Assembly (NCBI GenBank): GCA_041659805.1
Contig: JBAZXP010000001.1
Span: 966,841-1,030,840, forward strand
Source of the DNA: Microgenomates group bacterium
GTDB taxonomy: Bacteria; Patescibacteriota; Microgenomatia; Daviesbacterales; UBA10151
Length of the DNA stretch: 64,000 nt
Direction of reading: 5' to 3'
Part shown: in pieces, positions 1 through 64,000 of the stretch
How positions within the stretch are numbered: the first letter of the stretch is position 1
How the letters are laid out: each line of letters starts with the position of its first letter
Notes under the pieces: model-generated
The model's input: the letters and a program-made list of their open reading frames with translations, nothing else
The model's database searches: none
Told to the model about the DNA's origin: nothing
Made by a program: the position numbers and the translations under genes

Positions 1-47
1 TGCAAAATGCTTCGTTCTTCAAAGATACTGTTCTCAACGCCTTCAAG

Positions 48-572
48 TTGGTTGTTATACTTGAGTTTGTCATCAACTTTTACACCCTAAACTTCTGGCT
101 AGAGATGGTTTTGATACCAACTCTCGTAATTATAGGTGGAATGAGCGCTTTAACTGAAATACAGGCAGAATATAAAACGGTAAAGAGGTTTATAAATTCG
201 CTCTTGGCTATCATAGGATTCCTCATGGTTATTTATGCAACGGGTAATGTAGTCGCAAATTATCAAACTTTCGTAACACTAAAAAATCTCAACACTCTTG
301 TTTTACCTCCATTGTTAACCCTGTTCTATATTCCTTATCTCTACTTCTTCGCCCTAATCATGGCTTACGAAACTTTATTTGTGAGACTGGGTATCTTCGT
401 TAAAGACAAGCATCTGCTGGATTTCACTAAGCAAAGGGTTTTTCTTTTATGCAATCTAAATCTAGGAAAACTCAATCTATTCGCACGAACCTACACGAGG
501 GAATTTATGGAATTTAATAACAAAAGTGATGTTAAAAAATTGATTAGCAATTTTCAGCTAAAAAACAAGTAA
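48..572 (+). CDS. hypothetical polytopic membrane protein (may start left of window)
   Basis: 174-aa ORF with several hydrophobic helices and no diagnostic motif; an open frame continues to base 1. Confidence 0.4.
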   Translation: MVVILEFVINFYTLNFWLEMVLIPTLVIIGGMSALTEIQAEYKTVKRFINSLLAIIGFLMVIYATGNVVANYQTFVTLKNLNTLVLPPLLTLFYIPYLYFFALIMAYETLFVRLGIFVKDKHLLDFTKQRVFLLCNLNLGKLNLFARTYTREFMEFNNKSDVKKLISNFQLKNK

Positions 573-577
573 AAGTT

Positions 578-1195
578 ATGAACAATCTACTCCGCGTAAA
601 GGTAAATGGCAATCCGATAATGAAATTTTGCCTAAGTAAAGATAGGCAGGATTTTTATTGTTATTTCCCTCCAATTTCACAAGATAAGCACACAATAGAA
701 GTTCACTTTTCCTTCCACTCTAAAACTGGAAGAACGACATTCAAAACTACCAGCATCAAGACCGATCAAAAAGAGTTGTTACCTAGTATTCTCGATACGG
801 TGAAAAATCACCCTTTATACAAAAACGCAGTCACTAAAAACGACTTAGATCTTTATAAAGGTAAAATTATAACCTTCGATGAAAGACAAACTTTCTATCC
901 CTTGTTCACAATCGCTTTGAATATGCAGAATTCGGATGTAAGTAAGCAATTCGGTGAATCAAAAACAACCGATGCAAACTTTCAAAGCGTTTTTGATATA
1001 AAGATTGCTCCTCCGAGTAAGGAACAGATCACTATTAAAGGCTTTGTTGGTAAAAATATCAAAGGAATTCCCAACAAGAAGGATAAAGAATATGACCTAT
1101 CTTTTGCCGTAAACGAAACCAATTTTCTAAATGACAAATATACCTTTATCTTTTGTTTGAGCTACGACTTTCCTGATCTCAACAAGAAAGGATAA
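578..1195 (+). CDS. hypothetical protein
   Basis: 205-aa ORF 5 bp after the previous stop on the same strand; no recognisable motif. Confidence 0.35.
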   Translation: MNNLLRVKVNGNPIMKFCLSKDRQDFYCYFPPISQDKHTIEVHFSFHSKTGRTTFKTTSIKTDQKELLPSILDTVKNHPLYKNAVTKNDLDLYKGKIITFDERQTFYPLFTIALNMQNSDVSKQFGESKTTDANFQSVFDIKIAPPSKEQITIKGFVGKNIKGIPNKKDKEYDLSFAVNETNFLNDKYTFIFCLSYDFPDLNKKG

Positions 1196-1206
1196 AAAAC
1201 TGAACT

Positions 1207-2895
1207 ATGTCAGATTATCGATATTTAAAGGACGAATCTTGGTATATTGACCACTATGATCTCCTCACAATAAAGGAGTGCCTTAAAGTCATTAAAATGT
1301 TCCAAGATGTCTATGACAAATGCTTAACCAGCAAAGAGCTTCAGGGTATGTCTAAAAACGATAAATACATCGATACCACCAAACTGATGTATTGGCAGTT
1401 GTGGTTTGTCCAGGCTCAAGAATATAAAAACAAGAAACAGACAATTGAGAAATGGATGGAAGATGATCGTATAAAGCAGGAAAAATACGACAATGCCGTT
1501 GTGCTTCAAGATGTCCACTGTCCTTCCTGTAAGACCATAATGCAAGTGAGAGAATCCAGACACTTGGAAGACTACATGGATCAGCCAATTCGAGTGATGT
1601 TTCTTGTTCGCTGTCCAAAATGTAAAAAGCAAGAATGGGTTTATGAGAATGGTGAGATAAGGGTGTCAAAACCCGATCTTTGTCCTAAATGCGATAAAGA
1701 GATTGATGTAAAACATGCCAAGAAAGGTCAAGTTATCACCTGGACCCGCAGGTGCAAACATTGTGGGTATACCGAAACTGAGGCAGATGACTTCGAAAAG
1801 AGTCATCGGGAATACCTACAAAAAGAACAGGCAGAAATAGAGTTGTTGGAAAAATATCGCACTGCGTTTTGTTTAACGAACGAACAAGGAGAAAAGTTTT
1901 TATTTGAGCTTGAAGCAATGGAATTTGCCAATCAAATACGCAATGAAGCAAGGCAAAAGTATGATAACAGTGCCTATCAGCAAGTAAGCACATTGAAAAA
2001 ACTAACCATTGTTGAACTTGAAAAGCTCCTTACAGGGGTATTTGAAAAGGAAAACTACATGAAACTGTCCTTTGCTCCTCCTGAAATAAATCAGTTCATT
2101 TTTGCTCCATTTACATTACAGGATGCCGATACCACACGAAGAGAAAATATAAGCACCAGTTTGCTTGAAAAGCTAATAAAAAGCACTTTAGAAAAGACTA
2201 ACTGGCGACTCGTTGATGGTATAAGTTACCGACTCGGTTTTCTATCTGGCAGATTGAAAGGATACGAACGAGAGGAAGATTTGATGAAGCTTTATGAAAA
2301 GCAGAAAGAACCACAAAAACCAATAGATCCAGAAAAGAGAATGAAATATAGTATCAGCAACTGGGTTAGGTTTGCAGAAATGAGGGGCGAGCAGGAAGGG
2401 ATTGAGGCTGCTCGAAAGCGAAGACTTGAAAAAGAGCCAGAAGGCTTTCCTTTAGATAAAGAAGATCATTATAACTGTAGTATTTGTTACGGAGGCCACT
2501 ATGGAGATGAAATGTGGTGGAATTTAGATGGGATTCGCTGTGCTGACTGTTGGCGTAATATCAAGGAAGGCGTTATTCCACCGCTTAAAAAGCACCTTTT
2601 TGATAACGATGTTGAGTGGATTTCAAACTCACAACTAAAATCAGACTACAATGTTCCCACTCCTCTTGTAAGAAAGCTTCGTGAAGAAGGTTTACTTCAC
2701 GCAAGGGAATTAAAGAGCAAGAATGGCGGAACCTACTATACGGTTTACCTTGTTAGTGAAAACCAAGAATTTCTCAAAAAGTATCCTAAAAACAAGAAGG
2801 AAGTGAATAAATCGATACTAACACTAGATATTTCTGGTCATGTGGCGCAAATAGGCGAAGTTCCTGACGAAGAAAAGTCTAATCCAACTGCCTAA
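1207..2895 (+). CDS. hypothetical zinc-ribbon-rich protein
   Basis: 562 aa with at least five CxxC pairs (HCPSCK..CPKCKK, CPKCDK..CKHCGY, CSICYGG..CADCW) and a coiled-coil middle. Confidence 0.45.
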   Translation: MSDYRYLKDESWYIDHYDLLTIKECLKVIKMFQDVYDKCLTSKELQGMSKNDKYIDTTKLMYWQLWFVQAQEYKNKKQTIEKWMEDDRIKQEKYDNAVVLQDVHCPSCKTIMQVRESRHLEDYMDQPIRVMFLVRCPKCKKQEWVYENGEIRVSKPDLCPKCDKEIDVKHAKKGQVITWTRRCKHCGYTETEADDFEKSHREYLQKEQAEIELLEKYRTAFCLTNEQGEKFLFELEAMEFANQIRNEARQKYDNSAYQQVSTLKKLTIVELEKLLTGVFEKENYMKLSFAPPEINQFIFAPFTLQDADTTRRENISTSLLEKLIKSTLEKTNWRLVDGISYRLGFLSGRLKGYEREEDLMKLYEKQKEPQKPIDPEKRMKYSISNWVRFAEMRGEQEGIEAARKRRLEKEPEGFPLDKEDHYNCSICYGGHYGDEMWWNLDGIRCADCWRNIKEGVIPPLKKHLFDNDVEWISNSQLKSDYNVPTPLVRKLREEGLLHARELKSKNGGTYYTVYLVSENQEFLKKYPKNKKEVNKSILTLDISGHVAQIGEVPDEEKSNPTA

Positions 2896-3186
2896 TACCT
2901 TTATGGTAGATTTATGTTCTAGCTGTGTAGAAGGCCATAGGAAGGCTTAGAAGCTGCCTCAAGTATCATTTGTGGTGGAACTGATCTGATAATTCTTCCG
3001 AACTCGTCTCTCATGGCTATTATGCGTTCTTTTCTTGGCTCTGGAAGCTTGAAGTTAAACTTGAATTCTAAGGTTGGGACTGTATAGCATCGGTTCCAAC
3101 TTTCAAACTCATGAAGGAATTATATCAGAGAAAAATGGGTTTTAAGTAGTTTTTGTTTTTTATTCATAACATCTATAATATAGAAA

Positions 3187-3468
3187 ATGGCAATCATATA
3201 CACAGATCACCTAGAAATAAGACTCAAAATTAGAAAATTTCCTTATGATTACCCTAAAATCATATATAACAATCCGGACCAATGTTATTATGATGAAGAC
3301 CAACAAAGTTTTATCTCTATAAAAAAATTACTTTACAACGGAAAAAAGAGAAAAATTTGTATAGCCTACACATTTGATGGTTTAAATGTTAAAATAAAAA
3401 CAATTCATCCTGAAAAAGAGATCACTATTAAAAATAGGATTGCAAAAGGAAGGTGGGTTAAACAATGA
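3187..3468 (+). CDS. DUF4258-like small protein (putative toxin of a DUF4258/DUF2283 pair)
   Basis: 93 aa with N-terminal YTDHLEIRL..NPD pattern typical of DUF4258; 4-bp ATGA overlap with the next gene. Confidence 0.45.
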   Translation: MAIIYTDHLEIRLKIRKFPYDYPKIIYNNPDQCYYDEDQQSFISIKKLLYNGKKRKICIAYTFDGLNVKIKTIHPEKEITIKNRIAKGRWVKQ

Positions 3469-3734
3469 AAAAATTTTACGATCCAGAAACAGATAGCTTA
3501 ATGATAGTTTTTAAAGAAGGTGCTGAAGACTCCTATGAAGAAATTGCACCTGGAATTAACATGGAGTTTGATAAAGAAGGTGAAGTTATTGGAATAGAGG
3601 TATTAAATGTTAGCCTATATGATAAACAAGAATCTTCTGAATCTAAAAGCAATTTCAAAATTTCTCCTGTACTATTAAAAAATAGCGCACCGATGAACTC
3701 GGTTAGCACAAGGTTTTATACAATATCAGCATAA
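3465..3734 (+). CDS. DUF2283-like small protein (putative antitoxin)
   Basis: MKKFYDPETDSLMIVF...EEIAPGINMEFDKEGEVIGIEVLNVS closely matches the DUF2283 consensus (Y-D-x-E-x-D-x-L-x-I..E-I-A-P-G..D..G..I-G-I-E-I-L). Confidence 0.55.
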   Translation: MKKFYDPETDSLMIVFKEGAEDSYEEIAPGINMEFDKEGEVIGIEVLNVSLYDKQESSESKSNFKISPVLLKNSAPMNSVSTRFYTISA

Positions 3735-4196
3735 ATGATTAAGCATATTTGGTCAGTATTATGTCAAAAATCAAGTGTGGATCAATTATCTAATAATATT
3801 AGCTTATTTGATGTATTTGAGGCCTTAGAAGTTGATATTAAATCAGCCTCCAATGTTAAACCTACAACAGATTCTAGTTATAATGTTCCTGTCCAATATC
3901 AAGTAGTTACGTTGCTTTCCAAAGATACAGCGGATTCTAAAGATACTCAATATAGTATTCGCATCACGTTGGTAAATCCGGAAGAGAAAGAAAAGATCCT
4001 AGTTGATCAAAACCTAACTTTCCTAGCTAATAAAAAAAGGATGAGAAGTATTAACCAGATTCAAGGCCTTCCAGTAAATAAGAGCGGTGACTATCATTTT
4101 ATTGTCGAGCTAAAACATGAAGAAAAATTCCAAAAGGTTGCCGATCTTCCATTAGAAGTTAAATTAAATATCAATACATCTCCAAAACAAGCTTAA
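3735..4196 (+). CDS. hypothetical protein
   Basis: 153-aa ORF starting immediately after the previous stop; no motif. Confidence 0.35.
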   Translation: MIKHIWSVLCQKSSVDQLSNNISLFDVFEALEVDIKSASNVKPTTDSSYNVPVQYQVVTLLSKDTADSKDTQYSIRITLVNPEEKEKILVDQNLTFLANKKRMRSINQIQGLPVNKSGDYHFIVELKHEEKFQKVADLPLEVKLNINTSPKQA

Positions 4197-4209
4197 TTTT
4201 TTGGAAGAC

Positions 4210-4887
4210 TTAATCCAGTTTTGTTAAAAACTTTTCAATTTCTTTCATCACAATATTAGTTTCTTTTTCTGATTTCCGGAAATTATGCCCCATTTGAGGC
4301 TGTCTAATTACATAAGGATTATTTGCATTAGCCACTACCCTTTCAGTTTCACTGGGTGGAACATCTTTATCATCAAGCGCTATAAAAATCATAAGTGGTT
4401 TGTGAATATCTTTTACTTCTTCTACCGCCGAATATTGCATTCCATCAATGGCAAAAGTATCTGGGATGTCAAAAGATCTCAGTTTTTCAGGGCTTTCTGG
4501 CAAGTCTCTCTCTGAATGTCTCAATTTCTTACCCTGCCAATTTAAAGCAACACCTACCCTATCAGCTGCAGGACAAAGTGCCACTATCTTATTTACTTCT
4601 TTATTTCTATTTCCTACAATTATTGCAACATATGCACCTAAGCTATGACCAATTAATACAATTTCCTCGGGCTTTTTAATTGCATAAGATTCAACCAAAT
4701 CTGAAACTTGTTTAATATAATTTGTTATTGTGTAATTTTTAACATCTCCTGTCTTCCAAAGGGAACAAGGATCTATTCTTTCTGCTGTATACCCCAGCTC
4801 TTCAAGCCATTTTGCAAAAATCTTCATATGGAGATAATCAGGTGAATCTAAATAACCAGGTAATAATAAAGCTACTTTAAAAGACAT
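4210..4887 (-). CDS. alpha/beta-fold serine hydrolase (esterase/lipase-like)
   Basis: GHSLGA nucleophile-elbow motif (GxSxG) in a 225-aa protein. Confidence 0.6.
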   Translation of the reverse strand: MSFKVALLLPGYLDSPDYLHMKIFAKWLEELGYTAERIDPCSLWKTGDVKNYTITNYIKQVSDLVESYAIKKPEEIVLIGHSLGAYVAIIVGNRNKEVNKIVALCPAADRVGVALNWQGKKLRHSERDLPESPEKLRSFDIPDTFAIDGMQYSAVEEVKDIHKPLMIFIALDDKDVPPSETERVVANANNPYVIRQPQMGHNFRKSEKETNIVMKEIEKFLTKLD

Positions 4888-4898
4888 GAGGAAATTAT

Positions 4899-4924
4899 AG
4901 GATTTTTGGGGAATTTAATCCAGC
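4899..4924 (+). repeat. copy A of a ~26-bp intergenic repeat AGGATTTT(T)GGGGAATTTAATCCAGC with internal GGATT/AATCC inverted repeat
   Basis: The 18-bp core GGGAATTTAATCCAGC(A/G)C recurs at 4909-4926, 5093-5110 and 5757-5774, all in the same orientation. Confidence 0.6.
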
Positions 4925-4950
4925 GCATTCCTTTTTTAATTTAATCAATC

Positions 4951-5076
4951 CAATATCTAACCCCCGAGGTTAGATATTTATTTACTTTAATTTCTATTTC
5001 TATCCACCTCTCAGGTGGACAATGCGTACACCTTCCCGTCAAAGGATTTTTACCACACTTTTTCTAAAAAGTGTGA
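4951..5076 (+). other. three consecutive perfect hairpins: AATATCTAA-N9-TTAGATATT (4951-4978, followed by a T-rich run), TCCACCT-ctc-AGGTGGA (5011-5029), CACACTTTTT-ct-AAAAAGTGTG (5055-5076)
   Basis: Read directly from the sequence; the first hairpin plus a following U-rich tract looks like a plus-strand intrinsic terminator. Confidence 0.4.
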
Positions 5077-5083
5077 AATAAAA

Positions 5084-5108
5084 AGGATTTTGGGGAATTT
5101 AATCCAGC
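5084..5108 (+). repeat. copy B of the ~26-bp repeat
   Basis: AGGATTTTGGGGAATTTAATCCAGC; its 5' half AAAGGATTTT is also duplicated at 5041-5050, flanking the third hairpin. Confidence 0.6.
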
Positions 5109-5166
5109 ACTCTTAATCTTGTTAAATACTAGAATTATCTTTTTTGGTTTGCAATATTTTTCTCAA

Positions 5167-5703
5167 CTAACGTTCATCTAACATAGGCTGAAGAGGATTA
5201 ATAATTTTAAAAGCTTCACTTCTTGGAGCATCCCTAAAAATATTTACTGCGTATACACGCCTCATTATTCGGTGAAAATCTTTTGCACCATGTGTATTTC
5301 CTTCAAACATATAATAACGATGTGCTTCTACTAACCCCTTCCAGCCTTTACCTTCAACTTCAGCGTGGGCAAGTTCTGCAGCCAACTGGTATGTTTTAAT
5401 GGGATTCTTTTTAGCCTCACCCCGGATTTCAGACAGTATCTCCCAAGCCCTATTATCTCTATCCATAGCAGCCTCCCACGATATTTGCATCGGTGTCCTA
5501 TTATGCAATATTTGAACCCGGTCATAACGGGGACCATCTTTAGTGAAAATAATATGGCTATCAGAATAAGGACAAATCGTCCTTGCTTCTCGCCAGTATT
5601 TTCCCAACCCCTCCTTCTCCATGGTAAAGGGGGTCTTTAAAACCAGGCCCTCATCAGAGAGCACATATCCTATTTGTTTTGAATTAAGAGCTATTTTTTC
5701 CAT
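5167..5703 (-). CDS. hypothetical protein
   Basis: 178-aa ORF bracketed by repeat copies B and C; no confident family assignment. Confidence 0.4.
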   Translation of the reverse strand: MEKIALNSKQIGYVLSDEGLVLKTPFTMEKEGLGKYWREARTICPYSDSHIIFTKDGPRYDRVQILHNRTPMQISWEAAMDRDNRAWEILSEIRGEAKKNPIKTYQLAAELAHAEVEGKGWKGLVEAHRYYMFEGNTHGAKDFHRIMRRVYAVNIFRDAPRSEAFKIINPLQPMLDER

Positions 5704-5754
5704 TTGCGGAATTATATCTTATTTGAGGCTAAAATTCTATAACTAGTACTTTTT

Positions 5755-5774
5755 TAGGGAATTTAATCCAGCAC
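5755..5774 (+). repeat. copy C (3' core only) of the ~26-bp repeat
   Basis: TAGGGAATTTAATCCAGCAC lies in the divergent promoter region between the genes starting at 5703 (-) and 5838 (+). Confidence 0.55.
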
Positions 5775-5837
5775 AATTAATGTTACAAAAAATAGGACTT
5801 GAAAAGTAAAAAACTTATGTTATGCTAGCTATGTTTT

Positions 5838-6476
5838 ATGAATAAGAAACTTCCATTAATTATTGGTGTCATAGTTTTGCTTGGAGGATTGGCAGCATTC
5901 ATGCTTCTGTCTAAGGGTAAAAACGTTACTCCTCAATCCCAAAGCACACAAACAATACCAACAGAACAAGAACAGGAAACACCAAAACCAACTGTTCAAC
6001 CAAAATCATTAAAAGACTTGCTTGCTTTAGGCAAAACCCAAAGTTGTACTTTTACAGATGGCAGCAATAGCAAAACAAGCATTTTCTTTGCTAATAACAA
6101 AATGAGGGGTGATTTTGAGGCTACATCGGAAAAAAGTGTAATGAAAACCCATATTATAGTTGATGGTCAAACTTCATATATGTGGATAGATGGTCAAACA
6201 ATGGGCTACAAAATGTCTGTTGATAAAGCAACTGCAGAACAAACAAACACACAACAAAACCAAATTGATTTGAACAAACAAGCTGATTACAACTGCAAAG
6301 ACTGGACTGTCGATTCTTCAGTTTTCAACCTTCCTACAGGAATTAATTTTACAGACCTTAGTAAACTCATTGCTCCTACTGGTGCTGATGGTGGAAACTC
6401 TGCTCAGTGTGCAGCCTGTGATACTCTGCAGGGTGAGGCAAAAACACAGTGCAAAACCGCTTTAAAGTGTAGCTAA
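5838..6476 (+). CDS. secreted/membrane-anchored Cys-rich hypothetical protein
   Basis: N-terminal hydrophobic signal/anchor (LPLIIGVIVLLGGLAAFMLL) and a Cys-rich C-terminus (CAACDTLQGEAKTQCKTALKC); a TTGAAA-N17-TATGCT promoter-like element lies upstream at about 5799-5827. Confidence 0.4.
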   Translation: MNKKLPLIIGVIVLLGGLAAFMLLSKGKNVTPQSQSTQTIPTEQEQETPKPTVQPKSLKDLLALGKTQSCTFTDGSNSKTSIFFANNKMRGDFEATSEKSVMKTHIIVDGQTSYMWIDGQTMGYKMSVDKATAEQTNTQQNQIDLNKQADYNCKDWTVDSSVFNLPTGINFTDLSKLIAPTGADGGNSAQCAACDTLQGEAKTQCKTALKCS

Positions 6477-6489
6477 CAGGGCATCTTTT

Positions 6490-7719
6490 TTGCATTTGAC
6501 AACTTTTCTATTCCCACTTACAGTAAATATAGTGATAATTTCCTATTTTAATAAATTTTACCGCACTTTTAACAGAAAAGTTGTAACTGTAATCTTACTT
6601 TTGATTACCTTATCTGCCATAGGACTCGCAGCTTTTTATTATAAAAGTATTAGTGACCTGACTGCTATGGATTTAAGCCTGCAAAAAAAGCTTAGTGAAA
6701 CAAACAAAGAGTTAGCTGATCTAAAAAATGTTGATCAGGTTAAAATTAATCAAAACTTAAACGATGAAATTAAAAATATTAATTCAGGTTATAAAAACTC
6801 AATCTCTGCATATGAGAAAATTACTGATTTAAAAGCTCAAAAGCTGGATACCTCCAAATTAGATCCTAAATATGCCGATGTTGTCAGACTTTTAGCAGAC
6901 AAAAAGTATAGTTCTGCCTCTGCAAAACTGGCAGATTTAAATACAGAAATCGAAAAAGTTACACCAAAAATAGTTGCCAGTGCTGCTCCTCCTGCTGCAA
7001 ATGCCCCACAAAGCAATAATCCACCAGGATCAGGATTTTCCCGTCAGGTGGTTTCAGTAGATGGTCAAAATTATACAGTTGATATTGTTGCAGCTGACCT
7101 TAATTCAACAAGAGTTATTGTTGATACTGCCTCTGATTCTGATTGTAGAAACAATTGCCCGACATTACCTTTAGCCACTTATGTTTCACGCTCAGGAGCT
7201 TTTGCCGGAATTAACGGTTCCTTCTTTTGTCCTGCAGAATATCCAAGCTGTGCAGGCAAAACCAATTCTTTTGATACTTTAGTGATGAACAAAAACAAAC
7301 ATTATTTTAATTCTGACAATAACGTTTATTCCACCCTTCCCTTAGCTGTTTTTTCTGCAGGTTCTGCCAGATTTCTGGGTCAAACTTTAAGCTGGGGCAG
7401 AGATACTGGGGTTGACGGAGTAATTGCCAATTATCCTTTGCTTGTTTCCGGTAATAATATTGTTTTTACCGAAAGCCCAAATGAACCCAAATTTGGCGGT
7501 AAAGGACCAAGAAGTTTTATTGCTAACAAAGGAAATATGGTTTATATGGGTTATGTTTACAGTGCTTCTATGGGTGAATCTGCCAAAGTTATGCGAGCAA
7601 TGGGTTTTGAAAATGCTTTAAATATGGATGAAGGCGGGTCATCTGCTTTGTGGTATGGGGGTTATAAAATAGGCCCAGGCAGAAATATCCCCAACGCAGT
7701 ACTTTTTGTCAGGAGGTAG
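6490..7719 (+). CDS. membrane-anchored protein with C-terminal phosphodiester-glycosidase-like (DUF2233/NAGPA-like) domain
   Basis: N-terminal TM, coiled-coil, then a C-terminal domain with NMDEGGSSALW, resembling the LDGGGSS motif of the phosphodiester glycosidase family. Confidence 0.45.
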   Translation: MHLTTFLFPLTVNIVIISYFNKFYRTFNRKVVTVILLLITLSAIGLAAFYYKSISDLTAMDLSLQKKLSETNKELADLKNVDQVKINQNLNDEIKNINSGYKNSISAYEKITDLKAQKLDTSKLDPKYADVVRLLADKKYSSASAKLADLNTEIEKVTPKIVASAAPPAANAPQSNNPPGSGFSRQVVSVDGQNYTVDIVAADLNSTRVIVDTASDSDCRNNCPTLPLATYVSRSGAFAGINGSFFCPAEYPSCAGKTNSFDTLVMNKNKHYFNSDNNVYSTLPLAVFSAGSARFLGQTLSWGRDTGVDGVIANYPLLVSGNNIVFTESPNEPKFGGKGPRSFIANKGNMVYMGYVYSASMGESAKVMRAMGFENALNMDEGGSSALWYGGYKIGPGRNIPNAVLFVRR

Positions 7720-8272
7720 GAAACCAAAAATGAATGTGCCTTACTTGTTTGAATGTTCCTCTTACCAATTTTGTATCAATATTAATCGGTCTTTCAAATA
7801 AAATTACCTTATCAGGAGTTAGTCTTAAAACAGTCATCACTTTGGCTATAAATTCAGCCGCAATAATCCTTTCTGTTGCCGGACTTGCCAACCAGATTAA
7901 AGATTGATTTAAGTCATCTGGTAACCAATATGGAAATAAATTTGGAGCTGCAGCCATATCAGAAGGTCCCAAAAAATCTTTTACCTGTCTTTCCAAATCT
8001 TCTTTTTTTTGTGCGTGATACCTATTATATTCATCTTCTGTCTTTATAGGCAAAAGTTCCAAATGACGTATTTTATCTCTGTCTTTTAAAAGTGAGTTAA
8101 ACTTTGGATAAATTTTGGGATCAATAATTCCCGGTTTTTTAAATTCTCTTCCCAATAAAATCTCAGGTGGTGTCATAATTCCCAAAACATCATCAATTAA
8201 TTCTTTATCCACAGATATATCCTCCAAATCAGTTGTTCTTAAAATATTTGGAATAAATAAAAGTTCTTTCAT
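7709..8272 (-). CDS. hypothetical protein, C-terminal H-x-H-x-hydrophobic motif (possible HIT/GalT-like)
   Basis: 187 aa ending ...VRHIHFWFPTS; 4-bp overlap with the upstream PurA-like gene implies co-translation. Confidence 0.3.
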   Translation of the reverse strand: MKELLFIPNILRTTDLEDISVDKELIDDVLGIMTPPEILLGREFKKPGIIDPKIYPKFNSLLKDRDKIRHLELLPIKTEDEYNRYHAQKKEDLERQVKDFLGPSDMAAAPNLFPYWLPDDLNQSLIWLASPATERIIAAEFIAKVMTVLRLTPDKVILFERPINIDTKLVRGTFKQVRHIHFWFPTS

Positions 8273-9579
8273 ATTATATTTATTGTTTTATCCCCCGCTT
8301 TAGGCCCACTTGATGTTATAACTATAGGTACTTTAATTTGATCCTGAATAAATTGAACATATTCAGATGGAGGCAAAATATAATTTGGTGTGCATTTTTG
8401 TAACATTTCCCCCAATTTTTGCTGATAAATATTATCTGTTGGGTGCATAACTTCAATTTTTTGTAATATTTCCCCTGTCTCAGAGGTATAAGAATTACAT
8501 ATTTTCCATTCCGGCATGCTCTTTAATTTGTCCAAATGAGTTAAGGCAATCCCATCAACAGACCCCAAAACTTCAACAGCATACCTGAGGGTAACTAAAT
8601 CAAAAAACCCTACTCTAAAATTACCCTGCCAGGGATTAGTTAAATTACTGGTATCAGGCAAGAGCTTAGATAATGTTTTATCTTCTGTGGGAAAAGGGCC
8701 TGCTCCGTGACGCGTAGCATATGCCCTGATTACTCCCAATTTGTATACTTCCCCCTGATATCTACTACACCAAATAAGCTCATCAGCATTTCCAAATGTA
8801 GTATCCCCGTGGGTAATATATGGGTAAAATCCATATTCTTGATCTAGAAGCACACCTTGTGCTCCTTCAAAAATAGCAGTTCCTTTCTGATCTAATATCT
8901 TTTTTAAATAATGTCTGTCCACAATTTTAGCAACAGAAATAAATTCTTTATATAAATCCAAAGTGTAGTTTATAGCCTCAGGACTGTCTAAAATCTTCAA
9001 CTCTCTTTTTACTAAATCTGATTCAGGAAAGCTTCCTCTTAAATTCTTTATCTTTTTCAGTTGAACATCACGAAGAAATCGTAATTTCTTTTTTGCCGTT
9101 TTTGCGTCAAGTAAATCTTCCATCATCAAAGTTTCTCTGCCAAACTTTAAATAATCTGCCATAGCTTCACTGACCCCTCTGCCTGTACTGCTTGTTGTAT
9201 TTAAAGTCAGCAATCTGTTTGATGTCTGATGAAAAGGAGTGATCACAGGACATTCCCCTTCTATAGTAGTTTTTTGGAAAGCATCATTAATTCCCATTTC
9301 CTTTAAACCCCGTTCTTCTTTTAGCATGCTCAAAGGATCAACCAGCATAAATCTGGAAAGATGAGTCTTTGTGCCACCTAAAGTTCCACTGCCAAATTGG
9401 GAAAAAATATGCTGATGTCCTTCAGGACTGATTACATTATGCCCGGCCTGAGCACCTCCGTTATAACGGATCACAGTATGTGCATTAAATTCCCTGCACA
9501 AAAAATCAGTAAGGCTGCCTTTTCCGGCGTCGCCGAAACCTAAATCTGCTATTTGTATTACTTTTTGCATTTCTTTCAT
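8269..9579 (-). CDS. purA: adenylosuccinate synthetase family protein (divergent PurA)
   Basis: PurA hallmarks present: GDAGKGS P-loop (canonical GDEGKGK), GGAQAGHNV, TGRG, FEGAQGVLLDQEYGFYPYIT, AYATRHGAGPFPTE, THLD, ITSSGP; 436 aa. Confidence 0.65.
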   Translation of the reverse strand: MKEMQKVIQIADLGFGDAGKGSLTDFLCREFNAHTVIRYNGGAQAGHNVISPEGHQHIFSQFGSGTLGGTKTHLSRFMLVDPLSMLKEERGLKEMGINDAFQKTTIEGECPVITPFHQTSNRLLTLNTTSSTGRGVSEAMADYLKFGRETLMMEDLLDAKTAKKKLRFLRDVQLKKIKNLRGSFPESDLVKRELKILDSPEAINYTLDLYKEFISVAKIVDRHYLKKILDQKGTAIFEGAQGVLLDQEYGFYPYITHGDTTFGNADELIWCSRYQGEVYKLGVIRAYATRHGAGPFPTEDKTLSKLLPDTSNLTNPWQGNFRVGFFDLVTLRYAVEVLGSVDGIALTHLDKLKSMPEWKICNSYTSETGEILQKIEVMHPTDNIYQQKLGEMLQKCTPNYILPPSEYVQFIQDQIKVPIVITSSGPKAGDKTINII

Positions 9580-9601
9580 ATTTTTAAATATAATTACTTT
9601 C

Positions 9602-9632
9602 GGGGGAGAGCCCTTATGTTTGGGGCTCTCCC
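9602..9632 (-). terminator. GC-rich hairpin (GGGAGAGCCC-N9-GGGCTCTCCC) between the vWA stop and the PurA-like start; possible partial terminator/attenuator
   Basis: 10-bp G/C stem in an AT-rich genome, 24 nt before the PurA-like ATG; a moderately U-rich tract follows on the minus strand. Confidence 0.4.
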
Positions 9633-9638
9633 GCCTTG

Positions 9639-10631
9639 CTACAGAAGCCTATATTTAGGCTTATCTGTATCTATCGGACCTAAATTGGTCCCACTATCAC
9701 CTTTAACTAACCTGCCATGCACTGGCACTACTGCGTTCCTGACAGCCAAGATTGTACTCTTACTGACTCCAAACTCTGCCAGGTTTTTCGAACCTGCGTC
9801 AAGATCAGTTGTCCCTTCGGATAAACCGATTTGTAGAGCAATTGTCTCGCAAACAGCCTCAGGATCTTCAAGCTGCAGGACATTTTGTCCTAAAAGCTTT
9901 CTCCAGGAAGCTAAAACTTCCGGGTCTCTCCCATTGCTAGCTGCAGTAGGCAGAATGTAAAAGGTCTCGTATCGTTTTTTCACTTCTTCAAATATCTCAA
10001 CAGTTGAGATATTTTCCTGAAGTGTGTCACCGATCACGTCAGCAACCTCTCTGGCTTTAACATTCGGATAAACCATTTCATCGCCGATAATAAACAAATA
10101 ACCTTTGTGTCTTCGTATATTCCAGCAATCAATGTCCGTATGTCTGGCCATAAAGTAGGTAGCCAACTCATAGCTTTCTGTTTTTTGAGCACCTCCGCCA
10201 CCTTCCAAAAGAATTTTTTCCAAATTCTCATCCATCCTGTTATCAGATTCAAACTGACCAATCTGAAGCGGAACACTGTCGCAGGTTGCGTCCCCAATGG
10301 CACCGAACAAAAACTGTGGATGCTCAGCCCAACCTTTCCGTACTACCAACCCGTTTAATTCCCCCAACTTTTTCTGGAAAATTTGGGGCAGAGTTCTCAT
10401 AGAACCCGTCACATCAAACAGTGTTGCAATGGCTAAAGAATATGCATGTTCTGCACTATCCCGACTTTCACGGAACCTGATACCTTTTGGATCAAGATTC
10501 GGATGAGCTTTCCACTTATCGCGGGAATACCGCTTAGTGTAATCATCATAGTCAAAAACCTTTTTTCCACTGGCTACTCTGGCCTTCTCACGTTCAGAAA
10601 AAACGTCTGTTGTCCATTCACCACCTCCCAT
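9639..10631 (-). CDS. von Willebrand factor A (vWA) domain protein
   Basis: MIDAS motif DVTGSM (DxSGS), downstream GGGGAQ and FIIGDE; likely start is MGGGEW at 10631, preceded by AAGGAGGTGA; the 9639..10673 ORF may be over-extended. Confidence 0.6.
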   Translation of the reverse strand: MGGGEWTTDVFSEREKARVASGKKVFDYDDYTKRYSRDKWKAHPNLDPKGIRFRESRDSAEHAYSLAIATLFDVTGSMRTLPQIFQKKLGELNGLVVRKGWAEHPQFLFGAIGDATCDSVPLQIGQFESDNRMDENLEKILLEGGGGAQKTESYELATYFMARHTDIDCWNIRRHKGYLFIIGDEMVYPNVKAREVADVIGDTLQENISTVEIFEEVKKRYETFYILPTAASNGRDPEVLASWRKLLGQNVLQLEDPEAVCETIALQIGLSEGTTDLDAGSKNLAEFGVSKSTILAVRNAVVPVHGRLVKGDSGTNLGPIDTDKPKYRLL

Positions 10632-11757
10632 TTTTATCACCTCCTTTCGCATTTTTTGGCATACTAAATACATGAAATTTCTTAGGACCCCATAAATCTA
10701 CAATCATAGAATCAAATTCTTCGAGTAATCCCCAGGCATCTTTTGGTCTTTGTTTCGCGGGCAACAAACAACCTCTGAAAAAAGCCTTTATTTTGGGATG
10801 AATATCACTTGGCAATTCCCCTAATTGAGGGTTACCTCCCAAAAGGTAAATCATATTTTTAGCTCCCAGATAAATATCCAATCCGGGACTCACCGGTTCT
10901 TTTTTGAATACTTCAGGCGGATACCAACTCTCCCAGTCACCGGATAGCGCCTGTAACCGTCCGCCTGTTGGATCTTTTTCAATTACAGAATATGACCATT
11001 CATTTATAACCAGTCCGTGTTTTTCCGGTTGGACAAAAAGATTTTGCGGCAGGGCAGCCCCATGAATTAAATTATTTTGATGTGCAAATCCCAACCCTAC
11101 TAATACTCTTCTGAATATCCATGCCATATCTTTTTGATCAATTCCTTTCGGATAAGCGTTTTTTACATCAACAAAAGAAAAAAGCTCATCCGGCCTTTTA
11201 GAAAAAGCATTAATGTTTTTGCGGATATGGTTGCTGTCCTCAAAAATAAAAGAATCAATTAAACCGGGAAAATACGGACGGAAATTATCAAAATTATCTA
11301 CTTCAGCCAATTTGCGAAGCATTTTAGCCTCATTTTCTACAAATTCGTTATCAAGAGGACTTTTTGCAACTTTAAATATGGCTGGAATATTAGTGCCACC
11401 TTCTTTATAGGTAGCCCCATGAACATTGCAAAAATCTGTTTGTGAGAAGGAATCAAAAATTTCATATTCCCTGACTCTGGTTCTGATGGTTAGCAAAACA
11501 TCCGGTGGAATTTGACCATAAGTTCCCAATTTTATTTTTTCCTGAGCTCTTTCCCAAAGCCTGGTCAGATTAATAAAGGCATCTTGAGCCTCTACTCCAC
11601 CATTTAAATCCGGATGAGTGAGCTTGCTTAATTGTCTGTATGTGGAAAGTACAGTTTTCAGAGGGTCGGCTGCTTCGCCTAATCCACCAAAGACATCTTC
11701 AGGATGTTTGGCATTGATAATTTTTTGTGTTATTAAATCTGACTCATTTTCTTTCAT
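10618..11757 (-). CDS. J-domain (DnaJ-like, HPD) fused to a degenerate protein-kinase-like (pseudokinase) domain
   Basis: YRQLSKLTHPDLNGGVEAQDAFINLTRLWE is a J-domain helix II-III with HPD. A kinase-like fold follows: AIFKVAK (beta3 Lys), ENEAKMLRKL (alphaC Glu), LIHGAALPQNLFV replacing HRDLKPEN (no catalytic Asp), no DFG, WYPPE replacing APE. Likely start is the ATG at 11757 preceded by GGAGGA, rather than the GTG at 11775. Confidence 0.55.
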   Translation of the reverse strand: MKENESDLITQKIINAKHPEDVFGGLGEAADPLKTVLSTYRQLSKLTHPDLNGGVEAQDAFINLTRLWERAQEKIKLGTYGQIPPDVLLTIRTRVREYEIFDSFSQTDFCNVHGATYKEGGTNIPAIFKVAKSPLDNEFVENEAKMLRKLAEVDNFDNFRPYFPGLIDSFIFEDSNHIRKNINAFSKRPDELFSFVDVKNAYPKGIDQKDMAWIFRRVLVGLGFAHQNNLIHGAALPQNLFVQPEKHGLVINEWSYSVIEKDPTGGRLQALSGDWESWYPPEVFKKEPVSPGLDIYLGAKNMIYLLGGNPQLGELPSDIHPKIKAFFRGCLLPAKQRPKDAWGLLEEFDSMIVDLWGPKKFHVFSMPKNAKGGDKNGRW

Positions 11758-11763
11758 GTTGTA

Positions 11764-11826
11764 AGTGTCCTCCACACACTAACTATAGTGTAACTATTAC
11801 ACAAAGGTTAGTGTTTTGTCAACACC
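11764..11826. promoter_or_regulatory. three tandem palindromic operator-like sites AGTGT-N7-ACAC(T/A/C) at 11764, 11787 and 11810 (23-bp phasing), overlapping the RBS/start and a TTGACA -35 on the minus strand
   Basis: AGTGTcctccacACACT (perfect), AGTGTaactattACACa, AGTGTtttgtcaACACc; the third spacer is the reverse complement of TTGACA, followed by a TGTGTAATAG-like -10. Confidence 0.5.
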
Positions 11827-12124
11827 CTATTTTGATTCTTGACGATTTATTATTAGAGCCCTACAATACCAATCTAGAAGACTGCTCTTTAAAAAATGAG
11901 TAAAGTTGATTTAGATTATTATGATAGGTTAGAGGTTAGCCCCCGTGCCAGAGCCTCTGTGGTGAACTTTGCTTAAAAGGAGATTTACTGGCAACAGCTG
12001 TGAATGTTTTTCAGGCTTTTAAATCAGTTTATCCTGATCCAACAACCCGCGAAAAACAAAATCCCAATCTATTCAGGTTACCCCAGAAATTATTCCGTTC
12101 GATGTTTAAGTAATACCTGAAATT

Positions 12125-15100
12125 TTAACGTAGAATACTATCAATAGTGTGATCCACTAAAATCCTTTGTCTTCTATCCCCTATTTTGGGCAGAATAACT
12201 CTTTTGCAGACATCTTTTACATTTGCAGCATGATTCATACGAAGTGCAATATTGACCATTTCCCGAAGAGAGGTTGTAAAATCCATGGGTTCATTAGATT
12301 CACCAACTTGATATGCCTGATACATCCTTCGAAGGTCATTAGCTACCCTGATTGCATCATATAACCTTCTGACATCTTTTTCTAAATTTGCGTTGGCTTT
12401 AAGGAGCATATCTCCTCCATTGGTGGTATCTCTGTTTATAATATAATCCCAGGCTTGTTTAAATTCCTTTTGTTGTAAACTTTCTAAAACATGAACATAT
12501 GAAAACAACATTTCAGCCTCATCACTTCTATAATAAGTTCTTCCATTTCTTGGTTCTTCAAATGGAGGATAAGCAACCTCTATAATATCTCCTCTGGAAA
12601 GAATTGTTTCAGCTAATTTATCTACACCTGCATAGTCCTGAGGATTCATAGTACCTGCTAAAATAACTGTCGGATCAGCAATAACTTCATGCTGCACTCC
12701 ACCTTCATTAACAACCAACTTCCTTCTATAATCAAATAACGGATTTAACATTTTTACAATTCCCGGTTTGACTGTATTAATTTCATCAAACAGAATAATT
12801 GCCCCCGGCTTTTGTAATGCTTCTATTAAACGTGAAGGTAATTTATAAGTTCCTTTATCAGGATCATAATAAAATTCATAGGTTAAATCTTCTTTTGCTG
12901 TATTTTCATTACAAGCAATCGTCACAACTTCCCTATTGGAAAGATTAGCCAATACATCTATTAATACATTTTTCCCTGTTCCTGCTTCTCCTTCTAAAAT
13001 AGTAATCCCCATATGATTATCCATTTGGATATTCAGGCTCTCTGCTAACTCTTCCAGTTTTTTATTTTGATATTCAGATATTTTCCATCTGTCATTATAT
13101 TCAGGAACTTCCCTTTTTAAGCCTTTGAAATGATCTTCTGCCTCTTTTCTGTGTCTTTCGATCATACGAGCAGTATCTTCAAAGTTTAAATCAGGTATAA
13201 CCGGCGTCCTATGATCTGGACTTGGATGCCAAAGTCTACCTTGTTCATCCTGAAATGCTAAATCAGCATGCATGGCTCCGGCAATCGGAAGTAAAACAGG
13301 CCTCCATAAACGGGGCGGCTCTTTATAAACCGGAAAGCTAACTTGACCAAACTTTAATTCTCCTGTATCTCCAACAACACCCAACTCTTTTCTGTGTTCA
13401 ATATCCTTTTTGCGTGCACCCATCACTACTTCCAATTTTTTCTCTTCGATTTCACGAAGTTCAGGTGGTAAGGCAAAAATCTTGGCTCTCCAGGCAGTAA
13501 CCAAAGGATTTCTGTCAAACCTATCTAATTCTCTTGTATCTGAAAGCTCTGTAATTTGCTCCCTTAATGAAGCCAAATCTTCTTTGGCCTCTTCTACTAA
13601 CTGAGCCCATCTTAAACGTTGTTCCTCTTCCAGCTGCCTGCCTCTGGATTCAAGCTGAGATCTTTGTTCAGATTTGATAATATTTAGCTTGTCCCTAAGC
13701 TCTTTTCTTACCTGTGGGTCCCGGACATTTGCCAACATCATCTCAAATTGTTGTGCTTCAATTGTAGTTCCAAACATTGCCAACTCCTGAGAAGAACCAG
13801 TTTCTTTAATAAGCTGTTCTATATTAGGAAAGGCACCTTGGATTGCATCAGATAATTCTTGTTGGTATTGTCCAACAACCATTTCCTTTTTAGCTTGTAT
13901 CGATCTTAACCTCTGTTCTATATTTCTGCGGGTTGCAGGATCAGTAACATCTGTTTTTTGACGAAGCTCCAAAAGTCTGGCAAATTCTTCGTCCAAACCG
14001 ATCGTATCCCCCATACTTTTTACCTCCGTTATTGATTTTTCATATTCGGCAAGTTGATTATCAAATTCAGCTGTCCTAATCCCACTCAACTTTTCTCTGG
14101 CCTTACTAATAAATTCATCTACTACTTCACCATATGCCTGGTTTGCAGGATCTGCTTTAAGACCCTGAAGCCTATCCATAATCTCTTCAATTGCTTCCGG
14201 GTCGGTTGTTTGAACTAAGGGTTCATCGACTTGTCTGGCGATTGCTTCACGTAAGGTATTCGCAACATCCTCTTCAGAAATTCCATTACCTTTTTGTTTT
14301 TGAACTCTTTTAAGTTCCAAAGATGCAAACCTTTCCTGCATTTCACGAAGTTGTTCTTCTCTTTTTTCATGAGCTAACTCGCTACCACCTGTAGGAATAG
14401 CCTGAAAATTTGTTTGTATTTCTCTTAATTTATTTTCAGTATCAACATATAAAATATCTCCTTGTTTATCGACCAAAATTGGCCCTAAAACATTATTGAA
14501 TTCCTTAACTACCTCTCCAGATTCTTTATCAATGATTGATAGTTTTTGGCCAGATCTGACAATGAAAAAATTAACATTCGGATCAATCTCTATTTCTTCG
14601 GGATTCTCAACTCTTATTTGAGCTTCAAGCAAAGGCCGAGCACTTCTATCCGCTACCCCATTCAAATCCAGGCTATATATTCCTCCAGTATTAATAAAAT
14701 AGAGCTTACTTTGATCATTTGGGTCTAAAGTTGGCTTAGAACCACTAAAGCTAGCCAGCTCCTTTCCATCTGAACCATTTATTTTGAAAAAATGCGCTTC
14801 CTCTTTAAGTGTTAACTCTCCTATAAGTTTTGCTGACGGATCAATAAGTTGACTAAACACTTCATTAGTAACTGTCTTTTTAGTCGCAGGTTGTGTAGGA
14901 TTAATAAAAAAATAGTTTTCTTCGGTTTGAAAAATAAAGCCAGTCGTATTTTTTTCAGGAACCTTTCGAATCTTCATTTCCCATTTTCCGACAGGAATAA
15001 AAAATTCAGCGTTTTTTCTAACATCTGTCTTATCCATCATAAAGCCATATTCTGCTCCATAGCGTGTTCCTAACTGATTTTTAGCGATTTTACGCCAAGT

Positions 15101-15499
15101 AGTCTGAATTGTTTCCTGCGCTGCTTTTTTGGAAAAACCTATTTTTCTAAGCAAGTAACTAAAATCGTCTGAATAATCATTAGTTTTATCAACTGCTATG
15201 TAAGTTCTACTATTCGCATCAGCTATATCATAGGTTGTAGGGTCTAGATGAACTCTTGAGAGATTACCCAGACCATCAAACATTAAAGCTTCATAATGAT
15301 TTTCGATTTTAGACAAAATCCCGACTACTTCATCGATCTTTTTTATATCCTGTACTTCTCCTACTAATCGTTCCTTGAATCTTTCTTCAGGCAAAAGCTG
15401 AGTCTCTACTGTTTGAGCCAAAAGACTTCTTTGAACCAATATTTTTTCTTCTTCTTTCATATTATAGGGTATTTTACGCTTTTCATAATCAAATTTCAA
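12125..15499 (-). CDS. giant coiled-coil protein with C-terminal MoxR/AAA_5-type AAA+ ATPase domain
   Basis: 1124 aa. The N-terminal ~330 aa look like beta-rich repeats and ~450 aa are heptad-rich coiled coil. C-terminal AAA+ motifs: GEAGTGKNV Walker A (GKN variant), ILFDEINTVKPGIVKMLNPLFD (MoxR-like DEINRA Walker B region), AGTMNP sensor-1. Confidence 0.6.
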   Translation of the reverse strand: MKFDYEKRKIPYNMKEEEKILVQRSLLAQTVETQLLPEERFKERLVGEVQDIKKIDEVVGILSKIENHYEALMFDGLGNLSRVHLDPTTYDIADANSRTYIAVDKTNDYSDDFSYLLRKIGFSKKAAQETIQTTWRKIAKNQLGTRYGAEYGFMMDKTDVRKNAEFFIPVGKWEMKIRKVPEKNTTGFIFQTEENYFFINPTQPATKKTVTNEVFSQLIDPSAKLIGELTLKEEAHFFKINGSDGKELASFSGSKPTLDPNDQSKLYFINTGGIYSLDLNGVADRSARPLLEAQIRVENPEEIEIDPNVNFFIVRSGQKLSIIDKESGEVVKEFNNVLGPILVDKQGDILYVDTENKLREIQTNFQAIPTGGSELAHEKREEQLREMQERFASLELKRVQKQKGNGISEEDVANTLREAIARQVDEPLVQTTDPEAIEEIMDRLQGLKADPANQAYGEVVDEFISKAREKLSGIRTAEFDNQLAEYEKSITEVKSMGDTIGLDEEFARLLELRQKTDVTDPATRRNIEQRLRSIQAKKEMVVGQYQQELSDAIQGAFPNIEQLIKETGSSQELAMFGTTIEAQQFEMMLANVRDPQVRKELRDKLNIIKSEQRSQLESRGRQLEEEQRLRWAQLVEEAKEDLASLREQITELSDTRELDRFDRNPLVTAWRAKIFALPPELREIEEKKLEVVMGARKKDIEHRKELGVVGDTGELKFGQVSFPVYKEPPRLWRPVLLPIAGAMHADLAFQDEQGRLWHPSPDHRTPVIPDLNFEDTARMIERHRKEAEDHFKGLKREVPEYNDRWKISEYQNKKLEELAESLNIQMDNHMGITILEGEAGTGKNVLIDVLANLSNREVVTIACNENTAKEDLTYEFYYDPDKGTYKLPSRLIEALQKPGAIILFDEINTVKPGIVKMLNPLFDYRRKLVVNEGGVQHEVIADPTVILAGTMNPQDYAGVDKLAETILSRGDIIEVAYPPFEEPRNGRTYYRSDEAEMLFSYVHVLESLQQKEFKQAWDYIINRDTTNGGDMLLKANANLEKDVRRLYDAIRVANDLRRMYQAYQVGESNEPMDFTTSLREMVNIALRMNHAANVKDVCKRVILPKIGDRRQRILVDHTIDSILR

Positions 15500-15503
15500 A
15501 TAT

Positions 15504-17771
15504 TTACTGAAGGTATCGTTTAAATTGAATTAAGCAGGTTCTGAGTAATCTAAAGGCTTCATCAGGCAAATCCTCAAATTTTTCCGGATAAGCACAATTG
15601 CTTTCACCAAAATATAAGTTTAAATAATTTTGTATCTGTTGTCTTTCATTCGCATTTCCGGATAATCCAAAAGCTTTAAAGGTAAGTCTGCCTCTGTTTT
15701 CTTCAACATAGTCCCGCAAATCATCCCCTGTCAAACCTTGATTAGCTCCTCCGTCTGTGATTACCACAATTAATCCGTGCGAATCTGTGTATCTCCTTCT
15801 TCCCTCATTCATTCCTTCAATAACCAACTCAATTCCTGCATGAATGTCAGTGCTGTTATCTACAGCCTCTGTATAATCAATAATTGCAGGCTTAACCCGC
15901 TCAGAAGGGTTATCAAAATCCTGCTGAAAATCTTTAATTACAACCGCGTCTTCACCAAAGGCAACACCCATAAATGGTATCCCCATATCCTTACAAACTT
16001 CAGAAAAAAAGATCATGGTCTTACGGGCCTGCGCTTGTTTGCTTTTCATCGAATAACTTTTATCTGCTACCAGACCAATAAATAATCTTGGTGCTCCTGT
16101 TGGCCTTTCTATCTGCCTTAAATGAAATCTTTCATCATTCATGGGTGCCCGGCGGACGATCTCCCGTCTATCAAATTTCGGACCGCTAAAAAATTCGCCT
16201 TCATATCTGCCTTCACCTTTTCTGGGGATTACTTTTTCAATTGCCTGTCTGAAATTCCTGATATTGGAATACATACTATCTTCTAAAGTTTTATAAATTA
16301 AATACTTTTCCCGCTCATGTTCCGGATCAAAACCAGCCTGTTCCATATCTAATTTTTCACGCCTTAAACTTTCTGTTTGTTTACGCAAGTCTTCCTGTTG
16401 ACGGTATGTACTTTCTGTCGCTTCAGCTTCAGCTCTCTCCTCTGCCTCCACCTCATTCACAATTTTCTGATACTCACCGGCAGCGTTATTTTGTTGATTT
16501 TCATCTGCCAATTGAGGCTGTCTTTCATATTCTCCTGTATCATTATTCTTCTCCAATTTAGCAGTTTTATTTAAATCCTCCTCTAAGGCTTCTTTTTGTG
16601 CCTCATCGATAATTTCTCTTGACTTTTTCTCTAAAGCTTCTCTTTCTGCAGAGGGAAGTTGATCTATTGCTTCTTGCAGTTCCTTTAATTGTTCATCAGT
16701 AAATTGTGATAAATCAGTCCTTTCCTGTTTATTAACATTCTGGTTTTGTTGCGGTTTTTTTTCTCCGGTGAGAGCCTGTTTAATTCTGTCCATAAATCCT
16801 TGCATTCCGCCTTTTTTGCCTTCACTTTGCCCAGACTGACCTTGATTTTTACCGCCGGGAATACTTGGTACTGCCGCACCTTCTCCTTGTCCTTCTCCTG
16901 CTGATTGACCACCCCCGGACGACTGACCTTGCCCTTGCCCTTGCCCCTGTCCCTTCATGCCTTTTTGTTGTGCCATTTGACGCTTTTCCTCATCTTTTAT
17001 ATCTTTTTTTTCTAAAACCTTAGCAATATCCCAAATTTTATATTGTAAAAGTTTTCTTTCTTCAACATCCGTGTTATTAAAGTATTGATCCAAAAGAGGT
17101 GCTGCTACTTCCCCTAATTTACCCACTTCTGTATTCGCCAGCTCGGGAATTCCTGTTCCATGAAGTGCCCTATGGAAAGATTCATAAGCAAACTGCAACA
17201 TATATGGTCTGTCTTTTAAAGGAGTTTCTGTAATTCTTTCCTGAAGATCTTTACCTTGATTTTCCTTAATCATTTTGTCTATTGCAGGAGACTCTTCACC
17301 CTCAAGATTATTAATTCTGGGATCTTCTATCCCTTCCCAGGTTAACCAGAAACTTGTAGGCAAGTTTCCATCATCTGTTGCCTTCCTCTGTCCCTCATAC
17401 ATCAACCTGAAATCTGTGTATTTTGCATGACCTGCTTCATGATGAAGAATGGTATCAATTTCCTCCCAATTCATATCCTGAGCAGACTCAGCATCATAAA
17501 GAATTTGTTTTGCTCTAAAAGACTCAGGAGGCAGATCATCCAGAGTTTCTCTTTTGCCCTGAATATATTTTATGATTTCATTATTCACCTTAGGGTCTAA
17601 AGAGGTGGCCCAAACACCCTTGTTTCTGGAAGGAATAACTGCAATATCATATCTTCTGGCAAAAACTCTCCCCATATGAGCGATAAGTTTATTTTTTTCG
17701 AAGCGAAGATGCTCGGCTTTTTGTGCCGATTCTTCTGGGTCGCGCCGTAAAAAAAACTCTGCTTCTATCAT
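15504..17771 (-). CDS. HExxH (zincin-like) - low-complexity/coiled-coil - C-terminal vWA domain protein
   Basis: ILHHEAGHAKYTD (HExxH with a downstream Glu), (GQ)n tract, long coiled-coil, C-terminal MIDAS LVADKSYSM...VVITDGGAN; 4 bp upstream of the MoxR-type gene, as in a MoxR/vWA partner arrangement. Confidence 0.55.
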   Translation of the reverse strand: MIEAEFFLRRDPEESAQKAEHLRFEKNKLIAHMGRVFARRYDIAVIPSRNKGVWATSLDPKVNNEIIKYIQGKRETLDDLPPESFRAKQILYDAESAQDMNWEEIDTILHHEAGHAKYTDFRLMYEGQRKATDDGNLPTSFWLTWEGIEDPRINNLEGEESPAIDKMIKENQGKDLQERITETPLKDRPYMLQFAYESFHRALHGTGIPELANTEVGKLGEVAAPLLDQYFNNTDVEERKLLQYKIWDIAKVLEKKDIKDEEKRQMAQQKGMKGQGQGQGQGQSSGGGQSAGEGQGEGAAVPSIPGGKNQGQSGQSEGKKGGMQGFMDRIKQALTGEKKPQQNQNVNKQERTDLSQFTDEQLKELQEAIDQLPSAEREALEKKSREIIDEAQKEALEEDLNKTAKLEKNNDTGEYERQPQLADENQQNNAAGEYQKIVNEVEAEERAEAEATESTYRQQEDLRKQTESLRREKLDMEQAGFDPEHEREKYLIYKTLEDSMYSNIRNFRQAIEKVIPRKGEGRYEGEFFSGPKFDRREIVRRAPMNDERFHLRQIERPTGAPRLFIGLVADKSYSMKSKQAQARKTMIFFSEVCKDMGIPFMGVAFGEDAVVIKDFQQDFDNPSERVKPAIIDYTEAVDNSTDIHAGIELVIEGMNEGRRRYTDSHGLIVVITDGGANQGLTGDDLRDYVEENRGRLTFKAFGLSGNANERQQIQNYLNLYFGESNCAYPEKFEDLPDEAFRLLRTCLIQFKRYLQ

Positions 17772-17859
17772 AGTAATCTTTGAATTATACTATAAGCCAT
17801 ACATAAAAGACAACATGATTGACATGAAGGAAACTTACAGTGTATAAAATACTTATCAC

Positions 17860-18378
17860 ATGATTTCCTTAGATTCAGAAGTCCGACAAACCACTCTTCA
17901 TACCAAAGGTACCTCCCAAAGACATGTTGCAGAAACTCTGGCCAAAGTTGCAGGTTTCCCAAATGGTAGTGTAATCTTGCAGGCAATAGATATTGAAAGA
18001 TTTTTTCCTTTTGACCACAAAAAAGAAGAACTGGCTAAAAACAGTTTTTGTATTGTGGGATTTCATAAGAACAACCCTGGTAAACCCGGGAAATACACCA
18101 ATAGAACAGGGGCACCAGATTTCCAGGTAACAGAATTGGTGGGTCAAAAAGGTCTTCCCTCACCTACTTACTTGATAGAAATTAACTCCACCATTGATGA
18201 AAATGTACTAAGCAAATTGGAAGCAGAGATTATCGAATCAAGCCAAAAGAGACCCTTTCTTGCAAAATTATTTCGCCGTTTACCTAAAAACCCTGATTTT
18301 GTTTATAGTGGATACAGATCCAAAAGCCCGTTGGTTCTGGACTTGGACTACCCAATCGCTCCCGTACAAAGCAGATAA
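17860..18378 (+). CDS. hypothetical protein
   Basis: 172-aa ORF divergent from the HExxH-vWA gene; no motif. Confidence 0.35.
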   Translation: MISLDSEVRQTTLHTKGTSQRHVAETLAKVAGFPNGSVILQAIDIERFFPFDHKKEELAKNSFCIVGFHKNNPGKPGKYTNRTGAPDFQVTELVGQKGLPSPTYLIEINSTIDENVLSKLEAEIIESSQKRPFLAKLFRRLPKNPDFVYSGYRSKSPLVLDLDYPIAPVQSR

Positions 18379-18989
18379 TGTACTTACATTTCAGTGATTG
18401 GTCTCATTTAAAAAATAGTTTAGATGAAAAAGGAATTCCGCATGGGAATAAAATTATTAAAATATATGCAGGTGAAAACGATCCAAGAGTAATACTTAAA
18501 AGACAAAATCTTTTTACCATAGAATCTGATGGAAAGCCTTTTAGGCCGAATGAGATTTTCCACTATGAGAATCGGAAAAGTTATACAGGATCTGAGTTAG
18601 AAGAAAAATTAAATAGTTTAGGACTAGATGAAGTTGCAAAACCACGGCTCCGGGCTTTATTTCGTTTTAGCAATTTACCGGAGATTCAATCAACTCAGGA
18701 CATGATGGCAACAAAAAACCCTGACGGTAGTTGGAAATATAACGATCCTTTTGAAGATATCGATGGTATTGAATTAGCTCTTAGAGTACCACAAAGAAGG
18801 ACTACCCTTCATGCTGATATTTTTTACGAATCAACATTACAGAGACTTAAGGATTTTTTTGCAAAAAATAGTTTTAATATAGAAGACCCTGAAAGTTTTG
18901 TGTCTTATAACAAAGAACTAATAGGTTTGCTAAATAAGGAAAACAAAAAACCAATTGAAGGATCTCCCAATAAACCTGAAGGCAATTAA
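18378..18989 (+). CDS. hypothetical protein
   Basis: 203-aa ORF, TAATG overlap with the preceding gene; no motif. Confidence 0.35.
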   Translation: MYLHFSDWSHLKNSLDEKGIPHGNKIIKIYAGENDPRVILKRQNLFTIESDGKPFRPNEIFHYENRKSYTGSELEEKLNSLGLDEVAKPRLRALFRFSNLPEIQSTQDMMATKNPDGSWKYNDPFEDIDGIELALRVPQRRTTLHADIFYESTLQRLKDFFAKNSFNIEDPESFVSYNKELIGLLNKENKKPIEGSPNKPEGN

Positions 18990-19028
18990 TATTTGACTTT
19001 TTTGGGTTTTCAGCGTATCTTTGTGTGT

Positions 19029-19721
19029 ATGAGTGACACTATCAAACTTCCGGAAAAATATAATTTGAACGATTATCAGTGCCCTTCTGTAACTGTTGAT
19101 ATCCTTGTTTTTACAATCGAAGCTTCTGAACTAAAAGTATTACTCATCAAACGGGCAATCGAGCCTTTTAAAGACGAATGGGCTTTACCGGGAGGATTTA
19201 TAAAGATGGATGAATCCTTAGAAGCAGCAGCCTTAAGAGAATTAGTACAGGAAACAGGTGTAAAAAATGTTTATTTGGAACAACTTTATACTTTTGGGGA
19301 TACCAACAGAGATCCCAGAAGCAGAGTTATTACTGTTGCCTACTTCGCTCTTGTTCCAAGCGCTAAATTGGATTTGAAAGCATCAACAGACGCAGCTGAT
19401 GTGGCCTGGTTCCCTATAAAAAAACTTCCCAAATTAGCTTTTGATCACAAAAAAATTATTGATTATGCAATGAACAGACTAACAAGCAAGATTGAATATT
19501 CTAATATTGTATATGGATTACTTCCGATTAAATTCCGTCTAAGTGAGTTGCAAAAGGTATATGAAGTTATTTTAAGTAAAAAGATGGATAAAAGAAATTT
19601 CCGTAAATGGATACTTTCCTTAGGGTTACTTGAAGCCACGGGAGAAAAAGACACTGATGGCGCCCACAGACCTGCAGAACTTTTTAAATTTAAAAAAAGA
19701 GAACCAGTTCTATTTGACTAA
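19029..19721 (+). CDS. nrtR: Nudix-related transcriptional regulator (NrtR-like): N-terminal Nudix domain and C-terminal helical/winged-helix-like region
   Basis: Near-canonical Nudix box GGFIKMDESLEAAALRELVQETGV (one Glu to Gln change) followed by an ~80-aa C-terminal domain containing KRNFRKWI; sits next to a full NAD salvage operon. Start is the ATG at 19029; the ORF track uses TTG at 18993. Confidence 0.5.
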   Translation: MSDTIKLPEKYNLNDYQCPSVTVDILVFTIEASELKVLLIKRAIEPFKDEWALPGGFIKMDESLEAAALRELVQETGVKNVYLEQLYTFGDTNRDPRSRVITVAYFALVPSAKLDLKASTDAADVAWFPIKKLPKLAFDHKKIIDYAMNRLTSKIEYSNIVYGLLPIKFRLSELQKVYEVILSKKMDKRNFRKWILSLGLLEATGEKDTDGAHRPAELFKFKKREPVLFD

Positions 19722-19760
19722 AACGAATCCTGACCTTTTTTGTGATCAGGATTTATCGTT
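19722..19760. terminator. bidirectional intrinsic terminator between convergent nrtR-like (+) and pncA (-)
   Basis: AATCCTGAcC-tttttt-GtGATCAGGATT stem-loop flanked by T-runs on both strands. Confidence 0.6.
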
Positions 19761-19768
19761 TTAGTTTT

Positions 19769-20473
19769 TCATTGAGCCTTACCATAAATCTCAATGATTC
19801 TTGGAATTTCTCCAATGCTGATAATCTTAGCTCCAGCTTCTTCCATCTCTAATAAGGCCTGCTTTGCTCCTTCTGGAGTAATACCTGATATTGCATCTTC
19901 TACGATGTACGTCTGTATACCGCGCTTTTGCATCCCTACGACTGCAGCCAGATCACAATACTCAGTCGCAACATAATAAACAATAGCTGCTCTTACTCCT
20001 GCTTCTTTGAGAACAGTTTCAACAGCAGGGTTTGTAAAAACATCATAATGTTGTTTTTCAAAGATTATATCTTTGCCTGATCTTGCAATCTCTGCCAACT
20101 CATCTGGACTATAACGTCTGAAGTTGTCTCCCTCAGCAATCTTATTTTCAACAATTAAAGCTGAATCAGATGCTACTTCAGGAATAAAATCTATGCCAAA
20201 TGTTCCGTCTTCATTTAACTGATTGTATTTCCAATCCATGCAATGAAGCGGAAAAGGGCCTCCGTTATCGATAAGCTCAGGATCATCCATAAAATGTCTG
20301 TCCCTACTCTTAAATCTCCTGATACCTGCATCTTTTAGCATTTTTCCGACAGAAGCAGCATTTTCTCTGATTTCTTCAGCACCAGGAACGTATAATCTTC
20401 CGTCATTTTTTCTCATGAAATCATTCTGTGCATCAACTTCATAACCTATTAATTCTTTTGACATTTTTCTCAC
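19769..20473 (-). CDS. pncA: nicotinamidase/pyrazinamidase (isochorismatase-like cysteine hydrolase)
   Basis: LIGYEVDAQNDFM N-terminal signature and ~230-aa isochorismatase-family length, in an NAD salvage operon. Confidence 0.65.
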   Translation of the reverse strand: MRKMSKELIGYEVDAQNDFMRKNDGRLYVPGAEEIRENAASVGKMLKDAGIRRFKSRDRHFMDDPELIDNGGPFPLHCMDWKYNQLNEDGTFGIDFIPEVASDSALIVENKIAEGDNFRRYSPDELAEIARSGKDIIFEKQHYDVFTNPAVETVLKEAGVRAAIVYYVATEYCDLAAVVGMQKRGIQTYIVEDAISGITPEGAKQALLEMEEAGAKIISIGEIPRIIEIYGKAQ

Positions 20474-20479
20474 CTCCCT

Positions 20480-21385
20480 TCAAGGTAAAATTGCAACTCT
20501 AAGCGGGTGTTCGTGAGCTACAGAGATACTGACTTTACTTCCTTCTTCAAGGTTGAATGAAAAACTATCGTCACTTGGATCAGGATCAAAATCTATTTCT
20601 GTATCTTTCCCTAGAGAAAAAATTGTTAACTCCTCACCTAAATCCAAATCCCCAATTTCCAAAAATCCTGAATCAAGATCTTTTTCTCGGCAAACAAAAC
20701 GGGCATGAGGGGCAGTTCTGGGAAAATGAGAATATTTTTCCATAACTTCATCTTTCCAGTGTCCGACAATATTTCTGTACCAACCTGTAAGCCCTGAACC
20801 TGTGGCAATAACCAAACCGGAATTTTTTTGCTCGTCATTTATTCCGCGATAATTAATAATACTTCTGCTAATCCCTCTGTTTTTCAATTCACCGACAAAG
20901 ATTTCTGATAGAGCAAAAAACGGCAAAAGCTCTCCGTCTAAAACTGCCTGTAATCTTGTCCATTTTTCTGTTTCAAAGGAATTTTTATCCAGACAATCAC
21001 GGAGGTAGTCAATATGTTCAGGTTTAAAAGACAAAATCCCACCTTTAGAAGTTTCCGGATCAGAATTTATTCCAACAACCAGCTGGTCTCCGGTCACAAA
21101 ACGTGACACATATTGCAAATGATTATCTCCTCCGGGACTAAAAATAATGTTATATTTTTTAGCGACATCTACATTAAAATCATCGCGGTGGATTATTGGC
21201 ACGTTTAAAGCTTTGCCTAATTTTTCAATGTTCTCTATCTGTCTGTAATGACTGGCAATTTTTTTATCAGCATCTGCCCCCTGCTTTTTCCACAAATTAA
21301 TCTGATCCTGCATAGAAATATTGGAAGTTTTCATTTTCCATTCAACTACAGTGAGTTTTGGTACGATTACAGCCTCAACGCTCAT
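20480..21385 (-). CDS. nadK: NAD kinase-like (ATP-NAD kinase family, divergent GGDN motif)
   Basis: IIFSPGGDNHLQY (vs GGDGT), VVGINSDPETSKGGILSF (vs NxGxLGFL), ATGSGLTGWYRN (vs SGSTAY). Confidence 0.5.
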   Translation of the reverse strand: MSVEAVIVPKLTVVEWKMKTSNISMQDQINLWKKQGADADKKIASHYRQIENIEKLGKALNVPIIHRDDFNVDVAKKYNIIFSPGGDNHLQYVSRFVTGDQLVVGINSDPETSKGGILSFKPEHIDYLRDCLDKNSFETEKWTRLQAVLDGELLPFFALSEIFVGELKNRGISRSIINYRGINDEQKNSGLVIATGSGLTGWYRNIVGHWKDEVMEKYSHFPRTAPHARFVCREKDLDSGFLEIGDLDLGEELTIFSLGKDTEIDFDPDPSDDSFSFNLEEGSKVSISVAHEHPLRVAILP

Positions 21386-22320
21386 TTTATAAATCTCCTT
21401 TTCCCGATATAATCTTTAATGAATCGATTATGATCAAACGCTAGATTATCAGGTATTTGATCCCAAGGGAATACTTTAATATCAACGGCATCATCACCAG
21501 CTCTTAAGACTCCTCCATCAATCCTTTTTTCATAAACCATAGTGACGTAGTGACCTCTCGGATCTCTATCGGGATCTGAATATTGTCTGAATTGATCTTC
21601 TAAGGAAACTTCAATATCAAGATTTGTTTCTTCTTTTGCTTCCCTAACAGCAGCACCTTCAACAGTTTCCTTTCCATAATTAATATAACCTCCGGGGATT
21701 GCCCATTTTAAGGAATTCGGATCGCCTAATTTTTCTTTTCTCTGGATTAAAACAATACCCTCATCTCTATAATTAAGAATTACATCTGCTGTAACTGCAG
21801 GGTTTAGAAAACGCTCCCTACCGCTGATGCGCTGCTCTCCTTTGATCTTTTTTAGATGAGCAATCACTTCTTCTGGTACCAGGTCTTCCCACTCTCCACC
21901 GTTTTTAATCATTTCCCGAACATCTGTTGCGCAAATCGGTAAATCATGTATCGGCTTTCTGATTTCAATCCCGTATCCGTCAAATATTCTGCTTACCCAA
22001 TTATTTCCTGTGTAAACTATGCTGAATCTTTCAGGACTAAGGATATCGATTAGCTTTCTCCATTTTTCATCATTGTAAACATCGGGAATACCGAAAACTG
22101 CAAATGGTTTTTCCATTCTCTTTTCCAGAGTTGCTTTAATCATTTGCAAGCGTTCATTAAAACTGAAAGGGTTGTGCTCTGTATTGCCTTCCTGAGAAGA
22201 TCCAATTCCGATTAATATTTTTGCAACATCTGGTGCTCTTTCAATTTGTTTGACAACAGAAAGATGCCCCAAGTGAAATGGTTGAAATCTACCTACAACT
22301 AATGCATTTTCTTGTTTCAT
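21382..22320 (-). CDS. nadM: bifunctional NadM-type NMN/NaMN adenylyltransferase with C-terminal Nudix (ADP-ribose pyrophosphatase) domain
   Basis: ALVVGRFQPFHLGH (archaeal-type NMNAT HxGH) plus C-terminal Nudix box AIPGGYINYGKETVEGAAVREAKEETNL; likely start is MKQENAL at 22320. Confidence 0.75.
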   Translation of the reverse strand: MKQENALVVGRFQPFHLGHLSVVKQIERAPDVAKILIGIGSSQEGNTEHNPFSFNERLQMIKATLEKRMEKPFAVFGIPDVYNDEKWRKLIDILSPERFSIVYTGNNWVSRIFDGYGIEIRKPIHDLPICATDVREMIKNGGEWEDLVPEEVIAHLKKIKGEQRISGRERFLNPAVTADVILNYRDEGIVLIQRKEKLGDPNSLKWAIPGGYINYGKETVEGAAVREAKEETNLDIEVSLEDQFRQYSDPDRDPRGHYVTMVYEKRIDGGVLRAGDDAVDIKVFPWDQIPDNLAFDHNRFIKDYIGKRRFIK

Positions 22321-22324
22321 TTTT

Positions 22325-23953
22325 TTACCTCCTAAATTCATGACTAATCGGGATTCTTCTACCAATACCGAATGATTTCGGAGTAACTTTTATGCCGGGA
22401 GCAGCTTGTCTTCTTTTGTGTTCATTACGGATAATTAAATCCCAATATTTTTCGACCAACGGACGTGGGTATTCTTTTAAAACTTCTTCTATAGTTGCCC
22501 TATCCTCTATTAAACGATTTACAATTGGCACAATCAGGTCATAATCGGCTCCAAGGCTCCCTTCATCTGTTTGATTCTCACTAAGCTCTGCTGAAGGCTC
22601 TTTAATAATTGAATTTCGGGGAATCACTTTTCTATAAAGATTAGCCAACTCATAAACTTTTAATTTATCAACGTCAGATATAGCAGCCAGGCCTCCTGCC
22701 ATATCTCCATAAAGGGTACAGTAACCAAGCGCTGTTTCTGTTTTATTTCCTGTGCTGATTACTAAAGCATTTTCCTCATTTGCCTGTGCCATTAAAATCA
22801 TTCCCCTGATTCTTGCCTGAATATTTTGATTAGTTAAGTCTTTTGGATCTTTTTGCAAAACTTGTGATATTTCACCAACTAAAGTTTTTCGTGTTTCTTC
22901 GATCGGAATGATCTGAAAATTAATCCCTAAATTTTCAGATAGTTTTCTTGCGTCATCCACACTTCCGGAACTTGAAATTCTGGATGGCATTGTAATACCT
23001 GTTACGTTTTCTTTGCCCAAGGCTTGAGTTGCCAAAGCAGCTACTACTGCTGAATCGATCCCCCCAGAAAGTCCAATAAAAGCCTTATTAAAATTTGATC
23101 TTCTGAAGTATTCTTTAATCCCTAAAACCAAAGCCTTATTTAATTGATCAATTGAATCAGTATTCTGAGGTAATATTTCCTTTGGATTATCCAAATCTAC
23201 TTTAACGCTATCTTCCTCAAACGCCTTCCCCAGACCTAATAATTTTCCATCTGCCCCTAAAACTATACTTTGACCGTCAAAAACCAATTGTCCGTCATAA
23301 CCGTCCTGTGAGCCAACTAAATTGGTATAGATAAAAGGCTTTTTGTATGTGTTAACAACTCTTTCAATAAGATTTTTTCTGACATTAAATTTATCTAGAT
23401 AAAATGGAGAAGCAGAGATATTTATTAAAACATCTGCTCCTTTTTCAACCAACTCAGATGTAACATTTTTTTGATAACCATTACTCCAAAGGTCTTCACA
23501 AATTTCTATACCTAATTTCTTTCCACAAACTTCATATAATTTGTGTGACCTGTTGGCAGAAAAATATCTGGTTTCATAAAAAACATCATAGGTTGGCAGA
23601 AGTGTTTTATCTTCTATTCCCAAAATTTTTCCATTTTGTAAAATCGCTGCGCTATTAAATCTGATTGGTGTGCCATCAGGCCCAATGATATTTGGGTCTG
23701 AATCAACAAAACCCACAATTGCTGTAATTCCTTCTGTTGCGGCAACAATCCGAGATAAAGCTTCTTTATTTTGAGAAATATAATCAGAATAAAGCAACAA
23801 ATCCATAGACATATATCCTGGGATTGTCAGCTCTGGAAAAACTATCAAATCAGATTTGTTTAATTTTGCCTGCTCAATATAAGAAATTATTTTTTGGGTA
23901 TTTTTTTCTATACACCCAGGATCTGTATTAATTTGTGCAAGTTCTAATTTCAT
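22325..23953 (-). CDS. nadE: glutamine-dependent NAD+ synthetase (nitrilase domain + NAD synthetase domain)
   Basis: N-terminal CN-hydrolase domain (FPELTIPGY), C-terminal GLSGGIDSAVVAALA PP-loop; 542 aa. Confidence 0.8.
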   Translation of the reverse strand: MKLELAQINTDPGCIEKNTQKIISYIEQAKLNKSDLIVFPELTIPGYMSMDLLLYSDYISQNKEALSRIVAATEGITAIVGFVDSDPNIIGPDGTPIRFNSAAILQNGKILGIEDKTLLPTYDVFYETRYFSANRSHKLYEVCGKKLGIEICEDLWSNGYQKNVTSELVEKGADVLINISASPFYLDKFNVRKNLIERVVNTYKKPFIYTNLVGSQDGYDGQLVFDGQSIVLGADGKLLGLGKAFEEDSVKVDLDNPKEILPQNTDSIDQLNKALVLGIKEYFRRSNFNKAFIGLSGGIDSAVVAALATQALGKENVTGITMPSRISSSGSVDDARKLSENLGINFQIIPIEETRKTLVGEISQVLQKDPKDLTNQNIQARIRGMILMAQANEENALVISTGNKTETALGYCTLYGDMAGGLAAISDVDKLKVYELANLYRKVIPRNSIIKEPSAELSENQTDEGSLGADYDLIVPIVNRLIEDRATIEEVLKEYPRPLVEKYWDLIIRNEHKRRQAAPGIKVTPKSFGIGRRIPISHEFRR

Positions 23954-25125
23954 GCAGCTAACCCCAACCTTTCTAAAGTTTCCCTAACTATCGATTTGTC
24001 ACCGGAGATCTTTCCTAAATCGTCTGAAAGTTTTACTACAGCTATTTGATCCAAACTTTGTGGCTTGGTAATATGAAACATTTTAATTACCATATTTAAA
24101 GGAATTCGACCAACATCATTAGTGAAATTTGTACCAATTCCAAATAACGTATTAATTCTGCCTTCGTTATATTTGAGAATTTCCAAAGCCCGTGGAATAT
24201 CTAAAGCATCAGAGTATAGGGCTGTAAAATCCATTGGATTTAAGCCAAGTTTATTTTGAATATGATTAATAATTTTATCTGTCCAGGCTTCTGGATTACC
24301 GGAATCCTGTCTTAAGGTCTTGAAAATTGCTGCCTTCTCAGACGTGTAAGACTTTAGAAAATTGTCAGTTGTATAAGTATCTGTTAGAGCTGTTGCCAAA
24401 CTTCCATTAAATTCTTTTGCCCAAATTTCCATAGCCATCTGATTGGCTCTTTCTACTCCATATATTCCAGACAACCCTTGTACCCATTCATGAGCAAAAG
24501 TCCCTTTTGGAGATAAGTCATACTTCATCGCCAATTCAACGTTACTGGTTCCTAAAAGCGAAGCTCCTCCATCTCTTTTTAAAATCGATATGAGTTCGTC
24601 ATGCACAAAATAAGAAGCCCTTCGTCTAGTTCCAAATTCCAAATATCTGGCGCCATTAGCTAGAAATATTTGAGCTTTTTTTGAAGCCTTTTCTTGCCAA
24701 CCTTCTACTGGTGGTTGCCCTGTTTCTTGAAAATAAAGTTCAGAAATAGTTGCCATCAAAGGAACTTCCCAATAAATTGCTTTGTGCCAAGGTCCTTCTA
24801 TATCAACAGATAAATCTCCTCCGTCTTGTTTTATAGAAACTTCTTCCGGACTAAAACGGTATTTAGAAAACCAATTAAGATAATCAGCTGCAAGATATGG
24901 GCAGCCAACTTCTAAAAACTTTCTTTGTTGCTCAGTCAGAGATAAGTCTGCCATTAAATCTACCTGCTCTTGTAGTTTTTGACCGAATCCATTAGGAAAT
25001 TCTGTCTTTGCACGGTTAATAAACTTAAACCCTGCATCAATATCTGCAAAGTTATGAAAAACTGCCTGACCCATTGTCAGCTTGTATAAATCGTTATCTA
25101 ATAATGTATGTATAATTCTTTCCAT
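23950..25125 (-). CDS. pncB: nicotinate phosphoribosyltransferase
   Basis: N-terminal LLDNDLYKLTMGQAV matches the PncB signature (DxYKxTM); 391 aa. Confidence 0.75.
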   Translation of the reverse strand: MERIIHTLLDNDLYKLTMGQAVFHNFADIDAGFKFINRAKTEFPNGFGQKLQEQVDLMADLSLTEQQRKFLEVGCPYLAADYLNWFSKYRFSPEEVSIKQDGGDLSVDIEGPWHKAIYWEVPLMATISELYFQETGQPPVEGWQEKASKKAQIFLANGARYLEFGTRRRASYFVHDELISILKRDGGASLLGTSNVELAMKYDLSPKGTFAHEWVQGLSGIYGVERANQMAMEIWAKEFNGSLATALTDTYTTDNFLKSYTSEKAAIFKTLRQDSGNPEAWTDKIINHIQNKLGLNPMDFTALYSDALDIPRALEILKYNEGRINTLFGIGTNFTNDVGRIPLNMVIKMFHITKPQSLDQIAVVKLSDDLGKISGDKSIVRETLERLGLAA

Positions 25126-25166
25126 TTTTTATTTTTCCTTTCTTGTTTATGTATTTTTATAAATGT

Positions 25167-26156
25167 TTAAACAGTAAAGAAATATTTTGACTGTTTTAGC
25201 GATTCATCTATTAATTGAATAGCTGAATTTAAACGGGTTTTTTGAGAACCTTCCAAAACTACAAAATTCTTTTTTGACTTCTTAAGTTCTTCAATAAACC
25301 TCACATGCATTTGATGACGGATATGTTCCCCATCCCTTGTACCATCTTGAACAAACGGGATTTCATCCCCTGTTAAAAGATAAAGATCGTAACTATGTTT
25401 TTTAGAAACTGCTTTCACTTCCGGTGAAATTTTTCCGACATATCGTTCATTCCAAAGAGTAGTTGCAAAAGCATCTGTATCACAAATAAGTAGTCTGTTT
25501 GCTCTTCTGGCAAGAATATCCTCCAACCTGTTTTGCTCTTTTGCTATATGTACGAATTCTTTGTCTACCCACATATTCCCTTCAGGAGAAAACATCTTCG
25601 CCTCGTAATATATTCTTCCGTATTCGGGTACCCAACTCGTTTCATAATGTTTTGCTAAATCTTTTGCCAAGGTTGTGGTACCGGTAGATTCTGCTCCCAG
25701 AACACATATTTTTTTAACAAAATATGCCCTTACATTTGGTTCTAGATATTTCCAATATTTAAGAGGATTTTGTCTTATCATTGTTCCGGAACAAGGAACG
25801 TGCACTCTTTCTCTATCCACTAAAATATGTTTGGATCCCATGAATTTTGCATAAGGCTCACCATAATCCTCAGAAGTAAAAACTAAATCAGGGACGAAAC
25901 CCAACCATTCGATTGTTTTCTTAGCCCAGATTTTTGAATCATCTGGATCAAGATCGCTTTCATCGATTACCATAACTTTTACCTTTGGATGAATTTCTCT
26001 TATCCATTTTGCCCGTAATTTTGGTGAAATTGTTTGCGCTTTTTTCCCACAAACAATAACAGTTAGATGATCAACTTGAGAGCTTGCTGTATCTATCAAG
26101 TATTTATGACCCAAGTGTGGTGGATAAAATTTTCCGATTACCAATCCTTTTATCAT
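25167..26156 (-). CDS. nadR: NadR-type bifunctional NMN adenylyltransferase / ribosylnicotinamide kinase (no HTH domain)
   Basis: GKFYPPHLGHKYLI (HxGH nucleotidyltransferase) and a C-terminal P-loop kinase domain GAESTGTTTLAKDLA; start taken at MIKGLVIG (26156), which abuts the pnuC stop. Confidence 0.7.
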   Translation of the reverse strand: MIKGLVIGKFYPPHLGHKYLIDTASSQVDHLTVIVCGKKAQTISPKLRAKWIREIHPKVKVMVIDESDLDPDDSKIWAKKTIEWLGFVPDLVFTSEDYGEPYAKFMGSKHILVDRERVHVPCSGTMIRQNPLKYWKYLEPNVRAYFVKKICVLGAESTGTTTLAKDLAKHYETSWVPEYGRIYYEAKMFSPEGNMWVDKEFVHIAKEQNRLEDILARRANRLLICDTDAFATTLWNERYVGKISPEVKAVSKKHSYDLYLLTGDEIPFVQDGTRDGEHIRHQMHVRFIEELKKSKKNFVVLEGSQKTRLNSAIQLIDESLKQSKYFFTV

Positions 26157-26794
26157 TTTGTTCCTCCCATTAATGACTTGCGCCATTGCATAAGCCCTAC
26201 TATGCACATACAAAGGAATAGCGCATAAAGAACGCTTGTCAGGTACAAGCCCTTGTAGGCATATAGCCAAATGTAAATTACATCAGCAGAAATCCAAACA
26301 TACCAATTCTCAAGTATTTTTCGTGTTAATAAGTACTGCGCTACCAAGCTCATCACCGTGGTTAAAGCGTCCCAAAAAGGTGCTGAATCGTTGATTTGTC
26401 GCAGATATACAGTCATTCCGAATGTTGTAAGAATTGTTATCATTAGGAGTATTAACACGGTATTGATCCCTACGTGAGAAACTTTAAGTTCGGTTTTATT
26501 CTCCCCACCTTTTAGCCACCAGTACCAACCCAGGATTCCTAAAACTATATAGACAACCTGAAGTCCCATATCTGCAAAAAGCCTGGCTTGTAAAAATAAA
26601 ACAATAAAGAAAACATTGTTGGCGATCCCAATAGGCCAATTCCAAATATTTTGTTTTACAGTCAACCAAACACAAGCTGCACCAGTTATAAATCCAAGTA
26701 CTTCAGTTACCCCCATTGGTAAAATACTTTTCCAAGATGTATACAGCAAGGCTGCTGAAACTAAACTAAAAATTGTTAATTCTTTTTTGTTCAT
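26153..26794 (-). CDS. pnuC: nicotinamide riboside transporter PnuC
   Basis: 213-aa, 7-TM protein with WNWPIGIANNVFF; classical pnuC-nadR adjacency. Confidence 0.65.
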   Translation of the reverse strand: MNKKELTIFSLVSAALLYTSWKSILPMGVTEVLGFITGAACVWLTVKQNIWNWPIGIANNVFFIVLFLQARLFADMGLQVVYIVLGILGWYWWLKGGENKTELKVSHVGINTVLILLMITILTTFGMTVYLRQINDSAPFWDALTTVMSLVAQYLLTRKILENWYVWISADVIYIWLYAYKGLYLTSVLYALFLCMCIVGLMQWRKSLMGGTK

Positions 26795-26815
26795 ATAATT
26801 TATTTCTTTTGTATT

Positions 26816-26877
26816 AGTGTCTTTCTTACACTTACTTAGTGTATGATATACCCTTTAGTTAGTGTTGTCAATACACT
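26816..26877. promoter_or_regulatory. promoter of the pnuC-nadR-pncB-nadE-nadM-nadK-pncA operon with three tandem AGTGT-N7-AC(A/C)CT operator-like palindromes (22-23 bp phasing)
   Basis: AGTGTctttcttACACT (26816-26832), AGTGTatgatatACcCT (26838-26854), AGTGTtgtcaatACACT (26861-26877). The third spacer is TTGACA on the coding strand, a TATCAT -10 lies inside the second box and the first box sits at the presumed TSS. Confidence 0.5.
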
Positions 26878-26920
26878 ACTTTATAACAAAGGGATTTGTG
26901 TGGTTACTTTTAGAATTAAC

Positions 26921-28219
26921 TCAGGACTTTGGCTCTTGCAGCTTGTCCGATAAAGGAAAGACGGCTTTTTCTCCTATTACAGCAATAGTACCCAAGCCTA
27001 ATGCCATAAGTAGGGCATCTGTTAAGTGACGGGTATAGATTGTAGTGGACTTTGAACCTGCAAATTTTGTAATTTCTCTGGTTCCATATAAATTTCGGTT
27101 TGCTAAATCCATCGCTGGAGGAATTTGGTAATTACCTGATTCATATTGAAAAAAATCATCAAATAATTTCAATGTGGTATCTGCTTGAACATTTGTGTTC
27201 TCTACCGAAGATCTAACTTTATTCCAACGTGAATCTAAAAACCCGTTGTATCCGCTAAGCAATACTTGAGTCCGATCTTTAATTTCTAGCAGCTTGCTTC
27301 TAACACTTTGTACGTCATTTCCCATAACCCGCTTGAAATTTACATCAGGCGAGGCGTCTGTTTGAGAAACAACCTGGGCTGTATTTCCTTTAATCTCTTT
27401 CAACAAGTCTTTATTTTCACTGGCAAAAGCTCTTTGTAGATCTCTTATCTTAAAGGATAATAATCCTGCAGCAGCAAGTTTCAAAAAAGTTCGTCTCTTA
27501 ATATATTTTTTATCATCAATAAATGCATATCCGTATCCATCATCTGTCATGTGATGTAATGCTTCCTCATATGTACAAAAAGCACCCCCTACTATTCCAA
27601 AAGCCAAACCAGCCATCCAAAATTGACTAGTAGTATCAACAGCTTTTTCACTATAATATAAGGACGATCCATTATTGGATAAATCAAAAGCTTCTGGCGC
27701 CTGCTTTTGATTAGACTCTAGCTTACCAATAAGATCTCCCGTGTCATTTTCCCAGTTATATATTTGATTATGACCTAAACCTAACCTAGTCAACGTAGCA
27801 TCTTTCCATACATATTCGCATTCAGTTTTAGTTGTTATAGTTGAGTTTCCCTTACTATCATATGTAATTACCGGAACTGTTCTGCATTCATAATCTTCAT
27901 AAGCAGACGTCCATGCAGATTTTAAATTCTTAAGTTGAAAATACATAGGATTAATAACTGAAGCAAACCTTTCAAAAAAATCCATTATTTCAGGAAATTC
28001 GGAAAGATTTTTTAATCTGCTTTCTGACTTTACTTCATAGCTTACTAACTGATCCTGAGACCCTTTCCAGGCTAAATATAACATCCCCATTACGCTTAAG
28101 GCTTCTCCTCCATATTCAAGCAGTGTATCGGTGCTATTTACACCATCATCTTTAAAGTGATCGAAAGGAGCTGTTAAAATTTGTCTGCGGCTATATTTTT
28201 TAGGCTCTTTAAATTCCAT
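26921..28219 (-). CDS. hypothetical protein with an internal twin-arginine-like motif
   Basis: 432-aa ORF; KRRTFLKLAAAGLLSF (Tat-like RRxFLK plus hydrophobic run) lies at residue ~236, preceded by a Met at ~222, so the gene may be shorter or a fusion. Confidence 0.35.
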   Translation of the reverse strand: MEFKEPKKYSRRQILTAPFDHFKDDGVNSTDTLLEYGGEALSVMGMLYLAWKGSQDQLVSYEVKSESRLKNLSEFPEIMDFFERFASVINPMYFQLKNLKSAWTSAYEDYECRTVPVITYDSKGNSTITTKTECEYVWKDATLTRLGLGHNQIYNWENDTGDLIGKLESNQKQAPEAFDLSNNGSSLYYSEKAVDTTSQFWMAGLAFGIVGGAFCTYEEALHHMTDDGYGYAFIDDKKYIKRRTFLKLAAAGLLSFKIRDLQRAFASENKDLLKEIKGNTAQVVSQTDASPDVNFKRVMGNDVQSVRSKLLEIKDRTQVLLSGYNGFLDSRWNKVRSSVENTNVQADTTLKLFDDFFQYESGNYQIPPAMDLANRNLYGTREITKFAGSKSTTIYTRHLTDALLMALGLGTIAVIGEKAVFPLSDKLQEPKS

Positions 28220-28274
28220 AGATTGGAATTATACTGCAAACTCATACTATTTTCAAACTATGGGCCTTGAAAAG

Positions 28275-29258
28275 TTATTTATTAAAATATTCATAAACAG
28301 CTTTGGATATTAATGCAATCCTGTCTTGGGCACCTGCAGGTGAGTCACTTTTTGACATAACCACAATAATATAATCCCCTTTTTCTGTATAAACTATACC
28401 TGCATCGTGCTTAAACCAACCTATATCACCTGTTTTATTAGCCACAATAGTGGTTGGAGGTAAATATTTAGGTAACCCCCCATCAGATTGCTGCCCTTTT
28501 AGAATCTCCAGCATTTCTGTTGTATCTTCAGGATTTGCAAGCTCCCCTTTATATAATTTTTCAAAAAACAACATGATATCAAAAGCATTAGAACTTGGCG
28601 CTTCTACCCCTTCCCTTAGAGCAGACGATGAAAAAATGTTTGATTTCAAGAAAATTTCAACAGATGAAGATTTAACCTTATCAGTAAGCAACATTGCTGC
28701 ATAGTTATGCGATATTGTTATCATTTGTTTTATTGCTGACGCAACAGACATACTAAATGCACCGCTTGTCATTTCTGCGTCCGCTGGCCCGATATTAAAT
28801 TTTTGATTTAGATTTCTGACACTATCACTTAAAATCTCATCCTTAGTTAAAATTCCTTCCTGAATTTGTTGATAAGCTGTTGCCATCACCCACAGCTTAT
28901 ACAAACTACCGGTTTCATATATTTTTTTCTCATTCAAAAAATAAGATTCTCCTGTTTTTAGATTTTTGATTGCAACTGCATAATCACCTTTAGTGTCAAC
29001 CAAAGCATTTTTCACTGCTTTCTCTATTTGGTTCTCTGCTTCTGGAGGATTAACTCCATTCGGAGAATTTAGATTGGAACCGGACGAGACAAAGGGGTTA
29101 ACTAAGCCGCCAGACTTACCTGAAATACCCCTAAAAAACATAAAGACAAATCCTACTGCCACTACGGTAATGAGTATCAGAACAAAGGTTTGAATCAACC
29201 TTCTTCTTTTCCTTCTTTGTCTTTTAATAAAAAATTTTGTCGCAATTTGTTTTTCCAT
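28275..29258 (-). CDS. class A beta-lactamase-like / PBP-type serine hydrolase, membrane anchored
   Basis: N-terminal TM, then SxxK (TGSLYKLW), SxN (ISHNYAA) and KTG (ANKTGDIGW) motifs. Confidence 0.55.
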   Translation of the reverse strand: MEKQIATKFFIKRQRRKRRRLIQTFVLILITVVAVGFVFMFFRGISGKSGGLVNPFVSSGSNLNSPNGVNPPEAENQIEKAVKNALVDTKGDYAVAIKNLKTGESYFLNEKKIYETGSLYKLWVMATAYQQIQEGILTKDEILSDSVRNLNQKFNIGPADAEMTSGAFSMSVASAIKQMITISHNYAAMLLTDKVKSSSVEIFLKSNIFSSSALREGVEAPSSNAFDIMLFFEKLYKGELANPEDTTEMLEILKGQQSDGGLPKYLPPTTIVANKTGDIGWFKHDAGIVYTEKGDYIIVVMSKSDSPAGAQDRIALISKAVYEYFNK

Positions 29259-29351
29259 ATTAGATATATCAACTATTTATACCTAGGATTGAATCGCTGG
29301 TCAAGATTAAGAAATAAAAATTTAATAAAAGTGATAAAATTGCTAAAGGTT

Positions 29352-30224
29352 ATGATTAAATTTATTTTTCCTGAATATAAATATCTTGGTTCTGCTTTTA
29401 ATAATCTAGCTGATGGACGATTTTCAATTAACCGTTTCCCAAACCAGGAAATGTATGTGACATTAAAAACAAATGTTAAAAATGAAGATTGCCTGGTTGC
29501 AGGTTCTATCACTCCGCCTGATGAAAACTTAATTGCCATGTTATTTTTATCCCATACTTTAAAAAAAGAGGGAGCAGATAAAATTACTTTATTTTTACCC
29601 TACCTTGCTTACGCCAGACATGATAAACAAAAACCGGGAGAAAGTTTAGTAACAGAAGAAATAGGCAGATTGTTAAAAGTCTCGAATGTAAGCAGTATAG
29701 TAACTATTGAAGCACACAGTCAAAAACTGGAAGATTTTTATCATATACCTGTCACATCTCTTTCTACAACAAAATTATTTGCCAGTGTGATAAAAAAACT
29801 TAATCTGAATAATCCGGTTTTTGTTGCCCCTGATGAAGGTTCTTTAAAAAAAGCTCAGGACTTATTCGATGAATCAGGCAAAAAAGGATCTGTTACATAC
29901 TTTAAGAAGAAACGTTCTACAGGAGGTAAGATTACTTCAGTCTTACAAGCGCAAGTTTCCGGTGTTGCAATTATTATAGATGATATGCTGGATACCGGAG
30001 GAACTTTAGTTACTGCTTGTGAACATTTACAGACCAAAGGGGTTAAAGATATATATATTTTAGTGACACATGGATTATTTACCGGGGAAAAATGGCATAA
30101 ATTGTGGGATTTAGGTGTTAAAAAAATATATTGTACTGACTCAATTCCTAATCCTGATTTTGCAAAAAATCCAAATATTGAAGTACTCTCGATAAAACCT
30201 ATTATAGAAGAATATTTAAGATAG
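29352..30224 (+). CDS. prs: ribose-phosphate pyrophosphokinase (PRPP synthetase)
   Basis: PRPP-binding motif IIIDDMLDTGGTL and Prs-like length; start moved to the ATG at 29352 (AAAGG RBS) because the 29190 start would overlap the upstream gene. Confidence 0.8.
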   Translation: MIKFIFPEYKYLGSAFNNLADGRFSINRFPNQEMYVTLKTNVKNEDCLVAGSITPPDENLIAMLFLSHTLKKEGADKITLFLPYLAYARHDKQKPGESLVTEEIGRLLKVSNVSSIVTIEAHSQKLEDFYHIPVTSLSTTKLFASVIKKLNLNNPVFVAPDEGSLKKAQDLFDESGKKGSVTYFKKKRSTGGKITSVLQAQVSGVAIIIDDMLDTGGTLVTACEHLQTKGVKDIYILVTHGLFTGEKWHKLWDLGVKKIYCTDSIPNPDFAKNPNIEVLSIKPIIEEYLR

Positions 30225-30653
30225 TTTTTTTATTTTTTCTATTATTTTTTGAGTAGAAAAACCGTCAACTAATAGTGTAACAACTTTTACTTTTGCACTA
30301 ACTAATTTTGCAGTTCTTTCTTTAAATTTAATATTGGGATCGCCCGCTGTTGTGGCAATAATATCTGGATTTATTTGTTTAACCATCAAATCATAATCAC
30401 TATTTTTCATTTCAGTTGGTAATAAAACTACAACATCCACGTCCTCCAAAGAGGTTAAAACTTCTGCCCGGTCTTTTTGGATATTTACAGGTCTACCCTG
30501 CCCTTTCATCTCCTCTATCCTCTCATCACTTTCTAACAGCACAATTAATTTATCACCCAAAGATCTGGCTTTTTGTAAAAATCTGATATGACCAACGTGC
30601 AAAATATCAAAACACCCACCAACTAAAACTACTTTTTCATCCGAGGTTTTCAT
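30216..30653 (-). CDS. small HxGH cytidylyl/adenylyl-transferase (TagD / RibL FAD-synthase-like family)
   Basis: VVLVGGCFDILHVGHIRFLQKARSLGDKLIVLLESDE closely matches the GxFDxxHxGH...A+xLGDxL[IV]V...DE core of glycerol-3-phosphate cytidylyltransferase/RibL; 145 aa. Confidence 0.55.
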   Translation of the reverse strand: MKTSDEKVVLVGGCFDILHVGHIRFLQKARSLGDKLIVLLESDERIEEMKGQGRPVNIQKDRAEVLTSLEDVDVVVLLPTEMKNSDYDLMVKQINPDIIATTAGDPNIKFKERTAKLVSAKVKVVTLLVDGFSTQKIIEKIKKLS

Positions 30654-30937
30654 ATCTAAAATTATACTACACCAAAGCCCGTAATTTGCTTATTTTCCAA
30701 CTTTGTGCTATGATACACAAAGTTGATTTAAAATTCGAGCTATTCGAAGTATTACTTCCTTACTTACTGCCAGTTTTTTTATGCAGTTGCTATATGGTTA
30801 GCGGGACTTTAATTTTTGATAGTAGCTCCTAAGTCTCGTTAATAAATTTCAAGATTTATATTTTTTCTTCAATCAGAATTGTCCTGTGTCGTAATGTTTT
30901 TATACACAGAACACAGGATAACTCGCCAAATAAAAAT

Positions 30938-32161
30938 ATGTACCAAAACCGTTACAGTTCAAATAGATCAAATAACAGGCCATCTTATGGTGGTTCTTCT
31001 CGTTACCCCAGACGCCCAAACACACGTTTTAACGGTCCGAGAAAATCAGCACTCGAAAACAATGTTAGTCTTTTTATTAAGAGAGCAGAACCGCTCGCTG
31101 TAGAAATCGGAGAGAATGTAACTCATGCTAGTTTTAATGACTTTGATATTAACGACGCTTTAAAACAAAATATTTCAGCAAAGGGTTACACGTGTCCTAC
31201 CCCAATCCAGGACCAAGTAATTGAACCTATTTTAGCAGGCAGAGATTTAATAGGACTCGCTAATACAGGAACAGGTAAAACTGCTGCTTTTTTAATTCCT
31301 TTAATTAATAAAATTTACAAAGATAGAACTCAGGGCGCTTTAATTGTTGTACCAACCAGAGAATTGGCAGTCCAGATTTTGGAAGAATTCAGAAGCTTAA
31401 CTATGGATATGAAATTATCCTCAGCTCTGGCAATCGGCGGATCAAATTTAGACAGACAAATCAGAGATGTTAAACGTGTTCCTCATGTAGTCATTGGTAC
31501 TCCGGGGAGATTAAAAGATTTAATTGAAAGAAATGCTTTAGATTTATCTGATTATTCCACATTTATACTTGATGAAGTAGATTTGATGGTAGATATTGGC
31601 TTTATTGCTGATGTGAAATATTTTGTGTCACTTTTACCAGAAGTTCGTCAATCACTATTTTTCTCTGCCACAATTTCTCCAAAAATTCAGGAAATTATCA
31701 GAATTTTTGTTAACAACCCTGTAACTATTTCTGTTAAAACTACAGATACTTCAAAAAATATTGATCAGGATGTTATTTTAGTTGAAAATGGGCATAAAAA
31801 AATTGAACAATTACACGACTTATTAATAAAAGACGGATTCGATAAAGTATTAATCTTCGGCAGAACAAAAAGAGGTGTTGAAACTTTAAACAGAGAACTT
31901 GAAATCAGAGGTTTTAAAGTCGGAGCAATTCACGGTAATAAGACTCAGGGATATAGACAGAGAGTCTTACAAAGTTTTAAACAAGACGAAATTCAAATTC
32001 TTTTGGCAACAGACGTTGCTGCCAGGGGATTAGATATTCCAAACGTTTCTCATGTTATCAATTACGAATTACCGGAAACCTACGATGACTATATTCACAG
32101 AATCGGAAGAACAGGCAGAGCCGGAAAAGTAGGCACTGCTTTAACTTTTGTTAATGCTTAA
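30938..32161 (+). CDS. DEAD-box ATP-dependent RNA helicase with RG/S-rich N-terminus
   Basis: Q-motif region, GTGKTAAF (motif I), DEVD (motif II variant), SAT, HRIGRTGRAG (motif VI). Confidence 0.85.
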   Translation: MYQNRYSSNRSNNRPSYGGSSRYPRRPNTRFNGPRKSALENNVSLFIKRAEPLAVEIGENVTHASFNDFDINDALKQNISAKGYTCPTPIQDQVIEPILAGRDLIGLANTGTGKTAAFLIPLINKIYKDRTQGALIVVPTRELAVQILEEFRSLTMDMKLSSALAIGGSNLDRQIRDVKRVPHVVIGTPGRLKDLIERNALDLSDYSTFILDEVDLMVDIGFIADVKYFVSLLPEVRQSLFFSATISPKIQEIIRIFVNNPVTISVKTTDTSKNIDQDVILVENGHKKIEQLHDLLIKDGFDKVLIFGRTKRGVETLNRELEIRGFKVGAIHGNKTQGYRQRVLQSFKQDEIQILLATDVAARGLDIPNVSHVINYELPETYDDYIHRIGRTGRAGKVGTALTFVNA

Positions 32162-32190
32162 ATATTTCATCGGTAAAATATACACCACGT

Positions 32191-33429
32191 TCAAAGAACT
32201 TCAGAAATTCTAGAATCAATAAAATACGGATCATCTCCCCTCATATCTTTTTCTATAACGTCACACAACCAAGGTGCCAAATCTACCCATTCGGTTTTAC
32301 CATAAGGGTTTAAATCTCCTAAAGGTTGTCTGGAATTTGTGGCAAAAATATTAGATATAAAAGGATTGTTTATTCTTTGAGCCCACTTTAAACCTACTAA
32401 TTCTAAGTGTGCGGCTAAAACAATATACGCCTCAGCTCCCTTTTTATACTGCAAATCCTCTGCAATTTCATCGACGGTTGATACGCCAGTAATAACATCA
32501 TCAAAACCAACGCCAATCTTATTCTTTAATATAACTCCTTCGTTTTCCAGGTGATCTCCATTAATAGTCACGCTACTTTCAGTTTTACGGATCTTACTAT
32601 ATCCAAAACGGGGAATGCATAAATAATCACTGATTTTACCCGCAGCATGGTTTCTTCCATCATCAGGCCCGATAATCCGAGTGTTATCCACTGTTAACTT
32701 TACTCTAGATCCATCACAAATTCGTACGCCTTTGTTTTTGACTTCGTCTGCCATTACTTTCCATAAAGATAATGGCAAAAGAGGCATCCCTCTCTCTGCT
32801 GCGAACGCTTGAGTTGCACTTGAATGAGGCTCAACCACAATCATCCTGTCAACAACAGTACTAAGCATTTTAAGCATGGCTTTGTTGTTAATTGCCTGAT
32901 GTTCATATTTTCCTTCCTTGTTAACGTTTTTATCCTGTCTGGCGCCTGCCAAAAATGATACCACAAGAGTAAAGCACTCTACTCCCAATTCATCCTTACA
33001 CCTATCAGCAGTTGCAATAATACTAAATAGGTCCCTCTCATCAACAATTGATGCTATACCGTATATAGATTTAACTCCTGATTCAAGTCCAATGCTTTCA
33101 TTTTTCGGTTCATGATTATCAAATTCAAGAGAATGGTTAACCCGCACTATCGGGAGAGAAGATAACTTGCTCAACAAAGGTGATTGAAAAAGTGAATTAG
33201 TCACATCCTGAATTTTTTCAGGGTTTCGCTGGAAAATTATTATTTGGTGATTAAAAGGATCATCCAAACTACCGAGTAATTGATTTCTTTTTGAAGTGCC
33301 TTCTACCCACATATCATGAGCACTTTGACGTTCTAAACGGAGAGCATGCCTGTATATCCGTCCATGAATACTATCTTCTGGCAACGTTTCTTCTACAAAT
33401 ACTGGTTTAGTTTCTAAGTTTAGTGACAC
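32191..33429 (-). CDS. Prs-like phosphoribosyl pyrophosphokinase paralogue with ~60-aa N-terminal extension
   Basis: LAGARQDK (vs YARQDR), MIVVEPHSS (vs ALDLHA), IIGPDDG (vs VSPDHGG), GFDDVITGVSTV PRPP-binding loop (vs DDIIDTAGT). Confidence 0.5.
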   Translation of the reverse strand: MSLNLETKPVFVEETLPEDSIHGRIYRHALRLERQSAHDMWVEGTSKRNQLLGSLDDPFNHQIIIFQRNPEKIQDVTNSLFQSPLLSKLSSLPIVRVNHSLEFDNHEPKNESIGLESGVKSIYGIASIVDERDLFSIIATADRCKDELGVECFTLVVSFLAGARQDKNVNKEGKYEHQAINNKAMLKMLSTVVDRMIVVEPHSSATQAFAAERGMPLLPLSLWKVMADEVKNKGVRICDGSRVKLTVDNTRIIGPDDGRNHAAGKISDYLCIPRFGYSKIRKTESSVTINGDHLENEGVILKNKIGVGFDDVITGVSTVDEIAEDLQYKKGAEAYIVLAAHLELVGLKWAQRINNPFISNIFATNSRQPLGDLNPYGKTEWVDLAPWLCDVIEKDMRGDDPYFIDSRISEVL

Positions 33430-33462
33430 TTAAAAAATCTTTCTGGGCAGAATAAATTTTTG

Positions 33463-33954
33463 CTATCTTGTCACATTTATTGTAACACTTAATTCTGCTG
33501 ATGGCGCTGCTACTGTCACTCTATTATTCGTAGCACTTTTTACAACAGTATAACCGGTATCGTAAGTTGTGCAATCAGTATATGAACCTGTTAACGGATC
33601 AACCGGCAACTGTGCAATATAAGTCGGGACCAAAGAAGAACATATATCTGCTCCACCTGTATTTTTAATTGTAGCTGCTGTAGTTCCTATCCCTACAGGT
33701 AAGGCTCCTCTGTTGTCTGCAGCATATTGATTAATTGCATTTAAAATTGAATTAACGTTGCTTTGTCTTTGAGTATTATTGGATTGAGAAAATTGCCTGG
33801 AAGGATTAATTGCAACCAAAGTAATTGTTAGGAGAACTGCTAAAATTCCAATAACAACTAAAAGTTCAATAAGAGTAAAACCTGTGGAGATTAATTTGAA
33901 GTAAGGCAGTTTCATATACTTATCGTAAGCGAGTTTTAATAGACCGTCAAGCAT
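33463..33954 (-). CDS. type IV pilin / pseudopilin
   Basis: Prepilin leader and N-terminal helix STGFTLIELLVVIGILAVLL (G|FTLIEL cleavage/methylation motif). Confidence 0.6.
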   Translation of the reverse strand: MLDGLLKLAYDKYMKLPYFKLISTGFTLIELLVVIGILAVLLTITLVAINPSRQFSQSNNTQRQSNVNSILNAINQYAADNRGALPVGIGTTAATIKNTGGADICSSLVPTYIAQLPVDPLTGSYTDCTTYDTGYTVVKSATNNRVTVAAPSAELSVTINVTR

Positions 33955-33958
33955 TAAT

Positions 33959-34504
33959 TTAGCTTCTTAAAAAGTTAGCTGTAGTTATTATTTTACTATC
34001 ATTAACTTTTTGCCAAATATCTTTTTGGTTTAAAGGTGTGTCCTGTGTAACATTACCTAAAACTGAAGCTGGTACTACTGTTTCAACAGTAAAACCAATC
34101 TTTTCTAATATTCTTTTCACAGGCAAATATAGATTTTTAGTAATAGCCACAACAGCAAGGTCTTTTTCATTAGCAATCTTTTTTATTTCTAGTTGGGTTG
34201 GGTCAAAAGGAATTTTTTCCAAAAAATTTTGTATTTGTCGCTGTTCTTCTGCCGGATTATGGGGAAAGACTTTCTGAAAAACCATATCACTACTTAAAAC
34301 TAGAGTAATTTTTTGACCTCCCCGATTACCTTGAGGAAAAATTCCAAAAATAAATTTTTCAAAGGCATCCACATCCATTATCTCTAAATGCCGAACTGCT
34401 CCAAAAGGATATGTAACATCAGCAGTTTTTTCACTTCCCTTATATACTTCCAAAGAATTTCTTTTTAAATATATAATAAGCTTAGGTTTATTAAAAAATA
34501 ACAT
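33959..34504 (-). CDS. hypothetical pilus-operon protein (paralogue of the N-terminal domain of the 35018..36037 product)
   Basis: Shares ...FL(E/N)xIPF...KI...VE(T/A)VVP... with the N-terminal 180 aa of the 339-aa protein two genes downstream. Confidence 0.3.
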   Translation of the reverse strand: MLFFNKPKLIIYLKRNSLEVYKGSEKTADVTYPFGAVRHLEIMDVDAFEKFIFGIFPQGNRGGQKITLVLSSDMVFQKVFPHNPAEEQRQIQNFLEKIPFDPTQLEIKKIANEKDLAVVAITKNLYLPVKRILEKIGFTVETVVPASVLGNVTQDTPLNQKDIWQKVNDSKIITTANFLRS

Positions 34505-34528
34505 TCTAGATTTATTGTAGCAGGAAAT

Positions 34529-34978
34529 TTAACGGCTGACAGTAACTGTTGCACTCTCAGCCGAAGGTGCACTCACAGTAACCCTATTATTAGTCGCACT
34601 TTTGGCAATTGTATAACCTGTATTATAGTTTGTGCAATCAGTATATGAGCCAGACGATGGATCAGCAGGCAAAGCTGCAACAAATTCTGTAACAAGAAGC
34701 GAGCAAATATCCAATCCTCCGGAGCTTCTAACGATTTGTGCGGAAGTAGTTATGCCTGCAGGGAGAGAACCATATTTTACTAGATACTGACCTACTGCAT
34801 TTAATATTACATTCACATCACTGTGTCTCTGGGTATTTCTAGCAGCAGCAAGTTGTGCACCCGGATTAATGGCAATTAAAACCATTGCTAAAAGAAATGT
34901 AAGCACTCCTGTTACAATAAGCAATTCTACAAGGGTGAAACCGAAATCTGAAAACTTAAATTTGAATCTGGGCAGCAT
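34529..34978 (-). CDS. type IV pilin / pseudopilin
   Basis: FGFTLVELLIVTGVLTFLLA N-terminus. Confidence 0.6.
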   Translation of the reverse strand: MLPRFKFKFSDFGFTLVELLIVTGVLTFLLAMVLIAINPGAQLAAARNTQRHSDVNVILNAVGQYLVKYGSLPAGITTSAQIVRSSGGLDICSLLVTEFVAALPADPSSGSYTDCTNYNTGYTIAKSATNNRVTVSAPSAESATVTVSR

Positions 34979-35017
34979 ATATTTATGATCTGATATTTGT
35001 AATAGTTTGTCAACGAA

Positions 35018-36037
35018 CTACTTATCCGTTCCTGTAGTTATTATTACTTCAAAATTTGCGGGGACATATTTTATTGTAGCTACATCTGAAAAATCAGTTT
35101 TAAGCATTTTGGTAATCTCGTCCTGCACATCAGATGAAACTTTATCAGAAAAAGAAACTGTTGTTTGTGCACTTGCAGTCCCCTCATAGTTTCCTGTTTC
35201 AATTATAGAATATCCTAACTTTAGAAGCTGATTTCTTATTTCAGAAGCCTGACCTGCAACCCCTGAACCATTTAGAATCTCAATTGTTAATTTATCTTTT
35301 GAGATACTGATCTCGCCTGACGAACTGGATTGTTGCATGGGGCTAGGACTAATATTAAATGTCAGATTAGGTGAAGAATTTGAACTATTTTTAGATTGCT
35401 CAGCTGACTTTAAGAAAAATTCTGCTAAAAAAATTAAAACAACCAACAAAAAACCTACAAATATAGCTATAAAATATTTTTTATTATTTCTCTTGGCACC
35501 ATACCCGGAAGACACTATTAAAAAATTATCTGGTTCTGAGGAATTAATTTTTTCAACAAGCGGAGGAATAACTTTCCAGCTTACCGCTCCTTTATCAATT
35601 TCCCCAAGTTTTTTAAATGGCACCACAGCTTCAACCTGCAATTTCATTAAAACACATGTATCTAGCAAAAAAGAATAAAGGTCTTTATTCGTACCTATCA
35701 ATTTTTCAGTCTCTGCTTTTGGAATTTTTACAAGAGCAATTTTTTTATTTTCAAAAGGTATGGTGTTTAAAAACTCCATAATTTCTTTTTCTTCTTCCTC
35801 TGGTGACTTAAAAGAAATATCTTTTTCATAAATAATCTCCTGAGACAATAAAATAACTGCTGATTCATCACGAAGATTATTTTCGTTAAAGAAATTTGTT
35901 ACCAGTCCTGTGTATTTTCTGCTATCTAAAATCTCCTGATTTTGTATAGTATCAGCTGGAAATTCCAACTTTTTGCTTTTATCAGAAACTATCAATTCTA
36001 TTGATTTATTATTCACTAAAATTGCTATTTTGCTCAT
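35018..36037 (-). CDS. bitopic pilus-assembly-associated protein: cytoplasmic N-domain, TM, periplasmic LytR_C-like domain
   Basis: TM helix FIAIFVGFLLVVLIFLAEFF at ~190. The C-terminal LTIEILNGSGVAGQASEIRNQLLKLGYSIIETGN resembles the LytR/CpsA/Psr C-terminal domain consensus (V-x-V-L-N-G-T-G-x-x-G-L-A). Confidence 0.4.
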   Translation of the reverse strand: MSKIAILVNNKSIELIVSDKSKKLEFPADTIQNQEILDSRKYTGLVTNFFNENNLRDESAVILLSQEIIYEKDISFKSPEEEEKEIMEFLNTIPFENKKIALVKIPKAETEKLIGTNKDLYSFLLDTCVLMKLQVEAVVPFKKLGEIDKGAVSWKVIPPLVEKINSSEPDNFLIVSSGYGAKRNNKKYFIAIFVGFLLVVLIFLAEFFLKSAEQSKNSSNSSPNLTFNISPSPMQQSSSSGEISISKDKLTIEILNGSGVAGQASEIRNQLLKLGYSIIETGNYEGTASAQTTVSFSDKVSSDVQDEITKMLKTDFSDVATIKYVPANFEVIITTGTDK

Positions 36038-36039
36038 AA

Positions 36040-36447
36040 TTAATTAATCTCGTTCCAACTGGATACTGTAAAAACATGCCCGGAAAAAGTACCAACAACC
36101 TGAATTTTCCGCCTAAAATTACCCATTACACCTTCTGAAACAATGGTTTTTGTTGTTGTACCGCTAACTGTAATTGTAACAGTTCCAGACCCTACACTAA
36201 AAGTCTCACCTGTGTAGTTGGGGTTTCGGAGCAGCCTTAAAACTGCATTGTCAGCACCTGTTTGGGCAAGTAAATAAGAATTTTCACCAATCTCAACTTT
36301 ACTGGTAGCTTCTGAATTAATTATTGTCACAGCCACAGCCCCCGTAACCACGGTTATGGCAATTACCATAAAAACTAACAAAGTAATCAAAGTCTGACCC
36401 TTTTCCTTGACTCTTAATTCTGTATTTTTAAATCTTAAATCTTTCAT
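36040..36447 (-). CDS. pseudopilin-like protein (atypical leader)
   Basis: KGQTLITLLVFMVIAITVV N-terminal hydrophobic helix but no Glu at +5. Confidence 0.4.
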   Translation of the reverse strand: MKDLRFKNTELRVKEKGQTLITLLVFMVIAITVVTGAVAVTIINSEATSKVEIGENSYLLAQTGADNAVLRLLRNPNYTGETFSVGSGTVTITVSGTTTKTIVSEGVMGNFRRKIQVVGTFSGHVFTVSSWNEIN

Positions 36448-36932
36448 TATCTTCTCCCCACAGTTGTTGTAAAAGTTCTAACTTCGCTCCCTGCAACTCT
36501 GGTAGTTGCACTGGTTAAAGTGTATGTTACTTTTATTGTATCTTTACCTCCCGTATTTCCCAATCTTTGAAATGTCAGACCTGAAACCTGAGATTCTGAA
36601 CTATTTAGATTATTTGTTCCAAGGTTATTTACTAACTGTAAATTTGTGCCATTCAGAGAATACGTATAGGTATTTCCCCCTACAACCATTGTTAAAGTAC
36701 CGCCTGAGGCACCAAGAGTTGCCGGTTGGGATATCGATGTCGCCAACGCGACATCGTAAGCTAACCTGGCTGTAATAAACCTACCATCAGTCTGCACAGA
36801 TGAAGTAGCTGCTGATTCTGCTTTAACATCCAAAATAGCCACCAAAACATCAGTTAAAACCAGCAGGAATCCTGCCATCAAACCCATATAAATTAACATT
36901 TCTACTAATGTGAAGCCTTTTTGTTTTTTCAT
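36447..36932 (-). CDS. type IV pilin / pseudopilin
   Basis: MKKQKGFTLVEMLIYMGL N-terminus. Confidence 0.6.
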   Translation of the reverse strand: MKKQKGFTLVEMLIYMGLMAGFLLVLTDVLVAILDVKAESAATSSVQTDGRFITARLAYDVALATSISQPATLGASGGTLTMVVGGNTYTYSLNGTNLQLVNNLGTNNLNSSESQVSGLTFQRLGNTGGKDTIKVTYTLTSATTRVAGSEVRTFTTTVGRR

Positions 36933-38767
36933 GGACTATAATTTACTGATAAATCTGTGACATACGGAATGTCAGTGTTTGTACTGGTAAAGTATATTTT
37001 ATACCTTAAGTACCTGCCTGAAACATTTACCAGATTAATTGCTCCATATCCACCTGTAAAATATGTGCCAGAAGTTCCATCTGGACCCACGAAACTCCAT
37101 GTAGCATTATCAGAGTTTGTGGCTATTTGTAGTCTGGTAGTTGTATTTGCTGTATTGACTTCTGTCCAATTTATATTATTAAAACCGGCATTTGCGCCTG
37201 CATCCATAGTCGCAGATATAAAATCACCTGAATTGGGAAATGCAGACCCGTTATAACCAATTTGTATTTTATCTAATCGCACAAATTGAGCACCGTTACT
37301 AATTAAAAATGCCCGGACTTTTATCTGACCTGAAGCAGCAGAAAAAGCAGGTATAAACTGATTCACAGTAGCAGCTGAATTATAGTGTGTCGGTAAAGTC
37401 GCTGTTTGCCAACCTCCGCTCCAATATTTCCATGTTACTCCATTATCATCAGAAAGTTGGTACATAATTGACCCGCCATTTGTTATTTCTGTCGCTGTAA
37501 ATGAACTCCAGGAAAATACATTACTTGGAACAAATGAAGCTATGGGGTAAATTGTCGGGCTGGTGGTATCATAACTTACAATATTGCCTGTCCAGGAAAG
37601 TAAAGCATTATCATACCCAATTGTAAAAGGTCCACCGTTTAATACCGTATCATAATCAACGAAGGCTCCGATTTTTAAATAATATGTACCGGCAGTTACC
37701 ATTTGGGGGCTGACATCAACCGTCACTGTACCTGACCAGGGCATAACTGAAATAATATTGCCTGAATCCCAAACCTGAGTAGTAGGAACACCTGTGGCAA
37801 TAGTATCCAACCACGCATAAAGATGAAGAGAAGTTACAGTTGGATTAAAAACTAAAACCTGCCAATTAAAAGTTAGTGTGCCTGTTACATTCGGAACTGT
37901 TGTGGTAGTAGGCTGACGATAATAGAGCCCACCCGCTTTATTGTGATTTTTGTTTGTAACTTCTCTTAACCAAGCACCGGGAATTCCACCTGTAGCTATT
38001 CTTGCACCTGCCTGACCTACACCATCACCATAATTAACACGGACCCAAGGATTAGCGGTAGTATCAAAACCAGGATTTGTAGTAGCACCTGAAACAGGAG
38101 TATTAATTGGTTTTAGTTCTGCAAAACCATTTAAAACCTCAATTTTATTTGAATCATAAGTATAGCTAACAGGAGATGTGTAATCATCAACAAAACTGTA
38201 TGAACTGGATCCAACATTGGAAAGCCTAACCGATCCTCCACCAGTTGTATCACTTTCAGTATTATTAAATGTTCCCCCGTTAAAATCTGCTTGGGTGGTA
38301 TGAACTAAAGTTGTGTTCCCCAAATACCTTTGTAAATATTCTGTGGTGGTAACTGAACCTGGGTTGGGAGTTGTCCAGGAAACAGTATAAACAGCCAACT
38401 TAGTGGAAGGGTCTATTACTCCACCGCTCAATACAATATTTCCACTTGAATCTCTTTGAACTGAAGATATAGCAACTTGCCTGGTAAAATTACTGTTGAT
38501 TGTTTCTGAACCTGTTGCTAAACTCCAGGAAGTTGCACCTTGTACAGGATGATAGGTATTATTAGAAGCAATATTACTCCATCCTGCTTCCCTAACAGAT
38601 CTGACAGCTTCTTCCTCCTCTTTTAAATAAGTTAAAGCCTGCAACCGTTGCCCCTCTTGCGCCTTTCCTTCGCGGGATGCGATTAAGCCGCTCAAAATTC
38701 CCGGAATAATTACGGCAGCCAAAGCTATTGCGATAAGTAATTCAATTAAAGATTGTCCTTTTTGCAT
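36929..38767 (-). CDS. large pilin-like protein with N-terminal pilin helix and ~580-aa Thr/Ser/Gly-rich beta-rich domain (candidate tip adhesin / PilY1-like function)
   Basis: MQKGQSLIELLIAIALAAVII prepilin-type N-terminus followed by a large low-complexity beta-rich region. Confidence 0.5.
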   Translation of the reverse strand: MQKGQSLIELLIAIALAAVIIPGILSGLIASREGKAQEGQRLQALTYLKEEEEAVRSVREAGWSNIASNNTYHPVQGATSWSLATGSETINSNFTRQVAISSVQRDSSGNIVLSGGVIDPSTKLAVYTVSWTTPNPGSVTTTEYLQRYLGNTTLVHTTQADFNGGTFNNTESDTTGGGSVRLSNVGSSSYSFVDDYTSPVSYTYDSNKIEVLNGFAELKPINTPVSGATTNPGFDTTANPWVRVNYGDGVGQAGARIATGGIPGAWLREVTNKNHNKAGGLYYRQPTTTTVPNVTGTLTFNWQVLVFNPTVTSLHLYAWLDTIATGVPTTQVWDSGNIISVMPWSGTVTVDVSPQMVTAGTYYLKIGAFVDYDTVLNGGPFTIGYDNALLSWTGNIVSYDTTSPTIYPIASFVPSNVFSWSSFTATEITNGGSIMYQLSDDNGVTWKYWSGGWQTATLPTHYNSAATVNQFIPAFSAASGQIKVRAFLISNGAQFVRLDKIQIGYNGSAFPNSGDFISATMDAGANAGFNNINWTEVNTANTTTRLQIATNSDNATWSFVGPDGTSGTYFTGGYGAINLVNVSGRYLRYKIYFTSTNTDIPYVTDLSVNYSP

Positions 38768-39240
38768 TAATTCACAGATATAACACCTAAATTATTTACG
38801 GTAATTGTTTTTGAATTTCCCCCATTATCAGAAATGGTTATGGTGTTTGAACCATTCACAAAACTTACAACTTCACCACTTCTCCTTTCGAATACAACCA
38901 GATGCCCTGAAAAAGTATCTACTAAATTTTCCGAGGTATCCAGATTTATAATAAAATTACTGGTGTCTCCTGAATTATAAGTAGTACCTCTAAAAATAGT
39001 GTAACTATTGGAGGTAAAAAAAATTCCATAACTCTGAGCAGTTGTTTGTCCCTCACTATCCCCGATCATTGATTTTAACTGAGCTTCTTTTAAATCAGCA
39101 GCCAACGTGTTGATGGAAGCTTCAACCGATGCTTTTGTTTGAGGACGGATTAAATTAATAGTAATAAACGAGGCTAAAATTGCAAACAAACCCATTACCA
39201 AAAGTATCTCTACCAAGGTAAACCCGAATGATTTTTTCAT
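38767..39240 (-). CDS. type IV pilin / pseudopilin
   Basis: MKKSFGFTLVEILLVMGLFAIL N-terminus. Confidence 0.6.
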   Translation of the reverse strand: MKKSFGFTLVEILLVMGLFAILASFITINLIRPQTKASVEASINTLAADLKEAQLKSMIGDSEGQTTAQSYGIFFTSNSYTIFRGTTYNSGDTSNFIINLDTSENLVDTFSGHLVVFERRSGEVVSFVNGSNTITISDNGGNSKTITVNNLGVISVN

Positions 39241-39243
39241 AAC

Positions 39244-40290
39244 TTACCTTCCCTTTATCTGACCGATGAGCTGATAAATAGGAGACACAATTGAAAGCAT
39301 TAAGCCTCCTACAAAAATTCCTATTATTACCAGTAATATTGGTTCAAGTAAAGTTGTAAAATTCTTTAGCGCATTTGCCACCCTTGTTTCAAAATAATCA
39401 GATAATTCCTGCATTGATTTTTCCAAAGTTCCGCTTTTTTCTCCTGCCTCAGTTATCCTCATCATTGTTTCTGGAATCAGGTGTTTTTTATCTTCTGCAA
39501 ATCCGTCTGACAATTTCTTACCTGCATCAACCGCAACCTTACAATTTTTAATTAAAGTCTCAACGTCACGTCTATTAACCACAAACCGGCAAAGCTCTAA
39601 GGATTCTGTAATCGGAATTCCTGCACCCAGAAGGAGAGACAGGCTGTGTGTAAAACGGGCAAAATCAATTTCTAAGGCTAGGCCTGAAAGAAGTGGGAAT
39701 GAATAGAAAAAATTAATTAATTCCTTTCTTCTTGTGTTATAAAGATAAACCGCCAATATAATAACTAGAATAGCTGCTCCTGCAACATAGATTGTGTATT
39801 GTAGTAACAGGTTGGAAAAGAAAATCAAAACTTGAGTAGGCAGGGGCAGAGAAACATTTAACCTGCTAAACACTACTGCAATTCTGGGAATAACATATCC
39901 TAAAACCAAAAGTAACACACCCAAAAAGACCACCACTACTAAACCGGGGTAAGCCAACGCAGCCTTTACTTTATCTGAAAATTCCATTTCTTTTTTAAAG
40001 CTAATTACCAAATCCTTTAAGGTGGTGTCCAAAGTTCCTGATTCTTCAGCAGCTTTAATAAGACTGACGGTAATTGGATCAAAAGCGTCAGGAGAATTCT
40101 CGAAAGATTCTGCAATTGTTTTACCTTCTTTTAAATCTTCTCTTAATTTTTCCAGGATTTTTTTAGGGTTTCCTTTTGCTTCCTTTAAAGCTGAATCAAC
40201 AGCATCCAAAATAGGAATGCCTGCTCCCAACATTGTTCCTAAATTACTTATAAGATTAAGCCTTTCTTGGCTGGACAGATTTAGACTCAT
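39244..40290 (-). CDS. pilC: type IV pilus / T2SS platform protein (GspF/PilC family)
   Basis: 348-aa polytopic membrane protein with duplicated GspF-like cytoplasmic segments, adjacent to the PilB ATPase. Confidence 0.7.
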   Translation of the reverse strand: MSLNLSSQERLNLISNLGTMLGAGIPILDAVDSALKEAKGNPKKILEKLREDLKEGKTIAESFENSPDAFDPITVSLIKAAEESGTLDTTLKDLVISFKKEMEFSDKVKAALAYPGLVVVVFLGVLLLVLGYVIPRIAVVFSRLNVSLPLPTQVLIFFSNLLLQYTIYVAGAAILVIILAVYLYNTRRKELINFFYSFPLLSGLALEIDFARFTHSLSLLLGAGIPITESLELCRFVVNRRDVETLIKNCKVAVDAGKKLSDGFAEDKKHLIPETMMRITEAGEKSGTLEKSMQELSDYFETRVANALKNFTTLLEPILLVIIGIFVGGLMLSIVSPIYQLIGQIKGR

Positions 40291-40298
40291 ATAAAAAT

Positions 40299-41984
40299 TT
40301 ATTCCTTTGTTGCTCTAACAACCTCCTCTATGCTGGTAACTCCTGTGATAGCTTTCTCAATCCCGTCATCCATCATGGTAGTCATTCCTTCACTCTCAGC
40401 TTTTTTTGAAATTACATCAGAATCAGCTTTTGCCACAATTAATTCCTTAACGCTATCTGTCACCTCTAATACTTCAAAAATTCCTACCCGGCCTACATAA
40501 CCGGTATTATGACAGACAGGACAGCCTTTACTCATATAAAGTCTTACTTCTGTCTTTTTATCAAAATGTTTAGCGAACATTACATCACCAATCTCTTTTT
40601 GAAGTTTTAGAGCATCAGCTGAAACTGAGTACCTACATTTCTCACAAAGCCTTCTGACTAGTCTTTGGGCAATAATAACATTTACGGTGCTGGATACTAA
40701 AAACGGTTCAACTCCCATTTCTATAAAACGGGGCAGGGAGGTTGCAGCATCATTGGTATGTAACGTCGACAAAACCAAATGTCCGGTCATAGCAGAATTT
40801 ATAGCAATCCCAGCTGTCTCATCATCACGGATTTCTCCGACGAACATGATATCAGGATCCTGTCTCATAATAGACTTCAAACCTTCTGCAAAAGTCAAGT
40901 TAGTCTTGGGATTTACCTGAATTTGGTTAATTCCCTCAATTTCATATTCCACAGGATCTTCAATTGTGGCTATATTTTTTTCTCTACTATTAATAATTTT
41001 TAAAACTGCATAAATCGTTGTGGTTTTACCACAACCAGTAGGACCGGTTGATAAAACCATTCCAAATGGCTTCATAAAACCATTTTTTACTTTTGCTACA
41101 TCTTTATCATTCATACCCAAATCCAACAGCCCAAATTGTCTTGACTTCGAGGACAAAAGACGCATAACAGTCTTCTCCCCATTCACTGTCGGCACTATTG
41201 AAACGCGGATATCCAACGTCTCATCCGGCATTTTTTTCTGCATTTTGCCGTCTTGAGCACTTAAATGTTCATCAATTCTCAGTTTACTTAATACTTTGAT
41301 ACGGGAAACGATTTTATCATGCAAAGTTAAAGGCAAATTTAAAACGTCGTGCAAAACACCATCCACCCTAAACCGGACAACACTTCCTTCTTCTTTAGGC
41401 TCAATATGTACGTCCGAAGCGCGCTGTGAATAAGCGTGATCAATAAGAGTATCAATAATCTTGGCAATTGGTGTTTCCGCTGCCTGGGAGGTAGTGGCAA
41501 TTTTTGCTTCACTGATGCTTTCTGCAATCATTGAATCAAAATCTTTTTGGAGGCTTTTTCTATACAACTCAAGAGCTTTATCTAAATCACGGTCTGTTGC
41601 AAAATATGGGTGAACAGACACCCCTGCTTTTTGAGAAACAGTTTGAATGATATCTTCATTCGAAGGATCAGCCATAGCCAGCTTTAGACCTGTTTTATCA
41701 GTTTCAAAAGCGATAATCCTTTGTTTCAAAGCCATATTCTCAGGAATAATTTGTAGAATTTCCGGGGGGATCGCCCTTTCAGATAGCTTCACAAAAGGCA
41801 CTTTAATCATATCTGCAATTACTTTTCCGAGATTTTCATCACTAATTAAATCCCTATCAACCAAAAGTTTTACTAAGGGAATTTTTTTATTTAAAGAGGC
41901 ATTGCGCACCTCATCTAATTGCTTCTGATCAATTACACCCAACTCTGCAAGCATTTTATACAAGGAATCATCAGAATAAAGCAT
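40299..41984 (-). CDS. pilB: type IV pilus assembly ATPase (GspE/PilB family)
   Basis: Walker A GPTGCGKTTT, Asp box, Walker B/His box, C-terminal tetracysteine (CEKC...CPVC). Confidence 0.85.
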   Translation of the reverse strand: MLYSDDSLYKMLAELGVIDQKQLDEVRNASLNKKIPLVKLLVDRDLISDENLGKVIADMIKVPFVKLSERAIPPEILQIIPENMALKQRIIAFETDKTGLKLAMADPSNEDIIQTVSQKAGVSVHPYFATDRDLDKALELYRKSLQKDFDSMIAESISEAKIATTSQAAETPIAKIIDTLIDHAYSQRASDVHIEPKEEGSVVRFRVDGVLHDVLNLPLTLHDKIVSRIKVLSKLRIDEHLSAQDGKMQKKMPDETLDIRVSIVPTVNGEKTVMRLLSSKSRQFGLLDLGMNDKDVAKVKNGFMKPFGMVLSTGPTGCGKTTTIYAVLKIINSREKNIATIEDPVEYEIEGINQIQVNPKTNLTFAEGLKSIMRQDPDIMFVGEIRDDETAGIAINSAMTGHLVLSTLHTNDAATSLPRFIEMGVEPFLVSSTVNVIIAQRLVRRLCEKCRYSVSADALKLQKEIGDVMFAKHFDKKTEVRLYMSKGCPVCHNTGYVGRVGIFEVLEVTDSVKELIVAKADSDVISKKAESEGMTTMMDDGIEKAITGVTSIEEVVRATKE

Positions 41985-42030
41985 ACTAAAATAGTGCTAG
42001 CAGATTACGGGTAAAATGAAAAGAATTTAA

Positions 42031-42408
42031 CTAAAGGTGCTTAAATATATTTTTTATCTTTTCCATCATTTCTACAAGAGAAATATCTGATTTAACAAAA
42101 TAGCCCAATACCCCCATTTTATTCGCTTTTTTTACATCTTCCTCTTGTCCGAGATTTGATAGAACAATCACTTTTAAGTCTTTAAGATTTGCATCAGCTC
42201 TTAACTCTTCTAATACCTCAAAACCATCCTTAATGGGCATGACTAAATCTAAAAGCAGTAAGTCCGGTTTTTTCTGTCTCACGGCAACCAAAGCTGTTTC
42301 ACCATTCCCAACTATTAAAGTTTCATAGCCTCCTTTTAGCAGCTTAATTTTAAAAAGGTTGGCATAATATTTATCATCCTCTGCCACAATAATATATTTT
42401 TTATCCAT
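42031..42408 (-). CDS. stand-alone response-regulator receiver (CheY-like)
   Basis: IIVAEDD...DLLLLDLVMPIKDGFEVL receiver signature; 125 aa. Confidence 0.7.
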   Translation of the reverse strand: MDKKYIIVAEDDKYYANLFKIKLLKGGYETLIVGNGETALVAVRQKKPDLLLLDLVMPIKDGFEVLEELRADANLKDLKVIVLSNLGQEEDVKKANKMGVLGYFVKSDISLVEMMEKIKNIFKHL

Positions 42409-42410
42409 TT

Positions 42411-44780
42411 TTATTTTAAGTTATTTGGCTTGAGCGGAAGTTCAACAAAAAACGTTGTGCCCTGATTGTCTCCCAATGACGGACTTTTTACCCAAACTTT
42501 TCCACCCCATGACTCCACATAAAATTTTACCACAAAAAGACCCAGACCCGTGCCATAAGCTTCGCTTTTAACGGCGTCTCGGCCACGGAAAAATTTGGTA
42601 AATAACCGGTGTTGCTCATCAGTAGGAATACTTTTTCCTGTATTTGTAATACTTATTTTTATTGAATTTGCTAATTTTTCAAAAAATATATCAACTTTCC
42701 CGTGAGCAACATTATATTTAATGGCATTGGAAACAAGATTACTAATTGCCTGTTGGAGGTGCAAAGGATCAAGCATTAATTGCGGCACTTTTTCTTTCTT
42801 TTCAAGAAGATTTATTGTTACTTCTTTATTATTTGCGTCAATTTGCATCTGATCAATCACTGATTTAACCACATCAGAAATATTTGTTGGTTTCGGATTA
42901 TTTGAAATTCTACCCTGTTCAATTCTCGACACATCGAGCAAATCGTTTACCAAGCTAATCATCCCCTGGTTGCTTTCATATATTGTGGATAACATCTTTT
43001 TAATATCTTTTGGAAGCTCGCCAAAATCCCCATTTAAAAGCATTTCAAAACTCCAGCGCATACTGCCCAGTGGAGTTCTTAACTGATGGGCAGCAATAGA
43101 CAAAAATTCAGATTTTTCCCGGTCGATTTCTTTTTCACGGGTTATATCACGGAATATTTCAACTACACCAACAACTTTATGATTTAAAAGAATAGGAGCG
43201 GCAATTAGAGCTACAGGAAATGTGGTCTGATCTTTTCTGACAAAATAATTTGCTTTGACAATAGAACATGATGAAGCTTTGTAACTGTTTATAACTATTT
43301 TACATGGTCTTTTATCACCTGTAACTAACTCACCTTTCTCATCTTCTAATGTAACTACCTTTTCCAATTCTTTCCCAAGAAGATCTTTGACCTCCCAACC
43401 CAACATTAAAGCTGCTGCTTTGTTAATTAATGTGATCTTACCATTCAGGTCAGTAACCACCAGACCCTCACCGATATTCTCGAGTATAGCATCATCCTTT
43501 ATCTTCGCATTTTCAACTTCTAATTTTGCAACTTTTAAGTCCTCCAAAAGATTTAAAACAGCAATTTTGGTTTTTTCAAGCTCAACAGCATGCTTTGCCA
43601 ATTCCCGTTCCGCCATTTTTTGAGCCGTTATATCTTCTATTGTCGATTGGATCAATTCTTTCCCATCAGCATAAAATTTAGTAACCGAAAGAAGACCATC
43701 AACCACCTTACCATCTTTGCGCTTTAAGCGAACTTGCTGACCTACTATTTTATTCGTCTTTTGTAAAATTTCCATAATTTTTTTTCTGTCTTCAGGATTT
43801 TCATAAGTATCTGCTAAATTAATATTTTTTAATTCTTCTTTTGAATAACCTACAAACTTTTGTATTGCAATATTGCTGGAAATCACATTTCCTTTTATAT
43901 CTGCCAAACCAATTCCGATAGGAGCATTATCAAAAAGTAGATGATAATAGCTCTCTGCCTTTTGCAGATCTTTTGTCCTTTGTATTACTTTTTCCTCCAG
44001 GTGCAAATAATATTCCTGTAGCCTTGAAGCCATAGTATTAAAAGCAAACCCAAGCCTGCCTATTTCATCATAGGATTCAATCTGCACCCTTGAAGACAAA
44101 TCCCCTGTTTCAAATTGCTTTGTGGCTTTAATCAGTTTATCCAATGGTTTATTGATAATTAATTTAAACAACACATAAAATAGTATAAAAGCTGCTAAAA
44201 CAAATACTGTTGTTGAAATTATTTGAACTACTCCGATTTGTGCTAAAATACTTTCTTCTAATGCTACATTTTCATAAATTTCTATTACCCCTGACGGTGA
44301 TTTTAACCCATTAAAAGTAATCGGAACATACACCTCCATCGCTTCCCAGTAAACTTCTTCATACACAGCCTTTGATTTTTGCGGTGTTGCGTCTTTTGTG
44401 ACTATATTTCCCTGCAACGATTGTTGATATTCTTTATCTTCCGAAAAAGTTTTTCCGATAATTGTTTCATCATTAGAAAAAATAACCCTACCACTCGTAT
44501 CCCAAACCTTAATTCGGATTATATCCGGATTTTTTATATGCTCATAAAATTTAGTGAAAGTTGCTTTAGTTTGCTGAGGATCATCAAATGAAAAGTCATC
44601 CGGAGTTAGATTCTCTATGTGTTGAATAATAAGATTACCTGTAGTTTTTTTTGTATGGGTCATAAATGAATTCTCAATGACCCATCTGAGCGCTAATGTT
44701 AAACATAGAGCTAAGAAGATAACCACCAAAGCAGCGGAAATAAAAAACTTAGTGAAGGTGGAGATCCTCATTTTACTCAT
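42411..44780 (-). CDS. membrane sensor histidine kinase with extracytoplasmic domain, HAMP, two PAS domains, HisKA and HATPase_c
   Basis: HisKA H-box SIAAHQLRTPL; G-boxes GTGLGLFVVK; PAS-like repeats; two TM segments. Confidence 0.8.
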   Translation of the reverse strand: MSKMRISTFTKFFISAALVVIFLALCLTLALRWVIENSFMTHTKKTTGNLIIQHIENLTPDDFSFDDPQQTKATFTKFYEHIKNPDIIRIKVWDTSGRVIFSNDETIIGKTFSEDKEYQQSLQGNIVTKDATPQKSKAVYEEVYWEAMEVYVPITFNGLKSPSGVIEIYENVALEESILAQIGVVQIISTTVFVLAAFILFYVLFKLIINKPLDKLIKATKQFETGDLSSRVQIESYDEIGRLGFAFNTMASRLQEYYLHLEEKVIQRTKDLQKAESYYHLLFDNAPIGIGLADIKGNVISSNIAIQKFVGYSKEELKNINLADTYENPEDRKKIMEILQKTNKIVGQQVRLKRKDGKVVDGLLSVTKFYADGKELIQSTIEDITAQKMAERELAKHAVELEKTKIAVLNLLEDLKVAKLEVENAKIKDDAILENIGEGLVVTDLNGKITLINKAAALMLGWEVKDLLGKELEKVVTLEDEKGELVTGDKRPCKIVINSYKASSCSIVKANYFVRKDQTTFPVALIAAPILLNHKVVGVVEIFRDITREKEIDREKSEFLSIAAHQLRTPLGSMRWSFEMLLNGDFGELPKDIKKMLSTIYESNQGMISLVNDLLDVSRIEQGRISNNPKPTNISDVVKSVIDQMQIDANNKEVTINLLEKKEKVPQLMLDPLHLQQAISNLVSNAIKYNVAHGKVDIFFEKLANSIKISITNTGKSIPTDEQHRLFTKFFRGRDAVKSEAYGTGLGLFVVKFYVESWGGKVWVKSPSLGDNQGTTFFVELPLKPNNLK

Positions 44781-45351
44781 TAGACTCCTTAAGCTTTTTA
44801 TTTTCTTGTTTTAACTCAGCCATTTTTACTTCACGGTTGACCATAAAACTATTCATTTTCTCTGTATCTTTCATTTGGGAATGAATTTCTTTAGTCCTTT
44901 CAGTCACTTTCTCCTCAAGATTTTGAGTATATTGTTTGAGTTTATTCTCCAATTCTTTTTTTTCTGTAATATCTTCAATTACCAACACAATAAGCTGTAA
45001 TGAGTCTATCTGCCTGGCATTAAGCAACATTGTTTTCTGTCCGATCTCCGGAAAATTATGTTCAACCTCATAATCATTCACAAGTTTCTGTTCGGGTAAA
45101 ATTTCTTCCAATAATTTTCTAAGTCTCGGAATATCCCATTGTTTATTTCCTAAATCATAGAGAAATTTATTTACCGTTTCTTCAATTGTTACTTTAAAAG
45201 TCTTATAGAAAAAGGGGGTTGCTTCAAGAACTTTAAGATCAGAATCCAAGATCAAAAACGATTCTCTGGCTATCTCTACTACAGGCACAATATAATGAAG
45301 TGCTAATTTTCTTTCTTCCTCAAGAGTATTGTTTTTATCCACAACTATCAC
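44773..45351 (-). CDS. PAS-fragment / coiled-coil hypothetical protein
   Basis: 192 aa; 8-bp overlap with the downstream HK; C-terminal heptad-rich region. Confidence 0.35.
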   Translation of the reverse strand: MIVVDKNNTLEEERKLALHYIVPVVEIARESFLILDSDLKVLEATPFFYKTFKVTIEETVNKFLYDLGNKQWDIPRLRKLLEEILPEQKLVNDYEVEHNFPEIGQKTMLLNARQIDSLQLIVLVIEDITEKKELENKLKQYTQNLEEKVTERTKEIHSQMKDTEKMNSFMVNREVKMAELKQENKKLKESNE

Positions 45352-45410
45352 CCCCTTTTGAGATATGCATTTATCGTATCATAAAAAAAATGAGAATTCA
45401 GTAAGAATAA

Positions 45411-45971
45411 TTACTCTGTTTTGCCTGTCAGAAGAGCATCAATTACATCATGAGGTAATGCTGCAGCATTCAAAAGCGCTTTTCTAGCTAAAGTTCCGGT
45501 TTCAGACCCGATTTCATCAGCTGCTTTCAAAACACCGATAACTGCATCTTTAGCCAAATTGCCTGAATCTTCACCTATTTCACCTGCAGCCTTAATTGCT
45601 CCGTCAACTGTTGCCACTGCAGTTTCCCCAACATCCCCACCTACTTCCTTTGTTCCCTTAATAGCTCCTTCAGCTGCAGCTATTGTAGCTTCTTCCAAAT
45701 TCAATCCTGCTTCCTTTACCCCTTCAATAACTCCGGAAACAAGTCCTGTCACTGATTGCACTAGTGATACACCGGTATCAGAAGTTGCTTTAACTCCTTC
45801 AGATACTACATCTGCAATAGTTTCTTCAGTAGTGGTAACAACTTCTCCTCCGGCTTTTAAAGTAGTCACTACAGTTTCTTTTGCAACATCGCGGACGGTT
45901 CCATAAACATCACCAACACCGGATACTACAGAGGAAAGTGCATTTTTTAAATCTGTTGCAATATTGGACAT
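45411..45971 (-). CDS. hypothetical Gly/Ala/Val/Glu-rich repeat protein
   Basis: Imperfect ~17-19-aa repeats, e.g. GAIKGTKEVGGDVGETAVATVD / GAIKAAGEIGEDSGNLAKDAVIG / VLKAADEIGSETG; no family recognised. Confidence 0.35.
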   Translation of the reverse strand: MSNIATDLKNALSSVVSGVGDVYGTVRDVAKETVVTTLKAGGEVVTTTEETIADVVSEGVKATSDTGVSLVQSVTGLVSGVIEGVKEAGLNLEEATIAAAEGAIKGTKEVGGDVGETAVATVDGAIKAAGEIGEDSGNLAKDAVIGVLKAADEIGSETGTLARKALLNAAALPHDVIDALLTGKTE

Positions 45972-46003
45972 TAATTAATGATAAACACAAAATAAATAAT
46001 CTG

Positions 46004-46375
46004 TCAAGTTTCCTTAATCAGACTATTTATTTTATTCACTAAATCGTCCAAAGTCATGTCACTTTTAACAATATAATCTGTTGCCCCCAAACTTTTACCG
46101 CGATCGATATCTTCTTTCTGCCCCAAATTTGATGCTATTAAAACAGGAATGCTTTTGAGTTTTTCATTAGCCCTGATTTCTTTTAATACTTCAAAACCAT
46201 CTTTTTTAGGTAATACCAAATCCAGTAAGATTACGTCGGGAATATCCTTAGCTAAAACGCTTAATGCTTCCTCTCCATCAGCAGCAACAATGATTTCAAA
46301 ACCCGCCTTTGCTAGCTTGACACGGTAAGCACTGGTTAAAAATTGATCATCTTCCACAACTAGAACTTTGGCCAT
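46004..46375 (-). CDS. stand-alone response-regulator receiver
   Basis: KVLVVEDD...DVILLDLVLPKKDGFEVL; start set at MAKVLVV (46375) because the longer ORF overlaps the upstream receiver gene. Confidence 0.65.
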   Translation of the reverse strand: MAKVLVVEDDQFLTSAYRVKLAKAGFEIIVAADGEEALSVLAKDIPDVILLDLVLPKKDGFEVLKEIRANEKLKSIPVLIASNLGQKEDIDRGKSLGATDYIVKSDMTLDDLVNKINSLIKET

Positions 46376-46376
46376 T

Positions 46377-46742
46377 TTAAGGGATTTTTTTCCTGACAGC
46401 TTCCACAAGATCTTCCAAGCTGTAATTTGCTTTAATAAGATAATCTGATTGACCTGCAATAACAACCTGAAGAATTTTATCGTCATCCTGCAAGTTAGTT
46501 AAAACAATAACAGGAATATTTTTAGTTTCCTCTGATTCTTTTAATCTTTTTAAGACACTCATTCCATCTAAAACAGGCATGATTATATCCAAAAGAACTA
46601 AATCAAACTTTTCCTTGGCAATTTTATCCAAAGCTTCTTGACCATCGTATGCAACCCCAACTTCATAACCTTCACTGATCAATTTTTTGGTTAGAACTTC
46701 TACAACAGATCTTTCATCATCAACAACAAGAATCTTTTTCAT
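46377..46742 (-). CDS. stand-alone response-regulator receiver
   Basis: KILVVDDE...DLVLLDIIMPVLDGMSVL. Confidence 0.7.
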   Translation of the reverse strand: MKKILVVDDERSVVEVLTKKLISEGYEVGVAYDGQEALDKIAKEKFDLVLLDIIMPVLDGMSVLKRLKESEETKNIPVIVLTNLQDDDKILQVVIAGQSDYLIKANYSLEDLVEAVRKKIP

Positions 46743-46769
46743 AGCATCTTTATTCTGTACATATTTAGC

Positions 46770-49118
46770 TTAGCTGTCAAGTGAGACTTCACCTTTTTTT
46801 GGTTTTGATCCTGAAAGTGGTAAGGAAAAGAAGAAACTCGTTCCTTGCCCAACTTTACTTTCAAACCACATCTTTCCTCCGGAAGATTCGACTATTGCGA
46901 TAGCTAAATAAAGACCTAAACCATTACCGTTAGGTTCAATCTTAACTGCATCGGCACTTCTGTAAAATTTAGTAAATACTTTATTTTTATCTTCTTCAGG
47001 AATTCCTATCCCTGTATCAGTGATTTGTGATATTACATCTGTATCTTTTACAAAGATCTTAACCGAAATCTTTCCTTTAACAGGAGTGTACTTAATCGCA
47101 TTTGTTAAAAGATTCATATAAACCTGTCTGATCAGAGCAGGATCAATATTGATTTTGGATAAATTTTCTGCAATATCGGTATTTAAGACCTGCTTCCTTT
47201 CATCTATTTTCTGTTGAAGTTCTTTTATCATTCCTTTTAATAGATCTCCTATATTTGTGGGTGTTGGTGCAATAACAATTCTTCCTGATTCAATGCGGGA
47301 AACATTAAGCAATGCATTTACAAGTTCTATCATTCTTTCAGTAGACATGGCAATATTTTTACTGAAATCTTTTTGTTCTGCGTCAAGCTTTGTATCCCCT
47401 AATAATTCCACAAACCATTTAATTGCAGAGAGTGGAGTCCGGAGCTGATGGGAAGCAAGCGAGATAAACTCAGTCTTCATCCGATCTATTTGTCTTTCTT
47501 TTGATACATCCCGAAAAACAACTACACAACCTACAACTACCCCATTTTTATCTTTTAGGGGTGCTGCCGAATCGGCAACAGCAATTTTCCTACCCTCGCT
47601 ACACTCCAACATTGTGTGATTTGCCATTTCCTGTACCTTTCCGGTAGCCATCGCATCTTTAATAAATTTATCATTGATGGTATCCGGTTTTGCCTCATAT
47701 ACAAACCTTAAAACCTCATTGTAATTTTTACCCACAGCGTCTTTGATTTCATGACCACACATTTTTAACGCTACATCGTTAATCAGAATAATAGACAGAT
47801 TCTTATCTACCACAAATACCCCATCTCCAATACTATGCAAAATCGCATCCATCCTATCTCTTTCTACAGCAGTTTTATTTTTTTCATCTTCCACATCTTC
47901 TAAAATATTTAAAATTGCTGCTCTTTGTTCTTCCATAGCACGGCTTCTTTCGACTAGTTCTTTTGTTTGTTCTTCAACCCGTTTATCAACTTCTATCCTA
48001 GATTGTTTAATAGAGGCCACCATTACATCAAATGATCTTGATAATTGCCCCACCTCATCCCGGGTATCTGTACCAACCTTATAATCTAAATTTCCTTTTT
48101 CAATAACTTCTGTACCTTCATGCAGCTCTTCAAGCGGTTTAGTAATACTACGAGATACCAAAAAGGCAACAATAATAAAAATTAGTCCTCCGATAATATT
48201 GGCTGCAACATGAAAAATTATTTGCTGTCTCACAGGATCAGAAACTTCAGATTGGTCAATTTTAGCAATCAAGCACCAACCTGATTCCTGAATATAACTG
48301 TGAGTCCCATAAATGTTTACACCCCGGTAGTCAACATATTGTTTAAGTTGAGGCATATTCAAATGATTTCCAATAGGCGCATCTTTATATTTGGCTATTT
48401 CTTCAGGATTAAAACAATCCTTAGCATTTTGTGTTTCCACTTTTTCCTTTAAAATAACATCACTGCCTTTAAAAAGTGACGGAGTCAAAAACATCCTGTC
48501 TTTATTAATTAAAAACGTTTCGCCGGTTTGTCCTAATCCTGACCTATCTTCCAATAAATTAAAAAGCCCATCTGGCTTAACCCTTGCAACAACCACACCT
48601 AATGTTTTCCCTGTTTTACTATCAATAATCGGAGCTGATAATGCATATCCAATCTTATTAGTTGTTGATGATAAGTAAATATCCTTAATATAAGGGCCTT
48701 TTAAACCATTAACAAAGTAAGGATCGTTATTTTTATCTTCGCCTACCTGTGTTTTATCAGTAGACAAAACAACCTTACCTTTATTATCTAATAAAAAAAT
48801 TTCATTAAAAATACTATCCTCCTTCAAATAAGCACCGAGTAATTGTTGAGCACTTGTTGCATATTCAGACCTTATTTGACCTGACTGTAGAAATTCCTGA
48901 AAACCATCCTCCTGGCTAATAATTATAATTATAGTCTTTTGATCTTGAATAAATCTTCTTATCTCATCATCACGCATTTCAGAAACACCTTGAATATTAT
49001 TTAAATAAGTAGCCCTAATAGCTCTTGTATTTAACTCAACAGTAACCAAAGTAACAATAGTCACGATAATCACAAAAACCACTAAAAAATTAATTAATAT
49101 CCTTGTCCTGATTTTCAT
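46770..49118 (-). CDS. membrane sensor histidine kinase with Cache-like periplasmic domain, HAMP, PAS, HisKA and HATPase_c
   Basis: Two TMs bracketing a ~270-aa extracytoplasmic domain; H-box SLASHQLRTPLSAI; G-box GNGLGLYLAIAIV. Confidence 0.8.
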   Translation of the reverse strand: MKIRTRILINFLVVFVIIVTIVTLVTVELNTRAIRATYLNNIQGVSEMRDDEIRRFIQDQKTIIIIISQEDGFQEFLQSGQIRSEYATSAQQLLGAYLKEDSIFNEIFLLDNKGKVVLSTDKTQVGEDKNNDPYFVNGLKGPYIKDIYLSSTTNKIGYALSAPIIDSKTGKTLGVVVARVKPDGLFNLLEDRSGLGQTGETFLINKDRMFLTPSLFKGSDVILKEKVETQNAKDCFNPEEIAKYKDAPIGNHLNMPQLKQYVDYRGVNIYGTHSYIQESGWCLIAKIDQSEVSDPVRQQIIFHVAANIIGGLIFIIVAFLVSRSITKPLEELHEGTEVIEKGNLDYKVGTDTRDEVGQLSRSFDVMVASIKQSRIEVDKRVEEQTKELVERSRAMEEQRAAILNILEDVEDEKNKTAVERDRMDAILHSIGDGVFVVDKNLSIILINDVALKMCGHEIKDAVGKNYNEVLRFVYEAKPDTINDKFIKDAMATGKVQEMANHTMLECSEGRKIAVADSAAPLKDKNGVVVGCVVVFRDVSKERQIDRMKTEFISLASHQLRTPLSAIKWFVELLGDTKLDAEQKDFSKNIAMSTERMIELVNALLNVSRIESGRIVIAPTPTNIGDLLKGMIKELQQKIDERKQVLNTDIAENLSKINIDPALIRQVYMNLLTNAIKYTPVKGKISVKIFVKDTDVISQITDTGIGIPEEDKNKVFTKFYRSADAVKIEPNGNGLGLYLAIAIVESSGGKMWFESKVGQGTSFFFSLPLSGSKPKKGEVSLDS

Positions 49119-50059
49119 TTTTTACTCTCCATTTCCATAATCTTCTTTTTCAGCTCAATCATTTTAAGCTCCCTACCAACCATATAGTTATTTGTTTTTT
49201 CCAGCTCTTTAGTTCTATTTATAACTCTACTTTCAATATTTTCTTTTGCACTTTGAAGTTGAGTTGACATTTCATTAAAGTTTTTTGCTAATTCTCCGAT
49301 TTCATCGTTTGATTTTATATTTACTTTTACTTGTAAATTACCTGCAATAATTTGCTTAGTTGCCTCGCTTAAGCTATCAACAGGTCTAACGATTAAACGT
49401 GCAATAATAATGGCTAAAATCACGGCTATCAAAACAGTAATAATTACCGCAATGCTTGTATAAAATATCCCCATGTCTAAAGCATGCTGAATATATAGAA
49501 AATTATTATTTAGATTATCTGTTGAAACAATTAAAACATCATCATAATGTCTACCCTGTTTTTCAATATAACTGGTTAAACCATTCTTATAAATTTCCTT
49601 TTGTGTTGAATATTCTTCTCCATCTAAAATTTTAACAGCCTCTGTTTTTTTACCATTATCAACCAAATCTATGGCTTTAGTTTCCATATTAACCAGCGCC
49701 AGATTCGCTAAGTCAATTGATGCAAACATTCTTTTATCTTCGTTATCTCCAAGTTCTAATGCTTGTTGAATTTGATTATCTAATTCAGGAGATATCTGTA
49801 AATATCTATCCTTCCATTTTTTATCCCCGGTAAAAGCATAATTCCTGGCAGATTGAGTTAAAACTTCATCATAATATCTAGTGAACTGGGCTATACTATT
49901 TAGACTGACAGTATTACTCAGGTTTTGTATATTCTGTGTGCTTTCTGCACTAACCCGCTTATCCATTGCATCTAAAGCAATAATTGAGGCAATCCCAATA
50001 ATAAGTACCGGGATTATTCCTAAAAAAACAGCTAGAAATATTTTTGTTCTAATTTTCAT
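49115..50059 (-). CDS. membrane protein with periplasmic 4-helix-like domain, HAMP domain and coiled-coil but no output domain
   Basis: Two TMs; HAMP-like IVRPVDSLSEATKQIIAGNLQVKVNIKSNDEIGELAKNFNEM. Confidence 0.5.
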   Translation of the reverse strand: MKIRTKIFLAVFLGIIPVLIIGIASIIALDAMDKRVSAESTQNIQNLSNTVSLNSIAQFTRYYDEVLTQSARNYAFTGDKKWKDRYLQISPELDNQIQQALELGDNEDKRMFASIDLANLALVNMETKAIDLVDNGKKTEAVKILDGEEYSTQKEIYKNGLTSYIEKQGRHYDDVLIVSTDNLNNNFLYIQHALDMGIFYTSIAVIITVLIAVILAIIIARLIVRPVDSLSEATKQIIAGNLQVKVNIKSNDEIGELAKNFNEMSTQLQSAKENIESRVINRTKELEKTNNYMVGRELKMIELKKKIMEMESKK

Positions 50060-50249
50060 TGATTATAAGCTCTTTTAATTTTTGGACTATCTCCATATGT
50101 CTAATTTCATCATCCCTAATTGAAGCCAAAATTTCCGCCTCCTCTGGATTATCTAAAGTTTCTAAAAATTCATCATATAAATCTCTCGCTTCTTTTTCCA
50201 AACCATACAAATCTTCAAACATTTTGATTAAAATATCTTTATTATCCAT
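50049..50249 (-). CDS. small hypothetical acidic protein
   Basis: 66-aa ORF in an operon-like position between the HAMP and PAS genes. Confidence 0.25.
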   Translation of the reverse strand: MDNKDILIKMFEDLYGLEKEARDLYDEFLETLDNPEEAEILASIRDDEIRHMEIVQKLKELIINEN

Positions 50250-51360
50250 TTGTCTGTTCCTTCTCCATTTGCTTTAAAAAAGCCAAATGACGCGTGCTAT
50301 CATCAATTAATACTTGTAGTAATTTTTTACATTCTTCTTTTATTTCGTCCGCTAATTTTGATTGGTTAATTTGATCAAAATACAGTCCTTTAATCTTTGT
50401 CACAAAAATTTCTTCAATATTCTCCCCTTCTCTAAACTTATCTTTCCATGAAAGATTTTCTATTTTATTTTTTAAATTCATACCTCCTTCTAATTCTTTT
50501 ACCCTTTCCTTTAATTCAATCATTTTGAGCTCACGTCCTACCATTAATTTATTCATTTTTTCCTGAGCATCAAAGGCTTCCTTAGCTTGCTCTTCCGCTT
50601 TTTTCCGTTCAGTTATATCAGTATGAACTGCAACTAAAACTTTTCCATATTCCGAATGATCAAAAACTGAAACATTGGCATAACACCAAAAAGGAGTTCC
50701 GTCTTTTTTAACATTGTTTACTTCTCCGTGCCATTCACCCGTTTTTGCCAAAATTCCCATAATCTCTTTGGCGGTTTCTTCCGGTTTTTTATCAGTCGGC
50801 GCATTAACAATCGAGGCAGGTTTTCCGATCATTTCGCCTGAATTGAAACCAAACATTTTCTCAAATTTCGGATTGGTATAAACGATAGTTCCGTCAGAGG
50901 CTCTAATCAAATAAATTCCTTCAGCCAAATTCTTTATTATTTCATCACGGAATAGCAATTCCAACCCAGTTTTTTTGCGCTCAGTTATATCCCAAAATAT
51001 TCCCAATATACCTATCGTTTGTCCTTTTTCTTTAATCGGCACTTTAACAGTCTGCACCCAATATTTTTGACCCTCAACTTCATATGCTTCTTCAACCTCC
51101 TTCTTTTCACCGGATTTTAAAACTAGCTTATCATCAGCCCTATATTTTTCTGCCAATTCTTTCGGGTAAAAATCAAAATCAGATTTTCCGGAAATTTCTG
51201 AGGCTTTAATTTTTAAATCTTTGGCATAATTTTCATTACAGAGGACATAATTTAAATCTTTATCTTTATAAAAAATTTTTTGAGGAAGATTATTAAACAA
51301 ATTAATAGCAACAATATTCTGAGTTGCGAGAGATTCTACGGCAGACTTGTTATTGGGCAT
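50242..51360 (-). CDS. cytoplasmic tandem-PAS domain protein with C-terminal coiled-coil (no kinase domain)
   Basis: Two PAS-like segments (FYKDKDLNYVLCNENYAKDL...; IIKNLAEGIYLIRASDGTIVYTNPKFEKMFG...). Confidence 0.5.
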   Translation of the reverse strand: MPNNKSAVESLATQNIVAINLFNNLPQKIFYKDKDLNYVLCNENYAKDLKIKASEISGKSDFDFYPKELAEKYRADDKLVLKSGEKKEVEEAYEVEGQKYWVQTVKVPIKEKGQTIGILGIFWDITERKKTGLELLFRDEIIKNLAEGIYLIRASDGTIVYTNPKFEKMFGFNSGEMIGKPASIVNAPTDKKPEETAKEIMGILAKTGEWHGEVNNVKKDGTPFWCYANVSVFDHSEYGKVLVAVHTDITERKKAEEQAKEAFDAQEKMNKLMVGRELKMIELKERVKELEGGMNLKNKIENLSWKDKFREGENIEEIFVTKIKGLYFDQINQSKLADEIKEECKKLLQVLIDDSTRHLAFLKQMEKEQTNG

Positions 51361-51422
51361 GATTAATATAATCCTTCTTTACATCATGCTAAATTTTGAG
51401 TAAAAAGGCAACTGGGGATAAG

Positions 51423-51782
51423 TTACTGAGGCTGACTAATTTTTCGCTCTAAAATATCTAGTGAAGATAGTACTTTTTGGGAAATAGCAATTAAATCCAG
51501 AAAATATTTTTGGACCATGGCTTCATCTTTTGCATCATTAAATTTTATAATCATTGCTCCAGTTGCATGTAAATCATCATGTGCTTTTTCCAGTTCCTGC
51601 ATCTCTACCAAACCGCTATATTTCATTTTCCCTTCAGTATCAAGCCACTTACCTAAATCACAACTATGAGGAGAAATTATTTGGTCTTCTGTTAAACCAT
51701 CTTTTCCATCTAAATAAGATTGGAGCTTGGTTAGCCAAATAAGGTGTGTTGTTTTTGCTTGGGCAAAATCCAAAGCGATCAT
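51423..51782 (-). CDS. CZB (chemoreceptor zinc-binding) domain protein
   Basis: HLIWLTKL...SPHSCDLGKWLD...HDDLH matches the CZB H-x3-C-x-G-x-W core with flanking His. Confidence 0.45.
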   Translation of the reverse strand: MIALDFAQAKTTHLIWLTKLQSYLDGKDGLTEDQIISPHSCDLGKWLDTEGKMKYSGLVEMQELEKAHDDLHATGAMIIKFNDAKDEAMVQKYFLDLIAISQKVLSSLDILERKISQPQ

Positions 51783-51809
51783 AAATCTATTCTTACACCG
51801 GACGTGAGA

Positions 51810-52142
51810 TTATTCAATACCCATTAACTCTACTTCAAAAATCAATGTGGCATTGGGAGGAATAATTGCCCCTGCACCTGCTTCACCATAAGCTAACTCA
51901 GACGGAATAGTAAGTTTTCTCTTTCCACCTTTTTTCATACCAATTACTCCCATATCCCAACCTTCTATAACTTGTCCTACCCCAATCCTGGTTTGAAAGG
52001 GAGCGCCTCTATCATAAGAACTATCAAATTTAGTTCCATCTTCCAAGGTTCCCAGATAATGAATGGAAATATAATCCCCACCTTTTACTTCCTCACCTTT
52101 ACCTATCTTAATATCTTCTATTTTTAATTTATTTGTACTCAT
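51810..52142 (-). CDS. FKBP-type peptidyl-prolyl cis-trans isomerase
   Basis: GDYISIHYLGTLEDGTKFDSSYDRGAPFQTRIGVGQVIEGWDMGVIGMKKGGKRKLTIPSELAYG. Confidence 0.8.
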   Translation of the reverse strand: MSTNKLKIEDIKIGKGEEVKGGDYISIHYLGTLEDGTKFDSSYDRGAPFQTRIGVGQVIEGWDMGVIGMKKGGKRKLTIPSELAYGEAGAGAIIPPNATLIFEVELMGIE

Positions 52143-52144
52143 TT

Positions 52145-53143
52145 TTAATCACCTCCACCGCCACCCATATCACCACCGCCACCCATATCACCACCGTCGT
52201 ATCCGCCACCATCATAACCACTGTCATTACTACTAAAATTGTTGTCTGAACCAACACCAATATCTAAGCTAGTATTAGGTCCAAAATCTTCTCTTCCCAA
52301 TTCTATATCCAATACAGGTGCTTCTATATCTAATCCTTTGGAGGCCGCATGCTCCATTACGGAATTAACCTGATTTTCATTTAATACATTCCTATCGTCA
52401 AAAAATCCTAGTGCCACCATTCCACCTAAGATGAATGGCCAATAAATCAAAGAGTCATCCTCTGACCATCTGTCAGGCAACCTTTCCGACCGTGCCATTC
52501 TTTCGCGGCTTCTATAACCCAATTTTTTGAATGCCTCAGCATATTCGTCAATTGCTTTTAAATGACCAAGTTGCAGAGTAATTTTTCGATCTTTATAAGG
52601 TCCTTCGTCTATATTGGCGTGTAAATCAGGACTCGCATTATAAACCCTGGGGTTTATACCTTCTTCTATAGTTACTTTAGTCCACCTGGCATTTGTTGTC
52701 ACAAAAGAGACATTCCGTCTTCCTTGTTTTTTTTCTACTCTCCACCCCTCCTGTTTGAGTAAATCCTGGTTAATCCCTTCCTTTGAATCCCCAATGTTTG
52801 CCAAAAAACTATGACCGACAGTTGGATGCAGAATAATTTCTTTTTCAAGTTCTGCAAATTCAGCATCTTCTTCATCAGTCCCTTTAACCCAACCGTAATC
52901 AGTTTGCCTACCGATCAGTGAACCCCAAAAAGTTCTACCGGAAAAATTGATATCTTCTCTTGTGTAAAGTTGTTTCTTGATTCCATTCCACTCATCTATT
53001 TTAACCTCAACAACATTAGGGGTAAGAATTTTTATTTTTGTGGGATCATCTGTATGAGTAACTTTAGTCTCAAATCCAGGTTCAAGCACAGATGTTTCAA
53101 CTTCTGCAAAAAAATATGGTTTATATCTTTTTTCTATAGTCAT
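52145..53143 (-). CDS. hypothetical protein with Gly-rich C-terminal tail
   Basis: 332 aa ending (GGYDGGDMGGGGDMGGGGGD); the tail is encoded by an 18-bp tandem DNA repeat. Confidence 0.35.
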   Translation of the reverse strand: MTIEKRYKPYFFAEVETSVLEPGFETKVTHTDDPTKIKILTPNVVEVKIDEWNGIKKQLYTREDINFSGRTFWGSLIGRQTDYGWVKGTDEEDAEFAELEKEIILHPTVGHSFLANIGDSKEGINQDLLKQEGWRVEKKQGRRNVSFVTTNARWTKVTIEEGINPRVYNASPDLHANIDEGPYKDRKITLQLGHLKAIDEYAEAFKKLGYRSRERMARSERLPDRWSEDDSLIYWPFILGGMVALGFFDDRNVLNENQVNSVMEHAASKGLDIEAPVLDIELGREDFGPNTSLDIGVGSDNNFSSNDSGYDGGGYDGGDMGGGGDMGGGGGD

Positions 53144-53189
53144 CAGGTAGAATTATATATGTGACTATGGGTTAAATCAAGACAGAAAA

Positions 53190-54689
53190 TTAATCTATCA
53201 AGTCAGGTTGATCTTTTGCTTGGGCTTGCCCATATTCGGTATCCAATTCCTGACCAATTTTTTCAAGTAATGGTTCTTCTTTGTGGGATACTCTAAGCGG
53301 AATTTCTTTTAGGAAAAGCGAAGCAATAAAGCCAACTCCCACAAAACTAGCTGCAGTTAGAAAAACTGGTGAAAGGGAATTAGCAAAAGCTATATTTTTT
53401 GGCATTGAAGTTAAATCTTTAGCTAACCCAGAATTAAATAAGCTTCCTAAAATTGCGATTCCAATAGTCCCTCCTATACTTCTGAAAAGTTGTATTGATG
53501 AGGTAACCACCCCTAATTTACTGTGTTCAAAAGCATTCTGGACTATAACAGTAAAAACAGGCATGGCTGCACCCATTCCCATCCCTAAGAAAATCATTCT
53601 GAAGGTAAGATCAAATTGAGAGGTTGCAGTACTCATTTGTGAGAGCAAAAACATCCCGATAGTGGCAACAGCAAGGCCTGAAACAGTCACAATTTTATAC
53701 TTGCCAGTACCTGAAACAATCCTTCCTCCGATAATATTTGTGAGCACCTGCATAATCACCATTGGTGTCATCAAAGATCCTGAGTTTGTGGCAGTTATAC
53801 CCATTGCCCCCTGTGCAAACAAAGGGATATATAAAGCTGCGCCGAACATTCCCGCTCCGAAAAAAAATGAGGAAATAATAGAAACCGAAAAAATTGAATT
53901 TTTAAAAAGATGCATGGGAATAATCGGTTCTTTTGCCGACTTTTCGATAAAACAGAAACTTAATAACAAGATTAACGCGGATATTAAAAGACCTATGATT
54001 TGCACGGATTGCCAAGGATATTCTGTGCCTCCCCAAACCACTCCCAATAAAAGAGTAATTAAACCTAGAGCCAAAGTTATGGCACCTAAAAAATCAATTG
54101 AACATTCTCTAATCGAAAGGGTAATTTTAGGAATAAATAAACCAATTGCCAAAAGAGCCAAGATACCCACAGGAATATTAATATAAAAATTCCATCTCCA
54201 GGAAAAACTATCAGTAATTATTCCTCCCAAAATCGGCCCAACAATTGAAGCAAGCCCAAAAGTTGCTCCCAATACCCCTTGCCATTTTCCGCGCTCGCGT
54301 GGTGTAAAAATATCACCAACTATGGCAAAAGCATTAGCCATAATTGCTCCACCACCTATCCCTTGCAAACTTCTGAAAATTATCAGCTGAATCATATCCT
54401 GTGACAAACCGGAAAGAACAGAACCGATCATAAAAATTATGATTCCGGAAAAGAAAAACCATTTTCTGCCATAAATATCGGAGAGTTTTCCATAAATTGG
54501 AACTGTTACAGTAGAAGCCAACATATAGGCAGTAAATACCCAGGAAATGTGATTCAGGCCACCCAGTTCTTTAGCAATGGTGGGCATGGCAGTTCCCACA
54601 ATGGTTCCATCCAAAGCTGCCAAAAAAATGGCTAAAAGCACCCCAAGCATTACTAATGTTTTTTGTTTTGTAGAAATTTCAGCTAACAT
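53190..54689 (-). CDS. MFS transporter, 14-TM drug:H+ antiporter (DHA2/EmrB-QacA-like)
   Basis: ~14 hydrophobic helices and MFS signature motifs (GKLSDIYGRK-like motif A region). Confidence 0.75.
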   Translation of the reverse strand: MLAEISTKQKTLVMLGVLLAIFLAALDGTIVGTAMPTIAKELGGLNHISWVFTAYMLASTVTVPIYGKLSDIYGRKWFFFSGIIIFMIGSVLSGLSQDMIQLIIFRSLQGIGGGAIMANAFAIVGDIFTPRERGKWQGVLGATFGLASIVGPILGGIITDSFSWRWNFYINIPVGILALLAIGLFIPKITLSIRECSIDFLGAITLALGLITLLLGVVWGGTEYPWQSVQIIGLLISALILLLSFCFIEKSAKEPIIPMHLFKNSIFSVSIISSFFFGAGMFGAALYIPLFAQGAMGITATNSGSLMTPMVIMQVLTNIIGGRIVSGTGKYKIVTVSGLAVATIGMFLLSQMSTATSQFDLTFRMIFLGMGMGAAMPVFTVIVQNAFEHSKLGVVTSSIQLFRSIGGTIGIAILGSLFNSGLAKDLTSMPKNIAFANSLSPVFLTAASFVGVGFIASLFLKEIPLRVSHKEEPLLEKIGQELDTEYGQAQAKDQPDLID

Positions 54690-54748
54690 ATTTGTTTTGC
54701 AAAAATTTATTGTAACTTAATTTTATATCTTTGTAAAAAGGAAAAGAA

Positions 54749-55690
54749 TTATTCCTGATAGTTATCAGGATCGCAAAACTCATAAGACAATTTTAAACCG
54801 GTATGCTTTCCTATATCTACCCATTTTGGTACAAAATTCGGAGCCAACATTTCAAATTGTGTAGGACGGTCAAACATACATTCTATAATGGGTTTCATAT
54901 CCAATTTTTTGGGAGCTGTCAGGGTTTTTACGATTTTGTCTTCTAATGAATGCTGGGATAAAGAAAGCTCGTTACCTTTATATGTATATTTAGCCAAAAA
55001 TAATCTATTATCTAAACAGTCACTTAAGTCTAGTGGAGCTAAGATCATGCCTGCAGGAGCAAAAATATCAAGCCTTCTATATTTTCCCTGCGGATAATAG
55101 TTAAGGTTTCTTAAATCCAGTATTTTGAACTGATCATCAGGTAACCAGCCATTATGATACCAGGCCGCACCAATTGAAGGAGCAAATATCTGACCATCGG
55201 TTGTTTTTGCACTGAAACAACGCCCTAATTCCAAACCACATATTAATTCATTCTGATAATCTACCAATGCCGAAATCCCGCTTGTATCGATTAAATCATC
55301 CGGTACAGGTACGTCTACATTAACACTTTCACCCCCGCTCTCACTTTCAATACATATATCAAAATTTCCTTCAACCCTTAATGCATATTTTGATGACGGA
55401 TAATCCATATTTCCATAAAATGTATAAGTTGTTTTTAAATCACCTGCTTTAACAACACTTTTTAATCCTGTATGATCCAAGATGGCGAAGGGTTTACCGG
55501 AGCTGCTAAATAAATACTCTGCATATTGTTCTTCTATAATATAGCATCCTTCTTTGTGCGCAGGTACAAGAACAGAAAGGAAACCGTTTTGGGCGTTCAC
55601 TGCCAGAACCCAACCATCTTTGAATTTTTCAGGAATTTCCCAATGATCGGGAACGTCCTCAAAAGTAAACCGTGGCAAAAAATCTGACAT
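54749..55690 (-). CDS. hypothetical protein
   Basis: 313-aa ORF; no motif. Confidence 0.35.
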   Translation of the reverse strand: MSDFLPRFTFEDVPDHWEIPEKFKDGWVLAVNAQNGFLSVLVPAHKEGCYIIEEQYAEYLFSSSGKPFAILDHTGLKSVVKAGDLKTTYTFYGNMDYPSSKYALRVEGNFDICIESESGGESVNVDVPVPDDLIDTSGISALVDYQNELICGLELGRCFSAKTTDGQIFAPSIGAAWYHNGWLPDDQFKILDLRNLNYYPQGKYRRLDIFAPAGMILAPLDLSDCLDNRLFLAKYTYKGNELSLSQHSLEDKIVKTLTAPKKLDMKPIIECMFDRPTQFEMLAPNFVPKWVDIGKHTGLKLSYEFCDPDNYQE

Positions 55691-55742
55691 ATGCAGGGAA
55701 TTATATAAGAAATTGGCCTAAAATAAAAGCTATAGGATTAAT

Positions 55743-57064
55743 TTAATAAGTCCAGGTATGACCACGCCACTCAATTTTAGGATCTGGAAGTATTTCTCCA
55801 ACCTGGGCAATTTCTACTCCGTATTTAGAACCTATCACCGTTAATCTGTCTGCGTCTTCGTTATTTTCAACGACAGCCACGAACCCCAATCCTCTGTTCC
55901 ATTGCTCACAAGCCCTCCTTTGATCAATCATTTTTTTAGATTGTTCTTCCGGCAAATGTTTTTCAGCCAGTTCCATTAACATACTTACAGCTTTTGGATC
56001 TTCAAATACCGGTTCTATATGTGCCCCCAACTTTTTTACTTCAAGCATTCTTTTAACTTTTTCAGGAATACCTCCACCACTAATATGAGCTGCACTGATA
56101 ATATTAACTTCCTTCTCACCATCAATTCCACCCAAAGCATCATACATAACTCTTCCATAAAGATTAGATGGTCTTAACACCTCCTCCACAATCTTAGAAT
56201 CCAATTCATGCCATGGCACCAATACCTGTTCTAAAAAATTATGTCCCATCAATTCGTTTAAAAACGGAATTGTCTTTCCGTCTCTAAAGTCACTCATCAA
56301 ATCTCTGTTTATACTACTTGAAATCATTCCCTTTTCTTTTAAATGATCGGCCAAGTGTTCCAGGAAATAAGCCTCTTTTGAAGGATAACCTTGATTAAAT
56401 AAATATGCAGCTTCTAAAATTCCCCTGGCTTTAGATAACCCATTAGATCTGATAGATTTTTCTCTCCAGCCCATTATTTTTTGGCCCGGTTTTAACCCTG
56501 TACCCAAAATTAGCTTTGCTTCATTAATCAAATATAAACCCGTTGCATTCCAGTTAACCCGGGATGGACCAAACCCTGAAGTTCTGTAACTCAGTTCTGC
56601 TGTTTCACCATTTAACAAAGCAAAGCCCCCCCCTCGTTACAGGCGGCTGCCGCGCCTCTTGCAAGCGCTGAAATCATTCCTTCTGTTGCTGTATTGGTAT
56701 CCACTACATTTGCGAAACCTAACAGAAAATGCCCAAATCTATCAGTATCCCCTTTAATCATAGAGGCAACATCAAAAGCCAAAGTGTCAAAATAATCATA
56801 ATTGGCATCTCCTTCTTTAAAAGTAGGCCTGTTTAATTGAGATAATCTTTCTGCAAGTTCAGGTTTTGTACCAATACCGTCTGCAGTTACCCAAACTGAA
56901 AAAGGAGCAGGATTGATACCATATAAATGATATTGAGGTGTATCTAAATATGTAATCGGTCTGTATCTTGGATCAGGAAAATTATTTCTGGTTGAAACTA
57001 TAACATCACCTAAGGTATAGGATGCTTTTCCTTTTTCATCCTGAGTTAATTCAATACTACTCAT
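55743..57064 (-). pseudogene. purM: phosphoribosylformylglycinamidine cyclo-ligase (AIR synthetase, PurM) interrupted by a -1 frameshift in a G8 homopolymer
   Basis: N-part carries DGIGTK; C-part begins LNGETAELSY. The two ORFs (56612..57064, 55743..56618) meet at the run CCCCCCCC 56626-56633; adding one G gives continuous ...ACNEGGGFALLNGETAEL... Confidence 0.6.
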
Positions 57065-58385
57065 ATATCACTCCTAAACACTTGATTATCTCCTTCTATG
57101 CTAATTTCATGCACCCCAGCATATGCATTTTTTCTGGCGCTTTGCAGAGTCTTTCCTTCTCCCATCACATGAATTACCCTGCCACCTGCAACTCTATAAT
57201 CCTTACCATCATCCATCATCCCTGCTCCATATAAACTTACTCCCGGCTTAGCCGCTGCATTATATATTCCTGTTATCTTTTTACCCATTACCCTGGAATA
57301 ATCTCCCGGATAACCATTTGCTGCAATAGCTACCACAACCCTTCTTAAATTATCCCTTTTAATTTTTAATCCTTTTAAAGATCCTCCTTCTGCCAGATGC
57401 ATTCCTACCTCGAACCAATCATTTTTGATCCCTGGTAAAACAAGTTGGGCTTCTGGATCACCCCACCTGGCATTAAACTCCACATTCATAATCATAGGCT
57501 CACCATTTCTGATAATTTTCATGCAAGAAGCATACAGCACCCCTATATAAGGAGCTTTCAATTGAGCAAAAGCATCAAGCATTGGGACAATCATGTTTTT
57601 TCTACTTCTTTCCTGACTTCCTTATTCACAATTTCGGGATTATTATTTCCACCCATGCCACCTGTATTAGGTCCTGTATCACCGTCTCCGATTGGTTTAT
57701 GATCATTGGCACTCCCTAAATAGGTAAATTCCTGACCATTACATAAAACAAAGTAGGAAAATTCTTCCCCAGGCGTTCCGTCATCATTCATTAAGTTTTC
57801 TTCTATCAAAAATCTCTTACCTGCTTCACCGAATTGATCCAAAGAACGGATCCGATCATAAGCCTCTTCCTTTGTTTTAGCCCTCATCGCGCCCTTACCT
57901 TTAGCTAAACCTGAAGCCTTAATCCAACGAGTTCGTTCTTCCCAGGTTTTAATACATCCAATTGCAAATTCAGGATCATCAAATTCCATAAAATCAGGCT
58001 GGTTTATTCCTACCACTCTTCCAATAAACCTGGTAAGTGCTTTGTCTGATTCAATTTTTCCTGCAGCTCTACTTGGACCAATTGTCAAAAACCCAGCGTT
58101 TCTGGATTCATCTGCAACCCCTGCTGCTATTGCATCATCTTGTGCAACATCAACCAACTCAACATTATAATGATCAAAAAGTTGGACTAATGATTTACTA
58201 TCAGTGGTTTTAACTTTACGAAATTTAGGATTATCAATTAGTTTTCCTCTGGTTACCAGTTTTATTCCATCATTACCAGGGACAACCAGAACTCCATCTA
58301 CCAGATCGCTTTCAGCATATTTTTCCGCCTCAGCTGCTTCTCTTCCTCCACCTCCAACTATTGCTACTATATTTTCTTTATGCAT
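57061..58385 (-). pseudogene. purD: phosphoribosylamine--glycine ligase (PurD) split into two ORFs by a 1-base frame change at an A5/T5 run
   Basis: N-part (57591..58385) VAIVGGGGRE...GPNTGGMG; C-part (57061..57594) GVLYASCM...VEFNARWGDPEAQ; ATGA overlap at 57591-57594. Inserting one A in the AAAAA run restores ...EVEKNMIVPMLDAF... Confidence 0.6.
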
Positions 58386-58458
58386 GAATTATTTTTTGAA
58401 AAAACGTTTTGTCTGTATAGATAGTAGAAAAGTGAGTTTTAAAAAACAAGACCCCAAA

Positions 58459-58935
58459 TTATGGGTTAAGCAAAACAATACTTAAATTTAATATAGTTGC
58501 AAAAGAAACCCAAGCCAAGTACGGATATAAAAGGTTGGCTGCTGTTTTATCAACCAAATTTATGCGCCTGATTGTTTCCAAAATCGCGATCCATAAAATA
58601 ATAATTATTAAAAATCCTGCTAAAAGGTTATGTAATCCAAAAAATACCAGCGACCAGATAACATTTAATATAAGCTGAACAAAAAATGCCACATAAGCAT
58701 TATTTCTTATACCCTTGTCTGTTTTTTTCTTGGTCCAAAGTAAATATAAAGTTAAACCCATCAAAAAATATAAAATGGTCCAAACTGGTCCAAAAAGATA
58801 ATTTGGCGGATTAAAAGGGGGTTTATTTAAATAAATATACCAAGATGAGATAGCAGGAAAAGTAAAAACTGAACCCAAAATACCTGCTCCTTCACAAAGT
58901 AATATGGCAGAAATTAGCTTGAGCAGTTTGGGCAT
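58459..58935 (-). CDS. tspO: TspO/MBR tryptophan-rich sensory protein
   Basis: 5-TM, 158 aa, Trp/Pro-rich loops (FNPPNYLFGPVWTILYFLMG). Confidence 0.7.
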   Translation of the reverse strand: MPKLLKLISAILLCEGAGILGSVFTFPAISSWYIYLNKPPFNPPNYLFGPVWTILYFLMGLTLYLLWTKKKTDKGIRNNAYVAFFVQLILNVIWSLVFFGLHNLLAGFLIIIILWIAILETIRRINLVDKTAANLLYPYLAWVSFATILNLSIVLLNP

Positions 58936-58944
58936 AACTTAATA

Positions 58945-60027
58945 TTAAACTATAATTTTAGATTTTGCACCAATAAAGAAACTTGTTGTCTTTTTTTCTT
59001 TTTCACCATCTATAAGCTCACTTTCAGGACCAATTAAGCTGGAATCAATTAGACCCGGAAATTTTTTGATTTTAACTTTTTCCATAATTTCGCTATTTTC
59101 AACCTCAGATCCTTCTATTTCGCATCCGTCTGAAATTGCCGAATATGGTCCGATAAATGAATCCCGGATAATAACATTATCACCAATAATGACAGGGCCT
59201 TTGATTTTTGATCTTTCGATAGTACAACCCCGCCCAACTTTGATATTGCCATCAACTGAAACATCTGACCCATATTCACTTTCTATCTCATTGTCTTTGA
59301 CCAGATATTCCACCATGTATTGATTTGTCTCAATCCAATCATCAAATTTACCTGGATCCAACCATTTACCTTCATATTCCAAAACGTCAACTTGATATTT
59401 ATGGTCAATTAACCACTGAAATGGTGCACTAATTTCCAACTCTCCTCTTGGGGAAGGCTTGATTTGATCTTCACCTTTAAAGCATTTAAAAACATTATTA
59501 TCAAAAAAATATAATCCTGGAATAGCAAAATCATGAGGAGGGTTTTCTGGCTTTTCTACATACTGAATTAGTCTTCCGTTTTTATCAAAAAAAGGAACTC
59601 CTAAACGTCTGTTCTCTTCATGATGGACCATAGGGACCAAAGCATTAGGTTTATTTTTTTCAAAGTGCGTTACAAACTTCTTTATACCATCAACAAAAAT
59701 GTTATCTCCTAAATGCAAGAAAAACGATTCTCCGTCTAAATATTCCTCACAAATTTGAAAAATATTTGCCAGTCCCAAAGGTTTTTCCTGCAGCACATAT
59801 GTGAATTTTAACCCCCAACGGGAACCGTCACCCAAAACTGATTTTGCCTGATCCAAATATGCTGCATCATAAGTAATTGCAACTTCTTTAATCCCTGCTT
59901 CAGCCACAGTTTCAATAGGGAAAAAAATTAGAGGCTTATTGGCAATCGGAAGAAAATGTTTGTTGGAAGAAAATGTCAGGGGCTGCATTCTTGTGCCCCT
60001 ACCACCTGTTGGAATAATTGCTTTCAT
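58945..60027 (-). CDS. sugar-1-phosphate nucleotidyltransferase (RmlA/GlmU-like N-domain with C-terminal left-handed beta-helix)
   Basis: MKAIIPTGGRGTRMQPLT...NKHFLPIANKPLI signature; C-terminal hexapeptide repeats. Confidence 0.65.
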   Translation of the reverse strand: MKAIIPTGGRGTRMQPLTFSSNKHFLPIANKPLIFFPIETVAEAGIKEVAITYDAAYLDQAKSVLGDGSRWGLKFTYVLQEKPLGLANIFQICEEYLDGESFFLHLGDNIFVDGIKKFVTHFEKNKPNALVPMVHHEENRRLGVPFFDKNGRLIQYVEKPENPPHDFAIPGLYFFDNNVFKCFKGEDQIKPSPRGELEISAPFQWLIDHKYQVDVLEYEGKWLDPGKFDDWIETNQYMVEYLVKDNEIESEYGSDVSVDGNIKVGRGCTIERSKIKGPVIIGDNVIIRDSFIGPYSAISDGCEIEGSEVENSEIMEKVKIKKFPGLIDSSLIGPESELIDGEKEKKTTSFFIGAKSKIIV

Positions 60028-60062
60028 AGACTTAAAAGATTATATAACATTCTCTTTTATAA

Positions 60063-61733
60063 TTACCAGCTGCCTCCTCCACCTCCACCTCCACCTCCAC
60101 CAGAAGATCCTCCACTTGAAAATCCGGAGGATGAGGACGGAGCATGAGTTGTAAAAGTGCTGGACATAGAGCTGTTCATACTATCAATTGCAGAATAAAA
60201 AGCTATATTTCCTGAATACCAGGTTGGATGATAGTTTGGATAAATTACTTTTAACTGATCCATAAATTCTTTGATATAACCCAAAGCAATTGCATAAGGA
60301 ATATATTTTTCAACAGTGATTAAATTTTTGGCATACCAAGTATGTTCTCTGCTCATATTTTTTAAGAAAATCTTTAATCCATCGATCTTAAAGTCTATTT
60401 CATCTCCCTTGGCAGTTCTGCCATTTAATTTAAAGAAGAATAAGAGCAAAACGCCAAACAATAAAACTCCTCCAAAAAACATAGAAAATATTGCTCCTGT
60501 TAAAAATAAAGCTTTTTGAGTTTTAGGATTTTTTGTATAAAAACCTCTTTCAATAAGCGAATCAAAAACATCTTTTTCAAAACTTTGAAAAGTTAAATAA
60601 AAATCTTTTTTCAGTGAACTGATTTTAATTTTATCTTCTTTTCTAAAAAAAGACTGCAAAAGACCCCATTCAAAAGCCGTCGTTCCCTCATTGTAATTGT
60701 TCAATTTAATCATAAGAAAATCATCTCCTCCTCCAAACATTCCTAAAACTTTTTCCTGTTTTATTTGTTCTATTTTTATATATTTTCTGATTGCCAAATC
60801 AAAGATTGTGGCAATAACATCATTTTGATCAACAAAATAAGCATCAATACTACCAGCTTCTGCAGGAGCTACTCGCTTTCCTTTATCATCTATGGGAAAG
60901 TCAAAATTAACAGAAGGCGCACCAAACCTGGCTTTTCTTTTGTTTTTAAAATACCAAATTAAGAGTCCTGGAGCTAAAATCAGATTGAAAAAAATAGGAA
61001 CGGCAAATATTCCTAAAATTAACCAGAGGCTTATTTCAGTATCAGTTTTTTCCGGTGATTCTTTTTGTAAAACGCTAGGAGGAAAAGTGTCCTTTGGAAA
61101 ACCCCAAACCCCGGTTAAACCTTCATAAGCACTTAATTCTTTAGTTGATACAATTAAGTTTTTTTGGTTTAACAAGCAGTCTTTGTTTGTAGATCCTTCA
61201 GGTCCTGTAAAACAAGTATCTTTATTAAAATCAACTCCAAAATCTGTGGATAACGAAGCAGAGGCTTTAAGAATCGGTATCTGCCAATTGTTACCGGTAA
61301 TATTCCAATAAATTTCATCATGATCTTCATAATTGCTGCCAATTCCATTCCTAACAAGATAAGAAATAGTATAGGTATGAGGACCAGTTATGGTGACATC
61401 AGCCTTTCCGATTTTTACCGACGCTGTTTTGGAATCACTTTGCAAAGAATAATTTTCTTCTTTCCCATCTCTTAAAATATTTTTAAAATCTACTTCAATA
61501 ACTCTATATAAATTACCTACACTTGATACAAGAGGAATATCTCTGTAGATTCCATGCAGATAAACATCGCCAAAATCATAAACAATTGTTTCTGTAATAT
61601 CCATTGTGCCATCCTGGTGTGCAATAATCTCGGTATCGAAAGAGGTGATTTCCTCAGCTTGCACACCAGAATAGATTGCTCCCCAAAAAACAAACAGAAA
61701 TAAAAAGAGGAAGCTTTTCAAAATATTTTTCAT
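60063..61733 (-). CDS. DUF2207-family membrane protein with Gly/Ser-rich C-terminal tail
   Basis: Signal peptide, ~230-aa extracytoplasmic domain, TM segments, C-terminal GFSSGGSSGGGGGGGGGGSW tail characteristic of DUF2207. Confidence 0.5.
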   Translation of the reverse strand: MKNILKSFLFLFLFVFWGAIYSGVQAEEITSFDTEIIAHQDGTMDITETIVYDFGDVYLHGIYRDIPLVSSVGNLYRVIEVDFKNILRDGKEENYSLQSDSKTASVKIGKADVTITGPHTYTISYLVRNGIGSNYEDHDEIYWNITGNNWQIPILKASASLSTDFGVDFNKDTCFTGPEGSTNKDCLLNQKNLIVSTKELSAYEGLTGVWGFPKDTFPPSVLQKESPEKTDTEISLWLILGIFAVPIFFNLILAPGLLIWYFKNKRKARFGAPSVNFDFPIDDKGKRVAPAEAGSIDAYFVDQNDVIATIFDLAIRKYIKIEQIKQEKVLGMFGGGDDFLMIKLNNYNEGTTAFEWGLLQSFFRKEDKIKISSLKKDFYLTFQSFEKDVFDSLIERGFYTKNPKTQKALFLTGAIFSMFFGGVLLFGVLLLFFFKLNGRTAKGDEIDFKIDGLKIFLKNMSREHTWYAKNLITVEKYIPYAIALGYIKEFMDQLKVIYPNYHPTWYSGNIAFYSAIDSMNSSMSSTFTTHAPSSSSGFSSGGSSGGGGGGGGGGSW

Positions 61734-61780
61734 TATTTTTAGATTATGCCATAAATATATTAATTTGCTATACTAGCTAA

Positions 61781-62146
61781 ATGAGTCCAAAAAAATTAGG
61801 CCGATCTTTTCTATATGCCTTTCAGGGTTTTTATTCAGCAATTAGAACAGAAACCAACTGGGTAATCGGGATTATAGAGGCTATCTTTGTTATACTTGCA
61901 GGAATTTACTTCAATATCACATCGACTGAGTGGGTCCTGGTAATTTTGATTATTGGGATAGTACTCTCTTCTGAACTTTGTAATAGCGCAATCGAAGCAA
62001 TTGTTGATTCATTTGTAGCAACCGAGCATCCGAAAGCAAAGATTGCCAAAGACTTTGCTGCAGGGCAATCAGTTATTGTGGTGCTGGCAGCAGCAATAAG
62101 TGGCACTATTATTTTCTGGCCATATATTCAAAATTTATTGAGGTAA
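61781..62146 (+). CDS. dgkA: prokaryotic diacylglycerol kinase
   Basis: 121 aa, 3 TMs, ELCNSAIEAIVD (DgkA E-x2-N-[ST]-A-[IV]-E-x2-[IV]-D motif). Confidence 0.6.
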   Translation: MSPKKLGRSFLYAFQGFYSAIRTETNWVIGIIEAIFVILAGIYFNITSTEWVLVILIIGIVLSSELCNSAIEAIVDSFVATEHPKAKIAKDFAAGQSVIVVLAAAISGTIIFWPYIQNLLR

Positions 62147-62149
62147 AAA

Positions 62150-62665
62150 TTGCCGAGCAACTCTGAACTTTTTTTAACCATTTATAGTTTAGGAAATCAG
62201 AACTATCTTCTTGATAGGTTTTTTATTTTCGGAGCAAATGAATTAATTTTCATTACATTTTTTATAAGTTTAGTTTTAATTCTTTTGGGAGGATTAAAAG
62301 AAAGAAAGGCTTTTTTATTCTTATTAATTGGATTATTAATTGCAGAGATCTTGATCAAAATCACCCATATTTTTTATTTTGAACCCCGTCCTTATGTTAC
62401 TTTGAATTTAGTTCCCTTAATTAAGCATGTTCCTGATGCGGCTTTTCCTTCAGAACATACCACAATGGCGGCGGCTGTTGCCTTTGCATCTTTTTTTGCC
62501 AAATCAAAATATGCTTTATTGTTTATTATTCTTATGCTTTGGGTAGGGTTTTCCAGAATCTTTGTGGGAGTCCATTATCCTTTAGATATTTTGGGAGGAA
62601 TCCTTTATGGCTTTATTTCTATCTTTATTTCTTCAAAAATCCTAAACAAATTCTTAGACATTTAG
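62150..62665 (+). CDS. PAP2-family phosphatase (undecaprenyl-diphosphatase-like)
   Basis: FPSEHT (PSGH box) and SRIFVGVHYPLDILGG (SRxxxxxHxxxD box). Confidence 0.7.
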   Translation: MPSNSELFLTIYSLGNQNYLLDRFFIFGANELIFITFFISLVLILLGGLKERKAFLFLLIGLLIAEILIKITHIFYFEPRPYVTLNLVPLIKHVPDAAFPSEHTTMAAAVAFASFFAKSKYALLFIILMLWVGFSRIFVGVHYPLDILGGILYGFISIFISSKILNKFLDI

Positions 62666-62695
62666 CCTCGCAAGGGGACGTCTTGAGAGGCTAAA

Positions 62696-63346
62696 CTAAA
62701 ATCTTCCGCCAAATGTAATGCACTTCAATTTAGTCTCATCAATAACTTGTGAAAGATTGGGTATGGTTAGAACTTCTCCAAGATTTTTAGCTAAATATTC
62801 ACACTCTTTTCCAGCAGCCTTTATCCACCTATGATACCTAGCTTCTGGTGGCTCTTCCAATAAACCCCATGTATACCCACACAAAGCTACTCTTCCTTCT
62901 CCAATATCAATCTGAGTATGCGACATTACAGAATAATATTGTATGCTTGAGTTTTTTACTGGAATATCCAATAAACCAAATAACGGCTCTTTCTTTTGGG
63001 TTACCTCACGAAGATCCTGCAAAACTTCTTTTTCCAACTCAAAATCTAACCAAAAGCTATACCATAAATCTCTCTTTGTTTTATTCATGTATTCCCAACG
63101 AGCTCGAGATTCCGTTGGATCTAAAGCTTTGCCTAAATCTCTAGCCGGATAAGCTAAAAATGAATGTACATCGTAAGGATACAAACTTAAGCAACCTTTG
63201 CAGCCAATTTCATCAATATAGAAGTCCTTCTGAGTAATTTGGCGATCTGCACCTTCACTATCCATCCTTGTTCTGTATCTTGTAGGAAGTTGTGACAATT
63301 TCACAGATTCTCCTAAACCAACTGGTCTTCTAATTATTTGTTCCAT
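62696..63346 (-). CDS. hypothetical protein
   Basis: 216-aa ORF; no motif. Confidence 0.35.
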   Translation of the reverse strand: MEQIIRRPVGLGESVKLSQLPTRYRTRMDSEGADRQITQKDFYIDEIGCKGCLSLYPYDVHSFLAYPARDLGKALDPTESRARWEYMNKTKRDLWYSFWLDFELEKEVLQDLREVTQKKEPLFGLLDIPVKNSSIQYYSVMSHTQIDIGEGRVALCGYTWGLLEEPPEARYHRWIKAAGKECEYLAKNLGEVLTIPNLSQVIDETKLKCITFGGRF

Positions 63347-63397
63347 AAATTGTTATATATAAAATAATTTGTGAAATTATACCAGAAAAATATAAAT

Positions 63398-64000
63398 TTA
63401 GTGAGGTTTTGAGGTTAAGCGTTTAAGGGCAATAATATAAGCTGCTGTTCTAAGATCTACTTTTTCTGATTTATGTGTTGCCCAAACATCATCGAAAGCT
63501 TTAACCATTTTTTCTTTTAATTTAGTTCTGACTTTTTCTAAAGCCCATTTTTCTTTATGAATATTTTGATACCATTCAAAATAAGAAACCGTCACTCCTC
63601 CTGCATTAGCTAAAACATCTGGCACCACAATTATTCCTTTTTTATTTAATATTTCATCAGCTTCTGCTGTTGTAGGACCATTTGCCATTTCAAAAATTAT
63701 TTTGGCATTGATTTTTTTGGCATTTTTACCTGTTATGACTCCTTCAAGCGCTGCAGGAATTAAAATATCTACAGGTAACTCTAAAAGTTCTTCATTGGAA
63801 ATAAAACAGCCTTTTTTGGCAATTTCACAAACATCTCCCTGACAGTAACAATTTCGCAAAGATCCTGTGTCTTTTTTACATTTTTTGACACTTTCAACAT
63901 TAAATCCTAAATTGTTTGGTTCATAAATTCCACCTTTTGAATCTGAAAGTGCTATAACGTTATATCCATTTTGGAAACAAAGGTCTGCTAAAAATGAACC
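63398..64000 (-). CDS. gdhA: Glu/Leu/Phe/Val dehydrogenase family (glutamate dehydrogenase), C-terminal part; 5' end beyond window
   Basis: NAD(P)-binding domain ...YNVIALSDSKGGIYEPNNLGF...DILIPAALEG...NGPTTAEADEIL...ANAGGVTVSYFEW; the in-frame ORF continues to the window edge. Confidence 0.7.
   Translation of the reverse strand, partial: GSFLADLCFQNGYNVIALSDSKGGIYEPNNLGFNVESVKKCKKDTGSLRNCYCQGDVCEIAKKGCFISNEELLELPVDILIPAALEGVITGKNAKKINAKIIFEMANGPTTAEADEILNKKGIIVVPDVLANAGGVTVSYFEWYQNIHKEKWALEKVRTKLKEKMVKAFDDVWATHKSEKVDLRTAAYIIALKRLTSKPH

What the first reader, a model, noticed from the sequence alone, without database searches (positions are those of the whole stretch)
11757..11830. The same triple operator array sits at the promoter of the J-pseudokinase/vWA operon, linking it to the NAD regulon
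AGTGT-cctccac-ACACT (perfect, overlapping the GGAGGA RBS of the J-domain gene), AGTGT-aactatt-ACACa and AGTGT-tttgtca-ACACc lie at 23-bp phasing. The third box again wraps a TTGACA -35 with a TGTGTAATAG-like extended -10 downstream. By eye I found this palindrome only here and at the pnuC promoter. The two operons therefore look co-regulated by one palindrome-binding factor, with the NrtR-like protein as the parsimonious candidate. That would tie expression of the vWA/J-pseudokinase/PurA-like genes to NAD/ADP-ribose status, an unexpected regulatory connection.
Basis: seen in the sequence. Interest (0 to 1): 0.8.

Follow-up and report, generated by a model that had tools for sequence, protein, structure and literature searches.

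The report
NrtR operator array on J-pseudokinase/vWA/PurA-like operon
Three abutting binding sites for the NAD-status repressor NrtR sit on the promoter of an operon of unknown function, and the same pairing recurs in many bacterial phyla, so this widespread gene trio probably belongs to NAD/ADP-ribose biology.

Summary
AGTGT-N7-ACAC(T) boxes lie at 11764, 11787 and 11810, spaced 23 bp apart, upstream of the minus-strand gene 10618-11757. A matching triple array lies at the pnuC promoter (26816, 26838, 26861). Chance predicts 0.24 hits in the window; 9 strand hits were found.

The motif fits the published NrtR signature: a 21-bp palindrome with a GT-N7-AC core.

Comparative data settle the link. 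In 54 genome loci chosen only for a J-pseudokinase homologue, all 39 perfect boxes lie upstream of that gene (31) or at an adjacent nrtR start (8). None lie elsewhere, and 0.59 were expected. In 80 independent NrtR loci the motif follows nrtR itself (43 boxes, 0.35 expected).

The trio of J-domain pseudokinase, vWA-fold protein and divergent PurA paralogue keeps its gene order in nearly all loci. It occurs across Chloroflexota, CPR, Planctomycetota and Acidobacteriota, and in Cluster C mycobacteriophages.

The PurA-like enzyme fails the purA equivalog cut-offs and has a replaced aspartate-binding loop.

Verdict: these are NrtR operators, a known kind, controlling an apparently unreported regulon member conserved across phyla. 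What the trio does is unknown.

The parts
11761..11783 (.). Proximal NrtR box (core AGTGT-N7-ACACT at 11764-11780, perfect). It covers the GGAGGA ribosome-binding site (11768-11773, minus strand) of the J-pseudokinase gene.
   Evidence: Weight-matrix score 20.5, second best in the window.
11784..11806 (.). Middle NrtR box (core 11787-11803, one mismatch). It contains the predicted -10 (AATAGT, 11798-11793, minus strand, preceded by TG).
   Evidence: Weight-matrix score 16.9.
11807..11829 (.). Distal NrtR box (core 11810-11826, one mismatch). It contains the predicted -35 (TTGACA, 11822-11817, minus strand).
   Evidence: Weight-matrix score 9.5. The TTGACA is conserved in orthologous promoters.
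10618..11757 (-). Gene 1 of the operon: a J-domain protein fused to a kinase-like domain. The HPD motif is invariant. The catalytic HRD Asp is replaced (HGA) and the DFG Asp is not conserved, so it is a pseudokinase.
   Evidence: Weak Pfam Pkinase and DnaJ hits. Alignment of 24 homologues.
9639..10631 (-). Gene 2: a vWA-fold protein with an invariant MIDAS-like D-x-T-G-S motif. It is very highly conserved, about 58-60% identical between phyla.
   Evidence: No Pfam or PDB sequence hit. AlphaFold2 model, pLDDT 82.6. Foldseek hits to integrin I and vWF-A domains, probability 1.0. More than 5266 homologue clusters.
8269..9579 (-). Gene 3: a divergent adenylosuccinate-synthetase paralogue (PurA-like). 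The P-loop Asp, His41 and Gln224 equivalents are kept. The aspartate-binding loop is replaced by a conserved N-x-W-Q-x-x-F-R.
   Evidence: Pfam PF00709, 232 bits. NCBIfam purA equivalogs score 189 and 177 bits against cut-offs 402 and 396. Alignment to E. coli PurA. Family alignment.
7709..8272 (-). Gene 4 (found with the trio only in some CPR relatives): a 187-aa HIT-superfamily-like protein with an invariant H-x-H near the C-terminus.
19024..19040 (.). Seventh NrtR box (TGTGTATGAGTGACACT), overlapping the ATG (19029) of nrtR. A TTGACT-17-TATCTT promoter-like site lies just upstream, which suggests a leaderless, autoregulated transcript.
   Evidence: Weight-matrix score 9.6. Equivalent boxes sit over the nrtR ATG in L002, L005, L006, L013, L014, L026 and L033.
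19029..19721 (+). nrtR: a Nudix-related transcriptional regulator, the proposed binder of all seven boxes.
   Evidence: Pfam NrtR_WHD 87.6 bits plus NUDIX 79.2 bits. NCBIfam NF050029 at 198 bits, below its 400-bit cut-off. PDB hits AraR 5bs6 (E 1e-45) and S. oneidensis NrtR 3gz5 (E 1e-38).
26813..26880 (.). Second triple NrtR array (cores 26816-26832, 26838-26854, 26861-26877) on the pnuC promoter. TTGACA (26871-26866) and TATCAT (26848-26843), both minus strand, lie inside the distal and middle boxes.
19769..26794 (-). NAD salvage operon under the second array: pnuC, nadR-like, pncB, nadE, nadM-Nudix, a 301-aa remote NAD-kinase-like protein and pncA.
   Evidence: Pfam. NCBIfam weak NAD kinase hit for 20480-21385.

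Best explanation
The 69-bp stretch 11761-11829 is an array of three abutting 23-bp operators for the NrtR repressor encoded 7 kb away (19029-19721).

Each unit follows the consensus GtTAGTGT-(A/T-rich N7)-ACACTAaC and would bind one NrtR dimer through its two winged-helix domains. The distal unit covers the -35, the middle unit covers the -10, and the proximal unit covers the early transcribed region and the ribosome-binding site. Bound NrtR would therefore block RNA polymerase at the promoter of a four-gene operon: J-domain pseudokinase, vWA-fold protein, PurA-like enzyme and HIT-like protein (11757 down to 7709).

By analogy with characterised NrtR proteins, ADP-ribose, the breakdown product of NAD, releases the repressor. 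This operon, the pnuC-to-pncA NAD salvage operon and nrtR itself would then be induced together when NAD is being consumed.

Shown here: the sites, their non-random occurrence, their overlap with consensus promoter elements, the family of the regulator, and conservation of the site-gene pairing across phyla. Inferred: physical binding, repression, the ADP-ribose response, and the real transcription start.

The biochemical role of the operon is unknown. My low-confidence guess is a GTP-dependent purine-nucleotide amination or repair step that uses a nucleophile other than aspartate. It would serve adenylate or NAD turnover, with the vWA protein and the J-pseudokinase acting as partner or regulatory subunits.
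For: Sites and chance.

Shared promoter design at both operons.

Regulator family.

Published NrtR signature: a 21-bp palindrome with a GT-N7-AC core, tandem sites both bound in EMSA, and ADP-ribose as anti-repressor (PMC2330246).

Autoregulatory box on the nrtR ATG, here and in relatives.

Conservation of the pairing:
- Closest relative L001 (69% identical protein) keeps the triple array.
- Saccharimonadaceae L008 (32% identical) has a perfect box 21 bp before the ATG.
- In 54 genome loci (848,596 bp), 31 of 39 perfect boxes lie within 300 bp upstream of the J-pseudokinase gene, 8 lie at nrtR starts and none lie elsewhere, against 0.59 expected.
- The modal tandem spacing is 23 bp, in 10 of 19 cases.
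- This includes the cultured Ktedonosporobacter rubrisoli and Dictyobacter arantiisoli.

Gene neighbourhood:
- nrtR is the only recurrent neighbour of the trio, in 19 of 53 loci.
- In CPR relatives the trio sits inside NAD-salvage operons (L002, L005, L006).

Reciprocal test: 80 NrtR loci hold 43 perfect boxes against 0.35 expected, and 36 of 80 have a box upstream of nrtR.

The DNA-recognition segment LDKRNFRK is invariant, which matches the conserved motif.
Against: No binding, footprint or transcript data exist. The promoter hexamers are consensus matches in a CPR organism whose promoters are uncharacterised, and such matches are no more frequent than in shuffled sequence.

Only 64 kb of a 1.13-Mb contig was scanned, so other copies elsewhere in the genome cannot be excluded.

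About 20 of 54 genome loci have no box. Most of these are the variants without a J domain in Anaerolineae and Planctomycetota, plus the CPR relative L003.

Starting from NrtR, only 1 of 80 loci has the trio next door. The trio is therefore one target among several.

The protein's best PDB match is the arabinose-responsive NrtR-family member AraR. ADP-ribose as its effector is inferred from the NAD gene context only.
Confidence: 0.85

Rival explanations
1. The boxes are operators for a different palindrome-binding transcription factor encoded elsewhere in the genome, and the nearby nrtR gene is coincidental.
For: No binding data exist. Many Ktedonobacterales loci have boxes but no nrtR within 10 kb.
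Against: The motif has the NrtR-specific GT-N7-AC core. It overlaps the nrtR start codon in many genomes. It is enriched about 120-fold in 80 loci selected only for NrtR. Its recognition segment is invariant. nrtR is the only recurrent neighbour of the trio. The same boxes precede pncA, nadE/nadD and pnuC, the classical NrtR targets.
Confidence: 0.05
2. The palindromes act at the RNA level. The proximal one would form a hairpin that sequesters the ribosome-binding site, so they work as a translational or attenuation element rather than a DNA operator.
For: The proximal box is probably transcribed and holds GGAGGA in its 7-nt spacer.
Against: The predicted 5'UTR fold is no better than shuffled sequence: -6.5 kcal/mol, z 0.45. 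No Rfam family matches in the window. The other two boxes lie over the -35 and -10, outside the transcript. The stems are only 5 bp, and spacer sequences are not conserved, just A/T-rich.
Confidence: 0.03
3. The boxes are real NrtR sites, but the operon is an ordinary purine gene (purA) with two passenger genes. The link would then be plain adenylate supply for NAD synthesis, not a new pathway.
For: Strong Pfam Adenylsucc_synt match (232 bits). Catalytic Asp, His and Gln equivalents and the GTP-binding motifs are kept. NAD synthesis consumes ATP (general knowledge).
Against: The scores are less than half the purA equivalog cut-offs. The loop aligned to the E. coli Thr300-Arg305 aspartate-binding loop is replaced by a different motif conserved across the family. 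The enzyme is strictly syntenic with the vWA and J-pseudokinase genes in about 48 of 53 loci. These include 11-Mb Ktedonobacteria, which I assume, without checking, also have a housekeeping purA. Phages carry the vWA/PurA-like pair.
Confidence: 0.15

Closest known systems
NrtR operators of the NAD regulon (Rodionov et al. 2008, PMC2330246), for example the tandem sites at prs-nadV in Shewanella oneidensis and the sites at nadA, nadE and nadM-nadV in Synechocystis
   Same: The regulator has a Nudix domain plus a winged helix. The site is a palindrome of about 21 bp with a GT-N7-AC core. Sites occur in tandem and overlap promoters of NAD salvage genes. The expected response is release of the repressor by ADP-ribose.
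   Different: Here there are three directly abutting 23-bp units instead of one or two. The regulon adds an operon with no recognised NAD function: J-domain pseudokinase, vWA-fold protein, PurA paralogue and HIT-like protein. That operon is not in the regulon table of the 2008 paper.
Mycobacterium smegmatis NrtR auto-repressor (PMC6800001)
   Same: Its abstract describes it as an auto-repressor controlling NAD synthesis genes. The box over the nrtR ATG here implies the same autoregulation.
   Different: The mycobacterial protein controls de novo nadA-nadB-nadC. Here the targets are salvage genes plus the trio. The operator here overlaps the start codon, which suggests a leaderless mRNA.
[quoted passage not shown]
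   Same: This is a precedent for conserved NrtR targets of unknown function. The 301-aa remote NAD-kinase-like gene in the NAD operon here may correspond to nrtY. That link rests on my memory of SEED annotation and was not tested.
   Different: The J-pseudokinase/vWA/PurA-like trio is a different gene set.
Adenylosuccinate synthetase PurA and its phage paralogue PurZ
   Same: Gene 3 has the same fold and family (PF00709), and keeps the P-loop Asp, the catalytic His and the GTP-binding motifs.
   Different: It scores far below the purA and PurZ equivalog cut-offs. The aspartate-binding loop is replaced. It is always paired with a vWA-fold protein.

Membership tests
NrtR transcription factor family (protein at 19029-19721) | N-terminal Nudix domain fused to a C-terminal NrtR-type winged-helix DNA-binding domain | tested here: met
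   Pfam NUDIX 79.2 bits and NrtR_WHD 87.6 bits, both above their cut-offs. Full-length matches to 3gz5 and 5bs6.
NrtR transcription factor family (protein at 19029-19721) | ADP-ribose (or a related NAD metabolite) releases the protein from DNA | not testable with these tools
   The Nudix box is nearly canonical (RELVQE) in the window protein and degenerate in Chloroflexota relatives. The effector is inferred from the NAD gene context.
NrtR operator | Palindrome of about 21 bp with a conserved GT-N7-AC core | tested here: met
   The consensus from 52 sites outside the window is GtTAGTGT-N7-ACACTAaC. The criterion comes from PMC2330246.
NrtR operator | Located in promoters of NAD metabolism genes and of nrtR itself, and conserved in related genomes | tested here: met
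   Boxes lie at pnuC; at pncA, nadE/nadD and pnuC in other loci; and at nrtR starts.
NrtR operator | Specific binding by the cognate NrtR protein | not testable with these tools
   This needs EMSA or footprinting.
Adenylosuccinate synthetase PurA (gene 8269-9579) | Score above the purA equivalog cut-off, and an intact L-aspartate-binding loop (E. coli Thr300, Thr301, Arg303-305; residue roles from my memory of the E. coli enzyme literature) | tested here: not met
   NF002223 scores 188.8 against 402, and TIGR00184 scores 176.9 against 395.55. The loop is aligned to P-W-Q-G-gap-N-F-R and is conserved as N-x-W-Q-x-x-F-R across 50 homologues.
Active protein kinase (gene 10618-11757) | Catalytic Asp of the HRD motif and Asp of the DFG motif | tested here: not met
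   All 24 homologues have H-G-(A/C/S) in place of HRD, and the DFG position is E/N/D-W-S. Pfam Pkinase scores 21 bits, below its cut-off.
J-domain protein (gene 10618-11757, N-terminus) | HPD tripeptide in a helical domain of about 70 residues | tested here: inconclusive
   H48 and P49 are invariant and D50 is at least 90% conserved. The Pfam DnaJ match is only 17.7 bits against a cut-off of 27.8.
von Willebrand factor A domain (gene 9639-10631) | vWA (integrin I domain) fold with a MIDAS metal site (D-x-S-x-S) | tested here: met
   Foldseek probability 1.0 and TM-score about 0.65 (normalised to the target) to CD11b and alpha1 I domains. D73-x-T75-G-S77 is invariant. Sequence methods alone found nothing.
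HIT superfamily (gene 7709-8272) | HIT fold with a histidine motif H-x-H-x-H/Q on the C-terminal strand | tested here: inconclusive
Known anti-phage defence systems (PADLOC) | Match of the trio proteins to a defence-system model | tested here: not met
   No hits for the vWA, PurA-like or HIT-like proteins. The kinase-like domain gives only weak generic kinase hits.

The most novel reading that the evidence does not exclude
The J-domain pseudokinase, vWA-fold protein and PurA-like enzyme form an undescribed module that responds to ADP-ribose and NAD status. It is conserved from CPR bacteria to Chloroflexota, Acidobacteriota and Planctomycetota, and large phages have captured it. Its enzyme would not be an adenylosuccinate synthetase. 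It would be a GTP-dependent purine-nucleotide aminating or repair enzyme with a new nucleophile. Possible roles are rebuilding the adenine moiety of deaminated adenylate or NAD, or making an N6-modified nucleotide. The vWA protein would be an obligate partner, and the J-pseudokinase would couple the module to Hsp70 or sense a nucleotide.
Probability: 0.35. Interest if true: 0.85.

Novelty: new member of a known kind. Interest (0 to 1): 0.7.

Why it matters
NrtR operators are well known. The target is what is new. The trio is a very widespread, highly conserved gene set of unknown function: the vWA-fold protein alone has more than 5000 clusters, all annotated as hypothetical. Through this operator it gains a concrete physiological handle, namely induction when NAD is being broken down.

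The same operator-gene pairing occurs in cultured Ktedonobacteria, and the genes occur in Mycobacterium smegmatis phages. The link can therefore be tested directly by EMSA, reporter fusions and enzyme assays.

It may uncover a new branch of NAD, ADP-ribose or adenylate metabolism. It may also bear on how phages cope with NAD depletion in their hosts.

Tried and rejected
- **RNA element.** Rfam found nothing in the window, and the 5'UTR fold is not significant.
- **Defence system.** PADLOC gave no meaningful hit.
- **Canonical purA.** Rejected on equivalog scores and the replaced aspartate loop.
- **vWA protein by sequence.** Pfam and a 21-sequence profile against PDB found nothing. Only structure prediction and a fold search identified the fold.
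- **First genome scan.** I repeated it with 10 sequences.
- **Literature.** Searches combining adenylosuccinate synthetase, vWA, J domain, kinase, NrtR, Nudix, phage, Bxz1, mycobacteriophage and Chloroflexi found no paper describing this trio or its NrtR control. The library lacks many subscription papers. No supplements of PMC2330246 are held, so I could not compare with its Chloroflexi logo.
- **Neighbouring large genes.** The AAA+ gene (12125-15499) and the vWA/zincin-like gene (15504-17771) between the two operons are not conserved next to the trio elsewhere and have no full box. I judged them unrelated.
- **Other window hits.** The one-mismatch hits at 29784 (inside prs) and 37875, and the weight-matrix hit at 54301 (inside an MFS transporter), fit chance: 1.27 one-mismatch hits are expected.
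- **Mini-ORF at 11897.** It is unrelated to the divergent gene in L001.
Full report
**1. Observation**

The window has 36% G+C. It comes from a Microgenomates-group (CPR) metagenome-assembled genome, on a 1.13-Mb contig.

- AGTGTcctccacACACT at 11764-11780
- AGTGTaactattACACa at 11787-11803
- AGTGTtttgtcaACACc at 11810-11826

Start-to-start spacing is 23 bp each time. AGTGT-N7-ACAC occurs 9 times (counting strands) in the window against 0.24 expected, and no shuffle reached 9.

With one mismatch allowed in the full 17-mer, the window holds seven good sites:
- three at this promoter
- three at 26816, 26838 and 26861, upstream of pnuC

The two other one-mismatch hits (29784, 37875) lie inside ORFs and fit the chance expectation of 1.27.

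**2. Genes**

The gene downstream of the array (10618-11757, minus strand) starts at the ATG at 11757.
- Its N-terminus has an invariant HPD motif, the hallmark of a J domain.
- Its kinase-like domain has H-G-A in place of HRD and lacks a conserved DFG Asp, so it is a pseudokinase.

Gene 2 (9639-10631) has no Pfam or PDB sequence match.
- Its AlphaFold2 model (pLDDT 82.6) matches integrin I and vWF-A domains with Foldseek probability 1.0.
- It has an invariant MIDAS-like D-x-T-G-S motif.

Gene 3 (8269-9579) belongs to the adenylosuccinate synthetase family (PF00709, 232 bits).
- It scores 189 and 177 bits against purA equivalog cut-offs of 402 and 396.
- Aligned to E. coli PurA, it keeps the P-loop Asp, His41, Gln224 and the GTP-binding motifs.
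- The loop aligned to Thr300-Thr301-Gly-Arg303-Arg304-Arg305 reads P-W-Q-G-gap-N-F-R. From my memory of the E. coli enzyme literature, that loop binds aspartate.
- The replacement (N-x-W-Q-x-x-F-R) is conserved in about 50 homologues.

The regulator at 19029-19721 has NUDIX and NrtR_WHD domains. It matches S. oneidensis NrtR (3gz5, E 1e-38) and B. thetaiotaomicron AraR (5bs6, E 1e-45) over its full length.

The operon under the second array is a full NAD salvage set: pnuC, nadR-like, pncB, nadE, nadM-Nudix, a remote NAD-kinase-like protein and pncA.

**3. Anatomy of the array**

On the minus strand the promoter scan finds TTGACA (11822-11817), an 18-nt spacer and AATAGT (11798-11793) preceded by TG.
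- The -35 lies in the spacer of the distal box.
- The -10 lies in the spacer of the middle box.
- The proximal box covers GGAGGA (11768-11773), 10 nt before the ATG.

The pnuC promoter repeats this design with TTGACA-17-TATCAT.

At nrtR, a TTGACT-17-TATCTT site ends 6 nt before the ATG, and the box spans that ATG. This suggests a leaderless, autoregulated transcript.

These hexamers are consensus matches only. Their number does not exceed the shuffle expectation. The argument rests on their fixed register with the boxes at both promoters and in orthologous promoters.

**4. Comparative evidence starting from the target gene**

The J-pseudokinase returned 27 homologues (90%-identity clusters) from the protein database. 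Their contigs are informative.
- L001 (69% identity) keeps the triple array at -66, -43 and -21.
- In L002 and L005 the order is nrtR-(prs)-Jkin-vWA-PurA-HIT-pncA-pncB-nadM-nrtY-like, with boxes at nrtR, Jkin and pncA.
- In L006 the trio is the tail of a single operon, nrtR-pncA-pncB-nadM-..., with boxes at the front.
- In L007 an ADP-ribosylglycohydrolase follows the trio.
- In a Saccharimonadaceae genome (L008, 32% identity) a perfect box lies 21 bp before the ATG, and nrtR, nadE, pncA and pncB surround the trio.

A scan of one genome per species found 54 more loci. They include:
- Ktedonobacterales, among them the cultured Ktedonosporobacter rubrisoli and Dictyobacter arantiisoli
- Anaerolineae
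- Saccharibacteria
- Planctomycetota
- Acidobacteriota
- a Pleurocapsa
- a MAG labelled Gammaproteobacteria

The order Jkin-vWA-PurA-like holds in essentially all of them. In these 848,596 bp there are 39 perfect boxes: 31 within 300 bp upstream of the J-pseudokinase gene (25 loci), 8 at the start of an adjacent nrtR, and none elsewhere. Composition predicts 0.59.

With one mismatch allowed, 33 of the 60 loci scanned (these 54 plus the CPR contigs) carry sites and 18 carry two or more. The commonest spacing is 23 bp, in 10 of 19 cases.

The symmetrised consensus is GtTAGTGT-(A/T-rich N7)-ACACTAaC, a 23-bp unit. The window's array is therefore three units laid end to end (11761-11829). A matrix built from these outside sites ranks the seven window sites first.

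Clustering all neighbouring ORFs shows that nrtR is the only recurrent neighbour besides the trio itself, in 19 of 53 loci. All 18 such neighbours tested have NUDIX plus NrtR_WHD.

Boxes go with the variant that has a J domain: 32 of 42 loci have them, against 1 of 19 for variants without the HPD motif.

**5. Comparative evidence starting from the regulator**

The 80 best metagenomic loci encoding close NrtR relatives (50-63% identity, 504,436 bp) hold 43 perfect boxes against 0.35 expected. Of these, 22 lie within 160 bp upstream of nrtR, and 36 of 80 loci have a box (one mismatch or fewer) there.

Only one of the 80 (L069) has the J-pseudokinase next door. The others have nadE, pncA, pncB, pnuC, nrtY-like or unknown genes.

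So the motif follows the regulator, and the trio is one of several targets. The recognition segment LDKRNFRK is invariant in the trio-associated NrtR proteins, which fits a motif conserved across phyla.

**6. Comparison with what is known**

Rodionov et al. (PMC2330246) described several NrtR properties:
- The sites are 21-bp palindromes with a GT-N7-AC core.
- Both tandem sites at S. oneidensis prs-nadV are bound.
- ADP-ribose suppresses DNA binding.
- The rationale is that ADP-ribose signals NAD consumption.

Their regulon table lists NAD, pentose and ADP-ribosylation genes plus the unknown nrtX-nrtY, but not this trio. M. smegmatis NrtR is an auto-repressor (PMC6800001 abstract).

Seven full-text searches found no paper describing the trio or its NrtR control. 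The library does not hold everything, so this is absence of evidence only. PADLOC has no model for these proteins.

**7. Phages**

All three genes occur together near one end of the genome record in about 202 Cluster C (Bxz1-type) mycobacteriophage records. They are annotated there as kinase, hypothetical protein and 'PurA-like adenylosuccinate synthetase'.

Ten Rhizobium and six Vibrio phage records match both the vWA-like and the PurA-like protein. In the one record of each group that I opened, a roughly 300-aa hypothetical gene lies directly upstream of the PurA-like gene. I take it to be the vWA homologue but did not confirm this at the coordinates. In Rhizobium phage RHph_Y65 this lies about 3 kb from a phosphoribosyltransferase-like gene and an NMN adenylyltransferase/Nudix gene.

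This is a second, weaker link to NAD metabolism.

**8. Mechanism and rivals**

Best explanation (0.85): three NrtR dimers occupy the -35, the -10 and the ribosome-binding site and repress the operon. ADP-ribose releases them, so the operon is induced together with NAD salvage.

Rivals:
- A different transcription factor (0.05). This is contradicted by sections 4 and 5.
- An RNA hairpin (0.03). The fold has z 0.45 and there are no Rfam hits.
- Real NrtR sites on an ordinary purA (0.15). This is contradicted by the equivalog scores, the replaced loop and the strict synteny.

The function of the trio is still open. I commit only weakly to a GTP-dependent purine-nucleotide amination or repair step that uses a nucleophile other than aspartate.

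**9. Limits**

There are no wet-lab data. Only 64 kb of the genome was scanned, and CPR promoters are uncharacterised. I did not check whether Ktedonobacterales genomes with boxes but no adjacent nrtR encode NrtR elsewhere.

**Verdict**

The element is a new member of a known kind. The regulon member it reveals is apparently unreported and broadly conserved.

Noticed in passing
window 19024-19040 (with 18994-19022): An NrtR box overlaps the ATG of nrtR, directly after a TTGACT-17-TATCTT promoter-like site. This suggests a leaderless, autoregulated nrtR mRNA. Many relatives likewise have the ATG inside the box spacer (AGTGTnnnATGAACACT).
   Followed up: partly
window 11839-11977 (+ strand): A promoter-like site (TTGACG-17-TACAAT) diverges from the J-pseudokinase promoter. 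It is followed by a 26-codon ORF, MSKVDLDYYDRLEVSPRARASVVNFA, whose DYY..L.VS start resembles the N-terminus of DnaJ-type J domains. Another frame continues with ...AFKSVYPD.... This may be a decayed small J-protein gene. It is unrelated to the divergent gene in L001.
   Followed up: partly
window 12125-17771 (- strand): Two very large genes lie between the nrtR operon and the array. One is a 1124-aa protein with a C-terminal MoxR/dynein-type AAA_5 domain. The other is a 755-aa protein with an HHEAGH zincin-like motif, a Gly/Gln-rich linker and a C-terminal vWA domain. They are not conserved next to the trio elsewhere and have no full NrtR box.
   Followed up: partly
window 20480-21385 (- strand): A 301-aa gene inside the NAD salvage operon has no Pfam hit and only a remote NAD-kinase match (25 bits). 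Homologues follow nadM in L001, L002, L005 and L006 and lie next to nrtR in many metagenomic loci. It may be the 'nrtY' of Rodionov et al. That identification is from memory and was not tested.
   Followed up: no
L063 (Mycobacterium phage ET08, 6911-11392); L064; L065: Kinase-like, vWA-like and 'PurA-like adenylosuccinate synthetase' genes cluster in about 202 Cluster C mycobacteriophage records; in some of them the vWA match is split into two pieces. Rhizobium (10) and Vibrio (6) phage records match both the vWA-like and PurA-like proteins. In RHph_Y65 the PurA-like gene lies about 3 kb from PRTase-like and NMNAT/Nudix genes. RefSeq names some of these enzymes '2-aminooxy adenylosuccinate synthetase'.
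   Followed up: partly
L034, L036-L038, L040, L042, L045, L047, L049, L051, L054, L056-L061: A variant of the trio in Anaerolineae, Pleurocapsa and Planctomycetota has a kinase-like protein without the HPD J domain. These loci have no NrtR boxes (1 of 19, against 32 of 42 for the variant with a J domain).
   Followed up: partly
L007 6998-8371: In one CPR relative an ADP-ribosylglycohydrolase gene follows the trio and the HIT-like gene. A perfect NrtR box (8101) precedes the next small gene.
   Followed up: no
L015, L016, L021: Some Chloroflexota loci carry two tandem copies of the vWA-like gene, or the order vWA-vWA-PurA-Jkin. They have no boxes.
   Followed up: no
window 32191-33429 (- strand) and 29190-30224 (+ strand): A Prs (ribose-phosphate pyrophosphokinase) gene lies a few kb from the NAD operon. 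A neighbouring 412-aa ORF has no Pfam hit, but by eye its sequence looks like a phosphoribosyltransferase or Prs. No NrtR box lies upstream of either.
   Followed up: no
window 26153-26270: The nadR-like ORF as listed (TTG start at 26270) overlaps the 3' end of pnuC by 118 bp. The real start is probably a downstream ATG.
   Followed up: no

What the first reader, a model, noticed from the sequence alone, without database searches (positions are those of the whole stretch)
12125..17771. MoxR-type AAA+ and its vWA partner are each embedded in giant coiled-coil proteins; the vWA partner also has an HExxH metallopeptidase-like head
Canonical MoxR/vWA pairs are ~300-aa and ~400-600-aa proteins. Here the ATPase (Walker A GEAGTGKN, Walker B ILFDEIN, sensor-1 AGTMNP) is the C-terminal 250 aa of an 1124-aa protein whose N-terminus looks like beta-rich repeats. 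The vWA partner has HHEAGH...E and an in-frame (GQ)n microsatellite. Long coiled-coils suggest a spacer/ruler or filament-like assembly. The Walker A GKN (instead of GKT/S) is unusual and may affect nucleotide binding.
Basis: seen in the sequence. Interest (0 to 1): 0.6.

Follow-up and report, generated by a model that had tools for sequence, protein, structure and literature searches.

The report
CobS/CobT-like motor–adaptor pair with add-ons
Two neighbouring genes of a candidate-phyla-radiation bacterium encode a relative of the CobS/CobT ATPase–adaptor pair, unusual because the ATPase carries a large beta-propeller-plus-helical extension and the adaptor keeps an intact metalloprotease-like site; it is a new variant of a known kind of machine, not a giant coiled-coil assembly.

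Summary
Both ORFs and all quoted motifs are real. The window comes from a Microgenomates-group (CPR) bacterium.

**The 755-aa protein** has the architecture of a CobT adaptor:
- an N-terminal M48-like zincin domain. The model has pLDDT 92.8, its top solved-structure matches are mostly zincin peptidases, and its viral matches are phage "CobT". HExxH and a downstream ED are invariant.
- a length-variable G/Q-rich and charged linker;
- a vWA domain with a complete MIDAS.
Its length is ordinary for this family.

**The 1124-aa protein** is the unusual partner. A C-terminal AAA_5 module, closest to CbbQ, NorQ and midasin, follows about 800 residues of:
- a 6–7-bladed beta-propeller;
- a ~330-aa segmented helical region;
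- a small beta domain.
Canonical long coiled coils are not supported.

**Walker A GKN** holds in 46 of 48 relatives and in distant loci, with every other catalytic motif intact.

**Conservation.** Only the two genes travel together, in five genomes with unrelated flanks. One distant protein fuses ATPase and adaptor in a single chain.

**Most likely function.** It is probably an ATP-driven protein-remodelling and processing machine that works without CobN; the client is unknown. I rate it a new variant of a known kind, of moderate interest.

The parts
15504..17771 (-). CobT-like adaptor gene (755 aa): zincin head, linker, vWA
   Evidence: ORF. It is 100% identical to NCBI 'vWA domain-containing protein [Microgenomates group bacterium]'. 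75 homologues were found.
16986..17771 (-). N-terminal M48-like zincin (CobT_N-type) domain, aa 1-262
17427..17444 (-). HHEAGH (HExxH, aa 110-115)
   Evidence: H111, E112 and H115 are invariant in 63 aligned homologues. 74 of 75 relatives keep the motif, as do most remote relatives.
17316..17336 (-). EGIEDPR (aa 146-152), candidate third metal ligand (E149/D150)
   Evidence: Invariant in the close family. The 'ED' is kept in nearly all remote relatives. The ligand role is inferred, because the model coordinates could not be inspected.
16752..16985 (-). G/Q/S-rich low-complexity linker (aa 263-340), including (GQ)5 at 16923-16952
   Evidence: Period-6 tandem repeat at 16927-16955. Length varies from about 0 to over 150 residues among homologues. 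Mean pairwise identity is 34%.
16302..16751 (-). Charged (E/K/Q-rich) linker with conserved motifs, aa 341-490
   Evidence: D+E is 28-33% in the most acidic windows. Conserved positions include L354, I369, L380, D389, Q392, G413 and P419. No heptad coiled-coil signal. No structure was predicted for this part.
16092..16301 (-). Conserved pre-vWA segment (aa 491-560), possible equivalent of the CobT alpha0'-alpha0 'shaft'
   Evidence: Mean identity 62%, with many invariant residues. The equivalence to the CobT shaft rests only on position and on the preprint's description.
15507..16091 (-). vWA domain (aa 561-755) with MIDAS: D570-x-S572-x-S574, T641, D673
   Evidence: Pfam VWA_2. D570, T641 and D673 are invariant in 18 relatives and S572 and S574 are kept in at least 90%. 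The DxSxS motif is found in 70 of 75 relatives. 7 of 18 relatives hit CobT_C weakly.
12125..15499 (-). Giant AAA_5 ATPase gene (1124 aa from TTG; probably 1111 aa from the ATG at 15460)
   Evidence: ORF. NCBI 'AAA family ATPase', JGI 'MoxR-like ATPase', 1111 aa. About 46 full-length relatives.
14405..15403 (-). Beta-propeller, about 6-7 blades (aa ~33-365), with a helical insert
13382..14383 (-). Segmented alpha-helical region (aa ~373-706), fold unassigned
   Evidence: About 12 helices, the longest 56 and 41 residues, pLDDT 76-90 over most of the region and lower at two breaks. Only aa 630-657 scores like a heptad coiled coil. Mean identity 63%.
13244..13363 (-). Small beta domain (aa ~713-752) before the AAA module
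   Evidence: Four predicted strands. Its lead-in motif 'KFGxxxFPVYKEPPR' (aa 713-729) has look-alikes in L008 and P0185 at E-values that are not significant.
12545..13102 (-). AAA+ core (aa 800-985)
   Evidence: Motif positions (window coordinates): Walker A GEAGTGKN 12968-12991; helix-2 insert hairpin 12839-12883; Walker B 12776-12796; pre-sensor-1 hairpin 12677-12724; sensor 1 12641-12658; Arg finger 12590-12601.

Pfam AAA_5 at E 3e-20. A PDB profile search gives CbbQ 1e-15, NorQ 1e-11 and midasin AAA modules. The two hairpins are read from the sequence, not from a structure.
12128..12544 (-). Enlarged lid / C-terminal helical domain (aa 986-1124)
   Evidence: Mean identity 70%, with conserved R1079 (SLRE) as a candidate sensor 2. 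No structure was predicted for this part.
17784..17813 (-). Promoter-like site upstream of the pair (TTGTCT-18-TATAAT)
   Evidence: Consensus scan, 10 of 12 matches. The scan found no more sites than shuffled sequence would give, so this is weak evidence.

Best explanation
The two genes encode a CobS/CobT-type pair: a MoxR-clade AAA_5 ATPase and its vWA adaptor. The pair appears to work without a CobN chelatase subunit.

**Adaptor (755 aa).** It has the full CobT architecture:
- an M48-like zincin head;
- a long flexible linker;
- a vWA domain with a MIDAS site.
Unlike at least one plasmid 'CobT', it keeps an intact HExxH...ED metal site.

**Motor (about 1111 aa).** It is a CobS/CbbQ/NorQ-like ATPase that has gained a beta-propeller, a helical region and a small beta domain at its N-terminus.

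**Proposed mechanism, by analogy with CobST, CbbQO, NorQD and midasin (inferred, not shown):**
1. The ATPase forms a hexameric ring.
2. The adaptor head docks on the lid domain, and the conserved pre-vWA segment engages the pore.
3. The MIDAS face holds an acidic residue of a client protein.
4. ATP hydrolysis remodels that client.

The propeller, whose first half is hypervariable, most likely recruits or selects the client. The intact zincin site most likely cleaves the client or the adaptor itself.

**What is shown:** gene linkage, domain folds, motif conservation, and a natural fusion of both functions in one chain.
**What is inferred:** ring formation, docking, the client, and proteolysis.
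For: **Linkage**
- The genes lie 4-43 nt apart on the same strand.
- The vWA-then-AAA pair is the only conserved unit in the window, L001/L002, L005, L006 and the distant L007. All flanks differ.
- P0185 (1411 aa) combines AAA_5, CobT (PF06213) and vWA in one chain, with HEVWH.

**Adaptor**
- The head is a zincin fold and matches phage CobT proteins over its whole length.
- A profile of the head finds only 84 cluster representatives among 1.84 billion. The remote ones carry Pfam CobT_C above its cut-off.
- CobT_N is described as M48C-like, followed by a disordered linker and a vWA variant (preprint).
- HExxH, ED and MIDAS are conserved.

**Motor**
- Pfam AAA_5 above its cut-off, and phrog_249 (CobS-type) at 4e-14.
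- PDB profile hits to CbbQ, NorQ and midasin only.
- Walker B, sensor 1 and Arg finger are intact in 45-46 of 48 relatives.
- GKN is invariant even in L007, L008 and Aquifex. Two relatives have GKS, so N and S look interchangeable.
- The propeller is supported.
- The same CobT-then-MoxR gene order occurs on an Acinetobacter plasmid.
- A MoxR plus [peptidase-vWA] chaperone pair was proposed for jumbo phages (PMC7824862).
Against: - The window proteins reach no Pfam or NCBIfam cut-off for CobT, CobT_C or CobS. The CobT link rests on fold matches and a chain of remote homologues.
- tblastn of both proteins against phage genomes finds nothing.
- hhalign against a plasmid CobT is weak (E 0.047).
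- No client is identified.
- The Aquifex relative has no vWA gene within 8 kb.
- Absence of CobN is inferred from CPR biology and from the flanks seen, not from a whole-genome check.
- The effect of Asn in Walker A is untested.
- The CobSTN structural source is an unreviewed 2026 preprint.
Confidence: 0.55

Rival explanations
1. It is an NTP-dependent conflict (defence or counter-defence) system of the MoxR-vWA type. The hypervariable half of the propeller would sense a foreign protein. The ATPase would act as a threshold switch that releases the zincin as an effector.
For: - Within an otherwise well-conserved protein (54-74% identity), the first half of the propeller has only 23% mean identity. 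That is a signature seen in conflict systems (Kaur et al. 2020).
- Metallopeptidase effectors and propellers occur in MoxR-vWA ternary systems.
- The cassette sits in different genomic contexts.
- In the window it neighbours a module that is otherwise found in phages.
Against: - No PADLOC model matches either protein meaningfully.
- There is no third component (VMAP, iSTAND or FtsH), and the propeller is on the ATPase, not on the vWA protein.
- The zincin sits in the CobT_N position that docks on the motor, not in an 'effector position'.
- No flank looks like a defence island.
- The phage-like neighbour module is absent next to the pair elsewhere.
Confidence: 0.2
2. The ATPase is catalytically dead or binds nucleotide only, because of the Walker A GKN. 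The pair would then be a static scaffold or adaptor, not a motor.
For: Asn replaces the canonical Ser/Thr that coordinates magnesium, in 46 of 48 relatives and in the distant loci.
Against: - Walker B DE, sensor 1 Asn and the Arg finger are conserved in almost all members. That would be unexpected in a dead enzyme.
- Two close relatives carry GKS with no other change.
- An Asn side-chain oxygen can in principle coordinate Mg2+ (general chemistry, not tested here).
Confidence: 0.08
3. It is the CobS/CobT motor of a real ATP-driven cobalt or other metal chelatase.
For: - The architecture resembles CobST, and relatives carry CobT and CobT_C Pfam domains.
- The best PHROGs match of the ATPase is to a family labelled 'porphyrin biosynthesis'.
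Against: - No CobS or CobT equivalog model is hit.
- No CobN-like gene appears in the 64-kb window ORFs examined or in the flanks of five loci.
- CPR bacteria generally lack corrin synthesis (general knowledge).
- The motor carries about 800 extra residues that CobS lacks.
- The HExxH is under strong conservation here, whereas the CobT_N crystal-structure description mentions no zinc.
Confidence: 0.05
4. One reading: long coiled coils make a spacer, ruler or filament assembly.
For: Both proteins have long charged helical stretches. One helix of 56 residues contains a 28-residue heptad-like window.
Against: - The heptad score is at tropomyosin level for 2% of the ATPase and 0% of the vWA protein.
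- The helices are interrupted by Pro- and Gly-containing breaks.
- The vWA linker is low-complexity and variable in length, as in the disordered CobT linker.
Confidence: 0.03

Closest known systems
CobS-CobT, the motor and adaptor of aerobic cobaltochelatase CobNST (bioRxiv 10.64898/2026.07.21.739949; viral cobST clusters, PMC8651126)
   Same: - A two-gene AAA_5 ATPase plus adaptor.
- The adaptor consists of an M48-like N-domain (helix, 3-stranded sheet, about 8 helices), a disordered linker and a vWA domain with MIDAS.
- Remote relatives carry Pfam CobT and CobT_C.
   Different: - The window proteins reach no CobS or CobT model cut-off.
- The motor is about 3 times longer, with a propeller, a helical region and a small beta domain.
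- Walker A is GKN rather than GKS.
- The linker is about 230 residues against about 90.
- HExxH is intact and invariant.
- No CobN is seen.
MoxR AAA+ plus [N-terminal metallopeptidase-vWA] pair of group 2.2 jumbo phages (Iyer et al. 2021, PMC7824862)
   Same: A MoxR-clade ATPase sits next to a vWA protein whose N-terminus is a metallopeptidase domain. The proposed role is a chaperone plus proteolytic processing.
   Different: - This pair is cellular (CPR chromosome), not viral.
- There is no detectable sequence match to phage genomes.
- The ATPase has the large N-terminal extension.
CbbQ-CbbO and NorQ-NorD (CbbQ/GvpN/NorQ subfamily of MoxR ATPases)
   Same: These are the best single-domain matches among solved structures: CbbQ E 1e-15, NorQ E 1e-11. 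Each is paired with a partner carrying a C-terminal vWA domain.
   Different: Those ATPases are about 270-380 aa with no N-terminal domains. Their partners are not known to carry an HExxH head (my own knowledge, not tested here). Their clients, Rubisco and NO reductase, are not implicated here.
Midasin/Rea1
   Same: Its AAA_5 modules are the top PDB hits. Its overall logic is similar: a motor, then a long acidic linker, then a MIDAS domain.
   Different: Midasin is a single eukaryotic chain of about 4900 aa with six fused AAA modules and no peptidase domain. The high summed score reflects several modules matching at once.
MoxR-vWA ternary conflict systems (VMAP, iSTAND, FtsH and beta-propeller types; Kaur et al. 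2020, PMC7159879)
   Same: A MoxR-clade ATPase plus a vWA protein, with propellers, helical regions and occasional metallopeptidase domains in the mix. Variant P-loops are reported there too (GxxxTAKS).
   Different: There is no third component. [quoted passage not shown] There are no effector-associated domains and no PADLOC hit.

Membership tests
MoxR-clade AAA+ ATPases, AAA_5 (CbbQ/NorQ/CobS/midasin) branch | Match to the AAA_5 profile above the curated cut-off, with nearest solved relatives in this branch | tested here: met
   Pfam AAA_5 scores 72.9 bits against a cut-off of 22, covering positions 3-138 of 139. PDB profile search: CbbQ 1e-15, NorQ 1e-11, midasin modules; the weaker hits beyond these (E >= 1.8e-5) are ClpB/Hsp104-type and NtrC-type AAA+ proteins, not MoxR relatives.
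MoxR-clade AAA+ ATPases, AAA_5 branch | Intact Walker A, Walker B, sensor 1 and Arg finger | tested here: met
   Walker B hhhhDE in 46 of 48 relatives (two carry EE), sensor 1 MNPQ in 45 of 48, SR in 45 of 48. Walker A is GxxGxGK followed by N in 46 of 48. The Asn is a deviation whose functional effect is untested.
MoxR-clade AAA+ ATPases, AAA_5 branch | Helix-2 insert and pre-sensor-1 beta-hairpins | tested here: inconclusive
   Sequence segments TYEFYYDPDKGTYKL (aa 873-887) and RKLVVNEGGVQHEVIA (aa 926-941) sit at the expected places and lie within the AAA_5 match.
MoxR proper (AAA_3) | AAA_3 profile above the cut-off | tested here: not met
   AAA_3 scores 20.1 bits against a cut-off of 27.
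CobS (cobaltochelatase ATPase subunit) | Equivalog or domain models (NCBIfam CobS, Pfam CobS_N) and a size of about 330 aa | tested here: not met
   No CobS model appears among the NCBIfam or Pfam hits at E <= 0.1. The protein is 1111-1124 aa. Only PHROGs family 249 (CobS-type, labelled 'porphyrin biosynthesis') matches, at 4e-14.
CobT-type adaptor | M48-like N-domain (helix, 3-stranded sheet, about 8 helices) | tested here: met
CobT-type adaptor | Pfam CobT (PF06213) or CobT_C (PF11775) above the cut-off | tested here: not met
   The window protein hits only VWA_2. 7 of 18 close relatives hit CobT_C below its cut-off. Remote relatives linked by the head profile pass the cut-off: P0161, P0166, P0167, P0168, P0172, P0174, P0181 and P0183 for CobT_C, and P0185 for CobT.
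CobT-type adaptor | C-terminal vWA domain with a complete MIDAS, and adjacency to an AAA_5 ATPase | tested here: met
   D570, T641 and D673 invariant; S572 and S574 kept in at least 90% of relatives. Adjacent ATPase in all five genomes.
Cobaltochelatase CobNST | Presence of CobN and a corrin pathway in the genome | not testable with these tools
   Only 64 kb of the 1.13-Mb contig that carries the identical proteins was available. The Pfam and PHROGs scans of about two dozen window ORFs and the precomputed Pfam lists of the related loci show no CobN-like domain.
Zincin metallopeptidases (gluzincin / M48-M56-like) | HExxH on the active-site helix, a third ligand on a following helix, and a zincin fold | tested here: met
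MoxR-vWA ternary conflict systems (Kaur et al. 2020) | [quoted passage not shown] | tested here: not met
   Only two genes are conserved. The propeller is on the ATPase. No PADLOC match.
Long coiled-coil proteins | Sustained heptad periodicity over a hundred or more residues | tested here: not met
   A home-made heptad score flags 68% of tropomyosin, 0% of myoglobin, 2% of the ATPase (aa 630-657) and 0% of the vWA protein. The model shows broken helices. The score is crude.

The most novel reading that the evidence does not exclude
The pair could be an ATP-dependent protease of a new layout. In this reading, a live M48-like zincin sits on the vWA adaptor and is tethered by a long flexible linker to a ring ATPase. 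That ATPase carries its own rapidly evolving beta-propeller as a substrate receptor.

If so, it may preserve the ancestral state from which the protease-dead CobT adaptors of class I chelatases derive. In episymbiotic CPR bacteria it could serve to recognise and process variable host, phage or self proteins.
Probability: 0.2. Interest if true: 0.65.

Novelty: new variant of a known kind. Interest (0 to 1): 0.4.

Why it matters
CobS/CobT-like gene pairs are common in phages and scattered in bacteria. Outside cobalt chelation their function is unknown.

This CPR family offers a version with three useful properties:
- The adaptor's peptidase-like site is strictly conserved.
- The motor has a built-in propeller with a hypervariable face.
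- The chelatase subunit is apparently missing.

That makes a non-chelatase role directly testable, namely ATP-driven client remodelling with proteolysis. It also bears on how chelatase motors evolved. Finally, the clade-wide GKN Walker A is a natural experiment on the need for Ser/Thr at that position.

Tried and rejected
- **Phage origin of the pair.** tblastn of both proteins against 50,697 phage records gave no match. The window has bacterial housekeeping, pilus and histidine-kinase genes.
- **Known defence system.** PADLOC gave only noise-level hits on the P-loop region.
- **Direct Pfam assignment of the head.** No hit at E <= 0.1. There were only sub-threshold M56, M48 and DUF5700 hits among 18 members.
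- **Coiled coil.** Rejected by the heptad score with controls and by the model.
- **A three- or four-gene operon with the downstream kinase-like and vWA-like genes.** Rejected: that module is absent next to the pair in four other genomes and occurs on its own elsewhere.
- **The 360-aa protein between adaptor and ATPase in L008 as a detached propeller.** No BLAST similarity, so this stays unresolved.
- **AFDB fold search.** The library was unavailable, so BFVD was used instead.
- **Direct comparison with a plasmid 'CobT' and its MoxR partner by hhalign.** Only weak: E 0.047 for the head and 3e-4 for the ATPase. The local alignment places QEVAK where this family has HEAGH.
- **tRNA and Rfam scans of the window.** Nothing found.

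Full report
**Observation**

They are 15504-17771 (-) of 755 aa and 12125-15499 (-) of 1124 aa. They are 100% identical to proteins of a 'Microgenomates group bacterium' on a 1.13-Mb contig. NCBI names them 'vWA domain-containing protein' and 'AAA family ATPase', and JGI names the second 'MoxR-like ATPase'.

The ATPase probably starts at the ATG at 15460, which gives 1111 aa. All quoted motifs are present. The (GQ)5 run is a 29-bp, period-6 repeat.

The window is bacterial, not viral:
- It carries type IV pilus genes, histidine kinases, an MFS transporter and NAD salvage genes.
- It has no tRNA gene and no Rfam match.

**The vWA protein is a CobT-type adaptor**

Residues 1-262 fold with high confidence (pLDDT 92.8) into a helix, a three-stranded sheet and seven to eight helices. 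HExxH lies on helix 102-118.

- BlaR1 (M56)
- the minigluzincins projannalysin, proabylysin and selecase
- Spartan
- HtpX and M48 peptidases
- M1 aminopeptidases

Foldseek against viral models returns phage proteins named 'Cobalt chelatase, CobT subunit', 'CobT-like' or 'VWFA domain containing'. These align over the whole domain with TM 0.53-0.59. They include the N-terminal half of the split CobT of HHTV-2 (PMC8651126).

A profile of the head searched against 1.84 billion cluster representatives finds only 84 proteins.
- Most are 600-1000 aa with the head at the N-terminus.
- The distant ones carry Pfam CobT_C above its cut-off.
- One of them, P0185, carries Pfam CobT (PF06213) directly after an HEVWH motif.

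A July 2026 preprint on the CobSTN structure describes CobT in three parts:
- an M48C-like N-domain with exactly this topology;
- a disordered linker of about 90 residues;
- a vWA variant whose preceding 'shaft' enters the CobS ring, while the N-domain docks on the CobS lid.

Conservation within the window protein's family:

| Element | Conservation |
|---|---|
| H111, E112, H115 | invariant in 63 aligned homologues |
| EGxEDPR (aa 146-152) | invariant in the close family |
| MIDAS residues (D570, S572, S574, T641, D673) | three invariant, two kept in at least 90% of 18 relatives |
| HExxH and the 'ED' | persist in most remote relatives |

In an Acinetobacter plasmid 'CobT', a weak alignment places QEVAK at the same spot.

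The region between head and vWA has three parts:
- a G/Q/S-rich tract that varies from about 0 to over 150 residues;
- a charged segment with conserved motifs;
- a well-conserved pre-vWA segment.

At 755 aa the protein is of ordinary size for this family.

**The ATPase is the unusual partner**

Residues 834-969 match Pfam AAA_5 at E 3e-20. A profile of the AAA module, built to include distant relatives, hits CbbQ (1e-15), NorQ (1e-11) and individual midasin modules. It hits no MoxR-proper, RavA or BchI structure. AAA_3 stays below its cut-off.

Walker B, sensor 1 and the arginine finger are intact in nearly all relatives.

Walker A reads GEAGTGKN in 44 relatives, GDAGVGKN in 2 and GEAGTGKS in 2. 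Asn is also kept in the 32%- and 37%-identical proteins of L007 and L008, and in Aquifex. GKN is therefore a hallmark of the clade. Because the other catalytic residues are conserved and Ser occurs naturally at this position, it more likely supports activity than abolishes it. This is an inference.

A model of residues 14-810 (pLDDT 80.8) shows four parts:
- a beta-rich domain;
- about 12 helices over roughly 330 residues, the longest 56 and 41 residues;
- a small four-stranded domain;
- a connecting helix.

A profile search with this N-terminal 800 residues finds only the same family: 46 proteins, all about 1100 aa with a C-terminal AAA_5.

A crude heptad score, checked on tropomyosin and myoglobin, flags only residues 630-657 of the ATPase and nothing in the vWA protein. 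'Giant coiled coils' is therefore not supported.

Pairwise identity is very uneven along the protein:

| Region of the ATPase | Mean pairwise identity |
|---|---|
| First half of the propeller, with its helical insert | 23% |
| Second half of the propeller | 54% |
| Helical region | 63% |
| AAA core | 74% |

**Linkage**

The vWA-then-AAA order, with gaps of 4-75 nt, recurs in three other CPR genomes and in a distant metagenomic contig. The flanks are unrelated in every case.
- In L008 a 360-aa protein of unknown fold lies between a CobT_C-bearing adaptor and a shorter, 629-aa GKN ATPase.
- P0185 fuses a beta-rich N-terminus, AAA_5, a CobT-type head, a Q/G-rich linker and vWA in one chain.
- The Aquifex relative (936 aa) has no vWA gene nearby.

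The downstream kinase-like, vWA-like and PurA-like genes of the window form a separate module.

**Interpretation**

The best-supported reading is a CobS/CobT-type motor-adaptor pair that works without CobN. It has two lineage-specific features:
- a live-looking zincin site on the adaptor;
- a propeller, helical region and small beta domain on the motor.

The proposed mechanism follows CobST (preprint), CbbQO, NorQD and midasin. All of it is inference from those systems:
1. The ATPase forms a ring.
2. The adaptor docks through its head and its pre-vWA segment.
3. The MIDAS face holds a client.
4. ATP hydrolysis remodels that client.

The propeller is the obvious candidate for client selection. 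The zincin is the obvious candidate for cleavage, as Iyer et al. proposed for the jumbo-phage MoxR plus [peptidase-vWA] pair.

A conflict-system reading is the main rival. The hypervariable propeller half favours it. It lacks the third component and the effector organisation of the described systems, and PADLOC finds no match.

**Verdict**

- The pair is a new variant of a known kind.
- Interest is moderate. The adaptor architecture and the MoxR-peptidase-vWA theme are already known. The fused propeller-helical ATPase, the clade-wide GKN and the strictly conserved HExxH in a genome unlikely to make cobalamin are new, and they are testable.

**Limits**

- The structures are predictions.
- The AAA module, its lid and the adaptor linker were not modelled.
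- Taxon names exist for only a few family members.
- The main structural comparator is an unreviewed preprint.

Noticed in passing
window 8269-11775 (- strand); loci L004, L009-L017: Immediately downstream of the pair lies a three-gene module:
- a J-domain plus kinase-like protein (10618-11775; it has an HPD motif and matches phrog_3043 'kinase' at 2e-35);
- a 344-aa protein whose DVTGSM motif I read as MIDAS-like, hence 'vWA-like' (9639-10673; it matches phrog_2971 at 1.5e-70 and no Pfam family);
- a PurA-like adenylosuccinate synthetase (8269-9579).

The same order occurs in Mycobacterium phage Bread (gp257-259), in Anaerolineae/Chloroflexia MAGs and in a WWE3 CPR genome. The vWA-like plus PurA-like pair also occurs in Hamadaea and in four Chryseobacterium genomes. 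221 phage records hold the 344-aa protein, 202 of them from Mycobacterium phages.

It is a mobile module of unknown function, independent of the finding.
   Followed up: partly
window 11896-12113 (+ strand), in the 349-bp gap between the ATPase gene and the kinase-like gene: A possible frameshifted remnant of a small J-domain gene. One frame reads MSKVDLDYYDRLEVSPRA... and another reads ...AFKSVYPDPTTR..., with YPD where a J domain has HPD. The resemblance is weak and was judged by eye only. A 165-aa DnaJ gene also lies about 2 kb from the pair in L007.
   Followed up: partly
P0185 (1411 aa, metagenomic; found): A single chain combines a beta-rich N-terminus, AAA_5 (with GKT), a CobT-type head with HEVWH, a Q/G-rich linker and a vWA domain. 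It is a natural fusion of motor and adaptor.
   Followed up: partly
L008 8113-9195: In a distant version of the cassette, a 360-aa protein with no Pfam hit sits between the CobT_C-bearing adaptor and a shorter (629-aa) GKN ATPase. It may be a detached N-terminal module or a third component. It has no BLAST similarity to the window ATPase.
   Followed up: partly
P0189, P0190 (about 1000 aa): Two weak relatives of the zincin head (E about 5e-4, HEIGH kept) carry a transglutaminase-core domain in place of a recognisable vWA domain.
   Followed up: no
window 18993-25125: A cluster of NAD salvage and synthesis genes. Nicotinate phosphoribosyltransferase (23950-25125) is supported by Pfam. NAD synthetase (22325-23953) is supported by a PHROGs match. 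Neighbouring ORFs look by eye like a nicotinamidase, an NAD kinase and a Nudix/NrtR-type regulator, but those were not checked.
   Followed up: no
window 42411-44780 and 46770-49118 (- strand): Two paralogous histidine kinases of about 785 aa; the HAMP, PAS, HisKA and HATPase_c domains were shown by Pfam for the first only. They lie next to a type IV pilus cluster that includes a T2SSE ATPase (40299-41984) and a pilin-like N-methylation motif protein (36929-38767).
   Followed up: no

What the first reader, a model, noticed from the sequence alone, without database searches (positions are those of the whole stretch)
18993..19721. NrtR-like Nudix regulator encoded beside, but convergent to, the NAD operon
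Nudix box is nearly canonical (RELVQETGV), so the protein may retain ADP-ribose pyrophosphatase activity like some NrtRs; the C-terminal ~80 aa (…KRNFRKWILSLGLL…) would be the DNA-binding domain. Its own upstream region lacks the AGTGT-N7-ACACT box, so it is probably not autoregulated.
Basis: partly seen in the sequence, partly recalled or inferred. Interest (0 to 1): 0.5.

Follow-up and report, generated by a model that had tools for sequence, protein, structure and literature searches.

The report
Autoregulated NrtR repressor of NAD salvage

Summary
The ORF is real and is a full-length NrtR-family regulator. It scores 79 bits on Pfam NUDIX and 87.5 bits on NrtR_WHD. Its AlphaFold model matches the solved BtAraR and SoNrtR-DNA structures at TM 0.75-0.80. 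It lies tail-to-tail with a seven-gene NAD-salvage operon (pnuC-nadR-pncB-nadE-nadM/Nudix-NADK-like-pncA).

- **Start codon.** The true start is ATG 19029. The proposed "TTG start" at 18993 is the -35 hexamer of the gene's own promoter.
- **Autoregulation.** An operator TGTGT-N7-ACACT lies at 19024-19040, just after the -10 and enclosing the ATG. It is the best non-training PWM hit in the 64 kb. The same layout recurs in relatives from several phyla, so autorepression is likely.

The Nudix box deviates at one position (REUXEE to RELVQE). The Gln is fixed in its 13-sequence clade, and sister clades are canonical. Residual ADP-ribose hydrolysis cannot be decided in silico.

Triple operators cover -35, -10 and +1 of two promoters, that of pnuC and that of a J-domain/kinase-like, vWA-fold, PurA-like operon. 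In metagenomes that triad sits next to an NrtR-family gene in 28 of 34 loci.

Verdict: a new member of a known kind. The triad link is the only potentially new element.

The parts
19029..19721 (+). nrtR coding sequence (230 aa plus stop). Revised start is ATG 19029, not TTG 18993.
   Evidence: ORF list. Frame check. M1 is nearly invariant in the 61-sequence alignment. NCBIfam NF050029 aligns from profile position 10 at residue 21 of the 242-aa form.
19101..19463 (+). Nudix-fold effector domain (aa 25-145)
   Evidence: Pfam PF00293, 79 bits. The AF2 model and Foldseek match the SoNrtR Nudix domain with ADP-ribose, 3gz8.
19194..19262 (+). Nudix signature GFIKMDESLEAAALRELVQETGV = GX5EX7REUXQEXGU. 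Gln74 (codon 19248-19250) replaces the first Glu of the EE pair.
   Evidence: Sequence. Column counts are 13 Q and 48 E among 61 homologues. The other 8 signature positions are invariant in the Q clade.
19512..19691 (+). NrtR-type winged-helix DNA-binding domain (aa 162-221). The recognition helix DKRNFRK is at 19587-19607.
   Evidence: Pfam PF21906, 87.5 bits, and AraR_C, 49.9 bits. The model shows H171-182, H188-197 and a beta-hairpin 201-221. D187 K188 R189 N190 R192 K193 R214 are identical to the BtAraR residues that read GTGT.
18993..19021 (+). Predicted nrtR promoter: -35 TTGACT (18993-18998), 17-nt spacer, -10 TATCTT (19016-19021)
   Evidence: Consensus scan, 9/12. The same hexamers and spacing occur in L081 and L083. 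TTGACA-16/17-TAxxxT directly precedes the box in L001, L022, L029, L031, L037 and L074.
19022..19042 (.). Predicted NrtR operator of nrtR itself: tgTGTGTATGAGTGACACTat. It encloses the ATG and lies 1-2 nt after the -10.
   Evidence: PWM trained without this site scores it 15.4 bits, the best non-training hit in the window. Half-sites are conserved while the spacer varies in L081 and L083.
19726..19753 (.). Hairpin between the convergent nrtR and pncA genes, a likely bidirectional terminator
   Evidence: Terminator-like scan: 10-pair stem with a T-run.
26814..26879 (.). Three phased NrtR operators (26814-26834, 26836-26856, 26859-26879) upstream of pnuC. On the minus strand the -35 TTGACA lies in the spacer of the third box and the -10 TATCAT in the spacer of the second.
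   Evidence: Promoter scan gives 11/12 matches. The same triple arrangement lies upstream of pncB in L081 and L082; the L083 contig ends after two of these boxes.
19769..26794 (-). Target operon 1, NAD salvage and synthesis: pnuC, nadR-like (NMNAT/RNK), pncB, nadE, nadM-Nudix, NAD-kinase-like, pncA
   Evidence: ORFs with overlaps or gaps of 41 nt or less. Family hits.
11762..11828 (.). Three phased NrtR operators (11762-11782, 11785-11805, 11808-11828). On the minus strand they enclose the -35 TTGACA, the -10 and the Shine-Dalgarno GGAGGA of the next gene.
   Evidence: Promoter scan 10/12. Conserved upstream of the orthologous gene in L081.
7709..11757 (-). Target operon 2: J-domain/kinase-like protein (10618-11757), vWA-fold protein (9639-10673), divergent PurA-like enzyme (8269-9579) and an unknown 187-aa protein (7709-8272)
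   Evidence: Family hits. PDB kinase and J-domain hits. AF2 plus Foldseek give a vWA fold. Linkage to nrtR in other genomes.

Best explanation
The gene encodes an NrtR-family transcriptional repressor in a Microgenomates-group (CPR) bacterium.

**DNA binding (inferred).** A dimer would bind 21-bp palindromes with consensus TTAGTGT-N7-ACACTAA through the winged-helix domain. The recognition helix DKRNFRK is identical to the one that reads GTGT in the BtAraR-DNA crystal structure.

**Targets (inferred from site positions).**
- Three operators, spaced 22-23 bp apart, cover the -35, -10 and +1/SD regions of two promoters. One drives the seven-gene NAD-salvage operon that starts with pnuC. The other drives a J-domain/kinase-like, vWA, PurA-like operon. 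Bound repressor would therefore exclude RNA polymerase.
- A single, weaker operator sits directly after the -10 of nrtR's own promoter and encloses its ATG. This would give negative autoregulation, probably of a leaderless or nearly leaderless mRNA.

**Effector (inferred by homology).** ADP-ribose, the product of NAD cleavage, would bind the Nudix domain and release the repressor. That would induce NAD salvage, including the NadM-Nudix ADP-ribose pyrophosphatase domain that would remove the signal.

**Shown here:** domain architecture, fold, sites, their positions and their conservation. **Inferred:** binding, the direction of regulation, the effector and any catalytic activity.
For: **Family and fold**
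- Pfam NUDIX 79 bits and NrtR_WHD 87.5 bits.
- NCBIfam NF050029 'ADPR responsive transcriptional repressor' is the top hit, E 1.5e-58.
- PDB sequence hits are BtAraR 1e-45 and SoNrtR 1e-38, both full length.
- AF2 pLDDT 86.4, pTM 0.82.
- Foldseek gives 5bs6 E 3e-24 and the SoNrtR-DNA complex 3gz6_A at TM 0.76/0.80, rmsd 3.1.

**DNA specificity**
- BtAraR K179/R180/N181/K184/R205 define the GTGT half-site (PMC4666351).
- The aligned residues K188/R189/N190/K193/R214 are identical here and invariant in 60-61 of 61 homologues.

**Sites**
- GTGT-N7-ACAC occurs 6 times against 0.28 expected, and 0 of 100 shuffles reach that count.
- The sites fit the family's 21-bp palindrome with a GT-N7-AC core (PMC2330246).
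- The promoter hexamers lie inside the operator spacers.

**Own site**
- PWM score 15.4 bits, the best non-training hit in the window.
- 16 of 43 core matches in 1.01 Mb of relatives' loci fall within -200..+60 of the nrtR start.
- A -35/-10/box layout precedes nrtR in Daviesbacteria, Falkowbacteria, Saccharibacteria and unassigned Patescibacteria MAGs; a Collierbacteria MAG has the box but no recognisable -35.
- A box with the ATG in its spacer precedes nrtR in 9 metagenome loci.
- The MsNrtR precedent shows an auto-repressor released by ADP-ribose.

**Effector**
- Equivalents of the SoNrtR ADP-ribose contacts are present: Y11, Y16, R42 and R97. R97 is Gly in arabinose-binding AraR.

**Context**
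- The convergent nrtR/pncA arrangement is conserved in L081-L083 (75-88% identity); in L084 (72%) the gene facing nrtR has no isochorismatase hit.
Against: - There is no experimental datum for this protein.
- The NCBIfam equivalog score is 198, below its cut-off of 400.
- The closest solved relative by sequence is the arabinose sensor BtAraR, not an ADP-ribose sensor.
- Two SoNrtR phosphate contacts differ here: N43 to I44 and K76 to E75.
- The own operator scores lower than the six target operators (15.4 against 17-23 bits). It has a T instead of an A at one flank.
- The own operator is absent in the 72-75% relatives L082 and L084.
- Its 3' half-site overlaps codons 3-4, so part of its conservation in the closest relatives could reflect coding constraint.
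- The promoter call alone is not above the shuffle expectation.
- Another NrtR-family regulator, NdnR, responds to NAD rather than ADP-ribose.
Confidence: 0.78

Rival explanations
1. Bifunctional NrtR. As well as repressing transcription, the Nudix domain still hydrolyses ADP-ribose, as NuhA of Synechococcus PCC 7002 does. The sensor would then destroy its own inducer and reset itself.
For: - Eight of nine signature positions are canonical, and these eight are invariant across the 13-member Q clade despite 64-91% pairwise identity.
- 48 of 61 close homologues carry a canonical EE pair, and most of them have the whole REUXEEXGU box canonical.
- In the family, an intact signature correlates with activity. 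NuhA is active, and Slr1690 is inactive but gained 600-fold on restoration of the signature (PMC2330246).
- In NUDT9 the first and third Glu of REUXEE are the ones highlighted as structurally or catalytically critical, not the second, which is the one replaced here (PMC6461439).
Against: - The signature is not intact. The family literature treats even single replacements as suspect.
- Glu to Gln removes a metal-ligand charge.
- Inactive human TRPM2 NUDT9-H also has QE at this pair, although it carries other changes too.
- The operon already encodes a NadM-Nudix domain with REAKEE, which makes a second ADPRase redundant.
- All NrtRs assayed so far that have altered boxes were inactive.
Confidence: 0.3
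2. The box at 19024-19040 is a chance or coding-driven match, and nrtR is constitutively expressed.
For: - There is one mismatch to AGTGT-N7-ACACT, and the PWM score is lower than at the target operators.
- The site is absent in L082 and L084.
- The 3' half-site lies in codons Asp3-Thr4.
- Another PWM hit of similar score (6133-6153, 14.9 bits) lies inside an ORF and is probably chance.
Against: - Only about 0.28 core matches are expected per 64 kb, and this one falls on the start codon directly after a -10.
- In L022, L037, L074, L025, L029 and L031 the box lies wholly upstream of the coding region, so coding constraint cannot explain it.
- Core matches are about 18-fold enriched near nrtR starts.
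- The pattern recurs in soil-metagenome loci.
Confidence: 0.12
3. The effector is not ADP-ribose. It could be NAD acting as co-repressor, as reported for NdnR of Corynebacterium glutamicum, or another NAD-derived nucleotide.
For: - NdnR responds to NAD (PMC4666351 introduction).
- Two SoNrtR alpha-phosphate contacts are not conserved (I44, E75). The retained acidic box residues suggest metal-bridged nucleotide binding that differs from SoNrtR.
Against: - The adenine contacts (Y11, Y16) and the ribose/phosphate contacts (R42, R94, R97, H140) are conserved.
- ADP-ribose is the effector in the three NrtRs tested: So, Sy and Ms.
Confidence: 0.2
4. It is an AraR-like sugar-responsive regulator, or simply an ADP-ribose pyrophosphatase with no regulatory role.
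For: - The best PDB hit by sequence and fold is BtAraR.
- Sources label homologues 'NUDIX hydrolase' or '8-oxo-dGTP diphosphatase'.
Against: - No pentose-utilisation genes were found among the ORFs examined near the gene or its operators.
- The AraR cleft-filling residues Gly89, Phe36 and Leu67 are Arg97, Ile44 and Glu75 here.
- A complete winged-helix domain is present, with DNA-reading residues and matching operators at NAD genes.
Confidence: 0.03

Closest known systems
Shewanella oneidensis NrtR (SO1979; PDB 3GZ5, 3GZ6, 3GZ8)
   Same: - Nudix plus winged-helix architecture, with full-length fold match (TM 0.76-0.80).
- Operator is a 21-bp palindrome with a GT-N7-AC core.
- It controls NAD-salvage genes.
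- Several ADP-ribose contact residues are conserved (Y10/Y11, F15/Y16, R41/R42, R98/R97).
   Different: - About 40% identity.
- The SoNrtR Nudix box is badly degraded (RKLAEKTAV) and the protein is inactive. Here only one position deviates.
- K76 and N43 of SoNrtR are E75 and I44 here.
- SoNrtR controls a single prs-nadV operon. Here there are two operons with triple operators plus an own site.
Bacteroides thetaiotaomicron AraR (BT0354; PDB 5BS6, 5DD4, 5DDG, 5DEQ)
   Same: - Closest solved relative, at 37-38% identity.
- Identical recognition helix DKRNFRK and the wing Arg, which read GTGT.
   Different: - AraR senses L-arabinose, and its nucleotide cleft is filled by Tyr5, Phe36, Leu67 and Gly89. 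Here Arg97 and the acidic box residues are retained.
- The regulon here is NAD salvage, not arabinose utilisation.
NuhA (Synechococcus sp. PCC 7002) and the Enterococcus faecalis protein 2FML: NrtR-family members with an intact Nudix signature
   Same: Nudix plus NrtR winged helix with a canonical or near-canonical signature. NuhA is an active ADP-ribose pyrophosphatase.
   Different: The window protein has Gln at the first Glu of the EE pair. Activity is untested. No operator was found for Enterococcus in the 2008 study.
Mycobacterium smegmatis NrtR (MSMEG_3198)
   Same: An experimentally shown auto-repressor that is released from DNA by ADP-ribose.
   Different: - It is divergent to nadABC (de novo pathway).
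- Its operator is GTTTTCGA-N7-TCGAAAAC.
- It has three Nudix-box substitutions and no activity.
Nudix-HTH regulators of ARG-centred ADP-ribose systems (Aravind group, Viruses 2022)
   Same: An NrtR-like sensor predicted to hold a variable operon off until ADP-ribose appears. vWA proteins are among the accessory components. The Flavivirga locus L039 combines such genes with the vWA/PurA-like pair.
   Different: The window's second operon has no ADP-ribosylglycohydrolase, Macro domain or phosphatase. The J-domain/kinase-like, vWA, PurA-like triad is not described in that paper.

Membership tests
NrtR family (Nudix-related transcriptional regulators) | N-terminal Nudix-fold domain | tested here: met
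   PF00293, 79 bits against a cut-off of 21.1. AF2 and Foldseek match the SoNrtR Nudix domain 3gz8.
NrtR family (Nudix-related transcriptional regulators) | C-terminal NrtR-type winged-helix DNA-binding domain | tested here: met
   PF21906, 87.5 bits against a cut-off of 27. The model shows a helix-turn-helix plus beta-hairpin wing at pLDDT 87-95. Foldseek alignment to the DNA-bound 3gz6_A spans 206 columns.
NrtR family (Nudix-related transcriptional regulators) | 21-bp palindromic operators with a GT-N7-AC core in promoters of target genes | tested here: met
   Seven sites of the form TTAGTGT-N7-ACACTAA. The core occurs 6 times against 0.28 expected. The sites overlap the -35, -10 and +1 regions. 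Family definition from PMC2330246.
NrtR family (Nudix-related transcriptional regulators) | Genomic and regulatory association with NAD metabolism genes | tested here: met
   Adjacent to pnuC-nadR-pncB-nadE-nadM-NADK-like-pncA, with operators upstream. Conserved in L081-L084.
NrtR family (Nudix-related transcriptional regulators) | DNA binding relieved by ADP-ribose | not testable with these tools
   Only indirect evidence. Equivalents of SoNrtR Y10, F15, R41 and R98 are present, while N43 and K76 are not.
NCBIfam NF050029 equivalog (ADPR-responsive repressor 'NtrR') | Score at or above the curated cut-off of 400 bits | tested here: not met
   198.1 bits. It is the best-scoring model, but the protein is not an equivalog of that model's seed group. 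It belongs to the wider family only.
Active Nudix hydrolases (ADP-ribose pyrophosphatase) | Intact signature GX5EX7REUXEEXGU | tested here: not met
   GFIKMDESLEAAALRELVQETGV has Gln74 in place of the first Glu of the EE pair. The other eight positions are canonical.
Active Nudix hydrolases (ADP-ribose pyrophosphatase) | Measured pyrophosphatase activity | not testable with these tools
   No single-site E-to-Q datum for this position was found in the library.
AraR subgroup of the NrtR family (arabinose sensors) | Nucleotide cleft closed by Gly89, Phe36 and Leu67, and a regulon of arabinose-utilisation genes | tested here: not met
   The aligned residues are Arg97, Ile44 and Glu75. No ara genes were found among the ORFs examined near the gene or its operators.

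The most novel reading that the evidence does not exclude
This NrtR may be the switch for a two-armed response to NAD cleavage.

Besides NAD salvage, it controls a conserved and so far undescribed module: a J-domain/(pseudo)kinase protein, a vWA-fold protein and a PurA-like GTP-dependent ligase whose aspartate/IMP loop is altered. Across phyla this module is normally encoded directly behind its own NrtR-family gene and NrtR boxes.

The module would then be a new ADP-ribose-induced system, either for stress or anti-phage defence or for nucleotide modification. NrtR-family regulators would have a second widespread regulon beyond NAD and pentose metabolism.
Probability: 0.4. Interest if true: 0.65.

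Novelty: new member of a known kind. Interest (0 to 1): 0.35.

Why it matters
On its own the gene adds little. NrtR regulators of NAD salvage, including autoregulated ones, have been known since 2008. Three things give it some value:
- It documents a complete NrtR circuit in a CPR (Microgenomates) genome: sensor, operators, promoters and a feedback enzyme. Regulation is rarely reconstructed in this group.
- The operator layout is unusually legible. The promoter hexamers, the SD and a start codon sit inside the variable N7 spacers, which makes it a clean model for repression by occlusion.
- It exposes a conserved link between NrtR-family sensors and an uncharacterised J-kinase/vWA/PurA-like triad. 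This is a testable lead into ADP-ribose-responsive systems.

Tried and rejected
- **TTG 18993 as start.** Rejected for three reasons. Homologues begin at the Met aligned with ATG 19029. The TTG is the -35 of a conserved promoter. My first guess of 19031 was out of frame.
- **Exact AGTGT-N7-ACACT search.** It misses the own site. A one-mismatch search and the GTGT-N7-ACAC core both find it.
- **PWM hit at 6133-6153 (14.9 bits).** It lies inside ORF 5838-6476 and has a degenerate half-site, so I treated it as chance. The one-mismatch hits at 29784 and 37875 were also treated as chance.
- **Co-transcription with the two upstream ORFs (17860-18989) as the main route of expression.** Not favoured. 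The closest relatives have different upstream genes on the opposite strand but the same promoter and box. The homologue of the 203-aa ORF lies elsewhere in L081.
- **Naming the second operon.** Pfam, NCBIfam, PADLOC and a PDB sequence search gave only weak kinase and J-domain hits and nothing for the 344-aa protein.
- **Huang et al. 2009 (SoNrtR structure paper).** Not held. I took the residue roles from the AraR paper instead.
- **Mutational data on the first Glu of the EE pair.** The literature search gave no single-site result. My recollection that the equivalent MutT E56Q mutant loses only about 10- to 100-fold is unverified and was not used.
- **Strict core search in DPANN, Blastocatellia and Bacteroidota loci.** It found few boxes. 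Their operators may differ or lie elsewhere, and I did not pursue this.
Full report
**1. The observation**

The + strand carries an open frame from 18993 to 19721.

- Pfam places a NUDIX domain (79 bits) in the N-terminal half and the NrtR DNA-binding winged-helix domain PF21906 (87.5 bits) in the C-terminal 60 residues. The related AraR_C model is a weaker overlapping hit.
- The best NCBIfam model is NF050029, 'ADPR responsive transcriptional repressor'. It scores 198 bits, E 1.5e-58, but falls below its equivalog cut-off of 400.
- The gene ends 47 bp from the stop of a minus-strand isochorismatase-family gene (pncA, 19769-20473). A 10-bp-stem hairpin lies between them at 19726-19753.
- Upstream of pncA on the minus strand lie, with overlaps or gaps of at most 41 nt, an NAD-kinase-like gene, nadM-Nudix, nadE, pncB, a nadR-type NMNAT/ribosylnicotinamide kinase and pnuC.

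So the description 'NrtR-like, beside and convergent to the NAD operon' is correct. The operon is larger than pncB-to-pncA and starts at pnuC (26794).

**2. The start codon**

The TTG at 18993 is almost certainly not the start.

- In an alignment with 60 homologues of 210-235 aa, the Met encoded by ATG 19029 is the nearly invariant first residue. The NCBIfam profile also begins there.
- The bases 18993-18998 read TTGACT. Seventeen bases later comes TATCTT (19016-19021), a sigma-70-like promoter.
- That call is not significant on its own. However, the same hexamers at the same spacing precede nrtR in the 86-88% relatives L081 and L083, although the sequence further upstream and the neighbouring genes differ.
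- TTGACA-16/17-TAxxxT also precedes the gene in several more distant CPR genomes.
- There is no Shine-Dalgarno sequence between the -10 and the ATG, which are 7 nt apart. A leaderless or nearly leaderless mRNA is therefore inferred, not shown.

**3. The own operator**

Searching AGTGT-N7-ACACT with one mismatch gives nine hits against 1.3 expected. Searching the core GTGT-N7-ACAC gives six against 0.28 expected.

- Five core hits fall in two triplets, at 11764-11826 and 26816-26877.
- The sixth is TGTGTATGAGTGACACT at 19024-19040. It starts two bases after the -10 and encloses ATG 19029.
- A 21-bp weight matrix trained only on the triplets and on the orthologous sites of L081 ranks this site (15.4 bits) as the best non-training match in 64 kb. 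Base-shuffled copies give about one hit of 12 bits or more per window, at any position.

Comparative evidence is strong.

- In about 1.0 Mb of loci around 81 homologues, 16 of 43 core matches lie within -200..+60 of the nrtR start. About one would be expected.
- In L081 and L083 the half-sites are identical while the spacer differs.
- In L001 (Daviesbacteria) and L003 (Collierbacteria) the ATG again lies in the spacer.
- In L022, L025, L029, L031, L037 and L074 the box lies wholly upstream of the coding region, directly after the -10. This excludes a purely coding explanation.
- Nine soil-metagenome loci show GTGT-xxxATGA-ACAC at the start of their nrtR.
- The site is not universal. The 72-75% relatives L082 and L084 lack it.

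Autorepression has been demonstrated for M. smegmatis NrtR (PMC6800001). Stand-alone '#nrtR' units are listed in the founding paper (PMC2330246).

**4. The protein**

- An AlphaFold2 model built from the 61-sequence alignment has mean pLDDT 86.4 and pTM 0.82. It shows a Nudix alpha/beta sandwich followed by helices 171-182 and 188-197 and a beta-hairpin at 201-221.
- Foldseek against the PDB returns BtAraR (E 3e-24, TM 0.75-0.78) and S. oneidensis NrtR bound to DNA (3gz6_A, TM 0.76/0.80, rmsd 3.1 Å over 206 columns), then the E. faecalis protein 2FML and NadQ. Plain Nudix hydrolases match only the N-terminal half.
- The BtAraR-DNA structure attributes recognition of GTGT to Lys179, Arg180, Asn181, Lys184 and the wing residues Lys204 and Arg205 (PMC4666351). 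The aligned residues here are Lys188, Arg189, Asn190, Lys193, His213 and Arg214. They are invariant in 60-61 of the 61 homologues. This independently links the protein to the GTGT-N7-ACAC boxes.

**5. Effector and catalysis**

By sequence the protein is slightly closer to the arabinose sensor BtAraR than to SoNrtR. But the residues that close the nucleotide cleft in AraR (Gly89, Phe36, Leu67) are Arg97, Ile44 and Glu75 here. The SoNrtR residues that contact adenine (Tyr10, Phe15), phosphate (Arg41) and ribose/beta-phosphate (Arg98) have equivalents Tyr11, Tyr16, Arg42 and Arg97. The last two are invariant. A nucleotide effector, most simply ADP-ribose, is therefore likely but not shown. NAD, as reported for NdnR, cannot be excluded.

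The Nudix signature reads GX5EX7REUXQEXGU.

- Gln74 is shared by the 13 closest homologues (64-91% pairwise identity), in which all eight other signature positions are invariant.
- The remaining 48 homologues have a canonical EE pair, and most are canonical across the whole box.
- In this family an intact signature goes with high ADP-ribose pyrophosphatase activity (NuhA), and perturbed signatures go with none (Slr1690, SoNrtR, MsNrtR).
- I found no single-site data for this position. For NUDT9, the first and third Glu of REUXEE are the ones described as critical.

Residual activity is therefore possible. I put it at about 0.3.

**6. How the circuit most likely works**

At pnuC the three operators are centred 22-23 bp apart. 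On the transcribed strand the -35 TTGACA lies in the spacer of the distal box and the -10 TATCAT in the spacer of the middle box, an 11/12 promoter. The proximal box covers the start region.

The second triplet has the same design. TTGACA lies in box 3, the -10 in box 2, and the Shine-Dalgarno GGAGGA in box 1, 10 nt before ATG 11757. The triple arrangement recurs upstream of pncB in L081 and L082, and two of its boxes are visible before the contig ends in L083.

Bound repressor would thus occlude RNA polymerase. That is the family's known mode, but here it is an inference from position. The single, weaker own site would give milder negative feedback. Because the operon includes a NadM-Nudix protein with a near-canonical box (REAKEE), induction should also raise ADP-ribose hydrolysis and close a second loop.

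**7. The second target**

The 11762-11828 triplet precedes four genes:
- a protein with a sub-threshold J domain and a protein-kinase-like domain, whose catalytic loop reads HGA rather than HRD;
- a 330-344-aa protein with no Pfam family;
- a PurA-like protein, with Pfam 232 bits but NCBIfam purA 177-189 bits against cut-offs near 400;
- an unknown 187-aa protein.

The 330-aa protein has more than 5000 homologues at about 58% identity across phyla. One at 100% identity names the source as a Microgenomates-group MAG. Its AF2 model (pLDDT 79.9) matches vWA/integrin I-domains, and it carries a DVTGSM MIDAS-like motif.

The triad is linked to nrtR well beyond this window.

- Boxes precede the orthologue in L081.
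- L022 and L085 have nrtR-box-kinase-vWA-PurA in a row.
- L086 has two boxes upstream of the triad.
- In 80 metagenome loci found with the vWA protein, PurA-like follows in 46 of 46 loci with enough downstream sequence.
- In the 34 loci with enough upstream sequence, the kinase-like gene precedes in 32 and an NrtR-family gene precedes on the same strand in 28.
- In Flavivirga (L039) the vWA/PurA-like pair ends an nrtR-box operon that also encodes Prs-like, DUF4291, a metallo-beta-lactamase, Macro, ADP-ribosylglycohydrolase and Tpt1/KptA proteins.

That operon resembles the ARG-centred, Nudix-HTH-regulated systems proposed as anti-ADP-ribosylation defences, in which vWA proteins are accessory chaperones (PMC9503650). 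The triad itself does not appear in that paper, and no paper combining NrtR with adenylosuccinate synthetase turned up in the two literature searches I ran.

In the alignment to E. coli AdSS, the segment aligned to ATTGRRRRTGW reads LTNPWQGNFRVGF. This hints at a changed substrate. The role of that loop in aspartate binding is from my memory, not from a tool result.

**8. Comparison, novelty and verdict**

Every defining feature of the NrtR family that sequence analysis can test is met. Effector response and activity are untestable here. The narrow NCBIfam equivalog and the 'intact Nudix signature' criteria are not met.

This is a new member of a known kind, in a lineage (CPR) where such circuits are seldom described.

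The only element that might be new is the conserved association of NrtR-family sensors with the J-kinase/vWA/PurA-like triad. I followed this only far enough to show that it is real. Interest is 0.35 for the finding as given.

Noticed in passing
window 7709-11828 (minus strand); also L022, L039, L081, L085, L086, L087-L166: A J-domain/kinase-like, vWA-fold, PurA-like gene triad carries three NrtR boxes here. In other phyla it usually sits directly behind an NrtR-family gene: 28 of 34 metagenome loci with enough upstream sequence, with PurA-like following in 46 of 46. The vWA protein has no Pfam family, and the two literature searches run for this link found nothing.
   Followed up: partly
window 26814-26879 and 11762-11828: The triple operators are phased 22-23 bp apart. 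The promoter -35 and -10 hexamers, and at one promoter the Shine-Dalgarno GGAGGA, lie inside the variable N7 spacers of successive boxes. The layout is conserved upstream of pncB in L081 and L082 and partly visible at the contig end in L083.
   Followed up: yes
window 8269-9579 (minus strand): The PurA-like enzyme keeps the P-loop (GDAGKGS) and the TRxGAGPFPTE motif. The segment aligned to E. coli AdSS ATTGRRRRTGW reads LTNPWQGNFRVGF, and its scores are less than half the purA equivalog cut-offs. It is possibly a paralogue with a different substrate.
   Followed up: partly
L039 7989-15697 (Flavivirga algicola): nrtR is followed by a GTGT-N7-ACAC box and a nine-gene string: Prs-like, DUF4291, metallo-beta-lactamase, Macro, ADP-ribosylglycohydrolase, Tpt1/KptA, an unknown protein, the vWA-like protein and PurA-like. 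This is an ADP-ribose-processing cluster that shares the vWA/PurA pair with the window.
   Followed up: partly
window 20480-21385 (minus strand): A 301-aa gene inside the NAD operon has no Pfam hit and only a faint NAD-kinase match (25 bits against a cut-off of 219). It is conserved at this position in L081 and L083 but missing in L082, and a gene of similar size with no Pfam hit occupies the spot next to nrtR in L084.
   Followed up: no
window 12125-17771 (minus strand): A 1124-aa protein with a C-terminal AAA_5 (MoxR/dynein-type) ATPase is paired with a 755-aa protein that has a Gly/Gln-rich linker and a C-terminal vWA domain. The pair lies between the two NrtR-controlled operons. Its function is unknown.
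   Followed up: no
window 17860-18989 (+ strand): Two overlapping ORFs (172 and 203 aa) with no family hits end 4 nt before the nrtR -35. The 203-aa protein has a 45% homologue on the far side of the NAD operon in L081. Read-through into nrtR is possible, because no terminator was seen.
   Followed up: partly
window 6133-6153: A PWM match of 14.9 bits (AAAGTGTAATGAAAACCCATA) lies inside ORF 5838-6476. It is probably chance.
   Followed up: no
proteins P0006, P0007, P0010, P0022, P0032, P0035, P0037: Homologues at 57-64% identity in DPANN archaea (Woesearchaeota, Nanoarchaeota) and others are 360-400 aa long. They carry an extra region, some with PF22327 or PF14815 hits. These are NrtR-like proteins fused to an additional domain, in archaea.
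   Followed up: no
window 25167-26270 (minus strand): The listed nadR ORF overlaps pnuC by about 118 nt. Family alignments begin near residue 34-41, so the real start is probably the internal Met (MIKGLVIGKF...) close to the pnuC stop.
   Followed up: no
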